Shown here in pieces: positions 1 through 60,849 of a DNA stretch of 60,849 bases. The DNA is taken from positions 1 to 60,849 of the forward strand of contig DAOOQF010000001.1 of the NCBI GenBank assembly GCA_035388665.1. The letters are read 5' to 3'. A program made the translations under genes and the position numbers. The stretch's first letter is position 1; every line of letters starts with the position of its first letter. The notes under the pieces were generated by a model, which was not told the origin of the DNA, did not search any database, and saw only the letters and a list, made by a program, of their open reading frames with translations. The DNA comes from a bacterium. GTDB taxonomy: Bacteria > Patescibacteriota > Patescibacteriia > Patescibacteriales > UBA12465.

Positions 1-235
1 AAGTAGGTGGCCCCTGATCATCAGATTTTCCCGGAGTAACAGAAATTAAATTAGCCCCCAAACCCTCAATTTGACCCAATATTAAACTCTGAGCTCCCGC
101 CCCAACTGACATTATTATAATAACCGAAGCTACCCCAATAATAATTCCCAACATAGTTAAAAAGCTCCTAGCTTTATTGGCTTTAAGAGCTTTAATTGAG
201 GTTCTAAAAGCTTGTTTTAATGATAAAAAATTCAT
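1..235 (-). CDS. ABC transporter permease, MacB/FtsX-like (N-terminal part only; gene runs off the left edge)
   Basis: My translation of the minus strand from ATG at 235-233 gives MNFLSLKQAFRTSIKALKANKARSFLTMLGIIIGVASVIIIMSVGAGAQSLILGQIEGLGANLISVTPG... This is a typical MacB/FtsX N-terminus with TM1. It starts 2 nt after the stop of the upstream ATPase gene. Confidence 0.75.
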   Translation of the reverse strand, partial: MNFLSLKQAFRTSIKALKANKARSFLTMLGIIIGVASVIIIMSVGAGAQSLILGQIEGLGANLISVTPGKSDDQGPPT

Positions 236-236
236 G

Positions 237-950
237 TTATTTTAAAATCATACCGTCTTGAGCAATTTTTCTATTTTTCACCTCCTCATCACTTACAATT
301 AAACCATCTCTAATTTTTATAATTCTCTTGGCGTGCTCCGCTGTATAGGTTTCATGAGTAACTAAAATAATAGTATTTCCTTCTTCATTTAATTTCTGCA
401 AAATCTGCATGATTTGAATACCTGATCTAGAATCCAAATTTCCCGTTGGTTCATCGGCAAAAATAACCGAAGGCTGATTAACTAGAGCACGAGCTATAGC
501 GACTCTCTGCTTTTCTCCTCCAGAAATCTGATTAGTATAATAATCAAAACGATGAGATAATCCAACTTCAGTTAAAACCTTTTTTGCTCTATCTACCATA
601 TTTTTTCTATTGCTAGAATAAGTTAATGGTAAAATTACATTATCGAGAACTGAAGTTTTAGATAAAAGATTAAAAGATTGGAAAACAAATCCTATTTTTT
701 CGTTTCTAAAAGAAGCTAACTGATCATCATCCATTTTACTAACATCTTCTCCGGCAAATTCGTAGATACCACTACTAAGACGATCTAATAATCCCAGAAT
801 ATGCATTAGGGTTGATTTGCCAGAGCCAGATGGCCCCATAATAGAAACAAATTCTCCGGCTTTAATATCAAAAGAAACACCGTGCAAAACCTTGGTAACG
901 ACATCACTCGAAGAATATTCTTTTTTTAAATCTTTTATTCTAATTAACAT
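237..950 (-). CDS. ABC transporter ATP-binding protein (MacB/LolD-type)
   Basis: Walker A GPSGSGKST, Q-loop FQSFNLL, ABC signature ISGGEKQRVAIARAL, Walker B VIFADEPTGNLD, H-loop VTHE. Confidence 0.93.
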   Translation of the reverse strand: MLIRIKDLKKEYSSSDVVTKVLHGVSFDIKAGEFVSIMGPSGSGKSTLMHILGLLDRLSSGIYEFAGEDVSKMDDDQLASFRNEKIGFVFQSFNLLSKTSVLDNVILPLTYSSNRKNMVDRAKKVLTEVGLSHRFDYYTNQISGGEKQRVAIARALVNQPSVIFADEPTGNLDSRSGIQIMQILQKLNEEGNTIILVTHETYTAEHAKRIIKIRDGLIVSDEEVKNRKIAQDGMILK

Positions 951-962
951 ATTCTTGAAATA

Positions 963-2876
963 TTATTTACCATTTTTAATGGCAGTAACAATAATATCAC
1001 CTTCTTTTAAATCTTCGGAGATAATTTCTACCATAGCTTGATCGCCAGAAATTCCTACTTTAACGGGAACTTCTTTGACGTCCTTGCCATCCAATACTCT
1101 AACATATCTATCTCCACCATTTTTTAATAGTACTGTTCTTGATGATAAAACCAAAACATCTTTTTTGTAATTAGTAATAATATCAACATTAGCGGTCATC
1201 CCTGACTTAATAACAAAGCCATTTTTACCTAACTCATCTTCGGAAAAATTTATTTTAATTTTATAATAAATAACATCTGATATAGAGGTGGCTGCTGGTT
1301 CCACAAAATAAACACGACCAGAAACTTTATATTCGTCACCAAAAGCATCAAAATTAACCAAGGCCTCGTTGTCTATCTTTATTTTAGAAATATCAGACTC
1401 GGAGATATATACCTCTATCTCAAAATTATTTTCTGTTAATAAATTAATTACTGGATTAACACCACTAATTTGTTCGCCAATCTCATAATTTATTTTAGTA
1501 ATCTTTCCATTAATCGGAGCTTTAATTTTATTTTCCTCAATTTGTTTTTCTATTAGACTCAAGCTAGCCAAAGCTTGATCAACCTGAGATTGAGCTAATT
1601 TTAGATCATCGGATTTGGCTGGTGTTTTTAGTTTAATCAACTGTAATTTAGCAACTTCGTAAGACTTTTTGGTAGAGTCTACCCTAGCCTCGGCTGAAAT
1701 TATTTGTTGATCACTATTTATTCTAACTAAACTTAAATTGTTTTCGGCACTAGAAACAGCATCGCTTAAAGCTACTCTAGCCCTATTTAAATTATCTTCA
1801 GCGCCAGAAACACTGGTAGAATAATTTAGGGTTGAATTAGAAAAACTAAAATAAGAGTTTTGTATTACTAAGATTGAAGAATTAACATATCCCTTGTTGG
1901 TATTAATACTCGCCTTAAAAGCATCTAGAGAAGTTTGGGTAAAAGTTGAAGAAACAATAGTATTCTCTAGAGCACTAAAACAATTATTTAGTGTATCAAA
2001 AGTTTTCCCCAAAAAAGAAATTAACTCATCCGAAGCCTTTTTAATATTTTCTTGGCTAGGATTTTCTTTAGCAATTCTAATATAAGCTTCTATTTGAGGT
2101 AATGTATTAATAGAATCATCATAAAATCTCTCTGCCAACACTTTATAATAATAGTTTTTAACACTAAAAACATTTTTAATATTTTCGTCATCTAAAATTC
2201 TCTTATCAGCGTCCAAGGCCGATCGAGAAACTGAAAAATTATAATCAAGCGAGGACAATAAAGAGTCTCGACTATTTTCCATGCTCTGCCTACTAGTCCT
2301 CTCGGTATTAGAAAGATTAATTTCAGCTGATTCCACCGCCTGCTTGATAGCCATTGGAGTTTGCGAATTAGGTGATTTTAAATCATTTAAACTTTTCTCA
2401 GCCTGATAGATGCTTTCGGAAACTAATTTTTTTGTCTGAATTAAATCATCTTGAGCTGACTTGTAGGATCCTTCGGCCTGTTTGACTTGAGCCTCTAAAA
2501 CAGCAATATCTTCATAATAGGCGCCCTTGATCAATTTATCTTGATTGGTTTTAGAAATACTAACAGCCGCCAAAGCCTCTTCTTTTCTTATCAATAAAGA
2601 AGAATAATCAAGCTCAGCCAAAACATCACCTTCGGCAACTTGGTCTCCAACTTTAAAATATACTTCTTTTAATTTTCCGACCTGAGAAAAATTTAATCCG
2701 ACTTCTTGACTAGCCTTAACCGTGCCAATTTCGCTAACAGTCTGCTTTAAATCTTGCTTTTTTAATTCGGTGGTTGAATATTCTACTTTATCTTTTTTGA
2801 AAACAAAAAATAAAACCAATCCCAATATTACTACAAAAGTCAAACTAAAAATAATTATTTTTTTTCTTCTTTTCAT
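963..2876 (-). CDS. HlyD/MacA-family efflux adaptor (membrane fusion protein), unusually long
   Basis: N-terminal TM anchor. Biotinyl/lipoyl-like hairpin motifs (GTVKA...V.FKVGDQVAEGDVLAELD and IKAPINGKITKINYEIGEQ). A long helical middle region. C-terminal beta-barrel part. Sits directly upstream of the ABC ATPase and permease. Confidence 0.8.
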   Translation of the reverse strand: MKRRKKIIIFSLTFVVILGLVLFFVFKKDKVEYSTTELKKQDLKQTVSEIGTVKASQEVGLNFSQVGKLKEVYFKVGDQVAEGDVLAELDYSSLLIRKEEALAAVSISKTNQDKLIKGAYYEDIAVLEAQVKQAEGSYKSAQDDLIQTKKLVSESIYQAEKSLNDLKSPNSQTPMAIKQAVESAEINLSNTERTSRQSMENSRDSLLSSLDYNFSVSRSALDADKRILDDENIKNVFSVKNYYYKVLAERFYDDSINTLPQIEAYIRIAKENPSQENIKKASDELISFLGKTFDTLNNCFSALENTIVSSTFTQTSLDAFKASINTNKGYVNSSILVIQNSYFSFSNSTLNYSTSVSGAEDNLNRARVALSDAVSSAENNLSLVRINSDQQIISAEARVDSTKKSYEVAKLQLIKLKTPAKSDDLKLAQSQVDQALASLSLIEKQIEENKIKAPINGKITKINYEIGEQISGVNPVINLLTENNFEIEVYISESDISKIKIDNEALVNFDAFGDEYKVSGRVYFVEPAATSISDVIYYKIKINFSEDELGKNGFVIKSGMTANVDIITNYKKDVLVLSSRTVLLKNGGDRYVRVLDGKDVKEVPVKVGISGDQAMVEIISEDLKEGDIIVTAIKNGK

Positions 2877-2890
2877 ATTTTTATTTAATA

Positions 2891-3328
2891 CTAATCCATG
2901 ACAATATCGTCGGAACTTTCGGAGTCATCATTTTCTTCAAATTCTTTACCACCTCTTTCCATGATGCGCATTACCTTATTAGAAAAAGTATAAACATCAA
3001 ATTCATTCTTCATAAAATAATAATTGGCTCCCAAGCCAACACTCCTACTTCGACCATCTTCTTCGCTCAAATCAGTAAAAATAAAAATCTCAGCATCAGA
3101 GATAGTTTCATCTTCCTTGATTCTTTTAACAACCTCTAATCCATCTAGTTTTGGCAAAACCAAATCTAAAACAATAATCTTGGGCTGAAACCTTTTTATT
3201 CTGCCTAGAAGATCCTCTAATTCTTCGTTGGCATCACTAGTTTCAACGTCATAATCATTAGAAGAAAAGATATCCCTTAGACCATAAAGAATATTGATAT
3301 CATCTTCTATTATAAAAACATTTTTCAT
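2891..3328 (-). CDS. Single-domain response regulator (receiver only) with acidic C-terminal tail
   Basis: CheY-like pattern: FIIEDD near the N-terminus, phospho-acceptor context IIVLDLVLPKLDG, conserved T in IFIFTDL. No output domain. The stop lies 14 nt upstream of the adaptor gene. Confidence 0.8.
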   Translation of the reverse strand: MKNVFIIEDDINILYGLRDIFSSNDYDVETSDANEELEDLLGRIKRFQPKIIVLDLVLPKLDGLEVVKRIKEDETISDAEIFIFTDLSEEDGRSRSVGLGANYYFMKNEFDVYTFSNKVMRIMERGGKEFEENDDSESSDDIVMD

Positions 3329-3359
3329 AATTTTAAAAATTAATTTTAAATTAAATAAA

Positions 3360-4340
3360 TTATTTTATTAACTCTTTATAACTTAGCAAGCCATTTTGCG
3401 CTCCGGCCAATGAAACAACAGAGGAAACATTCTTGACCCCTAAATACATAGACTTTTTATAATCACCATCAAATTTTATAAGACACCCAACTACAGTAGA
3501 TCCAAAAGCATCACCCACCCCAGTAGAATCAATTTTATTCTGATTGCTAATTATTTTTTGGTGAAAAAAATTAGTCCCATCAAAAAAATAAGCTCCCTTA
3601 ACTCCATCAGTCAAGATTATTTTTTCTGGACCCAGATCCTTCAAAATTTTTATTAAATTTTTAATATCAGCCAAAAAATTATCTTTTAAGCTAGAGAATC
3701 TTTTTGTTTTTTTAATTAACTCCAGAGCCTCATCTTTATTCAAAATAAAAATTTCAGTATTTTCTAAAAATCTTTTAATTGGAGCAACCCCACCCGATAA
3801 TTGAGAAATTCCTGGGTTCCAGGCAATATTATTTTTATTCAAAAATATTCTTTCTAAGCTATTCTGGCAATTGAGAGGCAGAGATGTTAAATAAACCCAT
3901 TTGGCCAATTTAATATTTTTCTCTTGTTTTTTGGAAATAACAAAATTATCATTAGCCCCTCGATAAGCAAAAATAATCCTATCTTTTTTATTATTTATAA
4001 TAAAAGAAAAGCCGGAATCACTTTTTTTATCAACTTCAATAAAATTATGATCTACTTTATTATTTTCTAAATTTTCTAATATTCTAAAACCACGCTCATC
4101 TTGACCAATTCTTGACAAACAAGCTACCTTGAAACTAAGTCCGGACAAGTTAATAGCTGAATTTGAGGCTCCACCGCCAAAATAATGACCAAATTCCTTA
4201 ATATTAATTTTAGCCCCATATTCAAAGGCTAATAATTTCTCTTTTAGGATGTCAGCCTTATTATCTATCAAAACTCCTTCCGAGGTAAAGAAAACGATAT
4301 CCTCTGTCACCCCCCCAATTGTTATAAAATCATATTTCAT
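3360..4340 (-). CDS. PfkB-family carbohydrate kinase (ribokinase-like)
   Basis: N-terminal ITIGGVTEDIVF, GGGASNSA motif, C-terminal PfkB signature DSTGVGDAFGS. Confidence 0.8.
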   Translation of the reverse strand: MKYDFITIGGVTEDIVFFTSEGVLIDNKADILKEKLLAFEYGAKINIKEFGHYFGGGASNSAINLSGLSFKVACLSRIGQDERGFRILENLENNKVDHNFIEVDKKSDSGFSFIINNKKDRIIFAYRGANDNFVISKKQEKNIKLAKWVYLTSLPLNCQNSLERIFLNKNNIAWNPGISQLSGGVAPIKRFLENTEIFILNKDEALELIKKTKRFSSLKDNFLADIKNLIKILKDLGPEKIILTDGVKGAYFFDGTNFFHQKIISNQNKIDSTGVGDAFGSTVVGCLIKFDGDYKKSMYLGVKNVSSVVSLAGAQNGLLSYKELIK

Positions 4341-4372
4341 AGTAAAACAATTAATTCTTTATAATTATAACA

Positions 4373-4909
4373 CTAAAACCCCCTTTTATCAAAAGAAAGA
4401 GATCCGTGAGATCTTTTTTGAGAATTTAAAAAATAAAAAGATAAAACAATACCAACGCTCAACCAAATCAACTCCAACAACAAATTAAACCAAAAGAATT
4501 TATTAAACCAAAAGAGGCCAGAAAAATTATTTTCGAATAAAAACAACAAAAAATATAACAACAAATTATAAAAGATAGAAAAAACCGCTGTTATCGACAA
4601 AAAAGAGTAGATTGATCTATTGGTAAAAAAATTATTCCAAATAAAATTAGCTAATATCAGAGTTAATAGAAGGGATATAGAATAAATTCCAAAAGGATAA
4701 AAAGAGAAAATGTCTAAAACAAATCCGGTAATTAAAGCAAATAATAAAGATTTACTAAAATTGTTGAAGATAAAGAGCCAAACCACAAAAAATAAAATGA
4801 TATTTATTCTGCTCCAAAATCCAGGTAAGGAATTTAAAAAAGCTAATTGAATTAAAATTATAACCAAGGATAAAAGAAATAATTTAAAAAACTTCCAATA
4901 CTTATTCAT
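4373..4909 (-). CDS. mreD: Rod shape-determining protein MreD (polytopic membrane protein)
   Basis: All-hydrophobic 178-aa protein immediately downstream of mreB-mreC in the canonical order. The call rests mainly on position. Confidence 0.6.
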   Translation of the reverse strand: MNKYWKFFKLFLLSLVIILIQLAFLNSLPGFWSRINIILFFVVWLFIFNNFSKSLLFALITGFVLDIFSFYPFGIYSISLLLTLILANFIWNNFFTNRSIYSFLSITAVFSIFYNLLLYFLLFLFENNFSGLFWFNKFFWFNLLLELIWLSVGIVLSFYFLNSQKRSHGSLSFDKRGF

Positions 4910-4922
4910 GATGTCAAAATTA

Positions 4923-5744
4923 TTATTTAGGAATTATAATAGAAACTATGTTCAAATTATTAATACTAAACAAGGCCTCAGCATTAACATTCTGCCAAAT
5001 ATCATTAACTTCCTGCTCGATATTATTTATTCTAGCAACAGCCAAACCACGAGGAATATCTTTTTCTAGTCCAGAGGTAATAACCATATCTCCAACACTA
5101 ACTACTTCATTCTGAGAAACAAAATTTAACTTTACCGATAAACCCAAATCACCCTCAGCTAAACCAATGCTAGCACTAGAATTATTTATTGACACGGCCA
5201 TTTTACAAAAATTATTATTTATTAAACAGACTCGAGAATTGGTCTCGTTAACTTCAATTATTTTTCCAACAATGACGCCAGATTCATTAATAACAGCCAA
5301 ACCAACTCTTAGGCCGTCCCTAGACCCTCTATTGATAACCATATTCTGATTGTAGCTAGTAACATTTAATAGATTCTCTTGCCAAAGAACCTTAGCCAAA
5401 ACATATTCATACGAATTTTCTTCAAAAAATTTTAAATATTCTCTCAACTTTTCATTTTCCTCCTCCAGAGAATAAAGTCTGGCTAGCTCGGCCTGGCTTG
5501 ATTCAATATCTTTTTCTAAATTAGAAATATTTTCTATTAGCTCTGCTTTAGACTTGGTATCAAGTGAAGAAAATGAGGAAAAATTCTTAATAAAAAAACT
5601 TCCCGGATATACTATCTTAAATAATAACCTTTGACCAAAAGAAGAAAAACCAATTATATTTAAAAAAATAAGCAGTACCACCACTGCCAAAAAAAATTTA
5701 TATTTCTTTTTATCTTTAAAAAAATTCATAGTTTTGCTAAACAC
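4923..5744 (-). CDS. mreC: Rod shape-determining protein MreC
   Basis: N-terminal TM, coiled-coil segment (ENEKLREYL), C-terminal beta-rich domains with GD.V.TSGL...PRGL.V. Overlaps the mreB stop by 8 nt. Confidence 0.85.
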   Translation of the reverse strand: MFSKTMNFFKDKKKYKFFLAVVVLLIFLNIIGFSSFGQRLLFKIVYPGSFFIKNFSSFSSLDTKSKAELIENISNLEKDIESSQAELARLYSLEEENEKLREYLKFFEENSYEYVLAKVLWQENLLNVTSYNQNMVINRGSRDGLRVGLAVINESGVIVGKIIEVNETNSRVCLINNNFCKMAVSINNSSASIGLAEGDLGLSVKLNFVSQNEVVSVGDMVITSGLEKDIPRGLAVARINNIEQEVNDIWQNVNAEALFSINNLNIVSIIIPK

Positions 5745-6780
5745 TCAAAATTGAAGTTATCTTTTTTAATAAATCTTCATTAGAAAATAAGCTACCAGAA
5801 CCACGAACCATAGCAGAAAGAGGATCATCTACAACTACCACAGGAATTTTAGTGGCCTTAGAAATTAGCTTATCTAGTCCATAAAGCAAAGCACCTCCGC
5901 CACTCAAATAAAGACCATGCTCATAAATATCAGCCACCAACTCAGGAGGAGTTTCTTCTAATGTCAATTTGATATTTTCAACTATCTTGATAATTGTTTT
6001 TTTAATAGCATCTCTAACCTGAGCATCAGTAATAGTAATGGCGGTTGGTAGTCCATTAATCAAATCCTTGCCTCTAATTTCCATAGATCTATCTTCATCA
6101 AAAGGAATAACTGAGGCTAAATTTATCTTTATTTTTTCAGCTAATTGTTCCCCAATTAAAACATTGAAACTATCTCTAATATAATCAGTAATATTACTAT
6201 CCAATTCATTTCCAGCTAAGCGCAAAGACTTCCAAGATACCACCCCTGACAATGAAATCACGGCTATATCAGTAGTTCCCCCGCCGATATCAACTATCAT
6301 ATTAGCCCGAGGACTGTCCACTGGAAGACCAGCTCCTAGAGCAGCGGCCATAACCTCTTCTATTAAATAAACTTTTCTGGCTCCAGCTGACTTAGCGGCA
6401 TCCTCCACGGCCTTCTTTTCCACCTCAGTAATATCCAAGGGGATTCCAATAATAACTCGGGGACGTGGTAAAAAAGAAAAGCCTTCCCCATGAACTTTAT
6501 TAATAAAATGTTTTAGCATTTTTTCAGTAATTTCAAAATCAGAAATAACTCCATCAACCAAGGGTTTAACAGCTTGAATATGAGCCGGTGTTTTACCTAC
6601 CATTTTTTTAGCCTCATGACCAATTTCTAGAATTTCAGTAGTCTTAGTATTAATAGCCACAACGCTAGGCTCATTAATAATGATTCCTTTTTTATCAACA
6701 TAAACTAAGGTATTTTTGGTTCCCAAATCAATGGCGATATCATAGCCTAGACTAGTAAATTTTTTTAAAAAATTAAACAT
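5737..6780 (-). CDS. mreB: Rod shape-determining actin homologue MreB
   Basis: DIAIDLGTKNTLVY phosphate-1, IVDIGGGTTDIAV phosphate-2, LSGGGALL adenosine motif. Confidence 0.95.
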   Translation of the reverse strand: MFNFLKKFTSLGYDIAIDLGTKNTLVYVDKKGIIINEPSVVAINTKTTEILEIGHEAKKMVGKTPAHIQAVKPLVDGVISDFEITEKMLKHFINKVHGEGFSFLPRPRVIIGIPLDITEVEKKAVEDAAKSAGARKVYLIEEVMAAALGAGLPVDSPRANMIVDIGGGTTDIAVISLSGVVSWKSLRLAGNELDSNITDYIRDSFNVLIGEQLAEKIKINLASVIPFDEDRSMEIRGKDLINGLPTAITITDAQVRDAIKKTIIKIVENIKLTLEETPPELVADIYEHGLYLSGGGALLYGLDKLISKATKIPVVVVDDPLSAMVRGSGSLFSNEDLLKKITSILSV

Positions 6781-6781
6781 A

Positions 6782-8026
6782 TTATAATTTATTTTTTAAA
6801 TGAGTTAGTAAATCTCCTATCCCCACTATTTCAATTTCGTCTTTTTTTCTTAACTTAATTTCTATTTTATTTTCAGACAAAGTCTTGGGGCTTAGAACCA
6901 ACCTAACAGGACAACCAATCAAATCAGCATCAGCAAATTTTTCTCCAGCTGAAATCTCATCGCGGTCATCATATAAAACTTCAAAGCCAGAAGAGATTAA
7001 ATTTTGATAAATTTTTTCAGCTTCTTCGTTCTGTTTTAAGGATATTAGATGAACAGAAAAAGGCGCTATATTTTCTGGCCAAACGATTCCCCTCTCATCA
7101 TGATATACTTCTACAATGGTTCCCAATATTCTGCTAGGACCCATACCATAACAACCCATAATAATATCGCCAACCTCTCCTAATTGATCCTTATATTGAA
7201 AACCAAAAGGCTTAGAAAATTTAGTTCCTAATTTAAAAATATTTCCTACTTCAATAGCCTTTTCTTCCTTAAAATCATGTCCACCACATTCAGGGCAATC
7301 CTTCTGTTCTTCTATAATTTCTTTATTAATAGCGCTATGACATTTTTGACAGACATAAATAAGATCCTCTCCGGCTGGACAAATAGTTTGAAATTCATGG
7401 GAATATTTAGAAAAAGCTCCCCCCGAAGAATAGGTTAAATAAGTAATTTCTCCCAAGCCCAGTCTTTTATAAATATTAAAATAAGCTTGTTTAACTTTTT
7501 TATAATAAATATCTAAATCTTCTTGAGAAACATGAAAAGAATACAAATCCTTCATAGAGAATTCTCGGCCTCGAAGCAGTCCAGCCTTAGCTCTTTTTTC
7601 ATTACGAAATTTAGTTTGAATTTGATAAATAGCAAAAGGCAAATCTCGATAAGACAAAGTAAATTTTTGAGCTAGTGGAGTAACAATTTCCTCATGGGTA
7701 GCCCCCATAGCATATTCTTTATCATCTGAACCAGCCAGTTTAAATAAGGCATCAAAATTTTCCCAGCGATCAGTTGTTTGCCAAACCTCTTTGGGCGTAA
7801 GAGCCGGCATCAAAACTTCTTGTCCACCAACAGCATTAATCTCTTCTCTAATAATATTATTTATTTTATTTAAAACTCTTAATCCCAGGGGTAAAAAAGT
7901 ATAGATCCCAGCACCAACCTTATCAACAAAGCCAGCCCTCATTAAAGTCTGAGCATTATATGAGGTTTCGTCTTTAGGTATCTCTTTAATTGTTTTAGTA
8001 AATAGAAATGATTGTTTCATATACAT
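6782..8026 (-). CDS. proS: Prolyl-tRNA synthetase, bacterial-type core without the INS editing domain
   Basis: The N-terminus aligns by eye with E. coli ProRS (TKTIKE.P.DE.S.NAQTLMRAGF....GAGIYTFLPLGLRVLNKI). Motif 2 is FRNEKRAKAGLLRGREFSMKDLYSFH and motif 3 is GCYGMGPSR. Only 414 aa. A CxxC...CxxC segment sits where INS normally is. Confidence 0.9.
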   Translation of the reverse strand: MYMKQSFLFTKTIKEIPKDETSYNAQTLMRAGFVDKVGAGIYTFLPLGLRVLNKINNIIREEINAVGGQEVLMPALTPKEVWQTTDRWENFDALFKLAGSDDKEYAMGATHEEIVTPLAQKFTLSYRDLPFAIYQIQTKFRNEKRAKAGLLRGREFSMKDLYSFHVSQEDLDIYYKKVKQAYFNIYKRLGLGEITYLTYSSGGAFSKYSHEFQTICPAGEDLIYVCQKCHSAINKEIIEEQKDCPECGGHDFKEEKAIEVGNIFKLGTKFSKPFGFQYKDQLGEVGDIIMGCYGMGPSRILGTIVEVYHDERGIVWPENIAPFSVHLISLKQNEEAEKIYQNLISSGFEVLYDDRDEISAGEKFADADLIGCPVRLVLSPKTLSENKIEIKLRKKDEIEIVGIGDLLTHLKNKL

Positions 8027-8146
8027 TTTTCAACAAAAAAATTTGTTTTTATTATCCAAAAACAAGAAAACTTAGTATCTTTAGTATAACTAAAAAAAAT
8101 GCCTTTGTAAATACTAGACATTTTTAGAAATAATAAAAAAACATGA

Positions 8147-8719
8147 TTATTTGGCCATCTTTTTCAAAGCTTCTTTTATGCGCTGCCCGCTGTCTTTAAT
8201 ATCATCATCTACTTGCTTTAAAGCCTCTCGAGCCTCTAGCATTGAATATCCTAGGGCCATTAGAGCATCAATTTCTTCCCCGGCAAAGCTAGAAACTGAC
8301 AAATCATAATCCCCGCCCATTTTGAATAATTTATCTTTTAATTCCAAAACCACCCTCTCGGCCGTCTTTTTGCCGATACCAGAAACCTTAGTCAAAAGAT
8401 GAGAATCCCCCCGAACAATAGACTCCTTGATATCAGCCAAATTAGCAATAGCTAAAACCGATAAAGCTGACTTAGGCCCAACTCCAGAGATAGAAATAAG
8501 TAATTTAAAAAATTCTAATTCCTCCAAACTTTTAAAACCATATAGATCCAAAGCATCCTCTTTAACATATTGATGAGTAAAAACCTCTAACAATTGACCT
8601 GTTTTTAATTCATTTAAGAAATTTTCACTAACAAAAATAGTATAGCCAATATTATTTACTTCTAAAACAATATTATTTTTTAACTTATAAAGAATTTTTC
8701 CTTTTAAATATGAAATCAT
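8147..8719 (-). CDS. ruvA: Holliday junction DNA helicase subunit RuvA
   Basis: MISYLKGKI...V.VNNIGY OB-fold start, two HhH motifs (ISGVGPKSALSVL and VSGIGKKTAERVVLEL), C-terminal domain III. Confidence 0.92.
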   Translation of the reverse strand: MISYLKGKILYKLKNNIVLEVNNIGYTIFVSENFLNELKTGQLLEVFTHQYVKEDALDLYGFKSLEELEFFKLLISISGVGPKSALSVLAIANLADIKESIVRGDSHLLTKVSGIGKKTAERVVLELKDKLFKMGGDYDLSVSSFAGEEIDALMALGYSMLEAREALKQVDDDIKDSGQRIKEALKKMAK

Positions 8720-8723
8720 AATT

Positions 8724-9956
8724 TTATAGTTTTCTTCTTAAAACTGCCAACTCGGAAATTTTAATTTTATTATTAATCTTTAATATTATTTCTTGACCAC
8801 CACCGCCACCATGGGCCTCCAAAATGCTTTTTTCAGTTTTAGCATCAACCATCTCCTTTATATCTAGTTTTATTATATCATATTTTGGCAAAATTATCTC
8901 AACTTTATTCCCAACTTTAATAGTATTATGAACCTTAATTTTAATAATATTAACAATTTTACCTCTCTCCTCCTTAATTTTATTTTCAATCACTTGGCCG
9001 CAAAACTCCCAGTCTGATAAAAAGTGAGAGTTAGCAGTATTTTGTTCCCCCTTTTTATTTAATAAAAAACCAGTGGTATAACCTCGATGAGTTATTTTAC
9101 TTATTAATTCTTTATATAAAAAATTTATTTTATTTGGTTCCAATAAAGCCTTCTTATATATACCTACAACATTAGCTAAATAATAGACACTTTTAGCTCG
9201 TCCCTCAATTTTAAAACTGGTTATTCCGGCCTTTATTAGCTCTGGAATACTTTTTATTAAACACAAATCTTTAGAATTTAACAGATAAGAACCATGCTCT
9301 TCTTGCACCAACTCTAGCTCCTCTTCGTGCCCCTTAGCTTTAATAAAAACGTCATACTCCCAGCGACAAGGCTGAACACAATCTCCCAAATTAGCACTAC
9401 GATCGACAAAATCCTTCGACAAAAAACAACGACCCGAATAAGCCATACACATTGCTCCATGAACGAAATATTCCAATTCTATTTTAGGACATTTTTGATG
9501 AATTTTTTTTATTTCTTCTAAGGTAGTTTCTCTTCCCAAAATTATTCTTTTAACACCTTGCTTTTGCCAAAATTTAACAGCCTCATAATTTGTGCAGTTA
9601 GCCTGGGTAGACAGATGAATGTCAATTTTAGGACAATGTTTTTTAACTAAAGATAATATTCCCGGATCAGAAATTATTAATCCATCAGGCGATAACTTAT
9701 TTAATAACTTTAAATATTTTGGCAATTTATCAATATGACGATTATGAGCAAAAATATTAACCGTAACATAAATTTTCTTTTTTTGATTATGGACATATTC
9801 AATAGCCCGAGACAAAGACTTCAAATTAAAATCATTAATTCTAACTCGCAAAGAGAAGTCAGGAATACCCAAATAAACAGCATCGGCTCCGTGGGCTAAA
9901 GCTGTCTTCATCTTCAAAAAATTTCCGGCCGGAGCCAATAATTCAATTTTTTTCAT
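8724..9956 (-). CDS. U32-family peptidase-like protein
   Basis: ELLAPAGNF...ALAHGADAVYLG N-terminus and E.FVHGAMCMAYSGRCFLS cysteine motif, both typical of peptidase U32. Confidence 0.85.
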   Translation of the reverse strand: MKKIELLAPAGNFLKMKTALAHGADAVYLGIPDFSLRVRINDFNLKSLSRAIEYVHNQKKKIYVTVNIFAHNRHIDKLPKYLKLLNKLSPDGLIISDPGILSLVKKHCPKIDIHLSTQANCTNYEAVKFWQKQGVKRIILGRETTLEEIKKIHQKCPKIELEYFVHGAMCMAYSGRCFLSKDFVDRSANLGDCVQPCRWEYDVFIKAKGHEEELELVQEEHGSYLLNSKDLCLIKSIPELIKAGITSFKIEGRAKSVYYLANVVGIYKKALLEPNKINFLYKELISKITHRGYTTGFLLNKKGEQNTANSHFLSDWEFCGQVIENKIKEERGKIVNIIKIKVHNTIKVGNKVEIILPKYDIIKLDIKEMVDAKTEKSILEAHGGGGGQEIILKINNKIKISELAVLRRKL

Positions 9957-9966
9957 TATTAATAAA

Positions 9967-11016
9967 TTATTTTTTATAAATAATTTCTAAATTATCAAAA
10001 TAATTACGATGACTAAAATATTGGTCAGTTCGTTTAATTATTTTATTCATATTATGGACGGTTTCAACTGGATAATTTCCCATAGCAGTTTCATCTGACA
10101 ACATTAAAGCATCGGCTCCATCAAAGATAGCATTGGCCACATCACTAACCTCGGCCCTAGTAGGACGATAATGATCAATCATAGAGGCCATCATTTGGGT
10201 AGCTACTATAGCTGGTTTATCGTGCCAATGAGCATGTCTAATTAAATTTTTTTGAACTATCGGAAGATCTTCCATTGGAATTTCAATTCCTAAATCACCA
10301 CGAGCAATCATAATACAATCAGAATTTCTAATAATACCATCGATATTATCTAGGGCGACTCCTCTCTCAATTTTTGAAATAATTTTAATATCCTCGTTTC
10401 CAATTGCCTGCTTAACCTTAATAACATCTTCGGGTGTTTGAACAAAAGAAGCTGCCACAAAATCCGGCTTCACCTTCTTAGCAAATTCTATATCCAATAA
10501 ATCTTTAGCGGTTAAGATATCTCTATTTAAAATAGTTTTAGGAACGTTAACCCCCTTACGAGACATTAACAATCCCCCTCGCTCGGCTCTGGCAATAAAT
10601 TTATTTTCTAATAAATTTATCTCCATTACCTTAAGCTCGATCATTCCACTATCCAAATAGATTGGGTCACCAATTTTTAGATCATTAATTAATCCCAAAT
10701 CATCAATTGGAATTTCAAGATTGTCAACGTTTCCCTTGTCATACATAATAGTATAAATTTCACCTTCGACAATCTCAATTTCATGTTTTAATTTTCCAAC
10801 TCTAATTCTTGGTCCCTGTAAATCAAATAAAATTCTAATTTTAATATTTAACTCCTCATTTATCTTATTAATATTTTCTTTAATTTTGTAATACTGATCA
10901 TAATTAGCATGAGAAAAATTCATTCTAATTAGATCCATTCCACTTAAAGCCATCGATTTTAAGGAATTATAATCCTCAGATTTTGGTCCAATCGTTGCAA
11001 TTATTTTAGCATTCAT
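9967..11016 (-). CDS. pyk: Pyruvate kinase, short form lacking the C-terminal (allosteric) domain
   Basis: KIIATIGP, MNFSHA, DLQGPRIRVG, the signature I.IISKIE and MIARGDLGIEIP, ATQMMASM, DGADALMLSDETA. The protein ends about 349 aa, shortly after the A domain. Confidence 0.88.
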   Translation of the reverse strand: MNAKIIATIGPKSEDYNSLKSMALSGMDLIRMNFSHANYDQYYKIKENINKINEELNIKIRILFDLQGPRIRVGKLKHEIEIVEGEIYTIMYDKGNVDNLEIPIDDLGLINDLKIGDPIYLDSGMIELKVMEINLLENKFIARAERGGLLMSRKGVNVPKTILNRDILTAKDLLDIEFAKKVKPDFVAASFVQTPEDVIKVKQAIGNEDIKIISKIERGVALDNIDGIIRNSDCIMIARGDLGIEIPMEDLPIVQKNLIRHAHWHDKPAIVATQMMASMIDHYRPTRAEVSDVANAIFDGADALMLSDETAMGNYPVETVHNMNKIIKRTDQYFSHRNYFDNLEIIYKK

Positions 11017-11086
11017 TTTTTTATTACCTATTTAGTTTCAGCTTGGTGCAATAAACCAGAAAGGTTTTATTAATTATTATTTAAAA

Positions 11087-11995
11087 TTAAGAAAGGCTCA
11101 TTACTCTCAAAGCCTTAATCCTATCTTCAATCGGCGGATGAGTCATAAAGGCTTTTGCCCATAAACTTTTTCTATTTTTCTTTTTTATTGGTTCTGATAT
11201 ATATAGATGAGCTGTGGCTCGATTGGCCTTTTCTAGGTCATTGGGATCAGCAGATATTTTTTCTAAGGCCCTGGCTAAACCCTCTGGATATCTAGTAATT
11301 AAAGCTCCATCGGCATCAGCCAAAAATTCTCTTTTGCGAGAAATAGCAAATTGCATAATATAAGCAAAAATTGGAGCTAAAATAGAAAAAACAATAGCCA
11401 ATATTATTATAATTAATTGCAATTGCCCCTTATTTTCGTTACTACGAGACCTACCTCCAGAATAAAAGGCCCATCTCCTAAACCAATCGGCCAAAAGAAC
11501 TATCATACCAACCATGACAGTGGTTAGGGTCGCAATTAAAATATCATAATTTTTTATATGAGACAATTCATGCGCAATTACTCCCTCCAACTCACTCTTT
11601 TCTAGTTTATTTAAAAGACCGGATGTTACAGCCACAACAGCATTTTTTGGATTCCTTCCAGTGGCAAAAGCATTGGGAGAGGCATCGTTGATAATATAAA
11701 TTTTAGGAGTTGGAAGGCCCACGGAAATACATAAATTTTCCACTAACCGATACAATTCTTTATTATTTTCAAATTTAAGCTCATGAGCTCCACTCATAGA
11801 CAAAACAATTTTGTCGCTAAACCAATAAGAAATAAAAGAAGAAATAATACTTATAAAAACCACCACGTATAAAATCATAGAATCTTCCATGGCTACGCTA
11901 AAAATATACCCAACTAACATGGCAAAAACTAAAAAACCAGCAAATAAAAACCAAGTCTTTCTTTTGTTGGAATCGCTATGATTATATAGTGTCAT
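11087..11995 (-). CDS. htpX: M48-family zinc metalloprotease HtpX
   Basis: Four hydrophobic segments, HExxH as HELSHIKNYD, downstream REFLADADGA, C-terminal THPPIEDRI. Confidence 0.92.
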   Translation of the reverse strand: MTLYNHSDSNKRKTWFLFAGFLVFAMLVGYIFSVAMEDSMILYVVVFISIISSFISYWFSDKIVLSMSGAHELKFENNKELYRLVENLCISVGLPTPKIYIINDASPNAFATGRNPKNAVVAVTSGLLNKLEKSELEGVIAHELSHIKNYDILIATLTTVMVGMIVLLADWFRRWAFYSGGRSRSNENKGQLQLIIIILAIVFSILAPIFAYIMQFAISRKREFLADADGALITRYPEGLARALEKISADPNDLEKANRATAHLYISEPIKKKNRKSLWAKAFMTHPPIEDRIKALRVMSLS

Positions 11996-12054
11996 ATTTT
12001 AGATAATAAATTACCCTGATAAAAATCAAGGTAATTTTATTTTAAATATTTAAA

Positions 12055-12162
12055 TTATTTAAAAAATTTATTATAAACAATTATTATAATTATTCCGGCC
12101 ACTGCCACAATAGCTAGCGCAGAGCCAATTGGAAAAGAATTTCCATTGGAAAGATAATCCAT
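12055..12162 (-). CDS. Possible 35-aa single-pass membrane peptide between lemA and htpX (not in the ORF track)
   Basis: My translation: MDYLSNGNSFPIGSALAIVAVAGIIIIIVYNKFFK*. It has one clean TM helix and is on the same strand as both neighbours. No clear Shine-Dalgarno sequence. Could be chance in AT-rich DNA. Confidence 0.25.
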   Translation of the reverse strand: MDYLSNGNSFPIGSALAIVAVAGIIIIIVYNKFFK

Positions 12163-12173
12163 AAAATAATAAA

Positions 12174-12740
12174 TTAAAATTTAACCTCTATGTTTTCTCT
12201 TTGAGAAGCATCCTCTATCTCAAAAAAATTACGAGAAGAGAAGCCTAATTGCTTGGCAATAATATTAGTAGGAAAAACCTGTAATTTGGTATTAAAGTCT
12301 CTAACATTACCGTTATAGAAACGACGAGAAGCCTGAATTTTATTTTCAGTATCAGCTAATTCTCTTTGTAATTCCAAGAAGTTCTGATTAGCTTTTAAAT
12401 CTGGATAATTTTCACTTAAAGCAAAAATTGATTTAAGAGTAGAGGACAAAGCATTCTCAGCTTTTAATTTTCCCTCAATATCAGAGCTGTTTTGCATCGA
12501 CATAGCTGAATTTCTGGCCTGAACAACCTTTTCTAAGGTTTCTTTTTCGTGAGAAGCGTATCCCTTAACTGTTTCTATTAAATTTGGAATTAAATCATAG
12601 CGCCTCTTTAATTGAACATCGATATCACTCCAAGCCTCATCAACTCTATTTTTTAAACGAATCAATCCATTATACATGGAGATAATAGCAATAATCAAAA
12701 CAAATAAAATCGCTAGGATTATCCAAAGGACTGTAGACAT
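12174..12740 (-). CDS. lemA: LemA-family membrane protein
   Basis: N-terminal TM, then NGLIRLKNRVDEAWSDIDVQLKRRYDLIPNLIETVKGYASHEKETL and SENYPDLKANQNFLELQ, the canonical LemA pattern. Confidence 0.92.
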   Translation of the reverse strand: MSTVLWIILAILFVLIIAIISMYNGLIRLKNRVDEAWSDIDVQLKRRYDLIPNLIETVKGYASHEKETLEKVVQARNSAMSMQNSSDIEGKLKAENALSSTLKSIFALSENYPDLKANQNFLELQRELADTENKIQASRRFYNGNVRDFNTKLQVFPTNIIAKQLGFSSRNFFEIEDASQRENIEVKF

Positions 12741-12816
12741 AAATATTTTATATTAATTATAAGCAAAAACATTATAACAAAAAATGGGCAAAAAAACAAG
12801 AATATTTTTTATTATT

Positions 12817-14061
12817 TTATAAATTTTTTAATATTCTAACCAATTTAATAACCTTATTTTCAACTTTTTCAATAATACATTCGTATTCTTTTATTTTTAT
12901 TTTCATTCCCTCTTTAGGAATCTTCTTGATTTGAGTTAAAATGATATCAGCCATAGTGTCCAAACCGTCTTCGGAAATATTAATATTTAAAAACCTATTA
13001 ATATCACGAGCCTCCGTAAAGCCTGACACTATAATCTCGTTTTTACCAACTCTTTTAATTAGGGTGTTATCAATATCATGTTCATCAATTATTTCTCCCA
13101 CCAGCTCTTCAATAATATCCTCCAAGGTAACAATTCCATCGGTTCCACCATATTCATCTAAAACAACAGCAATATGTATTTTTCTTTTTTGAAACTCTTT
13201 TAGAACATTATTAATTATCATTTGTTTAGGAACAAAAACTATTGGTCGAATTAGAGCTGAAATATTTTCTTTTTCTTTTCCCTGCCTAAAAGCTAATAGA
13301 ATATCTTGAGCGTGAACAAAACCTTTAACTTTATCGGGATTCTCTTCGACTACCAAACATCTAGTAATTCCATGCTCCTCTATTTTTTCAGCACACTCTT
13401 CAATAAGAGCATCTTCTAAAATATAAACTAATTCAACCCTCGGGGTCATAATATCTTCGGCAGTAATGTCATTTAAGCTGAAAAGTTTTTCAATCATTGC
13501 TCCTTCACTCTTTTCTATTGTTCCTTGTTCTACCCCCGTCATGGCCATGGCCTTAAGCTCATCTTCACTGACCTTTTCTCCTTTGTATTGCCCAACAAAT
13601 AGACTAGTTATTTTATTCATTAAAAAAATAATTGGAAAAAAAAACTTTTTTAAAAATAGAAGGAAGGGAGAAAAAAGCCTAGATAAGGAATCAGCATAAG
13701 AAGAGGCAAAAGCTTTGGGAACAATTTCTCCAAGAATTAAAATTATAATAGTCATAACACCCGTGGTAATACCAATTACAGCCGAATTGAAATAATAAGA
13801 AAAAACCACGGTAGCCAAAGAGGCTGCGCCGATATTAACTATGTTATTACCAATTAAAATTGTTATCAGTAGAGACCGGGGATCTGACTTTAATTTTTTA
13901 ACTAATTTAGCATTCTTTTTTTTGTTATTTATCATAGTGGATACTCTAGCCTCACTAAGAGACAAAAATGCTACCTCGGCTGAAGAAAAAAAGGCTGACA
14001 AAAATACTAAAGCTATCAACAAAACTATATAATATTCCATAAAAATTTTTTTATAAATCAA
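12817..14061 (-). CDS. CNNM/DUF21 - CBS pair - CorC_HlyC family membrane protein (TlyC/CorC-like)
   Basis: Four N-terminal TMs with GEI.PK, a CBS pair region (DIMTPR...), C-terminal GGT.GIVTLEDIIEELVGEI. The start may instead be the internal Met at 14040, which removes the overlap with rarA. Confidence 0.88.
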   Translation of the reverse strand: MIYKKIFMEYYIVLLIALVFLSAFFSSAEVAFLSLSEARVSTMINNKKKNAKLVKKLKSDPRSLLITILIGNNIVNIGAASLATVVFSYYFNSAVIGITTGVMTIIILILGEIVPKAFASSYADSLSRLFSPFLLFLKKFFFPIIFLMNKITSLFVGQYKGEKVSEDELKAMAMTGVEQGTIEKSEGAMIEKLFSLNDITAEDIMTPRVELVYILEDALIEECAEKIEEHGITRCLVVEENPDKVKGFVHAQDILLAFRQGKEKENISALIRPIVFVPKQMIINNVLKEFQKRKIHIAVVLDEYGGTDGIVTLEDIIEELVGEIIDEHDIDNTLIKRVGKNEIIVSGFTEARDINRFLNINISEDGLDTMADIILTQIKKIPKEGMKIKIKEYECIIEKVENKVIKLVRILKNL

Positions 14062-15259
14062 TTTTTAAATTTTTTATTTTTTTAAATTCTTTACTCTTTA
14101 ATCCTTTTGGTAAATACTCTTGACCGGAATCATCTTCTACTGGAGTATACTTATAGTTTTTAGCATAACCCAGATTTTTCATCAACTCTGTCGGAGCATT
14201 TCTTAAATGAAGTGGAACTGGTAAGGAGCCACTCAATTTAACTTCATCTAAGGTGGCATTATAAGCCTGATAAACTGCTACACTTTTTTTTGATTTTGCT
14301 AAATAAAGAACACATTGAGCTAAGGCTAGACTACATTCCGGCAAGCCAATTTTAGCGCAAGCCTCGTAAGCCGAATTAGCTATCATTAAAGCGCTATTAT
14401 TAACTAAGCCAATATCTTCACTGGCAAAACGAATCAGTCTCCTAGCTATAAATAAGGGATCTTCTCCGGACTCTATCATTCTGACCAACCAATAAAGCGA
14501 AGCCTGAGCATCATTACCTCTGATGGACTTATGAAGAGCTGAGATAATATTATAATTCTCTTCACCGTTTTTATCATAATTTAATTGGGGCTTATTAGCA
14601 AGCTCTTTTATTAAATCAATAGAAACGACCTGGTCGGAAAAATAAATTAATTCTAAAATATTTAAAGATCTCCGGGCATCACCACCACTTAAACTAACTA
14701 TAAATTTTATTAAATCTTTTTTAATCTTTATTTTTAATTCTTTAGCCCCTCTCTCAACTATTTTGATTAAACTTTTTTCGTCCAAACTTTCTAATACAAT
14801 AACCTTTAGTCTTGATAACAATGATGAATTAATTGAAAAACTCGGATTCTCCGTAGTTGCTCCAATAAGTATCAATAACCCTTTTTCAACATAAGGTAAT
14901 AAGGCATCTTGTTGGGCCTTATTCCAACGATGAATCTCGTCAATAAATAAAACCGTTTTATTGCCCAATCTTTGACTAATTTCTGCCTGCTTCACTATCT
15001 CCCTTAAATCTTTAATTCCGCTATCAGTGGCCGACAAGGTCTTAAACTCAGCTTTAGTTTCCTTAGAAATTATATAAGCCAAAGTTGTTTTTCCCGACCC
15101 TGGTGGTCCCCAAAAAACCAAAGAAGTAACTTGGTCTTTTTCAATAACACCCCTAAGCCAAGAATTTTCTCCAATTATTTTTTCTTGACCAAAAAAATGA
15201 TCCAAATTGCTTGGTCGAAGTAAACTAGCTATCGGCTCTCTAGAATTAAGATTTGGCAT
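14051..15259 (-). CDS. rarA: Replication-associated recombination protein A (AAA+ ATPase RarA/MgsA)
   Basis: LRP..LD.F.GQE, Walker A GPPGSGKTTLA, Walker B LFIDEIHRWNKAQQDALLP.VE, GATTENPSF, C-terminal MgsA domain HKS.RG.D..A.LYWL.RM...GEDP. Confidence 0.93.
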   Translation of the reverse strand: MPNLNSREPIASLLRPSNLDHFFGQEKIIGENSWLRGVIEKDQVTSLVFWGPPGSGKTTLAYIISKETKAEFKTLSATDSGIKDLREIVKQAEISQRLGNKTVLFIDEIHRWNKAQQDALLPYVEKGLLILIGATTENPSFSINSSLLSRLKVIVLESLDEKSLIKIVERGAKELKIKIKKDLIKFIVSLSGGDARRSLNILELIYFSDQVVSIDLIKELANKPQLNYDKNGEENYNIISALHKSIRGNDAQASLYWLVRMIESGEDPLFIARRLIRFASEDIGLVNNSALMIANSAYEACAKIGLPECSLALAQCVLYLAKSKKSVAVYQAYNATLDEVKLSGSLPVPLHLRNAPTELMKNLGYAKNYKYTPVEDDSGQEYLPKGLKSKEFKKIKNLKIDL

Positions 15260-15266
15260 AATTATT

Positions 15267-17780
15267 CTACTTATTCTTATAATAAAAGAATTTAATAATT
15301 TCAGAAAAAATTAAATAAATAATTGAAACTATCAGAATTATTAGCAAATGATATGGGTTTGGACTTATGAAGCCAAAAACTCTATGCCCCAAAGCAGTAA
15401 ATGGAATAATAATAGTAATAATAGCGGCGATTAAAGTCAAGGCACCCACTAAAAAAGATGGACGTCGAGCTTTAAACATAAACTTTCTAGTTCTAATGGA
15501 AAACAAAAAGGCCAACTCAGTTAAAATGCTAGCAATAAACCAATTTGTTTGCAAAACCTCTGGGGAAATTTTATAGAACATTGCAAAAAACATGAAGTCA
15601 AAAACTGAACTTAATATTCCTAAGATCATGGCAATAATAATAATATCTTTAACTTGATATTTTTTGGGGGACAATAATTCTTCTTTATCGACATTATCTG
15701 TAGCGATAGCAATCATTGGGAAATCTGACAATAAGTTTAATAATAAAATTTGTAAGGGCAACATCGGTAAGAAATCAATTAACAACGAGGCAATGGCTAC
15801 AGCATAAAAATTACCAAAATTGGAAGCTAAAGTGGCCTTAATATATTTACTACTATTGGCAAATATTTTTCTGCCCTCCTTTATTCCCTCAATAATAACA
15901 TTCAAATCGCTCTCTAGCAGAACAATGTCGGCTGCTTCCCTGGCAATATCAGAAGCATTTTTAACGACCAGGGAGACACCGGCAACTCTCAGAGCAGGGG
16001 CGTCATTAATTCCGTCACCAATATATCCGACATTATACTTTTCTTGTAGGGTTTTTATAATATCAAATTTTTGCTCTGGTAAAACCCTGGCAAAAACTTG
16101 ATACTCTTCTAAAACCTTTTTCTTCTCATCCTCAGATAGTCCAATAAAGTCTTTAGCTAAAAAAACTTTTTTAGGGTCATCTATTAAACCAATTTGATAG
16201 GCCACTGAACCAGCTACCTCAACACTATCCCCAGTAATAATTTTTAAACCGACATTTAATTCTCGAGCATCAATTACGGCCCTTTTAACTGATTCCTTTA
16301 TTGGATCAGCCAAGGATAATAAACCCAAAAACTCTAAATCCTTTTCAGCCTCTACTAATTTATTTTTTAAATCATCTAAATTCACTTCTTTCAAATCTTT
16401 TTTAGCAATAGCCAAGACCCGTCTACCTAAAAAACCTTGCTCTGAAATCCATTTTCTAATATCTGACTTTTGACTTTCATCTAAATTACCACTCAGTTCA
16501 AAAATAGCTTCAGCCGCCCCCCTCACTATCAATTCTAAATTATCATTTTTTACTAAGACATTATTTCTTTGTCTCTCCGGATCAAAGGGGGTGTCAATTA
16601 TAAATTCGAACTTAGCAAATTCTTTTTTATCCGTTTCGTCCATTTTATCAAAAATAGCAATATCAAAAGGTTCTTTCTTTTCTTCTAAACGAGAAGTAGC
16701 CAAACCAGCATACAATAATATTTTTTTAACGGGATTAATAGAGCTATAAAAATCAATAACCGTTAATTTATTTTCTGTGAGAGTCCCAGTCTTATCGGAA
16801 CATAGAATATCAATATTACCTAAATCTTCTACCGAAGATAATCTTTTAACAACCACATTATGTTTGGCTAAATTCATTGCTCCCTTAGAGAAAGAAAAGG
16901 TCATCACCAACGGTAGCGCTTCTGGTATAACTGATATTGCAAGGGCAATTGAAAAAATCGTTAATTCCAAAATATTTAAACCATCTTTAAAGAAAGCATT
17001 AAAAACAAAGACAAAAACCAAAGTAATCAAAACTAATTTTAAAATAAAAGAACTAAAACGTGATATGCCCTTTTCAAAATCGCTAGTCCTTTTAACCTTG
17101 GAAGCTAATTTTGAAATGCCCCCTAGAAAAGTGTCCCTGCCAATGGCCACAACGATAGCCCTGGCTTTACCCCGAACCACTGAAGTCCCAGAAAAACACA
17201 AATTAGAAGCTGAAAAACAATTTATATCATCACTTAAGATTCTCTCTCCTTGTTTGACAATATTTAGAGACTCCCCAGTTAAAATAGATTCATCAACATA
17301 TAAATCATGAGCTTCAATTATTCTTAAATCAGCTCCAATTTTGTCTCCAGTCTCTAGTTCCAAGATATCCCCGACCACCAATTCCTGACTGTCAATCATT
17401 TGTTTTTTGCCATCACGAATTACACGAGACTGAATTTTAATAAAACTCTTTAATAACCTAACCGTATTTTCTGATCTAAATTCCTGAAAAAATCCTAAAA
17501 TAGTATTAATAATGATAAACAATAAAATCATACTTCCCTCAACAAATTGACCGAGCGCAAAAGATAAAACCGAGGCAATCAACAATAGATAAATAAAAGC
17601 TGATTTAAATTGTTTAAAAAATATATTCCACCATTTAAAGTCTTTTTCTGGCAAGCTATTAGAGCCATTCTTCTCTAAACGAATTTTGGCCTCTTTCGAA
17701 CTAAGTCCTTTGTCAGAATCACTCTCAAGATCCAAGACTACTTGATGAGAGTCTTTTTTAGCCAATCCTAAAATTTTCAT
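15267..17780 (-). CDS. Cation-transporting P-type ATPase (type II/III, Mg2+/Ca2+-like)
   Basis: Cation_ATPase_N-like start (GLSSKEAK.RL...G.N.L), TGES actuator motif, phosphorylation site CSDKTGTLTENK, ITGDS, hinge GDGINDAPAL, about 10 TM segments. Confidence 0.92.
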   Translation of the reverse strand: MKILGLAKKDSHQVVLDLESDSDKGLSSKEAKIRLEKNGSNSLPEKDFKWWNIFFKQFKSAFIYLLLIASVLSFALGQFVEGSMILLFIIINTILGFFQEFRSENTVRLLKSFIKIQSRVIRDGKKQMIDSQELVVGDILELETGDKIGADLRIIEAHDLYVDESILTGESLNIVKQGERILSDDINCFSASNLCFSGTSVVRGKARAIVVAIGRDTFLGGISKLASKVKRTSDFEKGISRFSSFILKLVLITLVFVFVFNAFFKDGLNILELTIFSIALAISVIPEALPLVMTFSFSKGAMNLAKHNVVVKRLSSVEDLGNIDILCSDKTGTLTENKLTVIDFYSSINPVKKILLYAGLATSRLEEKKEPFDIAIFDKMDETDKKEFAKFEFIIDTPFDPERQRNNVLVKNDNLELIVRGAAEAIFELSGNLDESQKSDIRKWISEQGFLGRRVLAIAKKDLKEVNLDDLKNKLVEAEKDLEFLGLLSLADPIKESVKRAVIDARELNVGLKIITGDSVEVAGSVAYQIGLIDDPKKVFLAKDFIGLSEDEKKKVLEEYQVFARVLPEQKFDIIKTLQEKYNVGYIGDGINDAPALRVAGVSLVVKNASDIAREAADIVLLESDLNVIIEGIKEGRKIFANSSKYIKATLASNFGNFYAVAIASLLIDFLPMLPLQILLLNLLSDFPMIAIATDNVDKEELLSPKKYQVKDIIIIAMILGILSSVFDFMFFAMFYKISPEVLQTNWFIASILTELAFLFSIRTRKFMFKARRPSFLVGALTLIAAIITIIIPFTALGHRVFGFISPNPYHLLIILIVSIIYLIFSEIIKFFYYKNK

Positions 17781-17875
17781 AAATTTTTTATAAATAATAT
17801 AATATCATTATACTAAAAAATACTCTGAATTTCAAAGGATTTAAATTTAAAAGGTAAAAAAGAATATATATTAAT

Positions 17876-18847
17876 TTAAACCTTAAAACTAGGTAAAATA
17901 ATTTTAAATTTAGTGCCCTGCCCGACAAAACTACTGACCGAGATATTTCCGGAAAAATCTGTTTCGATAATTCTTTTAATAATAGTTAAACCAACGCCAC
18001 AATGATTAGAATTGTTTTCGTTCTTGGAAGAAAAAAATGGCTCAAAAATATTTTTTAACATATTCTTTGATATCCCCTTGCCAGAATCTTCAACGACCAA
18101 CTCGATTCGATGGCAATTACATTTTTTGTAATTAATTTCTCGAGCCAAAACTAAAATCTTTCTATTCTTTTGGCCAACATCAAAAGACTCTATGGCATTA
18201 TTTATCAAATTAAAAACAACCTGGCCAAATTTAATCGGATCGCCAAAAATATTAATATCTTTTTTTATTATTATTTCTGTTTCAATATTATTCTTAATAA
18301 AATTATATTCTAAGATTAACAAATTCTTTTTTACTTCATTTAACAAATTAAATTTAACTTTATATTTGTCAGACTGGCACTGGCTTTTAAAAGACTTGAT
18401 TAAGAGATTAGCCCGATAATTTATTTTAAATATCTTAATAATAAATTTATTTAATTCTTTATTGTTTTTAAATTTTTCCATCATTCGGTGCAAAGCTAGA
18501 TTGGACGATGTTAAAATATTAGACAAGTCATGATAAACACCCAAAGAAATTTGTCCAGCCTCAGTTAAACTGCGAGTTTTAGATATTTTTAAAAAACATT
18601 CTTCCACCTTTTTATCGCATCTACTTAGTATTTTTTTGTTATTTTTTTTATTTTCTACCAATTTAGCTAACAAAATAAAAATTAATGAATTAATGGACAA
18701 AAATGATATAAGACATATTAAAAAAATTAATGAGAAATTTAGACCACAATCTTCGACATAAAAGATACAAGCCAAAAAAGCCAAAAAAGTTAAGAGATTT
18801 ATTAATATTATTCCCCAAAAAACTCGGCAATATTTAGTTAAGGTCAT
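17876..18847 (-). CDS. Sensor histidine kinase (two N-terminal TMs, no obvious sensor domain)
   Basis: H-box LGVYHDLSNIL, N-box VVFNLINNAIES, G1 DSGKGI, G2 GVGLTI. No response regulator is adjacent. Confidence 0.8.
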   Translation of the reverse strand: MTLTKYCRVFWGIILINLLTFLAFLACIFYVEDCGLNFSLIFLICLISFLSINSLIFILLAKLVENKKNNKKILSRCDKKVEECFLKISKTRSLTEAGQISLGVYHDLSNILTSSNLALHRMMEKFKNNKELNKFIIKIFKINYRANLLIKSFKSQCQSDKYKVKFNLLNEVKKNLLILEYNFIKNNIETEIIIKKDINIFGDPIKFGQVVFNLINNAIESFDVGQKNRKILVLAREINYKKCNCHRIELVVEDSGKGISKNMLKNIFEPFFSSKNENNSNHCGVGLTIIKRIIETDFSGNISVSSFVGQGTKFKIILPSFKV

Positions 18848-18938
18848 TTTTTATAAAAATTAATTTTCAAAATTATAAATAAAAAATATCAAATTTAAAA
18901 TGAAATAAAAATTAATTTATGATAAATTTAAATTAAAT

Positions 18939-18958
18939 AAACAGCTTTGTAGCTGTTT
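18939..18958 (-). terminator. Hairpin overlapping the mtaB stop codon (candidate intrinsic terminator)
   Basis: AAACAGCT-TTGT-AGCTGTTT is a perfect 8-bp stem with a 4-nt loop. On the minus strand it is followed by A/T-rich sequence (ATTTAATTT). Confidence 0.45.
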
Positions 18959-20249
18959 ATTTAGGTTTATATTCAATTATTTTTCCTATGCAATTATCCT
19001 GGCTATTTAAGGAAATCAACGGACAATCATTCTTAAAGTCAGACCGCCCGACTACAATATCAAAATAAAATTCGGTCTTTAATTTAACAAATTTATCAGA
19101 AATATTTTCGATCAAAACCATAAAATTATCAGACTTACACAAAATTTCTTGTTGATATTCTTTTTCCATTTTTTGAGATAATAAGCGTAATTTTGCCGAA
19201 CGATTTTTTATTTCCCCAAGATCAACCTTGTCCGGAAAATGGAAGACCGGAGCCTTCTCATGAGCTGAAAAAGAAAAAACATGAATCTTAGAGAAATAAA
19301 TCTCTCGACAAAAATCAAAAGTTTCTCGAAAGTCCTTTTTTGTTTCCCCTGGAAAGCCAACGATAACATCGGTTGTTATAGAAATATCAGGAATCTTTTT
19401 TCTGATTCTTTTTATTTTATTAAGGAAATATTTTTTATCATAGGGCCTATTCATCAGTCTTAGAATTTTATCGTTGCCAGATTGTAAAGGAATATGCAGA
19501 TGACGACACATTTTTTTATTTTTGGAAATTAAATCGATAATTTCATCGCTAACCTCAGTAACCTCAATAGAGCTAAGCCTAATTCTTCCCAATCCTTTTA
19601 TTCTCAAGATTTTTAAAATTAACTTGTATAAATTAATTTCTTTGGTTGAAAAGTCCTGACCATATAGACCCAAATGAATTCCCGACAAAACAATCTCCGA
19701 AAATCCATTAGCAATAGCCCGTTCTATTTCTTCAATAATTTCTTTAATTGGGCAACTAATTAATGGCCCTCTAGAAAAAGGAATGATACAATAAGAACAA
19801 AATTGTTGACAACCATCCTGAACTTTTATGAAATAACGACTACGATCTTCGATGGGATTAAAATAACTGGTTATCACATCTTCTTTAATATTCTCAGAAA
19901 AAAAATTTGGCCAAGCATTTTCTATGTCATTTATAATATCCTTGTATTCCTTAGAGTTAGATATCAAATCCACATCTAAATTATTGATATTATATATTCT
20001 GGGCCAGCAACCAATTAAGATAATCTTGGACTTGGGGTTTTTTCTTTTTAATGAATTAATTATTTTTTTAGCTTTTAAAATAGCACTTTTTGTTACCGAG
20101 CAAGAATTAACTATAATTAAATCTGGATTTTTATCGGACAAAAAAAGACCAAGATTAATCAATAAGCTGGTCAAGGTGGCCGAATCATACTGATTAACCT
20201 TACATCCCAAAGTATAAATTTTGAATTTTATTTTTTTATTTCTTGTCAT
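18957..20249 (-). CDS. mtaB: Radical-SAM methylthiotransferase, MtaB-like (ms2t6A37)
   Basis: UPF0004 N-domain with TLGCKVNQYDS / NSCSVT / GCW cysteines, radical-SAM CQQFCSYCIIP, no obvious TRAM consensus. Subfamily assignment within MiaB/RimO/MtaB rests on the GCKVNQY-type N-terminus. Confidence 0.65.
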   Translation of the reverse strand: MTRNKKIKFKIYTLGCKVNQYDSATLTSLLINLGLFLSDKNPDLIIVNSCSVTKSAILKAKKIINSLKRKNPKSKIILIGCWPRIYNINNLDVDLISNSKEYKDIINDIENAWPNFFSENIKEDVITSYFNPIEDRSRYFIKVQDGCQQFCSYCIIPFSRGPLISCPIKEIIEEIERAIANGFSEIVLSGIHLGLYGQDFSTKEINLYKLILKILRIKGLGRIRLSSIEVTEVSDEIIDLISKNKKMCRHLHIPLQSGNDKILRLMNRPYDKKYFLNKIKRIRKKIPDISITTDVIVGFPGETKKDFRETFDFCREIYFSKIHVFSFSAHEKAPVFHFPDKVDLGEIKNRSAKLRLLSQKMEKEYQQEILCKSDNFMVLIENISDKFVKLKTEFYFDIVVGRSDFKNDCPLISLNSQDNCIGKIIEYKPK

Positions 20250-20313
20250 ATTAAAACTAAAATCAAAATGATATTTTTATTATAACAATATTGACCATAT
20301 TTTCCAAACAAAA

Positions 20314-20332
20314 AAAACGTCAAAAACGTTTT
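20314..20332 (-). terminator. Weak A/T-rich hairpin plus T-run downstream of tRNA-Thr
   Basis: Read on the minus strand: AAAACGT-TTTTG-ACGTTTT followed by TTTGTTTGG. Only two G:C pairs. Confidence 0.3.
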
Positions 20333-20338
20333 CTTATG

Positions 20339-20412
20339 AGCCGCCTGTCGGGTTCGAACCGACGACCTACTGTTTACAAGACAGTCGCTCTGGCCAACTG
20401 AGCTAAGGCGGC
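20339..20412 (-). tRNA. tRNA-Thr (anticodon UGU)
   Basis: Reverse complement: GCCGCCT TA GCTC AGTTGGCC AGAGC G ACTGT CTTGTAA ACAGT AGGTC GTCGG TTCGAAC CCGAC AGGCGGC T. Full cloverleaf, anticodon TGT, no encoded CCA. Confidence 0.93.
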
Positions 20413-20426
20413 CAAAAATGTATAAG

Positions 20427-20499
20427 TGCGCCCAGCAGGATTTGAACCTGCGACCTTCTGCTTAAAAGGCAGCTGCTCTACCAACTGAGCTATGAGCGC
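20427..20499 (-). tRNA. tRNA-Lys (anticodon UUU)
   Basis: Reverse complement: GCGCTCA TA GCTC AGTTGGT AGAGC A GCTGC CTTTTAA GCAGA AGGTC GCAGG TTCAAAT CCTGC TGGGCGC A. Cloverleaf with one G:U in the acceptor stem and a 27:43 G-A mismatch. Anticodon TTT, no encoded CCA. Confidence 0.92.
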
Positions 20500-20547
20500 A
20501 AAAAACAAAACATAATCATAAAAACAAATGTATTTATGATTGTTTTT

Positions 20548-20576
20548 ATTATAAACAAAAAAAATATATTTGGCAA
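20548..20576 (-). promoter_or_regulatory. Sigma70-like promoter for the tRNA-Lys/tRNA-Thr unit
   Basis: Minus strand: TTGCCA, a 17-nt spacer, then TATAAT (perfect -10), about 49 nt upstream of the tRNA-Lys 5' end. Confidence 0.5.
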
Positions 20577-20636
20577 GACCAAAAAAATAAGGGGAAAAAC
20601 TATGAACAAAAAGTGAATTAATAATAAAAAACTAAC

Positions 20637-20665
20637 TTGAAAAATAAACTTAACTAAGATATTAT
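20637..20665 (+). promoter_or_regulatory. Sigma70-like promoter immediately upstream of dnaB (possible leaderless transcript)
   Basis: TTGAAA, a 17-nt spacer, then TATTAT. The -10 element ends 6 nt before the dnaB ATG at 20672, and there is no Shine-Dalgarno sequence in between. Confidence 0.4.
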
Positions 20666-20671
20666 ATAAAC

Positions 20672-22054
20672 ATGACTAAAAAAGAACAAAATTCAATCGG
20701 TAAATTACCACCTCAAAACATTGAGGCCGAACAATCTTTAATCGGTTGTTTATTATTAGATAAGGAGTCTATTTACAAAGTTAGCGATGTTATTAATGCC
20801 GAAGACTTTTATCATAATAGCCATAAAGAGATATTCCAGGCCATGGTCGATTTATTTGCCAACCAGGAACCAATTGATATTATAACCTTGTCCAACAAAT
20901 TGGAAGAAAAAAAATTAATAAAAGAAATTGGAGGACGAAGTTATCTAGCACAATTATCAAATACCGTAGCAACCTCGGCTAATACCGTTTACTATGCTAA
21001 TTTAATACAAAAAAAGGCTACTCTAAGAAGATTGCAGGTTTCAGCTAGTGAAATAATGGATTTAAGCTTTGACGAAGAAAGAGAAATAGATGAAGTATTG
21101 GATCAGGCAGAAAAGAAAATCTTTAGCGTTTCTAGAAAATACTTAAAAAATTCATTTTTAGGAATAGATAGCCTATTGTCTGAGGCCTTTGAAAGAATTG
21201 ATGAACTTCACAAAAGAAGTGGAAATTTACGAGGGCTTTCTACTGGTTTTTATGATTTAGACAACTTGTTGGCTGGTCTACAAAAATCAGATTTGATAAT
21301 ATTAGCGGCTCGTCCCAGTGTAGGAAAAACTTCTCTAGCCCTAGATTTGGCCCGACAAGCAGCTATTAAAAACAAAGCGGGAGTTGGGGTTTTTTCTTTA
21401 GAAATGAGTAAAGAACAATTGGTGGATAGAATGCTTTGTGCTCAAGCTAATGTTAATTTATGGAAGATGAGGACTGGAAACCTGTCGGATAAAGACGAAG
21501 ATAATGATTTCTCAAAGATAGCCGAGGCCATGGGCTTATTATCAGAAGCACCTATCTATATAGACGATTCTCCCAATGTTTCCGTTATGGAAATTAGGGC
21601 TAAATGTCGTCGTCTTCAATCAGAAAAAGGATTAGGACTAATTGTAATTGACTATCTTCAATTAATGGAAGGCCGAGGAAAATACAGCGATAATAGAGTT
21701 CAGGAGATATCAGAAATTAGTCGTGGATTAAAGGGAATCGCCAGGGAATTAAATATTCCAGTTTTAGCCCTAGCCCAATTATCCCGTGCCGCCGAACAAC
21801 AAACTGGAGCTTCCATTCCAAGGCTATCCCATCTAAGAGACTCTGGTTCTATCGAGCAAGACGCTGATGTAGTTATGTTTATATATAGAAAAGCAGCAGA
21901 TCGAGCTTTCAACGTTCAAGATTTATCAATGGAAGAGCGGTATAAGGCCGAAATTCACATAGCCAAACATCGTAATGGTCCAACCGGAAAAGTAGATTTA
22001 TTCTTTTCCGAGGAAACTGCTAGCTTTAAAAATATTAGTAAAAACCAAGATTAA
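20672..22054 (+). CDS. dnaB: Replicative DNA helicase DnaB
   Basis: LPPQNIEAEQSLIGCLLLD N-terminus, Walker A AARPSVGKTSLAL, Walker B LIVIDYLQLM, ALAQLSR, RDSGSIEQDADVVMFIYR. Confidence 0.96.
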   Translation: MTKKEQNSIGKLPPQNIEAEQSLIGCLLLDKESIYKVSDVINAEDFYHNSHKEIFQAMVDLFANQEPIDIITLSNKLEEKKLIKEIGGRSYLAQLSNTVATSANTVYYANLIQKKATLRRLQVSASEIMDLSFDEEREIDEVLDQAEKKIFSVSRKYLKNSFLGIDSLLSEAFERIDELHKRSGNLRGLSTGFYDLDNLLAGLQKSDLIILAARPSVGKTSLALDLARQAAIKNKAGVGVFSLEMSKEQLVDRMLCAQANVNLWKMRTGNLSDKDEDNDFSKIAEAMGLLSEAPIYIDDSPNVSVMEIRAKCRRLQSEKGLGLIVIDYLQLMEGRGKYSDNRVQEISEISRGLKGIARELNIPVLALAQLSRAAEQQTGASIPRLSHLRDSGSIEQDADVVMFIYRKAADRAFNVQDLSMEERYKAEIHIAKHRNGPTGKVDLFFSEETASFKNISKNQD

Positions 22055-22075
22055 AATAATAATTAAAATAAAACT

Positions 22076-22351
22076 ATGTTTAACAAATTAAAACAATTAA
22101 AAGATTTAAGAAGTCAAGCGAAAACAATGCAAGGAGCTTTATCAGAAGAAAAAGTAGAGCTGGAAAAAAATGGCATTAAAATGACCATGAATGGCAATAT
22201 GGAGGTCCTAAGTCTAACCATTAACACCGACTCCAGTAAAGAAGAAATTGCTAAAAACTGTAAGGATATATTTAATGATGGAATTAAAAAAACCCAAAGA
22301 TTAATGGCCAAAAAAATGCAAGAAATGGGTGGCTTTCCTGGATTAAACTAA
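22076..22351 (+). CDS. YbaB/EbfC-family nucleoid-associated protein
   Basis: 91 aa, QAKTMQGAL...V.....G....MNG...V.SL.I pattern, conserved position directly upstream of recR. Confidence 0.8.
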   Translation: MFNKLKQLKDLRSQAKTMQGALSEEKVELEKNGIKMTMNGNMEVLSLTINTDSSKEEIAKNCKDIFNDGIKKTQRLMAKKMQEMGGFPGLN

Positions 22352-22358
22352 AAAAATC

Positions 22359-22973
22359 GTGGAATATCCAAAATCAATCGAAAACTTAATAAAACAATTC
22401 TCTTCCCTGCCGACGGTTGGGCGTAAGACGGCCGAGCGCTATGTTTTTCATTTATTAAAACAAAAACCTAACCAAATAAAACTTTTTTCTAAATATTTAA
22501 TTGAAATTATTGATGGTTTTGCTTTTTGTCAGAACTGCCTATCTCCTTCCGAAAAAAACCCCTGTGAAATATGCTCCGATATTAAAAGGAGAGATGATTT
22601 AATTTGTTTAGTAGCTAATTTTCAAGATCTTTTAGCCATAGAAAATACTAAATTATATAATGGAAAATATTTTATATTAGGAGGGCTAATAAATTCGGTT
22701 GAAGAAACTGGTCCAGAAAACTTAAATATTAAACAATTAGTAAAAGAAATTAACTCTAAATTAAAAAGAAATCAAAAAATTGAAGTAATTCTAGCTCTTA
22801 GTCCAACCATGGAAGGAGAATCTACTTCTTTATATTTACAAAATTTATTAAAAAATTCTAAGATAAAAATAACTAAATTAGCCAGAGGGTTATCAACTGG
22901 AATAAGCTTGGAATATGCCGACGAAAACACTCTAGCCAACGCTTTAAAATTTAGAGGAATTATTCAAAATTAA
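22359..22973 (+). CDS. recR: Recombination protein RecR (GTG start)
   Basis: HhH LPTVGRKTAERYVFHLL, C4 zinc finger CQNC...CEIC, Toprim segment ICLVANFQDLLAIE. Confidence 0.92.
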   Translation: MEYPKSIENLIKQFSSLPTVGRKTAERYVFHLLKQKPNQIKLFSKYLIEIIDGFAFCQNCLSPSEKNPCEICSDIKRRDDLICLVANFQDLLAIENTKLYNGKYFILGGLINSVEETGPENLNIKQLVKEINSKLKRNQKIEVILALSPTMEGESTSLYLQNLLKNSKIKITKLARGLSTGISLEYADENTLANALKFRGIIQN

Positions 22974-22980
22974 GAACAAT

Positions 22981-23011
22981 AAAAAAGAAGCTCGACTGGA
23001 GCTTCTTTTTT
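22981..23011. terminator. Bidirectional intrinsic terminator between convergent recR and rplU
   Basis: AAAAAA-GAAGCTC-GACTG-GAGCTTC-TTTTTT: a 7-bp stem flanked by an A-run and a T-run. Confidence 0.7.
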
Positions 23012-23019
23012 ATTTATAA

Positions 23020-23334
23020 TTAAGAAATTTTGTTTATCTTAACTTGACTAAATTCCTGACGATGACCAATACTTCTCTTATATCTAGTTTTATTTTTGTA
23101 TTTTACTACCAAAATTTTTTTCCCTTGACCATTTGTCATTAATTCTGCTTCAACTTTTTCTCCCAAAGAAGGAGCGCCCAAATCCAATGAACTTCCATCA
23201 GTTTCGGCTGTCATCAAAGTCTCAAATTTAATTTTTTCCCCTGGCTCAACTGAAAGCTTTTCTACCTTTAAAACATCGCCCTCTTTAACCTTGTATTGCT
23301 TTCCGCCAGTTTTAATTACTGCAATTTTTGCCAT
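23020..23334 (-). CDS. rplU: 50S ribosomal protein L21
   Basis: MAKIAVIKTGGKQYKVKEGDVLKVEKL... and HRQEFSQVKI, the canonical bL21 pattern. No rpmA follows it. Confidence 0.93.
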   Translation of the reverse strand: MAKIAVIKTGGKQYKVKEGDVLKVEKLSVEPGEKIKFETLMTAETDGSSLDLGAPSLGEKVEAELMTNGQGKKILVVKYKNKTRYKRSIGHRQEFSQVKINKIS

Positions 23335-23400
23335 ATTTTTTTTATTATTTTATATTTTAATAATCATATAATACCAAATAATCCATAATTGTCAAGAAAA

Positions 23401-24660
23401 TTAATCAACTCTAACAATATCAGCCCCTAACCTCCTCAAACGCTCATCAAGTTTTTCATAGCCTCTATCAATTTGATAAATATTATCAATCTCAGTATCC
23501 CCCTTGGCTATTAGGGCGGCTATAACCAAAGCGATGCCGGCTCTAATATCGGGACTAATCAATTTTTTGCCATATAATTTACTTGGGCCGGAAACAAGAA
23601 CCCGATGAGGATCACACATAGTGACATTAGCTCCCATTTGAGATAACATATCGGTCCAAATTAAACGTCTGTCGTAAATAGTTTCATGAATTAGAGAATT
23701 TCCCTTAACTTGAGTCATTAAGACTAGATAAGGCGACTGTAGGTCAGTTGGAAAACCTGGATATTCATGGGTTTGAATATTATATGGCCTTAAATTATTG
23801 CTTTTTTTCATTTTTAACCAATTTTTACCAACCTCAAAATTAACTCCAATTTTTTTAAAAATAGTCAATAAAACCTCTATGTTAGCAGGATCACAATCTT
23901 TTATAGTTATCTCAGAATTTGTAGCTGCTGCCATAATAGCAAAGGATCCTGTCTCTATTCTGTCCGGCATTATTCTAATACCCCCTCCTTTAATACTTTT
24001 AACTCCTATAATAGTTATATTAGGAGTCCCAGCTCCACTAATTTTAGCACCACATTTATTTAAATAGTCAGCTAAATATTTTATTTCTGGCTCCATGGCA
24101 CAATTCTTTAAAATAGTTTTACCCTCGGCTAAACAGGCCGTCATCATTAAGCTTTCAGTAACAGTAACCGAAACCTTAGAAAAGAAAAACTCACAACCTT
24201 TTAATTTCTTGGCCTTTATATAGTAAAAACGATCTTCCATTTTTATCTCGGCTCCCAGAGCTTTAAAACCATCTAAAAACAAATCAATCGGTCGACCGCC
24301 GGCCCCGATAACGCAACCTCCGGGATGAGGAAAACGCACCTCTTTAAATCTGGCCAATAAGGGACCAACAAACATTACCGAAGTCCTAAATTTGTCGGCC
24401 AACTTAGCTGGCAAATCAGTTGTTTTTGGCTTTTTAGCTTCAATTACATAATTGCTACCCTCTTTTTTAACTGAAAAACCTAATTCTGATATCAATTGTA
24501 AAGATTTTCCAATATCCTCAATCTGCGGCAAATTACTAATTTTCATCGGCTCAGATGATAAAATAGCGGCCGGAATGACTTTTAGGGCTAAATTTTTTGC
24601 ACCCTTAACCCTTATTTCTCCAGACAATTTTTTTTGACCTTTAATTATAAATTTTGACAT
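23401..24660 (-). CDS. murA: UDP-N-acetylglucosamine 1-carboxyvinyltransferase MurA
   Basis: KLSGEIRVKGAKNLALKVIPAAIL, active-site loop PGGCVIGAGGRPIDL (Cys), C-terminal RGYEKLDERLRRLGA. Confidence 0.95.
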   Translation of the reverse strand: MSKFIIKGQKKLSGEIRVKGAKNLALKVIPAAILSSEPMKISNLPQIEDIGKSLQLISELGFSVKKEGSNYVIEAKKPKTTDLPAKLADKFRTSVMFVGPLLARFKEVRFPHPGGCVIGAGGRPIDLFLDGFKALGAEIKMEDRFYYIKAKKLKGCEFFFSKVSVTVTESLMMTACLAEGKTILKNCAMEPEIKYLADYLNKCGAKISGAGTPNITIIGVKSIKGGGIRIMPDRIETGSFAIMAAATNSEITIKDCDPANIEVLLTIFKKIGVNFEVGKNWLKMKKSNNLRPYNIQTHEYPGFPTDLQSPYLVLMTQVKGNSLIHETIYDRRLIWTDMLSQMGANVTMCDPHRVLVSGPSKLYGKKLISPDIRAGIALVIAALIAKGDTEIDNIYQIDRGYEKLDERLRRLGADIVRVD

Positions 24661-24682
24661 AAAAATATTTTAAATAATAAAA

Positions 24683-26011
24683 TTATTGAACAAATAACCT
24701 AAAGAGACCCTCCTGCCCCTCTCTTATACCAGAAAAATATAGAACACTATTGCTTTTATCCAAAACTATATTAGAAACACTTTCCAAAGAAACAATTTTA
24801 ATAAAGTATTTATCATATTTTAGATCTAAAATTACAATATCTTTTTCAGTAGAATATATTACATAATTTTTGGGATGCCAAGTCAGACTTTTGATCGATT
24901 CTTCAAATCTTCCCAACAAAAACTTTTCTGCCAAAACCGAATTAAAGGAATAGATCTCAAAATCAGAAAAATAAATAAAATTATTAGCGTCAATAAAATC
25001 AAAACCTTTAACATTATTAACTACCGACCAATAGGAATTAAACTTAGAAGAAGTATTAATGATATAAAAATTTTTAAAATCTTCGTTATAGATATAAACA
25101 AAGGCTGAAATTCCTGGGTTTATTATTTGATATTTTTCTGATGCTGGTAACTCTATTTCTCTGATTAGATCCTTATTTTTATAAGAATAAATTTGAAAAG
25201 AAGACTTATCTTTTTCCTTTGTTATCAGAAAATAAAAGCCATTATAAAAATCGTAATCAATAATATTATCTAAAGAAAAAATTGCCTCCTGTCTTTCTGA
25301 ATATAAATTATATTTTTGCAAACCATTATCAATAAAGAATAAATTATCACCCTTTATTTTTGGTTGAATTAATTTCTCGCCCTCAGAAGGAGATAGGTTT
25401 GTATATTCATTCTTGAAATAATCAAAGATCAAGGAATCATTTAGCAAGGCTCTCTTTGAATCTAAAAAGCCCAAACTATCAACTCCCTCTCCTAAATAAA
25501 TTTCTTGACCAGATTTTAAATCTACTAGCCTTTTGTCGCTCTCTAAGATAATTTTTTGCGCTCCGTAATTAAATTTAATATTTTGAAATGCTGAATTAAA
25601 AAAACTAACTGGCAAGTCCTTTTTAAACAAAACAACATCCTCCATATAAGTGGATTGTCCAGGATTTATATAAAATTTTTGTTGCCAAGGCCAATACCCA
25701 TCCAAGCTCAAAGTTAGCATATACTCCCCAGGCAATAGGTTTTTTATTTTATAGGGTGTTCTTATTTTTTTATTTTTATTAACTTCATCATCAAAAAAAA
25801 GACCTTTTGACTGCCTAGTTATAAACACATTGGCTCCTTTTGGCGAAGAATCAACTGCCAATATTCCGGTCTTTTGAATCAAGGCCTGACCCTTTACAAT
25901 ACTATAAAAAGATATTTTATAACCCGAGGCATACAAAGAAAAAATCGTCGTCAATATCACAAAAACGATAAAAAAAACAAAAAACAAAAAATTTCTAAAA
26001 CGATAAGACAT
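24683..26011 (-). CDS. Membrane-anchored PEGA-domain protein with beta-rich C-terminal region
   Basis: N-terminal TM. PEGA-like segment SSPKGANVFI...LLPGEYMLTLSLDGYWPW. The remaining roughly 300 aa are rich in short aromatic beta-strand-like repeats. Function unknown. Confidence 0.6.
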   Translation of the reverse strand: MSYRFRNFLFFVFFIVFVILTTIFSLYASGYKISFYSIVKGQALIQKTGILAVDSSPKGANVFITRQSKGLFFDDEVNKNKKIRTPYKIKNLLPGEYMLTLSLDGYWPWQQKFYINPGQSTYMEDVVLFKKDLPVSFFNSAFQNIKFNYGAQKIILESDKRLVDLKSGQEIYLGEGVDSLGFLDSKRALLNDSLIFDYFKNEYTNLSPSEGEKLIQPKIKGDNLFFIDNGLQKYNLYSERQEAIFSLDNIIDYDFYNGFYFLITKEKDKSSFQIYSYKNKDLIREIELPASEKYQIINPGISAFVYIYNEDFKNFYIINTSSKFNSYWSVVNNVKGFDFIDANNFIYFSDFEIYSFNSVLAEKFLLGRFEESIKSLTWHPKNYVIYSTEKDIVILDLKYDKYFIKIVSLESVSNIVLDKSNSVLYFSGIREGQEGLFRLFVQ

Positions 26012-26017
26012 ATATTA

Positions 26018-26902
26018 TTAAAAAGTAGAAGATAAATCACTAATAAATTTTTTTAAGTCGTCCCTGATTTCTCCATCCTTAATTCCAAATTTCAAAGTAG
26101 CTTTGATGAAATTCAGTTTATTTCCAGTATCAAGCCACTCCCCCTCAATTTTTTTACCATACAAAGGACGATTATTCTCTAACATCAAATCAAAGGCATC
26201 GGCCAAGCGAATCTCTCCAGACTTACCACCCTTCATGTCTTTCAGAGTTGAAAAAATTTCTGGAGTTATAATATATAATCCCACCGCCGCTAAATTGGAT
26301 GGAGCTTTATCAATATCCGGCTTTTCCACAAATTTTTTAATTTCATAGTCCCCATTTCCCAAATCTAGACCATCAATAACACCAAATTTATTTACCTCAT
26401 TTTTATCAACTTCAGATAATCCAATGACTGGGTCCTGATAACGATTATATAAATCAATAATTTGTTTTACCGGAGAAACTGGAGCATCATATAAAGTGTC
26501 ACCAAACATAATAAGGACTGGCTCATCAAAAACTAAATGAGAGGCACAATTAATAGCATGACCATCTCCCAAGGGAATTGCTTGGCGGACATAAGAGAAT
26601 TTAGCCAAAGAATCTATTTGTTTAATCTTGGCCAACAAATCTGTTTTATTTTTTTCAACTAAAGTATGCTCTAGCTCAAAAGAAAAATCAAAATGATCCT
26701 CAATAGCTCTTTTACCCCTACCGGTAACAAAAATAATTTCTTCTATTCCGGCGGCAACAGCATCCTCTACCAAATATTGGATAACTGGCTTATCAACTAC
26801 CGGAAGCATTTCCTTAGGTTGAGCTTTGGTGGCCGGCAAAAATCTAGTTCCGAAACCAGCTACGGGCATAATCGCTTTTCTTATTTTTTTGACATTATTC
26901 AT
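26018..26902 (-). CDS. galU: UTP--glucose-1-phosphate uridylyltransferase GalU
   Basis: KAIMPVAGFGTRFLPATKAQPKEMLPVVDKPVIQYLVEDA and VEKP, the canonical GalU pattern. Confidence 0.93.
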   Translation of the reverse strand: MNNVKKIRKAIMPVAGFGTRFLPATKAQPKEMLPVVDKPVIQYLVEDAVAAGIEEIIFVTGRGKRAIEDHFDFSFELEHTLVEKNKTDLLAKIKQIDSLAKFSYVRQAIPLGDGHAINCASHLVFDEPVLIMFGDTLYDAPVSPVKQIIDLYNRYQDPVIGLSEVDKNEVNKFGVIDGLDLGNGDYEIKKFVEKPDIDKAPSNLAAVGLYIITPEIFSTLKDMKGGKSGEIRLADAFDLMLENNRPLYGKKIEGEWLDTGNKLNFIKATLKFGIKDGEIRDDLKKFISDLSSTF

Positions 26903-26932
26903 ATTTTTAGAATTATCTTAAAATTAATTAAA

Positions 26933-27712
26933 TTATTTTCTAATTCCCCATTTTTTAAAATATTTAAACCATGATTTAATATGTTCTTGAGCTAGCTTAT
27001 CCTTAAAAATTGAAAAATACCAAGGATGTTTAGCGCTCTCTCTGGCGTGATGATGAATAACTTCCGCTCTAGGATTATAGACAACTTTTTTATCAACTTT
27101 CCAGGCTCGACGACAAACGTCAATGTCCTCAAAATACATAAAGAATCTTTCATCAAAACCCTCAAACCCCTCTTTCCTAATCATTAAACAGGAGCCCATT
27201 AACCAATCCACCTCCTTTATTATATCATGAGAAAAGTCTTTCATCAAAAACCAATCCAAATGTTTTTTAAAAAATCTACCCAAAAATGTTCTTCTAAATA
27301 TCGGGGTCCAAGGACGAGGGAAATAAGAACAAGATAATTGCAGACTTGAATCAACATTTAAAAGCTTTGGTCCGACAATATAAACATCAGGATTATTTCG
27401 AATATAGTCTAGCAGAATTTTAATAGAGTCCTTTTTTAAGATTGTATCAGGATTTAGAATTAAAACGAAGTCCCCCTGAGAAATTCTTATCCCTAAATTA
27501 TTTCCGCCCCCCATTCCTAAATTTTTATCACTCTCTACTAGTTTAAAATTAAGAATCTCTCTTTGCAAGTCTTTTAAATTATCTCCAGAATTATTTTCTA
27601 TAACAATAACCTCGGAAGATATGTCTTTCAAATCTGAGTTAGCAATAGATTCTAAACAAGCTCTAAGCTTTTCTTTGGACTTATAATTAACAATAACAAT
27701 TGAGATATCCAT
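26933..27712 (-). CDS. Family 2 glycosyltransferase
   Basis: ISIVIVNYKS, NNSGDN, DxD-like LNPDT, YFEDIDVC(R) motif typical of the rhamnosyl/GT2 'WbbL-like' group. Confidence 0.85.
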   Translation of the reverse strand: MDISIVIVNYKSKEKLRACLESIANSDLKDISSEVIVIENNSGDNLKDLQREILNFKLVESDKNLGMGGGNNLGIRISQGDFVLILNPDTILKKDSIKILLDYIRNNPDVYIVGPKLLNVDSSLQLSCSYFPRPWTPIFRRTFLGRFFKKHLDWFLMKDFSHDIIKEVDWLMGSCLMIRKEGFEGFDERFFMYFEDIDVCRRAWKVDKKVVYNPRAEVIHHHARESAKHPWYFSIFKDKLAQEHIKSWFKYFKKWGIRK

Positions 27713-27724
27713 ATAATTTATAAA

Positions 27725-28792
27725 TTAAAACCTAAACATCTTAATAACAAACTTTATAATAATAAAATAAAATTCAAAAAAATAATTACCTATTTTTAAA
27801 GCCGAGCTCTCAATCTCTTGATAAAAAATTTTACCAGAGATTTTATCAATTAATTCAAAGTCTTTAATTTTTCTACTCATCTGAATTTTTTTTCTTTCCT
27901 TTATAATCCTATTAACATGAAAAGGATTAAAAAAGTATAACCAAACAGAGATCTTTTTAAGAAACCATCCACTCTTTAGAGAAAAATAAATATGCCCCAA
28001 CTCCATCAACAAAAAGGCCGGAAAAATTAAAAATAATGTCGGTAAGCTATAATTCTTTAATATGGTTATAATTCTATTTCTATCCATATAATAATATTTG
28101 GAAATAGAACGACTAAATTCATATTTATGATAGACTACCGAATTTTTTGCCAAAACGCAACGATAACCAGATAACCAGGCCCTCCACCCTAAGTCCTGAT
28201 CTTCGTTATACATAAAATAACTTTCGTCGAAAAGACCAATTTTATTTAAGACTTCAGATTTGAAAAGAACGGCCGCTCCAGAAGGATAATGAATGTTCAT
28301 GTTATCCATATTAACGGAGTCTATAAATTTCTCCCTATAATTATTACAATAGCCAAAGCCCAAAAAATGAGTATTATTTCCTAGGCTATTTATCAAATCC
28401 TTCTCTGGCCATAGCATCAGGCGAGACTGAACCACGCCAATATTTACATCGGAATCAGCTACTCTTATTAATTCTGAAATAGCGTTTTCACTATCAATGG
28501 AAATATCCATATTCAACAAAACTATATATTCAGCTCCTTTCCCCAAGGCGACTCTAATTGCATCATTATTACCTTTAGCAAAGCCATCATTAGTCAAATT
28601 ACATATAATATTGGCTTCGGGAGCCTGATTAGACAAAAAATTAAAAGATTCTTTTCCGCTTGAATTATCAACTATATATAAATCAATTTTATCAAAACAA
28701 TTTTGTTTTCTTATTCCAACTAAACAATCAGCTAAATATTTATGAGCGTAATCCTTATAGTTTATTAAAATAATTGCTATTCTCTTATTCAT
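27725..28792 (-). CDS. Family 2 glycosyltransferase with C-terminal membrane segment
   Basis: IAIILINYKD, VDNSS, NDGFAKGNN, LLNMD, YNEDQDLGWR. Hydrophobic C-terminal third. Confidence 0.85.
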   Translation of the reverse strand: MNKRIAIILINYKDYAHKYLADCLVGIRKQNCFDKIDLYIVDNSSGKESFNFLSNQAPEANIICNLTNDGFAKGNNDAIRVALGKGAEYIVLLNMDISIDSENAISELIRVADSDVNIGVVQSRLMLWPEKDLINSLGNNTHFLGFGYCNNYREKFIDSVNMDNMNIHYPSGAAVLFKSEVLNKIGLFDESYFMYNEDQDLGWRAWLSGYRCVLAKNSVVYHKYEFSRSISKYYYMDRNRIITILKNYSLPTLFLIFPAFLLMELGHIYFSLKSGWFLKKISVWLYFFNPFHVNRIIKERKKIQMSRKIKDFELIDKISGKIFYQEIESSALKIGNYFFEFYFIIIKFVIKMFRF

Positions 28793-28799
28793 TCCAATT

Positions 28800-29663
28800 T
28801 TATTTAATTTTAGACAAAGGGAAGAAAAATATCGCTAAGGCTTTCCCTAGCGGCCAAAAAAATTTCAATACATAGTATTGCCAAGAGGGGTGCCATTTTT
28901 TAAAATATTTTAACATGGAATCACAAAAGTATTTTTGAGCTCGGCCCTTTTTTAACAATGAGAAACTTTGGCCCACATAATCTAAGCAGAAGGCTTGAGG
29001 GTTATACCAAACCTCTCCCCCCATTTTATAAACCTGACGGCAAAAGTCAACCTCTTCAAACCAAACAAAATATCTTTCATCTAATAAAGGTAATCTTAAT
29101 CCGCTAATTTGTTGAAAAGATTTTTTATTGATTAGAAAAAAAGAACCTCTAACTGAATCAACTTTTTGGGCAGAATTATAATCAAAGTCAGAATTTAAAT
29201 AAGAGCTGACTACCCGAGGAAGAACATGAGGAAGCTTTAAAACAATCGCTAACTGATCTATCAGTTTAGGAAATCGCCTGACATGCTTAATCGTTTTATT
29301 TTCGCTGTCAACTAGCAAACAACTAGAAACTACGGCCTGTTTATTTTTTTTAGCAAATATCAAGGAGTCTATTAAGGTTTCCGAAAAAACCTGCATATCG
29401 GGATTCAACAGTAAAATAAAGTCACCATTTGATTTATTAATTCCCAGATTATTAGCCTTAGCAAACCCGAGATTCTGATCATTCTCTATCAGTTTAACTT
29501 GCGGAAAAAATTCTTTCACCATTTCTGTCGAACCATCAATAGAGGCATTGTCAACCACAAAAACTTCAAAAGAAAAATCTCCTTGTGAGGCAAACAAGGT
29601 TTCTAGATTTTTTTTTAATTTTTCCTTTACATTATAAGAAACAATAATTATTGATAAGTCCAT
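28800..29663 (-). CDS. Family 2 glycosyltransferase
   Basis: LSIIIVSYN, VDNASIDGS, NLGFAKANN, LLNPD, WFEEVDFC. Confidence 0.85.
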   Translation of the reverse strand: MDLSIIIVSYNVKEKLKKNLETLFASQGDFSFEVFVVDNASIDGSTEMVKEFFPQVKLIENDQNLGFAKANNLGINKSNGDFILLLNPDMQVFSETLIDSLIFAKKNKQAVVSSCLLVDSENKTIKHVRRFPKLIDQLAIVLKLPHVLPRVVSSYLNSDFDYNSAQKVDSVRGSFFLINKKSFQQISGLRLPLLDERYFVWFEEVDFCRQVYKMGGEVWYNPQAFCLDYVGQSFSLLKKGRAQKYFCDSMLKYFKKWHPSWQYYVLKFFWPLGKALAIFFFPLSKIK

Positions 29664-29668
29664 ACAAG

Positions 29669-29956
29669 TTATTTTAATATTTTTATTAATTTTAAGCGAT
29701 CACTAGAGCCGCTAATAATAGAAACTTTATCAGAAATTGTCGCGAACTCTTTAGACAAAAATTTAAGCAATTCTTTGTTCGCCTTATTTTTCTCAGCTGG
29801 GGCTGAAATGGCCACTGATAAAATCTCCACATCCCTCCCCTCAATATTATTTTTAACAAAACTCTTTAATTTATTGGACGCGGCTCCTGGGAAAATTTTA
29901 CACAACAAATATATTTGACCATCTTTTTCTAGTTTTTCTTTTTGACTTGTTAACAT
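29669..29956 (-). CDS. DUF167 (YggU-like) family protein
   Basis: 95 aa with PGA..N.L...........I..AP..NKAN.EL..FLSK.F......V.I.SG..DR.K, the pattern typical of DUF167. Confidence 0.7.
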   Translation of the reverse strand: MLTSQKEKLEKDGQIYLLCKIFPGAASNKLKSFVKNNIEGRDVEILSVAISAPAEKNKANKELLKFLSKEFATISDKVSIISGSSDRLKLIKILK

Positions 29957-29962
29957 ATCATT

Positions 29963-31189
29963 TTATTCCGAAAACAAGATGGCGTTAGGAATATTTCTTC
30001 CTGGCCCAACCATATATTCTCCGTTATAAAATAAGGCCGAAGAATAACCTCCGTCCAGGTTTATAGCATAGTTAACCTTCATAACCTTTAGGATTTCCGC
30101 TAAATCAACTACTGTAGAGCTTCTAGCAATTACTAAAAATATTTTTCCCTTTCCGGCATTTTCTGACTTAAAAGCAATGGCATTGCGCAAAGCTTTAGTG
30201 TTCGTTTGTTTGTCATCTAATTCCCAGTCAATTAGCAAACTCATGCCATCTTCAACCAATCTTGGTTTATTGCCAATGGCCGCTTGCAATTTTACTCCAT
30301 AAACTTTCTCAAAATTGGCCACACTTCCAAAATCACGACTATCTTTAAAATAATAAAAATTATTATTTTCATCAAAGGCCATTATTGGTCCGGTGGTTGG
30401 ATATTTTAATTGACCAAAATTTATAAAAGTCTTCAAACGAGAGTTATAGACTGGAAAAAAATAATAATTTAATTTTGTAGCCGAGGTATCAAAATAGCTT
30501 CCGTTGATAGCAGCAAAGGCATCATTGTCGCAAACATAATCAATTAAAGGCTTAGCTACACATTTTCCAGGGCAATCAGAAGAATTGGCCGTGTCGGTAA
30601 TTATTTTTAATTTGGGGTTATTTAAATCAATTTCTACAATATCAACCAGAAATTCCTGATCATTTAAAATTATTGTATCTTTGTGCTTGTAAGAACTATA
30701 TTGATTAATGCTTTCATTTAAAGTATTTTTATAAACAAAAGCTAAATTTTTTCGACTAATTCCTAAACCTAATTCTCTCATAATCTTAAAAGCATCATCT
30801 GGCCTGCCCAAATAATGTTTTTTATAAGTTATCGGATTTATATACCAAGCTTCTCCATTTTTTTCAACTTGAAGAACAATCAAGCCAGATAATTTTTTAG
30901 CTAATTCAATATCTCCATCTATATCCATTTCAGCAGCTGCTATTTTTTGAAAATCTATTTCAGAAATACCTAAGCCCAACTCTCTCATTACTGAAAAAGC
31001 GTCATTCGGCCGGCCCAAATAATATCTTTTATTATTTTTTGGATAAACATACCAGGCCTCGCCATTCCTTTCCACATCCAACAATATTCTACCGGAAAGA
31101 GAGTCTGCCAAAGACTGAGCATTAACACTAAATAGAGGGGCTATTAATATCAAAGATAATAAAAAACCAGCAAAAATGTTTTTTTTCAT
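29963..31189 (-). CDS. Secreted phosphodiester glycosidase-like (DUF2233) protein with duplicated N-terminal module
   Basis: Signal peptide. Two copies of about 50 aa: G(R/L)I.L.VE(R/K)NGEAWY..P....(R/H)YLGRP.DAF..MRELGLGIS. C-terminal AINGSYF...G.P....ALRNAIA....INLDGGYSSAL, typical of the DUF2233/NAGPA-like family. Confidence 0.7.
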   Translation of the reverse strand: MKKNIFAGFLLSLILIAPLFSVNAQSLADSLSGRILLDVERNGEAWYVYPKNNKRYYLGRPNDAFSVMRELGLGISEIDFQKIAAAEMDIDGDIELAKKLSGLIVLQVEKNGEAWYINPITYKKHYLGRPDDAFKIMRELGLGISRKNLAFVYKNTLNESINQYSSYKHKDTIILNDQEFLVDIVEIDLNNPKLKIITDTANSSDCPGKCVAKPLIDYVCDNDAFAAINGSYFDTSATKLNYYFFPVYNSRLKTFINFGQLKYPTTGPIMAFDENNNFYYFKDSRDFGSVANFEKVYGVKLQAAIGNKPRLVEDGMSLLIDWELDDKQTNTKALRNAIAFKSENAGKGKIFLVIARSSTVVDLAEILKVMKVNYAINLDGGYSSALFYNGEYMVGPGRNIPNAILFSE

Positions 31190-31247
31190 ATAATTATTTT
31201 AATTTTTCAATATTTATTATATCATCATCTAATCAAAAAAGAAATAT

Positions 31248-31276
31248 TTGCTAAGGCTAAAAATATTTGTTATAGT
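31248..31276 (+). promoter_or_regulatory. Sigma70-like promoter upstream of the thyX-like operon
   Basis: TTGCTA, a 17-nt spacer, then TATAGT, 31 nt upstream of the ATG at 31308. A chance match is plausible in AT-rich DNA. Confidence 0.35.
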
Positions 31277-31307
31277 TAATTTGTTTTTATAAAATAAAAT
31301 AAAAAAT

Positions 31308-32597
31308 ATGGCTAATATTTATATTTATGATGAGTTTTCTCCAGAAGATACTGCCATGATGCAGGCTCTTTATTCCAGAAGCCCAAAAAGTGTAACCGAG
31401 CACGTAGACAAAGTAAAATCAAGTGGTTCTGGCAAGTTTATGGAAACTTTCTATGTTGGATATGGACATGCTAGTATTGCAGATTGCGGAAGTACTACAA
31501 TTTTTATTGAAGGAATTTCAATATTAGCTGATAAAGCCATCCAAGATTGGCAATTATATTCCGGACAAGAAACCTCAACCAGATATATTGATATGGGAAA
31601 ACAGGCCATTATCGACCCAATAAATACTCCCGAGTCTCAGAAAATTATACAAAGATGGATGGATTTTTACATAAATAATCAAGAAAAGGTTCAAGAACAT
31701 CTAATGAAAAAATACCCTCGAAAACCAGAGGAAGATGAGATTGTTTACACCAAAGCTATTAAAGCTCGTTGTTTTGACATAACTAGAGGATTTTTACCAG
31801 CTGGGATAACAACTCAATTGAGCTGGCACACCAATCTACGTCAAGCTTACGACAAAATATGTTGGTTAAGAAATAATCCACTTCCCGAAGTCCAAAAAAT
31901 AGCCGAAAATATTTTAGAACAATTAAAAGAAAAATATAAAAATAGTTTTAGTCAACCAATAATAGACGAACAAGAAAATTACAGAAAAAATATTTTAAAC
32001 CAACATAATTTTCTAAAACCTAAAAAAATTGAAGGATTAAATATTCAAACTGATATTAAAAATGAAGACTTAGAAGAATTTGTAGATATTATAAATAATA
32101 GACCAGCTAAAACCGGTCTTCCTGGATTTTTAGGAGAATTAGGCACCATTACTTTTGAATTTATAATGGATTTTGGTTCTTTTAGGGACGTTCAAAGACA
32201 TCGAAATGGAATATGCCGAATGCCTCTATTGACTACCGAACTTGGATTTAATGATTGGTATCTCGAACAATTACCAGAAGACCTAAAACATGAAGCCACA
32301 GAGTTAATAAAAAAGCAACAAGTTCTCATTGAAGAACTAGAAGCTACCCCAGAGATAAAACAATACTATACCGCCATGGGATTTAATGTTTTTTGTAGAA
32401 CCACCTATAATTTACCTTCAGCGACTTATGTAATAGAATTGAGATCTGGCAAGCCAGTCCATCCGACTCTTAGAAAAATAGCTCACGAAATGTATTATTC
32501 AATAACAAAGAAATTACCAAATTTAAAATTAAATTGTGATCTTGAGCCAGATGATTGGGATTATCGTCGTGGACTACAAGATATTATCAAAAAATAA
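31308..32597 (+). CDS. ThyX-like (flavin-dependent thymidylate synthase fold) protein, internally duplicated, 429 aa
   Basis: The C-half carries FRDVQRHRNG (RHR ThyX motif) and a later LP.....IELRSGK..HP.LR.IA segment. The N-half resembles a ThyX core (GHASIADCGSTTIFIEGISILADKAIQDWQLYSGQETSTRYID; ARCFDITRGFLPAGITTQLSWHTNLRQ) but has QDW in place of RHR. Confidence 0.65.
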   Translation: MANIYIYDEFSPEDTAMMQALYSRSPKSVTEHVDKVKSSGSGKFMETFYVGYGHASIADCGSTTIFIEGISILADKAIQDWQLYSGQETSTRYIDMGKQAIIDPINTPESQKIIQRWMDFYINNQEKVQEHLMKKYPRKPEEDEIVYTKAIKARCFDITRGFLPAGITTQLSWHTNLRQAYDKICWLRNNPLPEVQKIAENILEQLKEKYKNSFSQPIIDEQENYRKNILNQHNFLKPKKIEGLNIQTDIKNEDLEEFVDIINNRPAKTGLPGFLGELGTITFEFIMDFGSFRDVQRHRNGICRMPLLTTELGFNDWYLEQLPEDLKHEATELIKKQQVLIEELEATPEIKQYYTAMGFNVFCRTTYNLPSATYVIELRSGKPVHPTLRKIAHEMYYSITKKLPNLKLNCDLEPDDWDYRRGLQDIIKK

Positions 32598-32599
32598 AT

Positions 32600-33163
32600 A
32601 TGAACGAAAAAAAAATCATTATCGGCCTAACTGGTCAAATTGCTTGCGGAAAAGGAGTTGTTAAAAACTTTTTAATTGAAAAATATAATGCTAGTGATTA
32701 TCGATTCTCTACTATTTTAAGAGATGTTTTGATCAGATTGAATATCGAACAAAGTCGAGAAAATATTCAAAAAATGTCGACCCTACTTCGACAGACCTTT
32801 GGCGAAGATTTACTAGCCAAAGTAATGGCTAATGACGTAAGAAATGATAAACATAACTTTATAGTAATAGACGGGATCAGAAGAATGGCTGATATTGAAT
32901 ATTTAAAAGAAATTCCTGGATTTTTTCTAGTAAGTATTGAGGCTAATCAAAAATTAAGACATCAAAGAGTTAATGAGAGAAATGAAAATCCAGGAGATGA
33001 CAAAAAAACCTTTGAAGAATTTATAAAAGATGAGAACGCTGAAACTGAACAACAAATTCCGGAGACTATGTCCAAGGCTAACTTAACAATTAATAACGAT
33101 GGAACCTGGGATGAATTATGGGAACAAATTCATCAACTAGTTAAAAAAATAAATGAACTTTAA
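32600..33163 (+). CDS. P-loop nucleotide kinase, dNMP-kinase/CoaE-like
   Basis: The likely start is ATG 32600 (MNEKKIIIGLTGQIACGKG), not the track's 32555. P-loop GLTGQIACGKG, followed by VIDGIRR. Substrate unknown. Confidence 0.5.
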   Translation: MNEKKIIIGLTGQIACGKGVVKNFLIEKYNASDYRFSTILRDVLIRLNIEQSRENIQKMSTLLRQTFGEDLLAKVMANDVRNDKHNFIVIDGIRRMADIEYLKEIPGFFLVSIEANQKLRHQRVNERNENPGDDKKTFEEFIKDENAETEQQIPETMSKANLTINNDGTWDELWEQIHQLVKKINEL

Positions 33164-33482
33164 AGAATACCAAGAGCAATCACAAAAAACTGCTCAATAT
33201 CCAAATAGGGGTAATAACTATGTCTATCCAGTTTTAGGATTAGCCGGAGAATCGGGCGAAGTAGCTGAAAAATTTAAAAAAATCATCAGAGACAATGACG
33301 GAAAGATTGATTCCGAAAAAAAACTAGAAATCGAAAAAGAGTTGGGAGATGTTTTGTGGTATGTGTCACAAATTGCTACCGAACTAAATATAGATTTAGA
33401 GAGCGTTGCTCAAACAAATATCAAAAAATTACAATCACGATTAGAAAGAGCTTGCATTAAAGGAAGCGGTGATAATCGTTAA
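33153..33482 (+). CDS. MazG-like all-alpha nucleoside triphosphate pyrophosphohydrolase (single domain)
   Basis: GLAGESGEVAEKFKK ... EKELGDVLWYVSQIA is the EXXE...EXXD metal-binding arrangement of MazG/DCTPP1-type enzymes. Overlaps the upstream gene by 11 nt. Confidence 0.8.
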   Translation: MNFKEYQEQSQKTAQYPNRGNNYVYPVLGLAGESGEVAEKFKKIIRDNDGKIDSEKKLEIEKELGDVLWYVSQIATELNIDLESVAQTNIKKLQSRLERACIKGSGDNR

Positions 33483-33492
33483 ACAAAAAAAT

Positions 33493-34089
33493 ATGAACTC
33501 TCCAAAAGGAAAATTAATAGTTTTTTACGGAACAAATAATTTAGGGAAAAGCACTCAAGCTAAAATATTAGTAGAAAAATTGAACTCCCTTAATTTTCCA
33601 ACTGAATATTTAAAATATCCCTTATATGATTTAGCTCCTTCTGGTCCATTACTTAACGAATATTTAAGAAATGATAACCCTCACCAATTAACAGCTCGAG
33701 AGGCTCAAATAATTTATACCCTAAACCGAACCCAATATCAAAACGAAATAATCAAAAAATTAGAAAATGGAATCAATGTTATAGCCGAGGACTACACTGG
33801 AACCGGAATAGCCTGGGGAGTAGGGGCTGGAATAGAGCAAAGTTTCTTAGAAGAGATTAATAATCATTTATTAAAAGAAGATTTGGCGATATTATTTGAT
33901 GGAGAAAGATTCAAAAATTCCATAGAAAGCAACCATAAACATGAGAAAGATGAAGAATTTTCAAAAAGAGTTAGGCAAATTCACCTAGATTTAGGAAAAA
34001 AATTTAACTGGATCAAGATTGATGCTAATTTAACTATAGAAGAAATCTCTCAGAGGATCATGAATATTGTTAAAAAAACTATAGAATAA
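33493..34089 (+). CDS. tmk: Thymidylate kinase-like P-loop kinase (divergent Tmk)
   Basis: The likely start is ATG 33493 (MNSPKGKLIVFYGTNNLGKSTQ). The P-loop resembles Tmk G.DG.GKSTQ. EDYTGTGIAWG sits where Tmk has DRY..S..AYQ. LID-like region with basic residues. Confidence 0.55.
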   Translation: MNSPKGKLIVFYGTNNLGKSTQAKILVEKLNSLNFPTEYLKYPLYDLAPSGPLLNEYLRNDNPHQLTAREAQIIYTLNRTQYQNEIIKKLENGINVIAEDYTGTGIAWGVGAGIEQSFLEEINNHLLKEDLAILFDGERFKNSIESNHKHEKDEEFSKRVRQIHLDLGKKFNWIKIDANLTIEEISQRIMNIVKKTIE

Positions 34090-34112
34090 TAATAAAAATC
34101 AGTATAAAGCAC

Positions 34113-34139
34113 AAAAAACTGAGAATAGCTCAGTTTTTT
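34113..34139 (+). terminator. Intrinsic terminator after the nucleotide operon
   Basis: AAAAAACTGAG-AATAG-CTCAGTTTTTT: stem plus T-run, 24 nt after the tmk-like stop. Confidence 0.6.
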
Positions 34140-34193
34140 GTTTGATAAATCCTGTTTTTATTGGTATAATTTAATTAATATAAAATAAAAAAT

Positions 34194-35708
34194 ATGGAAT
34201 ACGACATCATTATTGGGCTGGAAATACATGCTGAAATTAAAACAAAAAGCAAAATGTTTTGCCCCTGCCCAAACGAAACCAATAATTTAAAACCAAATTC
34301 AAATGTTTGCCCTATTTGTTTAGGACATCCCGGAACTCTACCGCTTATAAATCAAGAAGCTATTGATAAAATAATTCTTCTGGGTCTGGCTTTAAATTGT
34401 CAAATTAATAGACAGAGCAAATTCGACCGAAAAAATTATTTTTATCCCGACCTACCAAAAGGTTATCAAATTTCACAATATGATTTGCCAATTGCTCACC
34501 ATGGATTCTTAGAAATTAATAAGCAAAAAATAGAAATCACCAGAATTCATTTAGAGGAAGATACTGCTAAACTAAACCATCCCACTGGAAAAAATTACAC
34601 TTTAATTGATTTTAACAGATCAGGAGTTCCCCTTCTGGAATTAGTAACTGAGCCTATGATCCATGATGCTACCACCGCAAAATTATTTTGCCAAACTTTT
34701 CAACAAATTTTAAAATATTTAGACATCAGCTCAGCTAATATGGAAAAAGGTGAGATGCGTTGCGAGGCCAATATTAGTCTACAAAAAAAGAATTCTTGGT
34801 ATCGAGATGAAGATGGAAAAATTAAAACTATCGCTAAAAATAAGTTAAATAATAAAGTAGAGTTAAAGAATATTAATTCTTTTAAATCCGTAGAAAAAGC
34901 AATCACCTATGAAATAAAGAGACAAAAAGAATTACTAGAGAAAAAAGAAGAAATCCTCCCAGAGACTAGAGGTTTTAACGAAAAAAATGGTGAAACTTTT
35001 CGACAAAGAATTAAAGAGAGCGGGGCTGACTATAGATATTTTCCAGAACCAGATATTCCTTCACTAAAAATAGACTCTGAAAGGATTGATAAAATAAAAG
35101 AAAAAATAATTGAATTGCCCCATAAAAAAAGTGATCGCTTTATCAAGGAATATAATTTTACTCCCGATATCGCCGAAATAATTGTAGAAAATAAGGAAAT
35201 AGCCGATTGGATAGAAAAGGTTATTTCGGAATTAGCCGAATGGGTAAAATCATCCGGAGAATCTTGGGAAAATCAAGATAAAAAATTAGCCAAATTGACA
35301 GCCAATTGGCTAACTAGTGAATTATTTAAATATTTAAAAGAAGACAAAAAAACAATAAAAGAAATAGAAATTACTGCGGAAAATTTTGCTGAGTTGATGT
35401 TATTGCTTCATCAAGAAAAAATAACTAATTCTTCCGGCCAAGAAATTTTAAAAATAATGTATAAAACTGGAGGGGACCCTAGTAATATTATGGAGGAAAA
35501 CAACCTAGAACAAAAGAATGACAATAACGAAGAAGAATTGCTAGGAATTGTTAACAAAATAATCTCCCAATACTCCGAACAATTTAATCAATATTTAAAA
35601 GGTAAGGAAACTTTATTGCAATTTTTTATTGGGAAAACAATGGCCGAGACTAAGGGCAGATATAATCCTAAAAAAATAACAGAAATTATTGAAAACTTAA
35701 AAAAATAA
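34194..35708 (+). CDS. gatB: Asp/Glu-tRNA(Asn/Gln) amidotransferase subunit B
   Basis: YDIIIGLEIHAEIKTKSKMFC, HPGTLP, NYFYPDLPKGYQISQ, IHLEEDTAKL, RCEANIS, C-terminal YqeY-like tail. No gatA or gatC is adjacent. Confidence 0.95.
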   Translation: MEYDIIIGLEIHAEIKTKSKMFCPCPNETNNLKPNSNVCPICLGHPGTLPLINQEAIDKIILLGLALNCQINRQSKFDRKNYFYPDLPKGYQISQYDLPIAHHGFLEINKQKIEITRIHLEEDTAKLNHPTGKNYTLIDFNRSGVPLLELVTEPMIHDATTAKLFCQTFQQILKYLDISSANMEKGEMRCEANISLQKKNSWYRDEDGKIKTIAKNKLNNKVELKNINSFKSVEKAITYEIKRQKELLEKKEEILPETRGFNEKNGETFRQRIKESGADYRYFPEPDIPSLKIDSERIDKIKEKIIELPHKKSDRFIKEYNFTPDIAEIIVENKEIADWIEKVISELAEWVKSSGESWENQDKKLAKLTANWLTSELFKYLKEDKKTIKEIEITAENFAELMLLLHQEKITNSSGQEILKIMYKTGGDPSNIMEENNLEQKNDNNEEELLGIVNKIISQYSEQFNQYLKGKETLLQFFIGKTMAETKGRYNPKKITEIIENLKK

Positions 35709-35710
35709 AA

Positions 35711-36793
35711 ATGAAAGAAAATAAAAAAAAAGGCTTTACATTAATTGAGATAATAATAGCTATTTTTATTATCGGCCTAATTATAACTTTAGCTAATTTT
35801 TCTATTAATAAAATAAAGGAGACTGGGCGCGATATAAAAAGAATAGATAACATTAAACAAATTCAATTGGCCCTAGAAATGTATCGTCGTGATGTTGGCT
35901 CATATCCAGAAACACTTACTTTTGGAGGAAGACTAATCAATCCAAACGATTCTAATATTATCTACTTAAATGAAATTCCAACAAATCTTCCCTACAAAAA
36001 CAACAATAATTGCTCCAATGAAGAATTTGTCTACTCGATTGAGGACAATTTTTATTTAATAGACTTTTGCCTAGAAAGTCCCACGGAGAATTATGCCCTA
36101 GGGAATAATTGCGCTAAAACCGAAGGAATTTATGATGGAAGATGTTCTGAATCTTTCGAATGCGGATTATCAATTTCCCATGAAGGACAAAACTATAATA
36201 CTATAGCCATAGGAAATCAATGTTGGTTTAAAGAAAATCTAAGATATCTGCCAGAAGTTCATAACAACACTGAATTTACTTCCCAGGGAAACAACGAATT
36301 ACCCGGTTATGGTGTTTATGGTTATAATGGAAATATTCTACCTGAGGCCAAAGCATATGAATATTTAGGAGAAAACATGTATGAAAATTATGGAGTATTA
36401 TATAATTGGTACGCAGTTGACCAAATAAATATTTGCCCCTCTGGATGGCACATTCCATCTGATAGCGAATGGACAGTATTAACTAGTTGGCTAATAAGCA
36501 ATGGGGGTATTTTGCTTGGACAAGAAGGAACAGCTCTAAAATCATCCCCAACTGATTCCGTGCCATGGGAAGGTAATAATAGCTTTAATTTTACTGCTTT
36601 ACCAGGTGGTTATCGTGACGGACGCGATGGTTTTTTTGGTGCACTTGGAAATGAAGCTGATTTTTGGTCATCATCCCCTGGCATCAATTCTGATAATTCA
36701 ATCTTGTTTTATCTACTTTCATTAAATAACGGAGTTCTTCACGCCGATTTTAGAAAAATTCATGGCGCTTCAGTGCGTTGTTTAAAAGACTAA
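35711..36793 (+). CDS. Prepilin-type N-terminal domain fused to a FISUMP-type (Fibrobacter succinogenes major paralogous, TIGR02145-like) domain
   Basis: KKG|FTLIEIIIAIFIIGL class III signal with E at +5. Pilin-like helix ...QIQLALEMYRRDVGSYP. C-terminal half has NQCWFKENL, YGVLYNWYAV, CPSGWHIPSDSEW, FTALPGGYR, FWSSS, GASVRCLKD. Confidence 0.8.
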   Translation: MKENKKKGFTLIEIIIAIFIIGLIITLANFSINKIKETGRDIKRIDNIKQIQLALEMYRRDVGSYPETLTFGGRLINPNDSNIIYLNEIPTNLPYKNNNNCSNEEFVYSIEDNFYLIDFCLESPTENYALGNNCAKTEGIYDGRCSESFECGLSISHEGQNYNTIAIGNQCWFKENLRYLPEVHNNTEFTSQGNNELPGYGVYGYNGNILPEAKAYEYLGENMYENYGVLYNWYAVDQINICPSGWHIPSDSEWTVLTSWLISNGGILLGQEGTALKSSPTDSVPWEGNNSFNFTALPGGYRDGRDGFFGALGNEADFWSSSPGINSDNSILFYLLSLNNGVLHADFRKIHGASVRCLKD

Positions 36794-36807
36794 ATAATAA
36801 ATAAATT

Positions 36808-37833
36808 ATGAAAAATAAAAATGGCTTTACGCTAATAGAATTATTAATAACCGTTTTTATTATTGCTATAATTTTGACAATCGCCACAATATCTTTTAGT
36901 GAGATAAGAAAAAACTCTCGAGATAATCAGAGAGTTCAGGATATACAACAAATGCAATTGGTGCTAGAAAAATATTACCAAGAAAATAATTCTTATCCCA
37001 ACGAAATTATATTTGGCGGATCCTTGACTAACGAAGAGGAAGAAAAGATATATTTGTCAAAAATACCACAAAACCCTAGTCCCAGATCAGATGAGTCTTG
37101 CCCTGAGTCTGAATATATCTATGAGATAAATAATAATAATTATTCTATTGAATTTTGTTTAGGAAAAGAAACCGGAAAAGTCTCGGCTGGGTATAATTGT
37201 GCTACCCCCCAAGGCATTAGATCTGGAAAATGCTTTCAATGTGGAGTGTCCGTTTCATATGACGGACAAGATTATGCCACAATTCAAATCGGAAATCAAT
37301 GTTGGTTTAAAGAGAACCTCAACGTCGGAATAGCAAAACTAAATAACGAATCATTAAGCTCGAGTTCGCCAGAAAAATATTGTCACGGAGCAACTAATTA
37401 TGAAACCGATCCATCAAATAATTGTTCAATATATGGAGGGTTGTATACCTGGGAATCATTAATGCAGGGGGGCTCAGAAGAGTCTGCTCAAGGTCTTTGT
37501 CCGTCTGGTTGGCATATTCCAACAATTGATGAATTAATGGAATTAATAGACGGTTTTGGAGGATTATCTATCGCCGGAGAAGGACTAAAAGCTTCTAGCA
37601 CCGACCCAGTTCCATGGGATGGAAATAATAATTCAGGATTTACGGCATTACCCTCTGGAGGAAGAAATACTTTTGGAGCTTTTTTTGGTCTATCATCCAA
37701 TACTACCTGGTCTTCAACGCCTCTTGATAGCTCGTCGTCAAATGTAATAAATTTAAACTCGGAAATTAATGATATAAATAAGTATTCTTTATTAAATGAT
37801 TTTGCCTTTTCAGCTCGTTGTATAAAAAATTAA
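36808..37833 (+). CDS. Prepilin-type N-terminal domain fused to a FISUMP-type domain (paralogue of 35711-36793)
   Basis: NG|FTLIELLITVFIIAI, QMQLVLEKYYQENNSYP. Then NQCWFKENL, YGGLYTWESL, CPSGWHIPTIDEL, FTALPSGGR, WSST, FSARCIKN. Same architecture and conserved Cys pattern as its neighbour. Confidence 0.8.
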   Translation: MKNKNGFTLIELLITVFIIAIILTIATISFSEIRKNSRDNQRVQDIQQMQLVLEKYYQENNSYPNEIIFGGSLTNEEEEKIYLSKIPQNPSPRSDESCPESEYIYEINNNNYSIEFCLGKETGKVSAGYNCATPQGIRSGKCFQCGVSVSYDGQDYATIQIGNQCWFKENLNVGIAKLNNESLSSSSPEKYCHGATNYETDPSNNCSIYGGLYTWESLMQGGSEESAQGLCPSGWHIPTIDELMELIDGFGGLSIAGEGLKASSTDPVPWDGNNNSGFTALPSGGRNTFGAFFGLSSNTTWSSTPLDSSSSNVINLNSEINDINKYSLLNDFAFSARCIKN

Positions 37834-37836
37834 AAT

Positions 37837-40062
37837 TTATTTTAAAAACTTATTAATTTCATCAAGGGCTTGTTTTTTTTCTTTTATCCAGGTAATTTTA
37901 CCACCCTGTTTTTCCCATCTCCTAAACCAAGACATTTGACGTTTAGAAAATTGGCAAATAGCTATAAATAAATTATTAATTAATTGTTGATAATTTATTT
38001 TTTTTTGCAAAAAATAAGCTACAAATCTATATTCTAAACCAAAACTCTCTAAACGCTTAAAGGAAACTCCCTCTTTTTTAAGCCTCTCAATTTCTTCAAT
38101 CATCCCCTCGTCTTCAATTCTTTTAACCAACCTATTATATATTTTTTCTTTAATAATTTCTCTCTCGGGATTCAAGCCTAAAACTAAAAAATTATATTTA
38201 GGATCGCTTTTTTTAGGCGTGAAGTCTTTTTCCTGTAAAAGAATTTCTAAATACCTAGCCAATCTTCTCTTGTTTTGTAAATCACTACTATTAATATTTT
38301 TAAAAAACTTAATATTAAGTTTTTTTATTTTTGCTTGCAATTCCTTCAGAGACAACTTTTCATATTCATCTCTTTTGGCAAAAGAAGTCTTGGCCGAAGA
38401 TAAATTATAATTATCGACAACCGATTCTAAGTACAATCCACTACCACCCACCAAAATTGGCAAATTGCCTCTCTCTAAAATTTCTTCAATAGCTTTAAAG
38501 GCTAATTTCTGATACTTGGCTAACGAGAAAATTGTTTTTGGATTGGCTATATCAATTAAATGATAAGGAATATCAACACCCTCGTGCTTATATTCAGACA
38601 AATCTTTACCAGTACCAATGTCCATACCACGATAAACTTGCCTACTATCAGCGCTGACAATTTCTCCTTTAAGTTTATGGGCCAGCTCTACCGCTAAAGA
38701 TGTTTTACCGCTAGCAGTGGGGCCTAAAATGGCAATAACCTTAGATTTTTCTTTTAATAATTCTCCGTGTAATTCAAATTCAAAAATTTTAGAAATTTTA
38801 ACTTTAACAAAACTTCCAATCAAGTTCTCTGGCTTTATTTTTTTAGATTTTTTTTCTAGAAAAATTCTAACAATTTTGGAAGCTCTAGTCCGACCAAATA
38901 ATTGTCCTTTTCGACTAATCCCCTCAACCAAAACATCCACTTCTTTACCCAAATATTGTTTATTATTTTTCAGAGCCGTCTTTCTTAATATTTTGTTTAG
39001 AATTACCTCTCGTTCTTTTTTTTCATCGAGCGAAACATTGTCATTCATAGTAGCAGAAAAAGTACCGTACCGAGGACTATACTTGGAAATAAAGGCTAAA
39101 TCAAATTTCATTTCCTCGAAAAGTTTTACAGTATTTAAAAAATTCTTTTTAGCCTCTCCAGGAAAACCAACAATAATATCAGTAGTTATGCTAGCTGAAA
39201 AACCATTTTTAGAATCAAGAGCCTTTCTTATTTTGGAAACTATCTTTTTATATTTTTCTATCTTATATTTTCTGTTCATTAATTTTAAAATATCGTCATC
39301 GCCAGATTGAACTGCTAAATGAAAGTGTTCACAAATATGTCGACCATTTCCCAAAACTTTAATCAATTCAGAGCTAACATCTTTAGGGTGGCTAGTAGAA
39401 AATCTCAACCAGAAATCACCTTCCAGGTTATCAATCATTTTTAACAACTTAGGAAAATCAATCTCTTTGGACTTATAACTATTTACATTTTGTGCAATTA
39501 AGCTTATCTCCTTATAGCCATCTTTTATCAAACTTTTAACATCTCGCAAAATATCTTCAGCCGGACGATATATCTCTCTACCCCGAGCATAAGGAACTAC
39601 ACAATAAGAACAAAAATTATTGCAACCGTTTCCAATCGGCACCAAAGCTGAAAATTTTGAAGATTTTTTAGTATTAATGTCTAGATAATTTTCTATCTTT
39701 TGTCGGGGAAATTTCTTTAATTTAGGAAAATATAGTTTTAAGTGTTTATTTAGAGTCATCAAATCGGAGATATTAAAGAATAACTTAACATCCTTCTTAA
39801 CTCGAGTCCTAACATCAGATCTGTCTGATAAACAGCCAGTAACCGCAATAATAGCCCTTTTATTTCCCTTAATTATTCTATTAATTAAACCATAAGCTCT
39901 ATCTTCGGCTGCCTGCTTAACTCCGCAAGTAACCAAAATAACCAAATTAGCCTTCAAAAAATTTTCCTCTAACCTAAAACCAAGATTTTCTAAATAGAAA
40001 GACAATCTTTCGCTATCAGCTCGATTCATCTGGCAACCAATTACAATTAAATTATAAGTCAT
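37837..40062 (-). CDS. miaB-miaA: Fused tRNA methylthiotransferase MiaB (N-terminal, about 435 aa) and tRNA dimethylallyltransferase MiaA (C-terminal, about 300 aa)
   Basis: N-part: GCQMN / TCGV / GCL cysteines, radical-SAM GCNNFCSYCVVPYARGRE, TRAM-like GKEVDVLVEG...GRT. C-part: VIAILGPTASGKTSLAVELA, SADSRQVYRGMDIGTGK, HLIDI, ILVGGSGLY. One uninterrupted 741-aa ORF. Confidence 0.85.
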   Translation of the reverse strand: MTYNLIVIGCQMNRADSERLSFYLENLGFRLEENFLKANLVILVTCGVKQAAEDRAYGLINRIIKGNKRAIIAVTGCLSDRSDVRTRVKKDVKLFFNISDLMTLNKHLKLYFPKLKKFPRQKIENYLDINTKKSSKFSALVPIGNGCNNFCSYCVVPYARGREIYRPAEDILRDVKSLIKDGYKEISLIAQNVNSYKSKEIDFPKLLKMIDNLEGDFWLRFSTSHPKDVSSELIKVLGNGRHICEHFHLAVQSGDDDILKLMNRKYKIEKYKKIVSKIRKALDSKNGFSASITTDIIVGFPGEAKKNFLNTVKLFEEMKFDLAFISKYSPRYGTFSATMNDNVSLDEKKEREVILNKILRKTALKNNKQYLGKEVDVLVEGISRKGQLFGRTRASKIVRIFLEKKSKKIKPENLIGSFVKVKISKIFEFELHGELLKEKSKVIAILGPTASGKTSLAVELAHKLKGEIVSADSRQVYRGMDIGTGKDLSEYKHEGVDIPYHLIDIANPKTIFSLAKYQKLAFKAIEEILERGNLPILVGGSGLYLESVVDNYNLSSAKTSFAKRDEYEKLSLKELQAKIKKLNIKFFKNINSSDLQNKRRLARYLEILLQEKDFTPKKSDPKYNFLVLGLNPEREIIKEKIYNRLVKRIEDEGMIEEIERLKKEGVSFKRLESFGLEYRFVAYFLQKKINYQQLINNLFIAICQFSKRQMSWFRRWEKQGGKITWIKEKKQALDEINKFLK

Positions 40063-40072
40063 ATTTTAAAAA

Positions 40073-41869
40073 TTAATTAATATTTTCAATTCTGTTTATT
40101 TTATATAAAGAAAAATTTTCATTAATATTTTTTATTAACTCTATTTTCATTCCAAATTCTTTTAATCTTCTATGGTTTAAATATTCCAAATCAGCTTCCG
40201 GCAAGGTAAAATTATAATAATAAACCGGGATGTATTTGGTTAATTTATAATAATTATAATTCATATTATTGTCATTGAATCTTCCGACAATAACCTTTCT
40301 CTCTGGAAAAAGGAATTTATCATGATACTCTGTTATAATAACAGAATCATTTTCGGTAATTTCCAATAAGGCAAGAACCTCTTGCTTGGCAATTTTAGTT
40401 TTATTAAAATAATGCTTTAAACCCTCCTCCGATCCAATATAAACAAATCTCAAAGATAAGCCTATCATCCCGACAACTAAAAAAATACCCAACCAATAAG
40501 ACAAAAAATTAAATATTTTCTTGTTTTTTATCCAGCTAATTAACTTAGAAATATTGTGGAGAAAAACAGCGGTTAAGGGAATAACACCTATATAAATCGG
40601 CAACCAATACCTAGTGTAGGAATTACCAATAGTAAATCTAGTGGGATCTGGGTTGTCAACAAATTTCCAAGAGCCGTAATAAACAACCAGAATCAGAGAT
40701 AAAATAACCCAAGAAATCCCATAGGGCAAGACTTTTCTAAAAATAGCTTTTTGTTTAAAAAACAGATATATTAAGCCAATTATAGCAGGACCAAATAACC
40801 ACCAAAACATCTTTAAACAGTATTCATTAAACATACTCAAGGATTGACGAGGGTGAAAACCAAAATAAAAAATAGTGTTAAAAATGGATTTGGCAAAATT
40901 TTTAATTTCGTTGACGTGACCACTTAAAAAAGACTTTAATATGCCTCCGCTAGCCTGACTAATGCCCTCTATTGATTTATTCATCTCGTAATAACCCCCA
41001 TAGAAAGGTGAATTATATAAAACTTGATTATTATACAGAACTGGCATCAGAGCTAAAAAAATAAAGGAAAAAAATATGGCTAAACGAAAAAAACTAATTT
41101 TTTTATATTTAAAAATTAATAAAACTAAACCAGCGGGGGCTAACCAAATTAACTCTGAGGCTCTGGTTCCAATAGCTAGTCCCAAAAACAAACCTGCTAA
41201 AGCCGAGTACACAAAATCAAAACCAAATAATTTTTTAAAATAATTATTTTTTTGTTTTAAGCTTATGTCCCGCAAAAGAAAATTTTTTATTTTACTAGGA
41301 TTACTTTCCAGCAAGCTTAATAAAAAATATATAGAAATAATAATAAAAGATAAAAAAAGGATGTTATGAAACATGCTTCTGGCGGAATAATAAATAAAAA
41401 CTGGAAAAGAAAATAATAATAAAAAGGAGAAGAAACCAACCTTATCACCAAACATTTTCTTAATAATCAAATAATAAAATAACAAGGCTATGGCCGCAAA
41501 TAAAGGAGTCAAAAATGGAATAACTCCCGAGCCAAAGATATTGGCCACCTCCCCATAAATTATTGTCATGCCCAGAAAACTAACGGGCTTAACTACCCCC
41601 TGCCAAGAAAAATAACTCCTAGGAACAATAATATCATCAGCGATTAAATTATATTTTTCAAAAAAATGTAAATTCCCCCTGTCCTGATATAATTGAGCGA
41701 AAATATAATTAGCATTTTCATCAGGAGAAAAAAATTTTAGAAATTCTTGATTATTCTGAAAAAATGGCAAAATAGAGGTCATAACAAAAAAAAGACCCGA
41801 AACTAAAATAACTGGTAGTAAAAACCGATCTTCTCTAAACTTTACTTTTATCTTATTAACAATATTCAT
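40073..41869 (-). CDS. Polytopic GT-C-type membrane glycosyltransferase (ArnT/PMT_2-like)
   Basis: More than 10 TM segments. First-loop acidic motif SPDENANY and an overall ArnT/PMT-like layout with a soluble C-terminal domain. The family call is by architecture only. Confidence 0.5.
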   Translation of the reverse strand: MNIVNKIKVKFREDRFLLPVILVSGLFFVMTSILPFFQNNQEFLKFFSPDENANYIFAQLYQDRGNLHFFEKYNLIADDIIVPRSYFSWQGVVKPVSFLGMTIIYGEVANIFGSGVIPFLTPLFAAIALLFYYLIIKKMFGDKVGFFSFLLLFSFPVFIYYSARSMFHNILFLSFIIISIYFLLSLLESNPSKIKNFLLRDISLKQKNNYFKKLFGFDFVYSALAGLFLGLAIGTRASELIWLAPAGLVLLIFKYKKISFFRLAIFFSFIFLALMPVLYNNQVLYNSPFYGGYYEMNKSIEGISQASGGILKSFLSGHVNEIKNFAKSIFNTIFYFGFHPRQSLSMFNEYCLKMFWWLFGPAIIGLIYLFFKQKAIFRKVLPYGISWVILSLILVVYYGSWKFVDNPDPTRFTIGNSYTRYWLPIYIGVIPLTAVFLHNISKLISWIKNKKIFNFLSYWLGIFLVVGMIGLSLRFVYIGSEEGLKHYFNKTKIAKQEVLALLEITENDSVIITEYHDKFLFPERKVIVGRFNDNNMNYNYYKLTKYIPVYYYNFTLPEADLEYLNHRRLKEFGMKIELIKNINENFSLYKINRIENIN

Positions 41870-41951
41870 AATAAAACTTTAACAAAAAAGCTCTATATAA
41901 GCAATAAAGGGCAAAAATGCCCTTTATCTGCAAAAATAATATAAAAAATTA

Positions 41952-44909
41952 TTATTCTAAAATATTTTTTAAGCCACTTCTGAAATCTTCAATGGAAAAG
42001 GCCCCACTATTATTTGATCCAATAATCAAAGCTTTATCTTCCATGGCAACCTTATCAAAATTTTCTTGCAAATTTCCAAAAGATTGGTCATTCAAGCCCT
42101 CTTCTATTCTAATCCCGCCAGCTCTAGGAAAGGAGATGTCAACAGATTTGCCAGTCTCGGCATCTCTTAGGGAAAAACCTAGCCTATTACCAAGATTATC
42201 AACTTTTTCTATTATTTTTAAATTAGAAAAATCCTCTCCCAAAACTTCTTTAAAATTGTCTGGAGTTTTAAAGCTTTCGTTAATATTACCAAAACCTTCT
42301 GAAGAAACTTCAACTGAGCTTTCGTTTATTTCTGAAGCTTTAATATCTTTAGAAGAATTATCATTACCTCCTTCGAAATTGTCAACGTTACTGTCTATCA
42401 CTTTTTCGGGAGATGATCCAGTTATAATATTGCCATCACTACCCCTTAAAACAATCTTACCGCTCTCATCATAATCAAGTCTTAGGGCGTTGGGGTCACT
42501 AATAGACTCCATATTACCAGAATTATCAAAGGTTACGGTCTCTGCATTTTCTGAAATATTTTGATCATTTATGATGTCACTATTGGAAACATTATTATCA
42601 GCTATCTTTTCTATAGTTAATTTTCCATCGCTCGAACGAGTCATTTCATATTCTGGTTTTTCAAAAACAATTTCCTCTTCTTCATTATTAATAATGCTTG
42701 GACCAGATAACTCATCCGGAGCAGAAGTATTTAAGTTACTAGCTACATTATTATCAGAATTTATTTCGGGCGAAATTTTTAGATCTTCTGGTTTTAAAGT
42801 GGCCATTTTTTCGGGAACTATATTTTCTTCTGGTAAATAATTATCAACATATTTGGGATTATCGATAATTCCTTGTTTACAAATAACATTTACATTACCG
42901 TCCCCCCCCAAAATAACCTCATCTCCCGGATGAATAATCTTACTGCCAGCAGTGGCTTCAAAAACTTCACCGGTTTGTTCATCAATAAAATTAACTTTAT
43001 AATTACTGCTCATATTTCCATCAAAAATTTTGGAAATACCGTCTCCGCTTTCTATTATTATTGATTTCTGAGGAGCTCCTATTATTTCAGTTATCTTTTC
43101 TGCATTAGAAACATCCACATCATCAAGATTGATATTATTTTCTATATTAGCTTCGCCGACCTCGACATTACCTTCAACACTGGTAGTGTTATCAATGCCC
43201 GAGATAGTTTCACCATTTACCGAAGAAGAATCAACGCCTTCAAGACCGACAACATCACCCCCTCCGTCCGATGAATATTGAAAAAAATCGGGATTTTTAA
43301 TATCAGAGAAAAAATCATCCGATTGAATCTCGGCCTGACCTTCAACAATCTGAACACTATGAAGGTTTTCTGTTATTGAACTAATCATACTAGGAGTCAA
43401 AGCTCCTAATATTGTTCCCCCCACTTTAAATAAAGTAGATTTGAGCTTATTAGCTTCTTGAATTTTTTTATCCTGTAATAGAATATTTTCTTTTCTGTCA
43501 TTTAAATTAACAGCATTAAATCTAGCTCTAATAAGATGAATATATTTATTAGTTTCATCAATATTTTTTTTAATAAATAAATATCTTCCAGGATTTATAT
43601 CCTTAACTGAATTTTTCTCGATTTCCAAAATAGCCCTAGCCTTTGTTTCTTCAAGTCTATCCAGGTCATTTAAGAGATTATCAAATAAATCGATAGAGTT
43701 ATCATCGCTATTATTTTCGTCAAAAACCTTTTTGCTATATTCACTATAGGCTAACTTAATATTATTTAGCTTCTCGGCAAAGATCTGCTCATTAAAATCT
43801 GGAGAGACTTCTTTTTTGTTAATCATGCTATCGGCTAAACCTCCTAAATTCCAGCCCAAATAAGCTCCTAGAATATTTTTGATTACCGGAATCTCTCGAG
43901 CGACCTTACCAGCCGTAATAATAGCTCCACTAATTATTATAGATCTAATAACCTTGGACTCCACTGAAGAAGTTTTTCCTTTTGTTAAAAAATTATTAAT
44001 TTTTTCCATTGCGCCCAATGGTTTAATATTACTAGCCTCTTCTTTTTTAATTTGAGATTTTTCTATGTCTAATTGATATTTATATTTTCTAATAACTTGA
44101 TCCTTAATTTCTGACTCTAGTTGAGGATATTTAATCTCTACAAAATCACTGATAATCTTGTTTCTCTCCTCTTCCGTTTTATTTATTAAAAAGTTTTCAC
44201 TAGAAATTTTTTCTTCTTTCTCCAATTTTCTAACATATAATGACGAAGCAATATTATTGGCTAATTTCTTTTCGTCAAGTTTTTTTCTTATTTCCTTGGA
44301 CTTAGTTTCAATGTTTTTCTTATCTTTTCTGTCAGAGATATATTTTTCTAAATTTCTAAAAAGAGCTACACCAGCTACTCCGGCCACCCCAGCCGTAGTC
44401 AAAGAAACCGCTACTGTTCCAGCTAGATATGCTGGAATTCTAATTAAGGTAGCGATGGGAATATTTTTATTACCAATCTTAATGGTTTTTTTTGATTTTA
44501 AAACTTCAGACTTAGCCTCCAAAGAAATCTTATCATTATAAGCCTCAAAAGCTGCTAAAATTTCATATTTATCAAGACCTAACTTATTTTCCAAATTATT
44601 AATAATCTTATTTAATTTTTTTAAATTTTCTGGAACATCTTTATTAGAAGCAATTAACTCTTCTTCTCGCGCTACGCTCTCTTGCAAAAAATCCAATAAA
44701 TTTGGATTATTAATAAAAAAACTACTCAATTCGCTTAAATCTTTAAAAACTTCGGGCTTCTTAAAGCTTTCTCTCTTAATGCTTTCTAAGCCCTTGATAC
44801 TTTTTAAGTCATCCTCAAACTCCTCTAAAACAAAATTCTGCTGTTCAATATTATTATCAGAATTATTATTTTTTTTATTAACTGCCATATTTTTGTAATT
44901 ACTTTTCAA
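41952..44909 (-). CDS. Large (985 aa) membrane protein of unknown function
   Basis: Acidic/coiled-coil N-terminal region. Gly/Ala-rich TM (AYLAGTVAVSLTTAGVAGVAGVALF). Further hydrophobic segments (IISGAIITAG..., LFKVGGTILGAL). Long Asp/Asn/Ser/Gly-rich C-terminal half. I recognise no family motif. Confidence 0.75.
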   Translation of the reverse strand: MKSNYKNMAVNKKNNNSDNNIEQQNFVLEEFEDDLKSIKGLESIKRESFKKPEVFKDLSELSSFFINNPNLLDFLQESVAREEELIASNKDVPENLKKLNKIINNLENKLGLDKYEILAAFEAYNDKISLEAKSEVLKSKKTIKIGNKNIPIATLIRIPAYLAGTVAVSLTTAGVAGVAGVALFRNLEKYISDRKDKKNIETKSKEIRKKLDEKKLANNIASSLYVRKLEKEEKISSENFLINKTEEERNKIISDFVEIKYPQLESEIKDQVIRKYKYQLDIEKSQIKKEEASNIKPLGAMEKINNFLTKGKTSSVESKVIRSIIISGAIITAGKVAREIPVIKNILGAYLGWNLGGLADSMINKKEVSPDFNEQIFAEKLNNIKLAYSEYSKKVFDENNSDDNSIDLFDNLLNDLDRLEETKARAILEIEKNSVKDINPGRYLFIKKNIDETNKYIHLIRARFNAVNLNDRKENILLQDKKIQEANKLKSTLFKVGGTILGALTPSMISSITENLHSVQIVEGQAEIQSDDFFSDIKNPDFFQYSSDGGGDVVGLEGVDSSSVNGETISGIDNTTSVEGNVEVGEANIENNINLDDVDVSNAEKITEIIGAPQKSIIIESGDGISKIFDGNMSSNYKVNFIDEQTGEVFEATAGSKIIHPGDEVILGGDGNVNVICKQGIIDNPKYVDNYLPEENIVPEKMATLKPEDLKISPEINSDNNVASNLNTSAPDELSGPSIINNEEEEIVFEKPEYEMTRSSDGKLTIEKIADNNVSNSDIINDQNISENAETVTFDNSGNMESISDPNALRLDYDESGKIVLRGSDGNIITGSSPEKVIDSNVDNFEGGNDNSSKDIKASEINESSVEVSSEGFGNINESFKTPDNFKEVLGEDFSNLKIIEKVDNLGNRLGFSLRDAETGKSVDISFPRAGGIRIEEGLNDQSFGNLQENFDKVAMEDKALIIGSNNSGAFSIEDFRSGLKNILE

Positions 44910-44916
44910 AATAAAT

Positions 44917-45249
44917 CTATTTTATTATACTATTTAAAAATTCGGTCATTCCTTCTTGTATCTTTTTATCTAAATCTGGAATATATTTTTTAATAATTTC
45001 TTCTAGTTTACTAGGATCTGGCGACAAAATATCAGAAGAAACCGCCTTTTCGTATTCCTTTAGGCCCTCTTCATCTAGATTTTCTAATATTATTAGACCC
45101 AATCTTCTGGTAATTTGCATCTCTAAACTCTCTCTAAAATCTTTTAACTCTTCCTCTGGCAAATCCTTAATATCTAATTTCTCTATAACCTTGTCGACCA
45201 AAGAAGATATCTCGTCCTTGCCCACAAGAGTTTCATTTAAATTATTCAT
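44917..45249 (-). CDS. Small acidic helical protein (resembles the DUF5663-type proteins common in Patescibacteria)
   Basis: 110 aa with the pattern L.I.DLPEEEL..F.E.L......R.....LE.LDEE.L.EYEK......PD..KLEE.I.KYIPDLD..I.E....F. The family assignment is from memory and is tentative. Confidence 0.6.
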   Translation of the reverse strand: MNNLNETLVGKDEISSLVDKVIEKLDIKDLPEEELKDFRESLEMQITRRLGLIILENLDEEGLKEYEKAVSSDILSPDPSKLEEIIKKYIPDLDKKIQEGMTEFLNSIIK

Positions 45250-45386
45250 AATATTTATTTTAATTATAAAATATAACCAATTGAATTATAACATATTTTA
45301 GTTAAAAAGTCAAAAAGATTCGCGCTAAATTCAAGCTTGAAGTGCAATCAATACAACAAATACCTGTAATTGGTTAGTTTCTTTAT

Positions 45387-47462
45387 TTATTCCAAAATGT
45401 CGCCAGTAGAAGTGCTCAACGAAGATTCTGTTATATTCTCCAAATCCTTAGTAAAATACCAATTCAATATTTCACCAGCTATTGAAGTGGCTATCTGACT
45501 GCCCTCTTTCCCCTCCTCTACTAAAACAGTTAAGACTATTTCTGGATCATTATAGGGAGCAAAGGAGGTAAACCAGGCATGAGGAGTTTTATCGGTTCCC
45601 CATTGAGCTGTACCCGTTTTACCAGCAATTTCCACCGGCAAAGCACTCAATCTGGCTGCACTTCCGCTAATAGCTGTTTGACGCATCCCTTCCCTAAGTA
45701 TTCTAATATTTTTTTCACTAATAAAATTTTGTTTTATTATTTCTGGCTCAATACTTCTAAAAATCTCTTCTCCGTTAAATAAAACTTGTTTGACTAAATG
45801 TGGTCGATATAATTTCCCAAAATTAGCAAAAAAAGAAGTAAAATTGGCCACCTGCAAGGGCGTAACCAAAATATCTCCTTGCCCAATAGAAACATGGTAA
45901 GTGTTTCCAATATACCAACTCTCATTTCTAGTTTCTTCCTTCCACTTGGGAGTAGGAACAAAACCACTGGCCTCCTGAGGTAAATCTATTCCACTTTGTT
46001 TGCCTAGCCCAAACAAATCTAAATATTCTACAATTTTATCAATTCCCAGTCCTTCAAATTTATCATACCCCCCGCCGATGAAATAAAAGAAGGTATTAAC
46101 TGATTCAGCTATCGCTTTTTTAACGTTAGTTATACCATGACCGCCAGCCTTCCAATCAGGAAAAAACCAGGCTCCCACCGATATACCACCAACACTATTA
46201 ACTGTAGTGTTTTCAGTGATCACTTTTTCTTCTAAGGCAGCGGCAGCAATAGTTGGTTTTAAGGTTGAGCCAGAAGGAAAAGTTCCACTAACCGACCTAT
46301 TAAAGAGAGGTCTATTAGGATTATTAATTAAGGCGGAATAATCAGACTGACTTATGCCCTTAGAAAAAATATTGTTATCATAAGAGGGCCAACTGATTAG
46401 AGCTAAAACCTCTCCATTATTAGGATTCAAGGCCACAATAGAAGCTCTTTCCATTCCGGCTTGTTTTAAATATTTTTTTAGAATTTCTTCTGATTTTTTT
46501 TGCAGATCCAAATCTAGGCTCAGAACTAAGCCATGACCATCTTCTGGCAAAATTTGAGAAACAACTTTTTTCTCTCGACCTAAAGCATCAACTTCTACAT
46601 TTTTTTTACCCTTAACTCCCTTTAACTCATTTTCATAGAAATACTCTAAACCAGATTTGCCAATATAATCAATTAAAGAATATTCTTCTCCAAATATCTC
46701 CAATTCTTTCTCAGAAATTTTTTCAGTATATCCAGTCAAATGCGAAAGACTAGAATAATTTTCTTCCGAACTTAAATATTTTCTTCTCATTTTAATTGAT
46801 AGAGAAACTCCGGGCATTTTTTCGGCTTCCAAATAAAGTATCATAGCAGAATTATAATCAATATTGTCCATCAAGAAAAAGGGGCGATAAGACTCTAGAG
46901 ATCCATATTGAATTTTGTCCAGCTTATTTTTGATTTCATAAAAATGAGGGCTATCGCTAATTAATGTAAACTTTGAATTAACAATATTATTTAAGGAATT
47001 ATTTTCTATTCCTGAAATAATATTAGCTAATTTTCTAATTATTTCATCTCTATATAATTCATCTTTAGGCAAGTCTATTGGGGTTAAATATAGCACAAAA
47101 TTAGCTTCATTTTTAACTAAAGGGGTCATATTGGAAGAATAAATTACACCTCTTTTTGGCTCAATACTTTCCGCCCTGATCCTATTGCCCTCGGCTAAAA
47201 TTCGATATTCATCTCCCTTTATTATTTGCAACCAAACCAATCTAATAAATAGTAAAGAAAAAGAAATAAACAAAACTACAAAAATTCGAGAAATCTTAGC
47301 AAAGTCGAATGATCTTCTTAAAGTTTCTTTATCGTTTTCGCCAAATAAAAAAGAATCCTCCATCCAACCCAAATGGTAAAAAGAATCTTTTAAATTTCCG
47401 AAGCTATATTTTTTTTCCTTAATAACAAAAGGATCGTTTTTTTTCTCAAAATTTAATCTCAT
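45387..47462 (-). CDS. mrdA: Class B penicillin-binding protein (PBP2-type transpeptidase)
   Basis: N-terminal TM, RLVWLQIIKGDEYRILAEGNRIR...PKRGVIY, active-site SGSTLKP (SxxK), SVN (SxN), KTGTAQ (KTG). Confidence 0.85.
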   Translation of the reverse strand: MRLNFEKKNDPFVIKEKKYSFGNLKDSFYHLGWMEDSFLFGENDKETLRRSFDFAKISRIFVVLFISFSLLFIRLVWLQIIKGDEYRILAEGNRIRAESIEPKRGVIYSSNMTPLVKNEANFVLYLTPIDLPKDELYRDEIIRKLANIISGIENNSLNNIVNSKFTLISDSPHFYEIKNKLDKIQYGSLESYRPFFLMDNIDYNSAMILYLEAEKMPGVSLSIKMRRKYLSSEENYSSLSHLTGYTEKISEKELEIFGEEYSLIDYIGKSGLEYFYENELKGVKGKKNVEVDALGREKKVVSQILPEDGHGLVLSLDLDLQKKSEEILKKYLKQAGMERASIVALNPNNGEVLALISWPSYDNNIFSKGISQSDYSALINNPNRPLFNRSVSGTFPSGSTLKPTIAAAALEEKVITENTTVNSVGGISVGAWFFPDWKAGGHGITNVKKAIAESVNTFFYFIGGGYDKFEGLGIDKIVEYLDLFGLGKQSGIDLPQEASGFVPTPKWKEETRNESWYIGNTYHVSIGQGDILVTPLQVANFTSFFANFGKLYRPHLVKQVLFNGEEIFRSIEPEIIKQNFISEKNIRILREGMRQTAISGSAARLSALPVEIAGKTGTAQWGTDKTPHAWFTSFAPYNDPEIVLTVLVEEGKEGSQIATSIAGEILNWYFTKDLENITESSLSTSTGDILE

Positions 47463-47537
47463 TGATTTTTTTATTTTATAAAAGGCCTTATTTAAAGACC
47501 TTCTGTAAAAACTTTAATAAAATAATTTGAGCTTAAT

Positions 47538-47559
47538 CTTGCCTAGAAAAATCTAGGCA
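47538..47559 (-). terminator. Hairpin downstream of the last pilin gene
   Basis: TTGCCTAG-AAAAAT-CTAGGCAA is a perfect 8-bp stem, 15 nt after the pilin stop. There is no clean T-run, so terminator function is uncertain. Confidence 0.4.
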
Positions 47560-47573
47560 AATTTAAAATCACA

Positions 47574-48017
47574 TTATCTAGTAACTTCGATTGTTTTTCC
47601 TTGTTCAGCATTAGGAGCCATAATTTTTACTCTATTAGCTGTAGTTGAGGTAGAAATTGTATATTCGGTAGATGATGAAGTAGATTTTGGATCAAAAGGA
47701 ATTGATACTAAATATTCTGGAACTAATTCATCTAAAACAACTCCACAAGAAGCGCCAACGGTTTCTCCATAACGACAGATTTCTTTTGAAGTGCCATCAA
47801 TGTTTCCTCCTCCTGGTAAAGCACCGTCATTATCAATAGCGTATTGATAAACACCATTTAAAATTGTGTTAACATCAACCCATCTTTGTGAGTTACGAGT
47901 GTCAGCTAATTGCTTAGTTGGGTTAATGGCTAAAATAACGATACTAGCCAAAATAACCAAGGCGGCTACAGCTAACAAGATTTCAAGCAAAGTGAAACCA
48001 TTTTTGTTTTTGTTCAT
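47574..48017 (-). CDS. Type IV pilin-like protein (candidate major pilin A)
   Basis: MNKNKNG|FTLLEILLAVAALVILASIV class III signal with E at +5. About 140 aa mature protein. Cys pair in the C-terminal half (CRYGETVGASC). Confidence 0.85.
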   Translation of the reverse strand: MNKNKNGFTLLEILLAVAALVILASIVILAINPTKQLADTRNSQRWVDVNTILNGVYQYAIDNDGALPGGGNIDGTSKEICRYGETVGASCGVVLDELVPEYLVSIPFDPKSTSSSTEYTISTSTTANRVKIMAPNAEQGKTIEVTR

Positions 48018-48085
48018 AAAAACTTGTAATATTCCTATAAAATGACAGTCATTATTATAAAAATATTTAATTATAATATTTAAAA

Positions 48086-48532
48086 TTATTTTGTTATCTC
48101 TATTTCCTTTCCATTTTCAGCATTAATTGCTCGCACCACTATTCTATCATATTCTTTTCTAATAGTATAGCCCGTTTTATCCAAATTCTTAACCTTAGGG
48201 TCAACTGGAATTTCGTGTAGATAAATATTTTTATAAGTCAAAACTGACAAGTCGACTCCGTCATTACAAAAATAATTATTGGTTTGACAAATTTCTTTTT
48301 CCTCCTCGGTTATATCTTCTGGAAAATTACCATTATAATCAATTGAATATTGATAGAGAGCTTTCAATATAGTGTCAGCGTCAGATGATCTTTGTGCATT
48401 CCTAGTATTGGCCAATTGCTTCGCTGGATTTAAGGCCCAAAATATTATTAAAAATAAAGTAATAATAACAACAACAGCCAACAAGACTTCTATTAAAGTA
48501 AAACCATAATGTCTCCTTGCTATTAATCTCAT
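48086..48532 (-). CDS. Type IV pilin-like protein (candidate major pilin B, paralogue)
   Basis: HYG|FTLIEVLLAVVVI. Shares NP.KQLA.TRN.QR..D..TIL...YQY.ID..G..P with the neighbouring pilin. Confidence 0.85.
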   Translation of the reverse strand: MRLIARRHYGFTLIEVLLAVVVIITLFLIIFWALNPAKQLANTRNAQRSSDADTILKALYQYSIDYNGNFPEDITEEEKEICQTNNYFCNDGVDLSVLTYKNIYLHEIPVDPKVKNLDKTGYTIRKEYDRIVVRAINAENGKEIEITK

Positions 48533-48561
48533 AATAATATTATAATTGCTTTTTTAAAAAA

Positions 48562-48948
48562 TTAAAAATCAGCTACTTCCTGCCAAGAAACAATATTAAT
48601 CTCGGGATTAATTTGGTCAATTATTATTTTTTCTTTTCTAATAATATTTTCTACTTGCCCCCAAGAATTAATAGTTCTATTTTCTCCACTGCCAGATATA
48701 ACAGAATATGAACAATTCCCCTCTAATAATAAAAAATTATTAGCTCCGTCAAAATCATTTTCATCATTTATTTTTTGTAAAGCATATTCGGAACAAGTTT
48801 GAGCCAACATTCTGGCCTGATCGGATTTTTTTATAATAAGACCACCCTGTGAAGAATTAAGGTTTATATAAATCATAAAAACGGCAATTGATAAAATAAT
48901 AGCCCCAACAATAACGACACTAATTAAAGCTACAAACCCCTTTTTCAT
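48562..48948 (-). CDS. Pilus-associated minor pseudopilin-like protein (PilX-like N-terminus, no E+5)
   Basis: MKKGFVALISVVIVGAIILSIAVF hydrophobic N-terminus with Ile, not Glu, at +5. Its stop lies 1 nt from the start of the neighbouring pilin gene at 48562. Confidence 0.55.
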   Translation of the reverse strand: MKKGFVALISVVIVGAIILSIAVFMIYINLNSSQGGLIIKKSDQARMLAQTCSEYALQKINDENDFDGANNFLLLEGNCSYSVISGSGENRTINSWGQVENIIRKEKIIIDQINPEINIVSWQEVADF

Positions 48949-48949
48949 A

Positions 48950-49486
48950 TTATTTTAAATTTAAATTAACTGAACCAAAAAAATCTTTATTATATTCATA
49001 TTGTTTTTTCCCAGAACTATTTTTATAGGAAACTGTAAAAGAAAAATTAATGCCTTGAATATTATCAACAATTGAATTATTAATAAAATTTATATTAGAA
49101 ATAACCACCCTATCTGAATTTAAATTATCAATTACAATTCCATTTTCGGAGGTCATCAAGGTGTCGGCGTCCAAATAAAAAACGATTGGACTTCTTGAAA
49201 TATCAAAAGATTGCAAAGACAAGGAAGATGAGTTATTTCCTATGGTTGGGGAAATAATCGATTGAGCATTTCTAATTCCTTGACTAATAATTTGAGAAAT
49301 AAACAATCCTTGTTGCTCCACTTCAATAGTGACGGAGTTTTTATTTTTATTTTCATAAAAAATATTCAAAACTAAGAATAGGGATACAAAAAAAACAGAA
49401 AAAAGAGCAATATAAAAAATTAATTCTATTAAAGTAAATCCGTTTTTTCGTTTATTTTTTATTTTCAGTTTATTTTTTATTTTCAT
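48950..49486 (-). CDS. Minor pseudopilin (prepilin-type N-terminal methylation motif)
   Basis: KNG|FTLIELIFYIALFSVFFVSLF. 178 aa, with a beta-rich C-terminus. Confidence 0.8.
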   Translation of the reverse strand: MKIKNKLKIKNKRKNGFTLIELIFYIALFSVFFVSLFLVLNIFYENKNKNSVTIEVEQQGLFISQIISQGIRNAQSIISPTIGNNSSSLSLQSFDISRSPIVFYLDADTLMTSENGIVIDNLNSDRVVISNINFINNSIVDNIQGINFSFTVSYKNSSGKKQYEYNKDFFGSVNLNLK

Positions 49487-49491
49487 AAATA

Positions 49492-51972
49492 TTAAAAACT
49501 AATCGGTCCAACTGTCTTGCTAGAACCATCGGAAAAATTAAAGACTATACTATTTATAGTTCTATTTCTAAAATCATTTTGAAACCTAAATCCTAAAGTA
49601 TAAATATCACTTGAATTAATAATATAATTACTAAAGTTAATAGTATAGGGAGAATTATTATTTGAAGCTACGGAGGTCCCGCTTAAAATAGTTTCGCGAA
49701 GCCTAGAACCACCTGTCCAGGTCAATCTAATTGAGGTTAAAGTTAAACTATTAGAGCTATTATTAGTAAGAAAAATATTATAGACACTACGATTATTAGG
49801 GTTACCAGAGCCTACATAGGCCCCACTAGTATCTACCGAGAGATAATCAGCTTGAGGCAGCGGTCGATTAGCACAATAACCAAAAGATGTCGGACTTCCT
49901 GATAAAATATTTTTATTATAAGAAAGACCAGAAGCATTTAATATTGGCTCCGTAAATGACCAATTAGCATTCCAAACGCTATATGGAGTCCCATTTTCTG
50001 GAGCAGTGCTTAAATCTACATTAACAAACCAAGCAATTGGAGTAACAGAATTAGTTGAAACATTGACAGTGGCACAATATCCGGAACCCCAATCACTATC
50101 AATCGTAATTGAGTAATTAGCCTCTTCATCCGGATAAATAATTTCTGGTCGATTAGCGCAATAGCCAAAAACAACTGGGTTACCAATAGAGACCTCATTG
50201 TTATAAGCCAAGCCCGAGACGCTCAGAATTGGCTCAGAAAAAGACCAGTCAACTTCCCAAGCAGTATAAGGAATGCCATCAATCGGGGCAGTATCAAGTA
50301 ATAAATCGGTTTGCCAGATTATTGGACTAGCTGAATCAGTAGATACAATAACATCAGCGCAATATCCAGTGCCCCAATCACTTGTTATGTTGATGTTATA
50401 ATCTATTATCGGAGCTGGCGGTAAGCATGACTCCGCTTCAAAGGAGATAATTGGTTCAGAATCATAATATTTTTTTATTAAAACATTATTAGGATAATTT
50501 GGAGTAGCATATCCATAATTATTATATAAATCTAAAATTTCTTCAGCTAATAAAGCTTTATTATATATTTGAGTCTTATCAATATTACCATTAAAATATC
50601 TGTCGTTACTAGATCTGCTGCCAAGTCTCAAGTCGCTATTAGAGGTAACTAGATTGCCACTCCAAGTAGCTTGTCCACTTAATTGTCCATTAACATAAAT
50701 TTTTAAGGTCGCTCCATCATATGTGCCAACAACAAATTGCCAAACACCCTGAAGAGGTGGGGCCGAGCTAGCTGCCCAACGATTACCGGCCGATGTTCTA
50801 ATAGCAAATTCAAAACTGCTATTATTACTACTATGATGAAGTCTATACTGATTATCAACGTTTTTGTTTATAATAGATGACCATTGAGCTCCAGAGGCAG
50901 GATTAATATTCCACCTAACCCAAGAGGCCAAAGTAATTTCATCGGTCATATTTAAACTAGCGGAGTCGCTAACATTAACATAATCATTAATACCATCAAA
51001 TCTCAGAGAATCATTTAAAAGGCCTATTTCTCTAGAAGCCCCTGAGATAGAGCCAGCATTATTATTTCCGGAAGAATCTTCTACGATTGATCCCGCTCCC
51101 TCATCCATAGAAAAATCTAAAATTAAACCACCATTTATTTCTCTCACAAAAACACTAGAGGTAGCGCTAACACTGTCGGCCAAACTATTATTATAATACA
51201 AATAAATATTGTTATTGGCACTATTGGTGATAGTTGATACTTTTGTCCAAATCTTTGTTTCAACAGTATTACAAGTGCTTGGCTCTATCCAATGAGGCAA
51301 CTCCACATTTCCAGAATAATCAACAATTCTAATATCACTACAATCACTTTTTATTTTTCCCTGTGATATTAACTCGGCAGTATTAAAAGTTAATAATAAT
51401 TGATAATTAGAAAAACTTTGAGAAGCAGATGAATTATCGATAATTATATTTTGTCGACAATTCCAATTATTATCCCACCAGATAGTTGGCCCCAAATCAA
51501 TCTTGGCCCAATCGGTAAAATGCTTAGATAAAATAACCCGACCCAAGCGATTAAATTTTTTAGTCCAAGATATTTCCACTACAGCCTTCTTTTCTTTTTC
51601 TGATATTGTAGAAATTGTGACTACTCTTCTAAACCCAGCGGTCTCATCATATTGACCAGAAAAATTCCACTCACCTCCGGAAAAAACCAAACCATGAACA
51701 CCATCCGACAACCCAGCAAAATCTGAATTTCTAATACTCTCTACCGCCATCATACCTTCGTTAGCCAGAAGAGAGGCTCGAGAAGATAAATTATCCTTGC
51801 TCAAAGAATCTCTACCATATAATAATAGCCCGGTAACTGAAACTAATAACAAAATAAAAATGGAACTAGATAATAATATTTCCAAAACACCAAAACCTTT
51901 TTTATGGCGAAAAAATATACAAGAAAAATATTTTAGCCAGAAATTTATTTTAAAAACAACATTTGTATTCAT
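49492..51972 (-). CDS. Giant pseudopilin: prepilin N-terminus + DUF2341-like + LamG/ConA-like + 2 x CBM2-like modules + C-terminal beta-rich domain
   Basis: KKG|FGVLEILLSSSIFILLL (E+5). WWDNNWNCRQNIIIDNS...DIRIVDYSGN.ELPHWIE...KIWTKV...IYLYYNN (DUF2341-like). MDEGAGSIVEDSSGNNNAGSI...LRFDGINDYVNV...ITLASWVRW...WQFVVGTYDGATLKIYVNG...LRLGS...FNGNIDKTQIYNKAL (Laminin_G_3-like). Two tandem repeats of about 95 aa ending in FGYCANRP. Confidence 0.8.
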   Translation of the reverse strand: MNTNVVFKINFWLKYFSCIFFRHKKGFGVLEILLSSSIFILLLVSVTGLLLYGRDSLSKDNLSSRASLLANEGMMAVESIRNSDFAGLSDGVHGLVFSGGEWNFSGQYDETAGFRRVVTISTISEKEKKAVVEISWTKKFNRLGRVILSKHFTDWAKIDLGPTIWWDNNWNCRQNIIIDNSSASQSFSNYQLLLTFNTAELISQGKIKSDCSDIRIVDYSGNVELPHWIEPSTCNTVETKIWTKVSTITNSANNNIYLYYNNSLADSVSATSSVFVREINGGLILDFSMDEGAGSIVEDSSGNNNAGSISGASREIGLLNDSLRFDGINDYVNVSDSASLNMTDEITLASWVRWNINPASGAQWSSIINKNVDNQYRLHHSSNNSSFEFAIRTSAGNRWAASSAPPLQGVWQFVVGTYDGATLKIYVNGQLSGQATWSGNLVTSNSDLRLGSRSSNDRYFNGNIDKTQIYNKALLAEEILDLYNNYGYATPNYPNNVLIKKYYDSEPIISFEAESCLPPAPIIDYNINITSDWGTGYCADVIVSTDSASPIIWQTDLLLDTAPIDGIPYTAWEVDWSFSEPILSVSGLAYNNEVSIGNPVVFGYCANRPEIIYPDEEANYSITIDSDWGSGYCATVNVSTNSVTPIAWFVNVDLSTAPENGTPYSVWNANWSFTEPILNASGLSYNKNILSGSPTSFGYCANRPLPQADYLSVDTSGAYVGSGNPNNRSVYNIFLTNNSSNSLTLTSIRLTWTGGSRLRETILSGTSVASNNNSPYTINFSNYIINSSDIYTLGFRFQNDFRNRTINSIVFNFSDGSSKTVGPISF
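49862..50420 (-). repeat. Tandem in-frame duplication encoding the two CBM2-like modules of the giant pseudopilin
   Basis: Repeat 1: ...NITSDWGTGYCADVIVSTDSASPIIWQTDLLLDTAPIDGIPYTAWEVDWSFSEPILSVSGLAYNNEVSIGNPVVFGYCANRP. Repeat 2: ...TIDSDWGSGYCATVNVSTNSVTPIAWFVNVDLSTAPENGTPYSVWNANWSFTEPILNASGLSYNKNILSGSPTSFGYCANRP. Confidence 0.8.
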
Positions 51973-51978
51973 ATAATA

Positions 51979-52425
51979 TTAATATTCAATAACCCCTAGG
52001 CTATTTATATTTAAAATTTTATTTTTGTTACCATCGCTCAAAATTATGTCTCCGCCTAAATTAGGACGACCACTAAACTTTAAAAAAACAATTTCATCTA
52101 AACCAGAATTCTTTATATTTTTATTAACTTTAAATATTTCGTCCCAAGAAGAATCTCTGGACAAATAATCAACGCCTCTAAAGATAATAATATCCTCATC
52201 AATTAATTTTATGCCCCAAGAAGAATCTCCCTCAACAGCCATCGATAATAATTGCGCTTTTCTTAAAGAGCTAGCCAAGGCATTAGCTGAATTATCAAGA
52301 TCATCGGCGCTTTTAGCCGAAAAATAAATGGGAGCAACGATAGCTGAAGTTATTGCCAGTAGGGCTACTACTAAAACAAGTTCTAAAAGAGTGAATCCAA
52401 TTTTTTTATTTAAAATTTTGATCAT
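51979..52425 (-). CDS. Minor pseudopilin, GspH/FimT-like
   Basis: KKIG|FTLLELVLVVALLAITSAI, followed by ...NSANALASSLRKAQLLSM, which is typical of GspH/FimT-type pseudopilins. Confidence 0.75.
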   Translation of the reverse strand: MIKILNKKIGFTLLELVLVVALLAITSAIVAPIYFSAKSADDLDNSANALASSLRKAQLLSMAVEGDSSWGIKLIDEDIIIFRGVDYLSRDSSWDEIFKVNKNIKNSGLDEIVFLKFSGRPNLGGDIILSDGNKNKILNINSLGVIEY

Positions 52426-52438
52426 AACTGGTCATAAA

Positions 52439-53491
52439 TTAATTTATTTGACCGATAAGATTATATACTGGCAAAATTATAGCCAAGGCCAGAAAAAGAA
52501 CGCCCACCCAGACAATCACCAATAGAATTGGCTCTAAGGCAACCGCTAAATTTTTAGTAGTTAGATCTAGCTTTTCTTCATAATTTTTTCCAATCTTAGA
52601 AAAAGATTCTGACAACCTACCTGACTTCTCGCCTACAAAAATTATTTGTTGAATTGGCAAAGGAATATATCTATTTATCTTTCGATAAGAAATCATACTT
52701 TCCCTGAAAGACAATCCTTCTGAAATTTTATTAGATAAATGTTTATATATTTTTTTATAAAAATGATAAGGCGAAGATTGCTCCATTGATTTTAAAGCTT
52801 CTGTAATACTAAAACCAGCCCCCAACAAAACTCCCAAAATAAAACCAAAACGAGAAAGCTCTGATTCTACTATTAATTTTTTGGTTACAAAAATATTAAA
52901 TAAAAAATTTTGACCAATATATTTAGTCTTTTTATTAATAAAAAATAAATAAAACATTAATATTATTAAACCAAAAACCACTGGGAAAAAGATAATTCCA
53001 TAACTCTGAAAAAATAAACCAACAGAAATCATTATTCTAGTAAGAAGAGGCAATTCGATATCAAGCTGAGTAAAAATTAGAGCTAACTTAGGAAGTAAAA
53101 ACCAACTCATACCAAAACCAATTACTAAAACCATCGACAAAACAATCACTGGATACATTAAGGCTGAATAAACTTTACTTCTAAATATTTTTTCCTTTTG
53201 GTATTGTCCAGACAGAATTTTTAAGTTCTCGCCCAAATGTCCAGACTCCTCCCCTATTTTAACCAAAGAAATGTCACGACTAGAAAATATTTTAATTTTC
53301 TCTAGGGCTTGCCAAAGATTAAATCCAGAGTCTATATATTCTCGAAGAGACAAAATTTTTTCTTTAAATCCTTTACCATCTATTCCACTAAAAATAATTG
53401 ATAAAGCCTCAGAAATATTAACCCCAGAATCTATTAAGATTGATAAATTTTCTACAAAATATTCTTTATTCTTGGTATTACTTGTAAACAT
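52439..53491 (-). CDS. pilC: Type IV pilus / T2SS platform protein (GspF/PilC family)
   Basis: Two T2SSF-like repeats (LS.L..SG.....AL.....; ...GE.SG.L...L). Three TM segments. C-terminal EP.L...VW..V.F.A.AI.LP. Confidence 0.88.
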   Translation of the reverse strand: MFTSNTKNKEYFVENLSILIDSGVNISEALSIIFSGIDGKGFKEKILSLREYIDSGFNLWQALEKIKIFSSRDISLVKIGEESGHLGENLKILSGQYQKEKIFRSKVYSALMYPVIVLSMVLVIGFGMSWFLLPKLALIFTQLDIELPLLTRIMISVGLFFQSYGIIFFPVVFGLIILMFYLFFINKKTKYIGQNFLFNIFVTKKLIVESELSRFGFILGVLLGAGFSITEALKSMEQSSPYHFYKKIYKHLSNKISEGLSFRESMISYRKINRYIPLPIQQIIFVGEKSGRLSESFSKIGKNYEEKLDLTTKNLAVALEPILLVIVWVGVLFLALAIILPVYNLIGQIN

Positions 53492-53508
53492 ATTTTTATA
53501 TAGATTAA

Positions 53509-55155
53509 TTACGGCAAAGCCACCCTCAATAAATCATCCAACGAAGTAATACCATTTTTTACCTTAACAACCCCATCACCAAACAAAGAAGTAGTTCCCT
53601 GCTTTTGGGCTAATTCCCAAATCTGTTTAGCCGAAGGTTTAGTAAGTATTAGATCCTGCATTTCAGTGGTGTTTAGAATTATTTCAAAGATAGCCAGACG
53701 CCCTTTATATCCAGTAAAGCCACAGGCCTCGCAACCATGAGCCTGAAAAATAACATTGTCATCCTTTTTAAAGTATTTAGAAACTCCGACATGATGTCTT
53801 TCTAAATCCTCTTTAGTAACGCTAACGCTATAACGACATTTTTCACATAAACGACGAACTAATCTTTGAGCAACAACTACCCTCAAAGTTGATGACAATA
53901 AAAAAGGCTCAATATTCATATCCAGCAAACGAGCAATGGTGGTAGCAGCATCATTAGCGTGAAAAGTTGAGAAAAGCAAATGACCAGTCAAAGCTGAATT
54001 AACAGCCATCTCAGCAGTCTCATCATCTCTAATTTCACCCACCATAATAATATCAGGGTCTTGTCTAACAATTGATCTCAATCCCTTGAAAAAGGTTAGG
54101 TTGGTACTAGTATTAACCTGAATTTGGTTAACCCCCTTAATTCGATATTCAATCGGATCTTCCAGCGTGGTAATATTTACCCTAGGGTTATTTAATAATT
54201 TTAGTAATGCATAGAGAGTAGTAGTCTTACCACTACCAGTTGGTCCAGATGTTAAAATCATCCCGAAGGGTCTCTTTATCTCCTGTCTAATTATATCTCT
54301 TTCTTTTTTTTCTAAACCAATTTCGTGAAGATTGAATCCTTTAATATATTTGGCCAAAACACGAATAGCAATTTTTTCACCGTAAATAACAGGCAAAATA
54401 GAAATACGTAAATCAATCTCTTGACCATCAGAAAGATATTTCATAGATCCATCTTGGGCGGAATAATGTTCATCAATTCTCAAGTCGCTCTGAACTTTTA
54501 TGAAGTTTAAAATATTATTGTAATATTCCTTGGATATACGACCAGCCTCCTGCAAGACGCCATCAACCCTAAAACGAATAATAGTTTCTTTGCTTTGAGG
54601 TTCAAAATGAATATCAGAAGAATTATAAGATAAGGCGTCTTTAAAAATTTCTCCCACGATTTCTTGAGCCACTCTTTTGCCGGTTGCAATAATATCACTA
54701 AATCTGGTTTTTAACGGTTTTTTATAAAAATATTCAAAAACAAAATCAACATCCTCTGATAAAGAATAAGATAAGATAATATTTTCAACAGGAAAAATTT
54801 CATGCATTTTTGAAAATAATTCTCTAGCCTTTTTAATATCATCTGAGCAAAAGAACATTTTGTCTCCTTCCTCCTTAATCAAAACAACCCGATATTCTTT
54901 GGCAATGTCTTCGGGTATTTTTAAGACCTGTTCATAGGTTGGCAAGTTTAATTTTAAATCAAAATAAGGAACGCCCTCCGATTCAGAAATTGACTCCCCC
55001 AAAAGCTCTTTGGTTAATAATCCATTTTCTAGGAGATAGTCGACCAAAGAAACATCAGAATTTATAAGATTTTTTTCAGCCTTGTCTAAATCAACTTTAG
55101 TAATATAACTACCAGAGATTAAAATATCTCTTATTTTTTGATTATCAAAATTCAT
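53509..55155 (-). CDS. pilB: Type IV pilus assembly / T2SS ATPase (GspE/PilB family)
   Basis: N-terminal GSPII-like domain. SDIHFEP. Walker A SGPTGSGKTTTLY. Asp box TLEDPIEY. Walker B PDIIMVGEIRD. His box TGHLLFSTFHAN. Tetracysteine CEKC...CEACGFTGYKGR. Confidence 0.95.
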   Translation of the reverse strand: MNFDNQKIRDILISGSYITKVDLDKAEKNLINSDVSLVDYLLENGLLTKELLGESISESEGVPYFDLKLNLPTYEQVLKIPEDIAKEYRVVLIKEEGDKMFFCSDDIKKARELFSKMHEIFPVENIILSYSLSEDVDFVFEYFYKKPLKTRFSDIIATGKRVAQEIVGEIFKDALSYNSSDIHFEPQSKETIIRFRVDGVLQEAGRISKEYYNNILNFIKVQSDLRIDEHYSAQDGSMKYLSDGQEIDLRISILPVIYGEKIAIRVLAKYIKGFNLHEIGLEKKERDIIRQEIKRPFGMILTSGPTGSGKTTTLYALLKLLNNPRVNITTLEDPIEYRIKGVNQIQVNTSTNLTFFKGLRSIVRQDPDIIMVGEIRDDETAEMAVNSALTGHLLFSTFHANDAATTIARLLDMNIEPFLLSSTLRVVVAQRLVRRLCEKCRYSVSVTKEDLERHHVGVSKYFKKDDNVIFQAHGCEACGFTGYKGRLAIFEIILNTTEMQDLILTKPSAKQIWELAQKQGTTSLFGDGVVKVKNGITSLDDLLRVALP

Positions 55156-55167
55156 AAAAAATTAAAT

Positions 55168-55539
55168 TTATTTTAAAATATCTTTGATATAATTAATTAT
55201 ATCAACAATACTAACGTCCGATTTTATAAAATATTTTTTAATACCGAACTTCTCGACTTTTTTTAAGTCCTCTTCTTGACCCAAGTTTGAGGTTACAATA
55301 ACTGGAGTCTTGTTTTTTCCGGCTGACATTTTTTCCAGAACATCAAAACCACTAATATTTGGCATTACCAAATCTAAAAGCATTAGATCAAATTTTTCTT
55401 TTTTCAAATAATCCAGGGCTTCTTGTCCGTCGACAGCTATTCTAGGTCTAAATCCCGAATTTAATAATTTTAATTCCAAGGCTCTAGCCAAGGGTTTTTC
55501 ATCTTCTACTATCAAAATCTTTTTTGGTTGTGAAACCAT
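55168..55539 (-). CDS. Single-domain response regulator (CheY/PilH-like) heading the pilus operon
   Basis: ILIVEDE, phospho-acceptor context LMLLDLVMPNISGF, conserved T/S in VIVTSNL, K in IKKYFIKS. 12 nt upstream of pilB. Confidence 0.85.
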   Translation of the reverse strand: MVSQPKKILIVEDEKPLARALELKLLNSGFRPRIAVDGQEALDYLKKEKFDLMLLDLVMPNISGFDVLEKMSAGKNKTPVIVTSNLGQEEDLKKVEKFGIKKYFIKSDVSIVDIINYIKDILK

Positions 55540-55672
55540 ATTTTTATAAATTATTTATCCACTTTCTTATAGTTATATTTCATTTTAAATATATCATAAA
55601 AATATAAATCCGACAAATATTTTTTTGTTTTAATAGTTGAAAAAATATGACCAAAATGATAACATTAATATT

Positions 55673-58426
55673 ATGAAAGAAAAAATTATAATAATCGATG
55701 GCAACGCCTTAATTCATAGAAGTTTTCACGCTTTGCCAACAACCCTTCAGACTAAGGATGGAAAAATCACCAATGCCGCTTATGGCTTTGCTTCTTTTTT
55801 AATTAAAGCCTTGTCGGAGCTAAAACCTACTCATGCCGTTTTGACTCTAGATAAAAAATCGCCAACTTTTAGACATCAACTTTATGATCAATATAAAGCG
55901 ACAAGAGTAAAAGCACCTCAGGAATTATATGATCAAATACCCATGGTTAGGGATATTGCTCGAGCCTTTTCTTTACCAATCTTTGAATTAGACGGTTTTG
56001 AGGCTGATGACTTAATAGGGACTATCGCTAAAAATATAAATGAACAAAATCCCAAGACTGAGGTTATAATAATTACTGGAGATGCCGACACCCTTCAATT
56101 AGTGAATAAGCAAACCAAAGTCTATAGTATGAGCCGAGGCCTAGCTGACTCAATTTTATACGATGAAGATAAAATAATAGAGAAATACGGAATTAAAGCT
56201 AATCAATTAATTGATTTTAAGGCTCTCAAGGGAGACCCTAGCGACAATATCCCGGGAGTGGCGGGAATAGGAGAAAAAACAGCCGTTGATTTATTACAAA
56301 ATTTTTCTACTCTAGACAATATTTATCTAAACTTAGAAAGTGAAAAGATAAAAGGAAGAACTAAGGAGCTATTATCGAAAAACAAAGATATGGCTTATCT
56401 AAGTCGAGATTTAGGAACCATTAATCTTTCGGCCCCAATTATTTTTAAATTAGAAGAAGCTCAAATTAACCAATTTGATAAGACTCTGATTAATGATACC
56501 TTTGGTCGCCTAGAGTTTAAGTCCCTTCTAACCAGGGTTTTAAATTTAAATTTTATAAAAAATGACCCCGAAAACGATATTGATAAATTCTCCAGAAACA
56601 AAAATAGTTTTGATTACCAATTGATAAATGAAGAAAAAAAATTCCAAAATTTTTTAAAAAAAATAAAGAGACAAACCAGTATCGCCATCGACACCGAAAC
56701 AAATTCTCTTGATTCTTTAAATGCCAAACTTCTAGGAATAAGTTTTTGCTTCAAAGCTAATGAGGCTTATTTTATTGACCTCAGAAATCAGTCTAACCAA
56801 GCCGATCTTTTTAACTCCCAAAAAACCAACAATAATTGGCTAAAGGAAATAAAGATAATAATGGAAGACGAGTCCATAGAGAAAATCGGACACAATATAA
56901 AATATGATTTGCAAGTTTTAGAAAATTATAATATTAATATCAAGGGCAAAATATTTGATACCATGATTGCCTCTTATCTTTTAAATCCAGAAAATAGACA
57001 GCATAATCTTGATTCACTATCTTTTGCCGAATTAAATTGGGAAAAAATAAGCTCCACCGAATTACTAGGAGACAAAAAAAATAAGTTTGAAGATGTTGAG
57101 CCAGAAAAATTATCTTTATATTCGTGCGAAGACGTTGATTGTACTTTTAAACTTAAAGAAATTCTAGAAAAAAAATTAATAAAAAGAAATCTCCTAGAGC
57201 TTTTTAACACTATGGAGATACCTTTAATTATAGTTTTATCAGAAATGGAAAGAAACGGAATAATGCTAGATATTAATTTTCTAAAAGATCTAGGAGACAA
57301 AGTAAATAAAGAAATAGACAAATTAACAAAAAAAATTCACGAACTGGCTAAAGAAAAATTTAATATTAATTCCACCAAACAACTAAAAGAAATTTTGTAT
57401 GAAAAATTAGGCATTAGTCCGGTCGGAATAAAAAAGACCAAAACTGGCTTTTCAACCGCTGGTGATGAGCTGGACAAAATAAAACATCTTCACCCAATAA
57501 TCGAATTAATACAAGAATATCGAGAATTAAAAAAACTTAGTTCTACCTATATAGAGTCTCTGCCTCAATTAATAAGCCCAACTGACGAACGAATTCACAC
57601 TAGCTTTAACCAAACCATAACAGCTACCGGTAGATTATCCTCCTCTGATCCAAATTTACAAAATATTCCAACTAGAACAGAATTAGGAAACAAAATTAGG
57701 CAAGCCTTTACAGCTTCACCAGGAAAAAATCTTTTAAGCTTGGATTATTCTCAAATCGAATTACGAATAATGGCTCACTTATCGGGAGATAAAAATTTGA
57801 TTTCCGCTTTTCAAAATAATTTAGACATTCATAGGGCGACCGCCGCTAATATTAATAAAATAAAATTAGAGGAAGTTTCCTATCAACTCAGGCAACAAGC
57901 CAAGGCGATAAATTTTGGAATTTTGTATGGACAGGGACCTCATGGCCTGAGTCAAAATGCAGGAATCCCCTATCAACAAGCTAGAGAATTTATTAATCAA
58001 TATTTTTTATCATATCCACAAGTTAAAAATTTCATTGACGAAACAATTTCTCTAGCCTCAAAGCAAGGATATACCTCAACAATGTTTGGTAGAATTCGCC
58101 CAATAGCAGAAATAAATTCTAGCGAAATAATGAAAAAAAAGGCGGCAGAAAGGATGGCTATCAATAGTCCTATCCAAGGCAGTGCTGCTGATATAATAAA
58201 AATAGCTATGATAAAAATATCTACTGAAATCAAAAATCAGACCGATATAAAAATGCTTTTACAAGTTCATGATGAATTAATTTTTGAAGTGGAAAATGAC
58301 AGAACTAATTATTATTATCAAAAAATAAAAAAAATAATGGAAAACATTATAAAATTAAAAGTGCCCCTATTAATAGAAGCTCGCTCTGGCAAAAATTGGG
58401 GTGAAATGGAAAATATAAAAAATTAA
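55673..58426 (+). CDS. polA: DNA polymerase I (5'-3' exo, 3'-5' exo-like and polymerase domains)
   Basis: IIIIDGNALIHRSFHAL (5' nuclease), AIDTETNSL (Exo I), motif A LSLDYSQIELRIMAH, motif B RQQAKAINFGILYG, motif C LQVHDELIFE. The ORF track starts at TTG 55637. I prefer ATG 55673. Confidence 0.95.
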   Translation: MKEKIIIIDGNALIHRSFHALPTTLQTKDGKITNAAYGFASFLIKALSELKPTHAVLTLDKKSPTFRHQLYDQYKATRVKAPQELYDQIPMVRDIARAFSLPIFELDGFEADDLIGTIAKNINEQNPKTEVIIITGDADTLQLVNKQTKVYSMSRGLADSILYDEDKIIEKYGIKANQLIDFKALKGDPSDNIPGVAGIGEKTAVDLLQNFSTLDNIYLNLESEKIKGRTKELLSKNKDMAYLSRDLGTINLSAPIIFKLEEAQINQFDKTLINDTFGRLEFKSLLTRVLNLNFIKNDPENDIDKFSRNKNSFDYQLINEEKKFQNFLKKIKRQTSIAIDTETNSLDSLNAKLLGISFCFKANEAYFIDLRNQSNQADLFNSQKTNNNWLKEIKIIMEDESIEKIGHNIKYDLQVLENYNINIKGKIFDTMIASYLLNPENRQHNLDSLSFAELNWEKISSTELLGDKKNKFEDVEPEKLSLYSCEDVDCTFKLKEILEKKLIKRNLLELFNTMEIPLIIVLSEMERNGIMLDINFLKDLGDKVNKEIDKLTKKIHELAKEKFNINSTKQLKEILYEKLGISPVGIKKTKTGFSTAGDELDKIKHLHPIIELIQEYRELKKLSSTYIESLPQLISPTDERIHTSFNQTITATGRLSSSDPNLQNIPTRTELGNKIRQAFTASPGKNLLSLDYSQIELRIMAHLSGDKNLISAFQNNLDIHRATAANINKIKLEEVSYQLRQQAKAINFGILYGQGPHGLSQNAGIPYQQAREFINQYFLSYPQVKNFIDETISLASKQGYTSTMFGRIRPIAEINSSEIMKKKAAERMAINSPIQGSAADIIKIAMIKISTEIKNQTDIKMLLQVHDELIFEVENDRTNYYYQKIKKIMENIIKLKVPLLIEARSGKNWGEMENIKN

Positions 58427-58437
58427 TAATTTTTAAT

Positions 58438-59760
58438 ATGTTAAAAAAAATTAAATCAGAAAAAATTGCTTTATTGGGACTAGGTTTAGAAAACCAAGCT
58501 TTATTGTTGTTTTTAAATAAAAAATATAAAGACCTAGACATAACCATTTGTGACGCTAGATCAGAAAAAGACATCAAAAAAAATTTACCTTTTTTGAAAA
58601 AAATATCTAAATTAAAATGGCAAACTGAAAATAAATTTAATATTGAGTTAGAAAAATTTACTTTATTATTTCGCTCACCTGGTTGGCCCATAAACTGTCC
58701 GGGAATACAAAAAGCTTTAAAAAATGAAGTAAAAATGTCCAGCCCAATGAATGTTTTTTTTGAATTTTGTCCTAGTAAAAACATTATTGGAGTTAGTGGA
58801 ACAAAAGGAAAAGGAACCACAGCCTCCTTAATATACAAAATGATTTTAGATTCTGGAAAAAAATGTTTTCTAGGGGGAAATATTGGAGTAGCCCCTCTAT
58901 CATTTATTCATCAAATCAAAAAAAACGATTGGGTTGTTTTAGAATTATCTAGCTTCCAATTAGAAGATTTAAAACATAGCCCCAAGATAGCAATCTTAAC
59001 TAATATTTTTAAAGAACATCTCTCCCCAGCTGACCCTAATAATCCTAATTTTCACAAGGATATGTATTCATATCTAACTGCTAAATTAAATTTAGTTTTA
59101 TATCAAAATAAAAATAATTATTTTGTAGTTAATCAAAAACTAAAACAAAAAATAAAACCATATCAAATAGAGAGCCAAATAATATATTTTTCACCCTCTA
59201 AAATAAAAAGCAATCTAGTAGGAAATTTTAATCAAGAAAATGTCGGAGCAGCCGAAGAGGTTGCCAAAATACTAAAAATCAAAAAAAATAATTATATCAA
59301 AACTATAAATAATTTTTCCAATCTTAACCACCGATTAGAATTTGTTAGAGAAATAAATGGAATAAAATATTACGATAATAGTTTCTCAACTACACCCGAA
59401 AGCACTGAATTGGACCTAAAATCATTTAAAAAAAATATAATTCTATTGGCCGGTGGAGCTGATAAAGGGGCCAATTTTAAAAACTTAGCCAAAGAAATAA
59501 AAAAAAGAGTAAAAATTGTGGCTCTCTTTAAAGGGCTAGGTAGTCAAAGAATAAAACAAGAATTAATAAAAATAAAATACCCCTCAGAGAGAATATTCGA
59601 GACTCCCACCATGAAAGAGGCTATTGAAAAAACAAATAAATATAAAAAGGGCGGTGACACAGTTTTACTCTCGACTGCTTGTGCCAGCTTTGGATCTTTT
59701 CAAAACTATAAAGAGCGAGGAAATTTATTTCAGAAAGAAGTTAAAAAAATAAAAATATGA
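58438..59760 (+). CDS. murD: UDP-N-acetylmuramoylalanine--D-glutamate ligase MurD
   Basis: IALLGLGLEN Rossmann-like start, P-loop GVSGTKGKGTT, NHRLEFV....GIKYYDNSFSTTPEST, LLAGGADKG. Confidence 0.88.
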   Translation: MLKKIKSEKIALLGLGLENQALLLFLNKKYKDLDITICDARSEKDIKKNLPFLKKISKLKWQTENKFNIELEKFTLLFRSPGWPINCPGIQKALKNEVKMSSPMNVFFEFCPSKNIIGVSGTKGKGTTASLIYKMILDSGKKCFLGGNIGVAPLSFIHQIKKNDWVVLELSSFQLEDLKHSPKIAILTNIFKEHLSPADPNNPNFHKDMYSYLTAKLNLVLYQNKNNYFVVNQKLKQKIKPYQIESQIIYFSPSKIKSNLVGNFNQENVGAAEEVAKILKIKKNNYIKTINNFSNLNHRLEFVREINGIKYYDNSFSTTPESTELDLKSFKKNIILLAGGADKGANFKNLAKEIKKRVKIVALFKGLGSQRIKQELIKIKYPSERIFETPTMKEAIEKTNKYKKGGDTVLLSTACASFGSFQNYKERGNLFQKEVKKIKI

Positions 59761-60776
59761 TAATCTTTTTCTACGGAGAAAATGATTTTAAGATAAATCA
59801 AAAAGTCCAAGAGCTTCAAAATAAATTTATTAAAGAAGTAGATTCTAGCGGAAATAATATTTTTAAATTTGAAGGAGAGAAAATAAAATTAGAAGAAATT
59901 TCTGGTCAAATCGGTAGTGGCTCTCTTTTTTGTAATAAAAAAATGATTATTATTTCTGACCTAATAAAAAATAAACAAAAGAATATTTTAAATAATATCT
60001 CTGAATATATAAGCAAAAATAAAGTTGAAGATTCTAATGATATCTTCATATTTACCGAAAAAAATATTAAAAATAAAGGAGCCAAGGGTCTTTTAAAAAT
60101 AACCGGAGAAAGAGAAAGCCCTTTAAATAAGGAGGAAAAGGATTTTTACAATATTTTAACAAAGCAAAAATTCTCACAAGAATTTAAAACTTTTAATCAA
60201 ACCGAATTGACAGATTTTATTAAAAAAGAATTTAACAATTATGGCTTAAAGATTGACAATAAAGAGACTCAATTACTTTTAGCCCTATCGGGAGATAATA
60301 CCTGGAATATTTATACTGAGATAAAAAAGATAGCTCATTTTAAATTATCACAACAACCAGACAATAAAATTAATTCCCAAGACATTGAAAAAATGGGCTC
60401 AGGTATTTTTACAGAAAACATTTTTAATTTTACCGATGCTATTTCCGCTAAAAATATCAAATCAGCTCTTAAAATATTAGAGGAGCAATATTCGGCTGGA
60501 TCCGAACCAGATTATATTGTTTCTATGTTGCTTAGACAATTTAAAATTTTATTGCAAATTAGAGAATTATTAGATTTGAACTTTAATTCCCAAAGAATAT
60601 TAGCCAATTTAAAACTACATCCATTTGTAATAAATAAAGGAATTAATCAGGCCAAAAATTTTGAAATTAAAAAAATAAAAAAAATTATTAACGAATTAGC
60701 CCGAATTGAAAAAATAAACAGACAAGGCCAAACTAACATAAAGGCTAATATTAACCTTCTAATAAGCAGTCTCTAA
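59757..60776 (+). CDS. holA: DNA polymerase III delta subunit (HolA)
   Basis: 339 aa. N-terminus I.FFYGENDF-type, then SGSLF..KKMIII, and a C-terminal helical domain with LLRQFK.LLQI. Overlaps murD by 4 nt. The call is by pattern and size. Confidence 0.6.
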   Translation: MIIFFYGENDFKINQKVQELQNKFIKEVDSSGNNIFKFEGEKIKLEEISGQIGSGSLFCNKKMIIISDLIKNKQKNILNNISEYISKNKVEDSNDIFIFTEKNIKNKGAKGLLKITGERESPLNKEEKDFYNILTKQKFSQEFKTFNQTELTDFIKKEFNNYGLKIDNKETQLLLALSGDNTWNIYTEIKKIAHFKLSQQPDNKINSQDIEKMGSGIFTENIFNFTDAISAKNIKSALKILEEQYSAGSEPDYIVSMLLRQFKILLQIRELLDLNFNSQRILANLKLHPFVINKGINQAKNFEIKKIKKIINELARIEKINRQGQTNIKANINLLISSL

Positions 60777-60801
60777 AAAATAAAAAATACAGCCCCGTCT
60801 T

Positions 60802-60849
60802 CTAATCAATAGCTTGGAAACACTCAGCTGGGGTTTTAAGTCCCAGGCC
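60802..60849 (-). CDS. 3' end of a minus-strand gene entering from the right edge; the C-terminus resembles DDE transposase/integrase tails
   Basis: The minus strand in frame with the window edge reads ...GLGLKTPAECFQAID*. The 'LG.KTPAE.F' ending is typical of IS30-type and other rve-domain transposases. Only 15 codons are visible. Confidence 0.3.
   Translation of the reverse strand, partial: GLGLKTPAECFQAID

Follow-up and report, generated by a model that had tools for sequence, protein, structure and literature searches.

A probable modular type IV minor pilin with sugar-binding modules and variable cargo in a patescibacterial pilus operon

The stretch of DNA analysed here (the window, 60,849 nucleotides, or 61 kb) harbors a pilus operon on the reverse strand, in the gene order response regulator, PilB, PilC, H-type pilin, the gene described here, J-type pilin, K-type pilin without Glu5 and two G-type pilins. 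The response regulator at the operon head, the PilB/T2SSE assembly ATPase and the PilC/T2SSF platform protein are encoded at 52439..55539. T2SSE (E = 2.5e-117) and T2SSF (E = 1e-40) were found just upstream of the minor-pilin block and in the same orientation. An H-type minor pilin (GspH/XpsH/ComGD-like, 148 aa, 51979..52425) precedes the gene, while a J-type minor pilin (ComGF/GspJ-like, 178 aa, 48950..49486) and a K-type candidate of 128 aa (MKKG/FVALI, 48562..48948) follow. The latter matched GspK only weakly (E 0.14) and carries no Glu5; GspK-type cap subunits lack this residue as well. Two GspG-like pilins of 148 and 147 aa (47574..48532) are candidate major pilins. The minor-pilin genes form an H-I-J-K block in which the gene takes the I position, with PilB-PilC before the block and two major-pilin-like genes after it. 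Neither a prepilin peptidase (Peptidase_A24) nor PilT or PilM/N/O is encoded in the 61-kb window, and no glycoside hydrolases were seen there. Two further pilins in the window are fused to a Fib_succ_major domain. A PBP2 gene is located after the pilins in every syntenic locus.

The gene itself (49492..51972, reverse strand) is an intact open reading frame with an ATG start, encoding a protein of 826 aa. It is present exactly as the earlier note had described it, including the processing motif KKG/FGVLE with Glu at +5. An identical protein is deposited at NCBI, where its sole name is 'DUF2341 domain-containing protein'. The class III signal peptide can be read directly from the translation (RHKKG26/F27GVLE31ILLSSSIFILLLVSVTGLLLYG), with Glu at +5 and a hydrophobic stretch behind it. 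The leader peptide (aa 1-26, Gly26 being the last residue; 51895..51972) was modelled by AlphaFold with low pLDDT. Its length is unusual, since the leaders of the orthologues comprise 9-18 aa, and part of it is hydrophobic. Since no in-frame ATG, GTG or TTG was found between M1 and Gly26, the leader is taken to comprise about 25 aa, and a shorter one was rejected for want of a canonical in-frame start. An ATA start at codon 19 may give a shorter alternative leader; the mature protein would be unchanged either way. Of the family members examined, all but P0166 (Asn at +1) keep Gly at -1, Phe at +1 and Glu at +5.

The pilin module comprises aa 27-157 (F27...E31; 51502..51894). In the AlphaFold2 model of the protein (pLDDT 86), a 55-residue alpha1 helix (aa 29-83) is followed by strands at aa 91-153 (pLDDT 80-91). 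The predicted structure of the N-terminus is a pilin lollipop, i.e. a helix packed on an antiparallel beta-sheet, and the minimal homologue P0117 was predicted to adopt the same fold. Neither PF07963 (N_methyl) nor TIGR02532 matched the protein even at E<=1. The relative P0147 passes PF07963 (25 bits vs cut-off 21.2), and TIGR02532 (GFxxxE) matches 6 out of 15 family heads. The pilin status of the protein is assigned on the basis of the visible motif, the HMM-positive family members, the AlphaFold fold and the operon context. The pseudopilin-like head proposed earlier is thus upheld against a generic transmembrane anchor by the modelled helix and sheet, the pilin-model matches of homologous heads and the N_methyl match of P0147. 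When the 15 family heads were compared with NCBIfam, sub-threshold matches were obtained with ComGE (13/15, best 1.9e-5), XpsI (10/15, 1.8e-6) and GspI (5/15), besides PilV, ComGF and GspJ (2/15 each, likewise sub-threshold). All I-type matches of the family heads lie below the equivalog cut-offs, and the protein itself matched none of the I-type models (ComGE/XpsI/GspI/PilV). These head-type matches are driven largely by the N-terminal helix. Together with the gene order, the sub-threshold family matches suggest that the cargo carrier is an I-type (GspI/XpsI/ComGE-like) head. A head profile searched against PDB sequences yielded pilin N-terminal-helix matches only (E 0.005-2), with no GspI or PilV structure among them. 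A search for homologues with the profile of the minimal family retrieved 7 proteins only.

The head is connected by a flexible linker (aa 158-166, 51475..51501; pLDDT <50 at 159-163 in the AlphaFold model) to a DUF2341 beta-sandwich region (aa 167-285, 51118..51474) with a Cys211/Cys234 pair. Its Pfam core (PF10102, aa 210-276) was recognized with E = 2.2e-15 and 57.3 bits (cut-off 23.4), covering model positions 1-66 of 84. A Laminin_G_3/ConA-like lectin jelly-roll follows (aa 286-484, 50521..51117), matched by Pfam at aa 326-479 with E = 2.1e-29 and 103 bits (cut-off 27.6). Among PDB sequences, 4qvs was matched by the LamG region (E = 5e-10). Foldseek with the full-length model returned clostridial neurotoxin HCN and trans-sialidase lectin domains (E~1e-10). 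As these LamG-type matches were the only ones reported, the head, the DUF2341 region and the tail were not typed by that search. The segment behind LamG (aa 485-522, 50407..50520; YGYATPNYPNNVLIKKYY...) is common to archaeal and patescibacterial DUF2341-LamG proteins. The DUF2341+LamG unit shares 37-42% identity with proteins labelled Aenigmatarchaeota, Nanoarchaeales and Thermoplasmata. A single-protein scan of reference genomes gave two distant DUF2341/LamG matches only; the lineage of the organism is apparently outside the species representatives.

The two tandem repeats of about 95 aa, placed by the earlier note at 49862-50420, span aa 518-612 and 613-706 (window 50421-49855). CBM_2 (PF00553) was matched in two stretches, the best at aa 621-704 (E = 3.6e-15, 56.6 bits vs cut-off 24). 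The CBM2-like cores correspond to aa 523-608 (50149..50406) and aa 618-703 (49864..50121). They are 57% identical over 86 aa without a gap, with a score of 287 vs 30 +/- 6 in 500 shuffles. At the DNA level the identity is only about 65%, so that the duplication must be old. The aromatic triads W533/W572/Y590 and W628/W667/Y685 are invariant in five orthologues, save one Tyr replaced by Trp. These putative binding-face residues were placed by alignment against what we take to be W17/W54/W72 in the Cex CBM2a numbering. Judged by this alignment, both repeats appear to keep a planar Trp/Trp/Tyr putative binding face of the CBM2a kind. Repeat 2 aligns to the CBM2a structure of EngD (3NDY; PDB sequence search, E = 0.0034). 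The canonical CBM2 disulfide joining the module ends was looked for and not found, there being no Cys at the termini of either repeat. An internal Cys pair (GYC...FGYC; Cys538/Cys605 and Cys633/Cys700) is invariant in the five orthologues and may form a disulfide.

All three module types thus pass the curated Pfam thresholds; among the models on which the earlier domain assignments could be checked, PF10102, PF13385 and PF00553 scored above cut-off, and PF07963 failed on the protein itself. The lectin and CBM calls, which would have fallen had statistical support been lacking, are borne out by Pfam, Foldseek, 4qvs, 3NDY and the conserved aromatics.

An all-beta domain (aa 704-826, 49495..49863) forms the C-terminus and recurs at the same place throughout this pilin family. 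The last 121 aa are rich in Ser and Asn (38/121) and matched no Pfam family, so the composition and namelessness stated in the earlier note stand. The tail is more than an appendix, being the conserved partner of the pilin head. Nothing significant was obtained when a tail profile was compared with PDB sequences or when 21 tails were searched against Pfam. Arch_flagellin was rejected as identity (marginal, E = 0.056, in 2 of 21 tails), and Foldseek with a head+tail model gave no match at E<=1e-3. CBM35/36/6, WxLIP and Als were discarded as tail folds, the matches being too poor (TM about 0.2-0.37). The domain represents a rare unnamed family with 51 representatives among 1.84 billion.

In five syntenic loci the same operon slot is filled by proteins with heads of one family and differing cargo. 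The gene is thereby kept at the same place in every syntenic operon examined, in line with the expectation that it belongs to the pilus operons of relatives. Compared with the close relative L001, a cassette (49563..51503) is swapped: the flanks show 86-88% DNA identity, while the interior is unalignable. The junctions are sharp, at aa 157 and around aa 803; the upstream one lies just ahead of the linker, where similarity to L001 stops at window position 51503. A hypervariable domain was not found among the orthologues, in which every module is 45-63% identical; the diversity therefore stems from module exchange. Three features are new here: at least five architectures in a single operon slot of relatives, with sharp recombination junctions; cargo borne by a head that appears to be I-type; and the unnamed tail family, whose combination with the head alone forms a minimal protein of about 270 aa.

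For a comparison with catalogued architectures, we take IPR018765 to be DUF2341 and IPR001919 to be CBM2. With its head, low-pLDDT linker, DUF2341, Laminin_G_3 and two CBM_2 modules, the protein falls under the definition of modular pilins of Raynaud et al. 2021. The part of their Dataset S1 consulted contains IPR012902-PF13385 (229 proteins), IPR012902-IPR018765-PF13385 (3), IPR012902-IPR018765 (7) and IPR012902-IPR001919 (3) (PMC8179133). As far as this part goes, the same blocks recur in fusion with type IV pilins, many of them from the candidate phyla radiation. The novelty of the architecture had therefore been overstated, modular lectin pilins, pilin-DUF2341-LamG and pilin-CBM2 being already catalogued in the portion seen. 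The combination DUF2341-LamG-CBM2-CBM2-X was not found in these passages. A census of that design would have missed the protein, because IPR012902-type models miss its N-terminus. The principle of sugar-binding modules on pilins is already known, and relatives swap modules on the same head.

The experimentally characterized modular minor pilin PilC of Streptococcus sanguinis has Ig-like and ConA-like lectin modules and was modelled in a tip complex with the I-like PilA (PMC9934059), while PilB of the same organism is a pilin fused to vWA (PMC8179133). Both resemble the protein described here in combining a short pilin module, a linker and adhesive modules (in PilC including a ConA-like lectin fold) and in being encoded in a monoderm-type T4P locus. 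They differ in that here the cargo is borne by what appears to be the I-type head itself and comprises five modules instead of two; the proteins are related in fold superfamily but no further in sequence, and binding by the protein is predicted. PilX1 and PilX2 of Saccharibacteria (TM7x) are lectin-like minor pilins, and host binding is glycan-dependent (PMC11623550). They too are large patescibacterial minor pilins with C-terminal carbohydrate-binding-like folds and are proposed host-glycan tip adhesins. However, they are named as X-type subunits and have an unclassified jelly-roll and a beta-propeller. With GspI, XpsI, ComGE and PilV the protein appears to share N-terminal sequence features; its head is likewise small and of the alpha/beta type, Glu5 is present, and its gene lies between H-like and J-like ones. 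In contrast, canonical I subunits have about 100-170 aa and no extra modules, and the scores of the present family are far below the equivalog cut-offs.

The DUF2341-LamG cargo unit is common to DPANN archaeal surface proteins and is thus found across domains. A role as adhesin module at the T4P tip was proposed for DUF2341, which occurs in the MJ1470/arCOG03508 proteins encoded at T4P loci of archaea (PMC4858521); PilY1 variants whose N-termini consist of DUF2341-LamG are also listed (PMC8179133, Dataset S2). All of these have the same DUF2341+LamG unit, whereas their carriers differ, being an archaeal N-terminal anchor or a PilY1 beta-propeller. A PilY1/PilC tip adhesin was rejected as identity of the protein, which has no PilY1 propeller Pfam match at E<=1 and a pilin N-terminus instead. 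TafC, the tip subunit of haloarchaeal Tat-fimbriae, exposes a laminin-G-like domain outward (PMC11821415) and is similar insofar as the protein, as proposed, is a filament tip subunit with such a domain. Secretion route (Tat) and assembly (donor-strand exchange) of TafC are both different. Membership in the TafC family (NF052521) was rejected, since the protein reached 65.5 bits vs 410 and its match was confined to the LamG part of the model (positions 192-362).

We consider it fairly probable (roughly 0.65) that the protein is a modular type IV minor pilin, the I-type head of which primes an H/J/K tip complex while the cargo chain binds glycans at the tip. A prepilin peptidase encoded elsewhere would cleave it, and the processed head would associate with the H-, J- and K-type minor pilins encoded next to it in a priming complex that ends up at the tip of the filament assembled by PilB/PilC. 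The module chain of about 670 aa would jut out from there and bind glycans, candidate ligands being a polysaccharide of the host cell wall or an insoluble surface made of beta-glucan or resembling chitin. The sugar-binding modules of this pilus subunit thus probably grip a host cell or a polysaccharide surface. We infer tip location and carbohydrate binding alike; the tip-adhesin reading is indirectly well supported by the position of the H-I-J-K block after PilB-PilC and before the major-pilin-like genes. Tip display from the I position is an extrapolation, since in characterized HIJK complexes no subunit is smaller than I, and I bears no cargo.

Between the head and the last 25 or so residues, both of them constant, the cargo is probably exchanged by recombination among close relatives, which would make the protein the likely specificity determinant of the pilus. 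More tentatively, the I-position pilin might be a plug-in platform, in which constant head and tail bracket exchangeable lectin, CBM, fn3 or propeller cargo that sets host or surface attachment, akin to the mosaic receptor-binding proteins of phages. The tail might then have a role of its own, e.g. in J/K docking or capping.

Cargo swaps between close relatives fit host-range variation better than the rather unlikely case that the same modular pilin grips insoluble polysaccharide in the environment (fibres of crystalline cellulose or chitin, biofilm cellulose) and the pilus serves attachment to substrates or particles. This would agree with the presence in both repeats of the three aromatics that typify the planar face of type-A CBM2a, with a cellulase CBM2a as their best solved relative, and with the Fib_succ_major domains, named after a cellulolytic bacterium, on two pilins of the window. 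The aromatic triads were, however, assigned from sequence alignment only, the window showed no glycoside hydrolases, and the cultivated Patescibacteria are all episymbionts whose pili mediate host binding (PMC11623550).

It appears improbable that the system is a short pseudopilus of the competence or T2SS kind, serving to take up DNA or to secrete, in which the chain of the I subunit binds the cell's own wall or an exported substrate and is not an adhesin directed outward. ComGE is the commonest match of the heads, the neighbours match ComGD, ComGF and GspG/H/J, the window encodes no retraction ATPase, and PBP2 follows the pilins at each syntenic locus. Nevertheless, these matches are sub-threshold and chiefly reflect the shared N-terminal helix, T4P of Patescibacteria were demonstrated as surface filaments (PMC11623550), and a swapped lectin/CBM chain of this length ill suits a housekeeping role in spanning the wall. 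That no filament is assembled and the N-terminal helix is the uncleaved membrane anchor of a cell-surface lectin is very improbable. The prepilin HMMs miss the protein, its leader is long and partly hydrophobic, and no PilD is encoded in the window; but the conserved Gly, Phe and Glu of the processing site, the predicted pilin fold, the fixed gene position inside the H-I-J-K block of five loci and the relatives passing N_methyl all speak for a pilin.

For host recognition by ultrasmall episymbiotic bacteria, type IV pili are the best-supported candidates, and in Saccharibacteria lectin-like minor pilins were recently implicated. Read as a minor pilin with glycan-binding cargo, the locus offers a concrete and testable specificity determinant, whose recognizable glycan-binding modules lend themselves to expression and array work. 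As alleles with swapped cargo occur naturally while the rest of the operon is conserved, the type of cargo could be compared with host or habitat for a correlation. The N-terminal HMMs fail on a protein of this kind, so that censuses based on motifs overlook such pilins. The locus also defines a small C-terminal domain family that is as yet unnamed and is specific to these pilins.

The open reading frame at 49492–51972 (minus strand) is uninterrupted, starts with ATG six bases past the stop of the upstream gene and encodes 826 amino acids. An identical protein, labelled only 'DUF2341 domain-containing protein [bacterium]', is already held in public databases and is present on several independent metagenome contigs. 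The modular ORF described in the earlier note was confirmed, all named modules scoring above the Pfam curated thresholds: DUF2341 (PF10102, which we take to be IPR018765) at aa 210–276 (E = 2.2e-15), Laminin_G_3 (LamG, PF13385) at aa 326–479 (E = 2.1e-29) and CBM_2 (PF00553, presumably IPR001919) in two stretches, the best at aa 621–704 (E = 3.6e-15). Independent support for the LamG fold comes from a PDB sequence match (4qvs) and from a Foldseek search with the AlphaFold model, in which clostridial neurotoxins and trans-sialidase were matched through their lectin-like domains (E about 1e-10). The last approximately 121 aa are Ser/Asn-rich and matched no Pfam model.

The two tandem repeats of about 95 aa each (aa 518–612 and 613–706) are 57% identical over 86 aa without gaps (score 287, compared to 30 ± 6 for shuffles). 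This duplication, common to the orthologues, is old, since the DNA identity of the repeats is only about 65%. Repeat 2 aligns with the CBM2a structure of C. cellulovorans EngD (3NDY, E = 0.0034), and this alignment places the binding-face aromatics at W533/W572/Y590 in repeat 1 and W628/W667/Y685 in repeat 2. Both triads are invariant in five orthologues except for one Y to W change, and the same aromatics were seen again in repeats of larger relatives. Neither repeat has the canonical terminal Cys pair; an invariant internal pair (GYC...FGYC) is found in its place. Judged by HMM and aromatic triad, the repeats are CBM2 members, yet of a divergent subtype. A planar face made up of three aromatics points to a probable type-A ligand, i.e. 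an ordered glucan or chitin-like surface.

The N-terminus reads G26/F27-G-V-L-E31, followed by about 20 hydrophobic residues. No match was reported for PF07963 and TIGR02532. The 25-aa leader (MNTNVVFKINFWLKYFSCIFFRHKK-G, 51895–51972) is partly hydrophobic, and it is both much longer and more hydrophobic than the K/N-rich leaders of the orthologues (9–18 aa); the closest relative, P0009, has this leader as well. An ATA at codon 19, a non-canonical start, would make a typical 7-aa leader. In the AlphaFold2 model (pLDDT 86), a 55-residue helix (29–83) is packed on a beta-sheet (91–153), forming a pilin lollipop, beyond which a disordered linker leads to a string of beta domains. With the sole exception of P0166, all members of the head family examined carry a K/N-rich leader ending in G/A, followed by F-[G/S]-x-[I/L]-E. 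Fifteen heads were scanned and matched ComGE (13), XpsI (10), the GFxxxE domain (6), GspI (5) and PilV (2); since all these matches are under the equivalog cut-offs, typing of the head as I-type is suggestive rather than proven. One relative passed the N_methyl cut-off.

In the operon, a response regulator, PilB (T2SSE, E = 2.5e-117) and PilC (T2SSF, E = 1e-40) are followed by a GspH/XpsH-like pilin (148 aa) directly before the 826-aa protein, a ComGF/GspJ-like pilin (178 aa) directly after it, a pilin-like protein without Glu5 (128 aa) and two GspG-like pilins (147/148 aa). GspK-type caps among the T2SS pseudopilins lack Glu5. This order is suggestive, rather than proof, of H-I-J-K-then-major, with the 826-aa protein in the I slot. 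Prepilin peptidase, PilT and PilM/N/O are not encoded within the window, which outside the operon is made up of chromosomal housekeeping genes. A PBP2-type transpeptidase gene (45387–47462, minus strand) directly follows the pilin genes, as in every syntenic locus covering that region (window, L001, L002 and L007); such a conserved linkage of pilus genes with a cell-wall synthesis gene is unusual. A 110-aa protein (44917–45249, minus strand) showed no Pfam match at E ≤ 1e-5; its L001 and L007 counterparts are annotated as DUF5663. Downstream of it lies an acidic, low-complexity 985-aa ORF with TTG start (41952–44909, minus strand) and no Pfam match, of which the hydrophobic segment AGTVAVSLTTAGVAGVAGVALF may span the membrane. 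The PBP2-DUF5663-large ORF arrangement is syntenic in L007.

Syntenic operons of relatives share the layout PolA, RR, PilB, PilC, H, X, J, K, major pilin(s), PBP2, DUF5663. Gene X encodes the same head type throughout, while its cargo, as read from the sequences and Pfam, varies: head-DUF2341-LamG-CBM2-CBM2-tail in the window (826 aa), head-tail-fn3-tail in L001 (536 aa), head-CBM2-tail in L002/L003 (363 aa), head-DUF2341-LamG (with Kelch-like insert)-DUF2341-LamG-tail in L007 (1269 aa) and head-LamG-LamG-tail-CBM2-CBM2-tail in L008 (1158 aa). The DNA of L001 and that of the window are 88% identical as far as 51503 and match again, at 86%, from 49563 on, with nothing alignable in between; protein identity ends exactly at ...HFTDWAK157, where head and linker meet, and returns in the last approximately 25 residues. 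A hypervariable domain as the source of diversity was ruled out: the modules of same-architecture orthologues are all similarly conserved (45–63%), which argues for module exchange. In L007, PilC (T2SSF, 4488–5539) was called as two ORFs (218 and 128 aa) rather than as a single 350-aa ORF, which may reflect a frameshift, pseudogene or assembly error.

The tail is encoded at 49495–49863. An exhaustive HMMER search with it (aa 702–826) over 1.84 billion representatives retrieved only 51 proteins at E ≤ 1e-3, often with 2–9 copies of the domain, which is at the extreme C-terminus in about four-fifths of them. Head and tail alone make up entire proteins of about 265–280 aa (P0117, P0142, P0147, P0157, P0162 and P0163); the tail is a conserved partner of the head. 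In the P0117 model (pLDDT 85.5), a disordered linker connects the lollipop to an all-beta domain. A Foldseek search of the PDB with this model yielded nothing at E ≤ 1e-3 beyond weak similarity to generic beta-sandwiches of CBMs and adhesins above that limit, and the tail profile found nothing among PDB sequences and Pfam. Because none of these searches gave a named match, the tail is an undescribed domain family, so far mainly in Patescibacteria-labelled proteins. An assignment to Arch_flagellin was not significant (E = 0.056, 14 bits compared to a cut-off of 29.5, 2/21 members). The Trp motif 'VWSGN', near-universal in the family alignment, is missing from the tail of the 826-aa protein and its closest tail relative, P0118, which have SVASNNN instead.

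The DUF2341-LamG unit (aa ~141–515) is 37–42% identical (E down to 1e-104) to P0010, P0017 and P0023, labelled Thermoplasmata, Aenigmatarchaeota and Nanoarchaeales archaeon; the archaeal-labelled matches keep the post-LamG motif LDLYNNYGY.TPNYPGK.LVRKY. The unlabelled P0019 starts with MKAQVSFEY, presumably resembling an archaeal class III signal. DUF2341-LamG may be an adhesin cassette common to the CPR and DPANN episymbiont radiations. In Candidatus Dojkabacteria (CP129475.1, L004 5830–7458), an orphan 542-aa pilin is encoded outside any pilus operon. Its major-pilin-like head (KA/FTLLD, Asp at +5) is fused to a LamG with motifs near-identical to those described here (WIKWNINPASGAQWAQIINKNVDNQYQ...); transfer of this module from one pilin head to another is evident.

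Next to gatB, at a distance from the pilus operon, two tandem modular pilins of 360 and 341 aa are encoded (35711–36793 and 36808–37833, plus strand; N_methyl E = 8e-8 and 8e-9, Fib_succ_major PF09603 E = 1e-29 and 9e-25), so that the genome has at least three cargo-bearing pilins. A 741-aa fusion (37837–40062, minus strand) of a MiaB-type methylthiotransferase (UPF0004, Radical_SAM and TRAM) with MiaA (IPPT) thus unites in a single polypeptide two enzymes that act consecutively in tRNA-A37 modification; another UPF0004-Radical_SAM protein, not part of a fusion, is encoded at 18957–20249. A three-GT2 glycosyltransferase cluster (26933–29663), a PMT_2-type glycosyltransferase (40073–41869) and a PEGA-domain protein (24683–26011, all minus strand) make up a set of surface-glycan genes in the window, with possible relevance to glycosylation of the pilins or the envelope.

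From what was observed and predicted, the 826-aa protein consists of a pilin module joined by a flexible linker to four modules of recognisable glycan-binding type, with a beta domain at the end, and its gene lies in a T4P minor-pilin block; the carbohydrate-binding tip adhesin proposed earlier is supported by inference. By analogy to HIJK complexes and S. sanguinis PilA-PilC-PilB, the head would join the H, J and K subunits in a priming complex ending at the filament tip, from which the cargo would project outward and bind glycans. Among the candidate ligands, polysaccharide of the host cell wall is favoured, since Patescibacteria are episymbionts and host binding of TM7x (Saccharibacteria) is glycan-dependent (PMC11623550). 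Insoluble cellulose or chitin-like material has to be taken seriously as another candidate, in view of the CBM2a-like aromatic triad and of the Fib_succ_major pilins that the window encodes outside the operon. A competence or T2SS-like pseudopilus role of the system is less likely than a tip adhesin, as is an uncleaved membrane-anchored lectin; fold, family and operon context, which favour a pilin, outweigh the missed PF07963/TIGR02532 and the atypical leader.

The grafting of functional modules onto pilins is an established principle: PilB (vWA; PMC8179133) and PilC (Ig and ConA-like lectin; PMC9934059) of S. sanguinis are characterised structurally and functionally. The 2021 InterPro census (PMC8179133) counts >1,200 modular pilins, with pilin-PF13385 as the commonest architecture (229 proteins, including CPR examples), besides pilin-IPR018765-PF13385 (3), pilin-IPR018765 (7), pilin-IPR001919 (3) and PilY1 variants with DUF2341-LamG. 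DUF2341 proteins of archaeal T4P loci were proposed as tip adhesins (PMC4858521), the domain is annotated in the CDD as belonging to a T4P-like system, and lectin-like minor pilins were reported in Saccharibacteria (PMC11623550). With TafC (PMC11821415), only the LamG domain is common. The novelty claimed earlier for the architecture is therefore moderate, as the protein belongs to a known class of modular lectin pilins, from which it differs in its I-type carrier head, five-module chain, unnamed terminal domain and documented in-slot cargo exchange. That CPR bacteria have a minor pilin with a lectin would be no surprise to the specialist; the constant head and tail with swappable cargo, together with the new domain of the tail, nevertheless provide useful leads, open to testing, to the way in which episymbionts select their targets of attachment.
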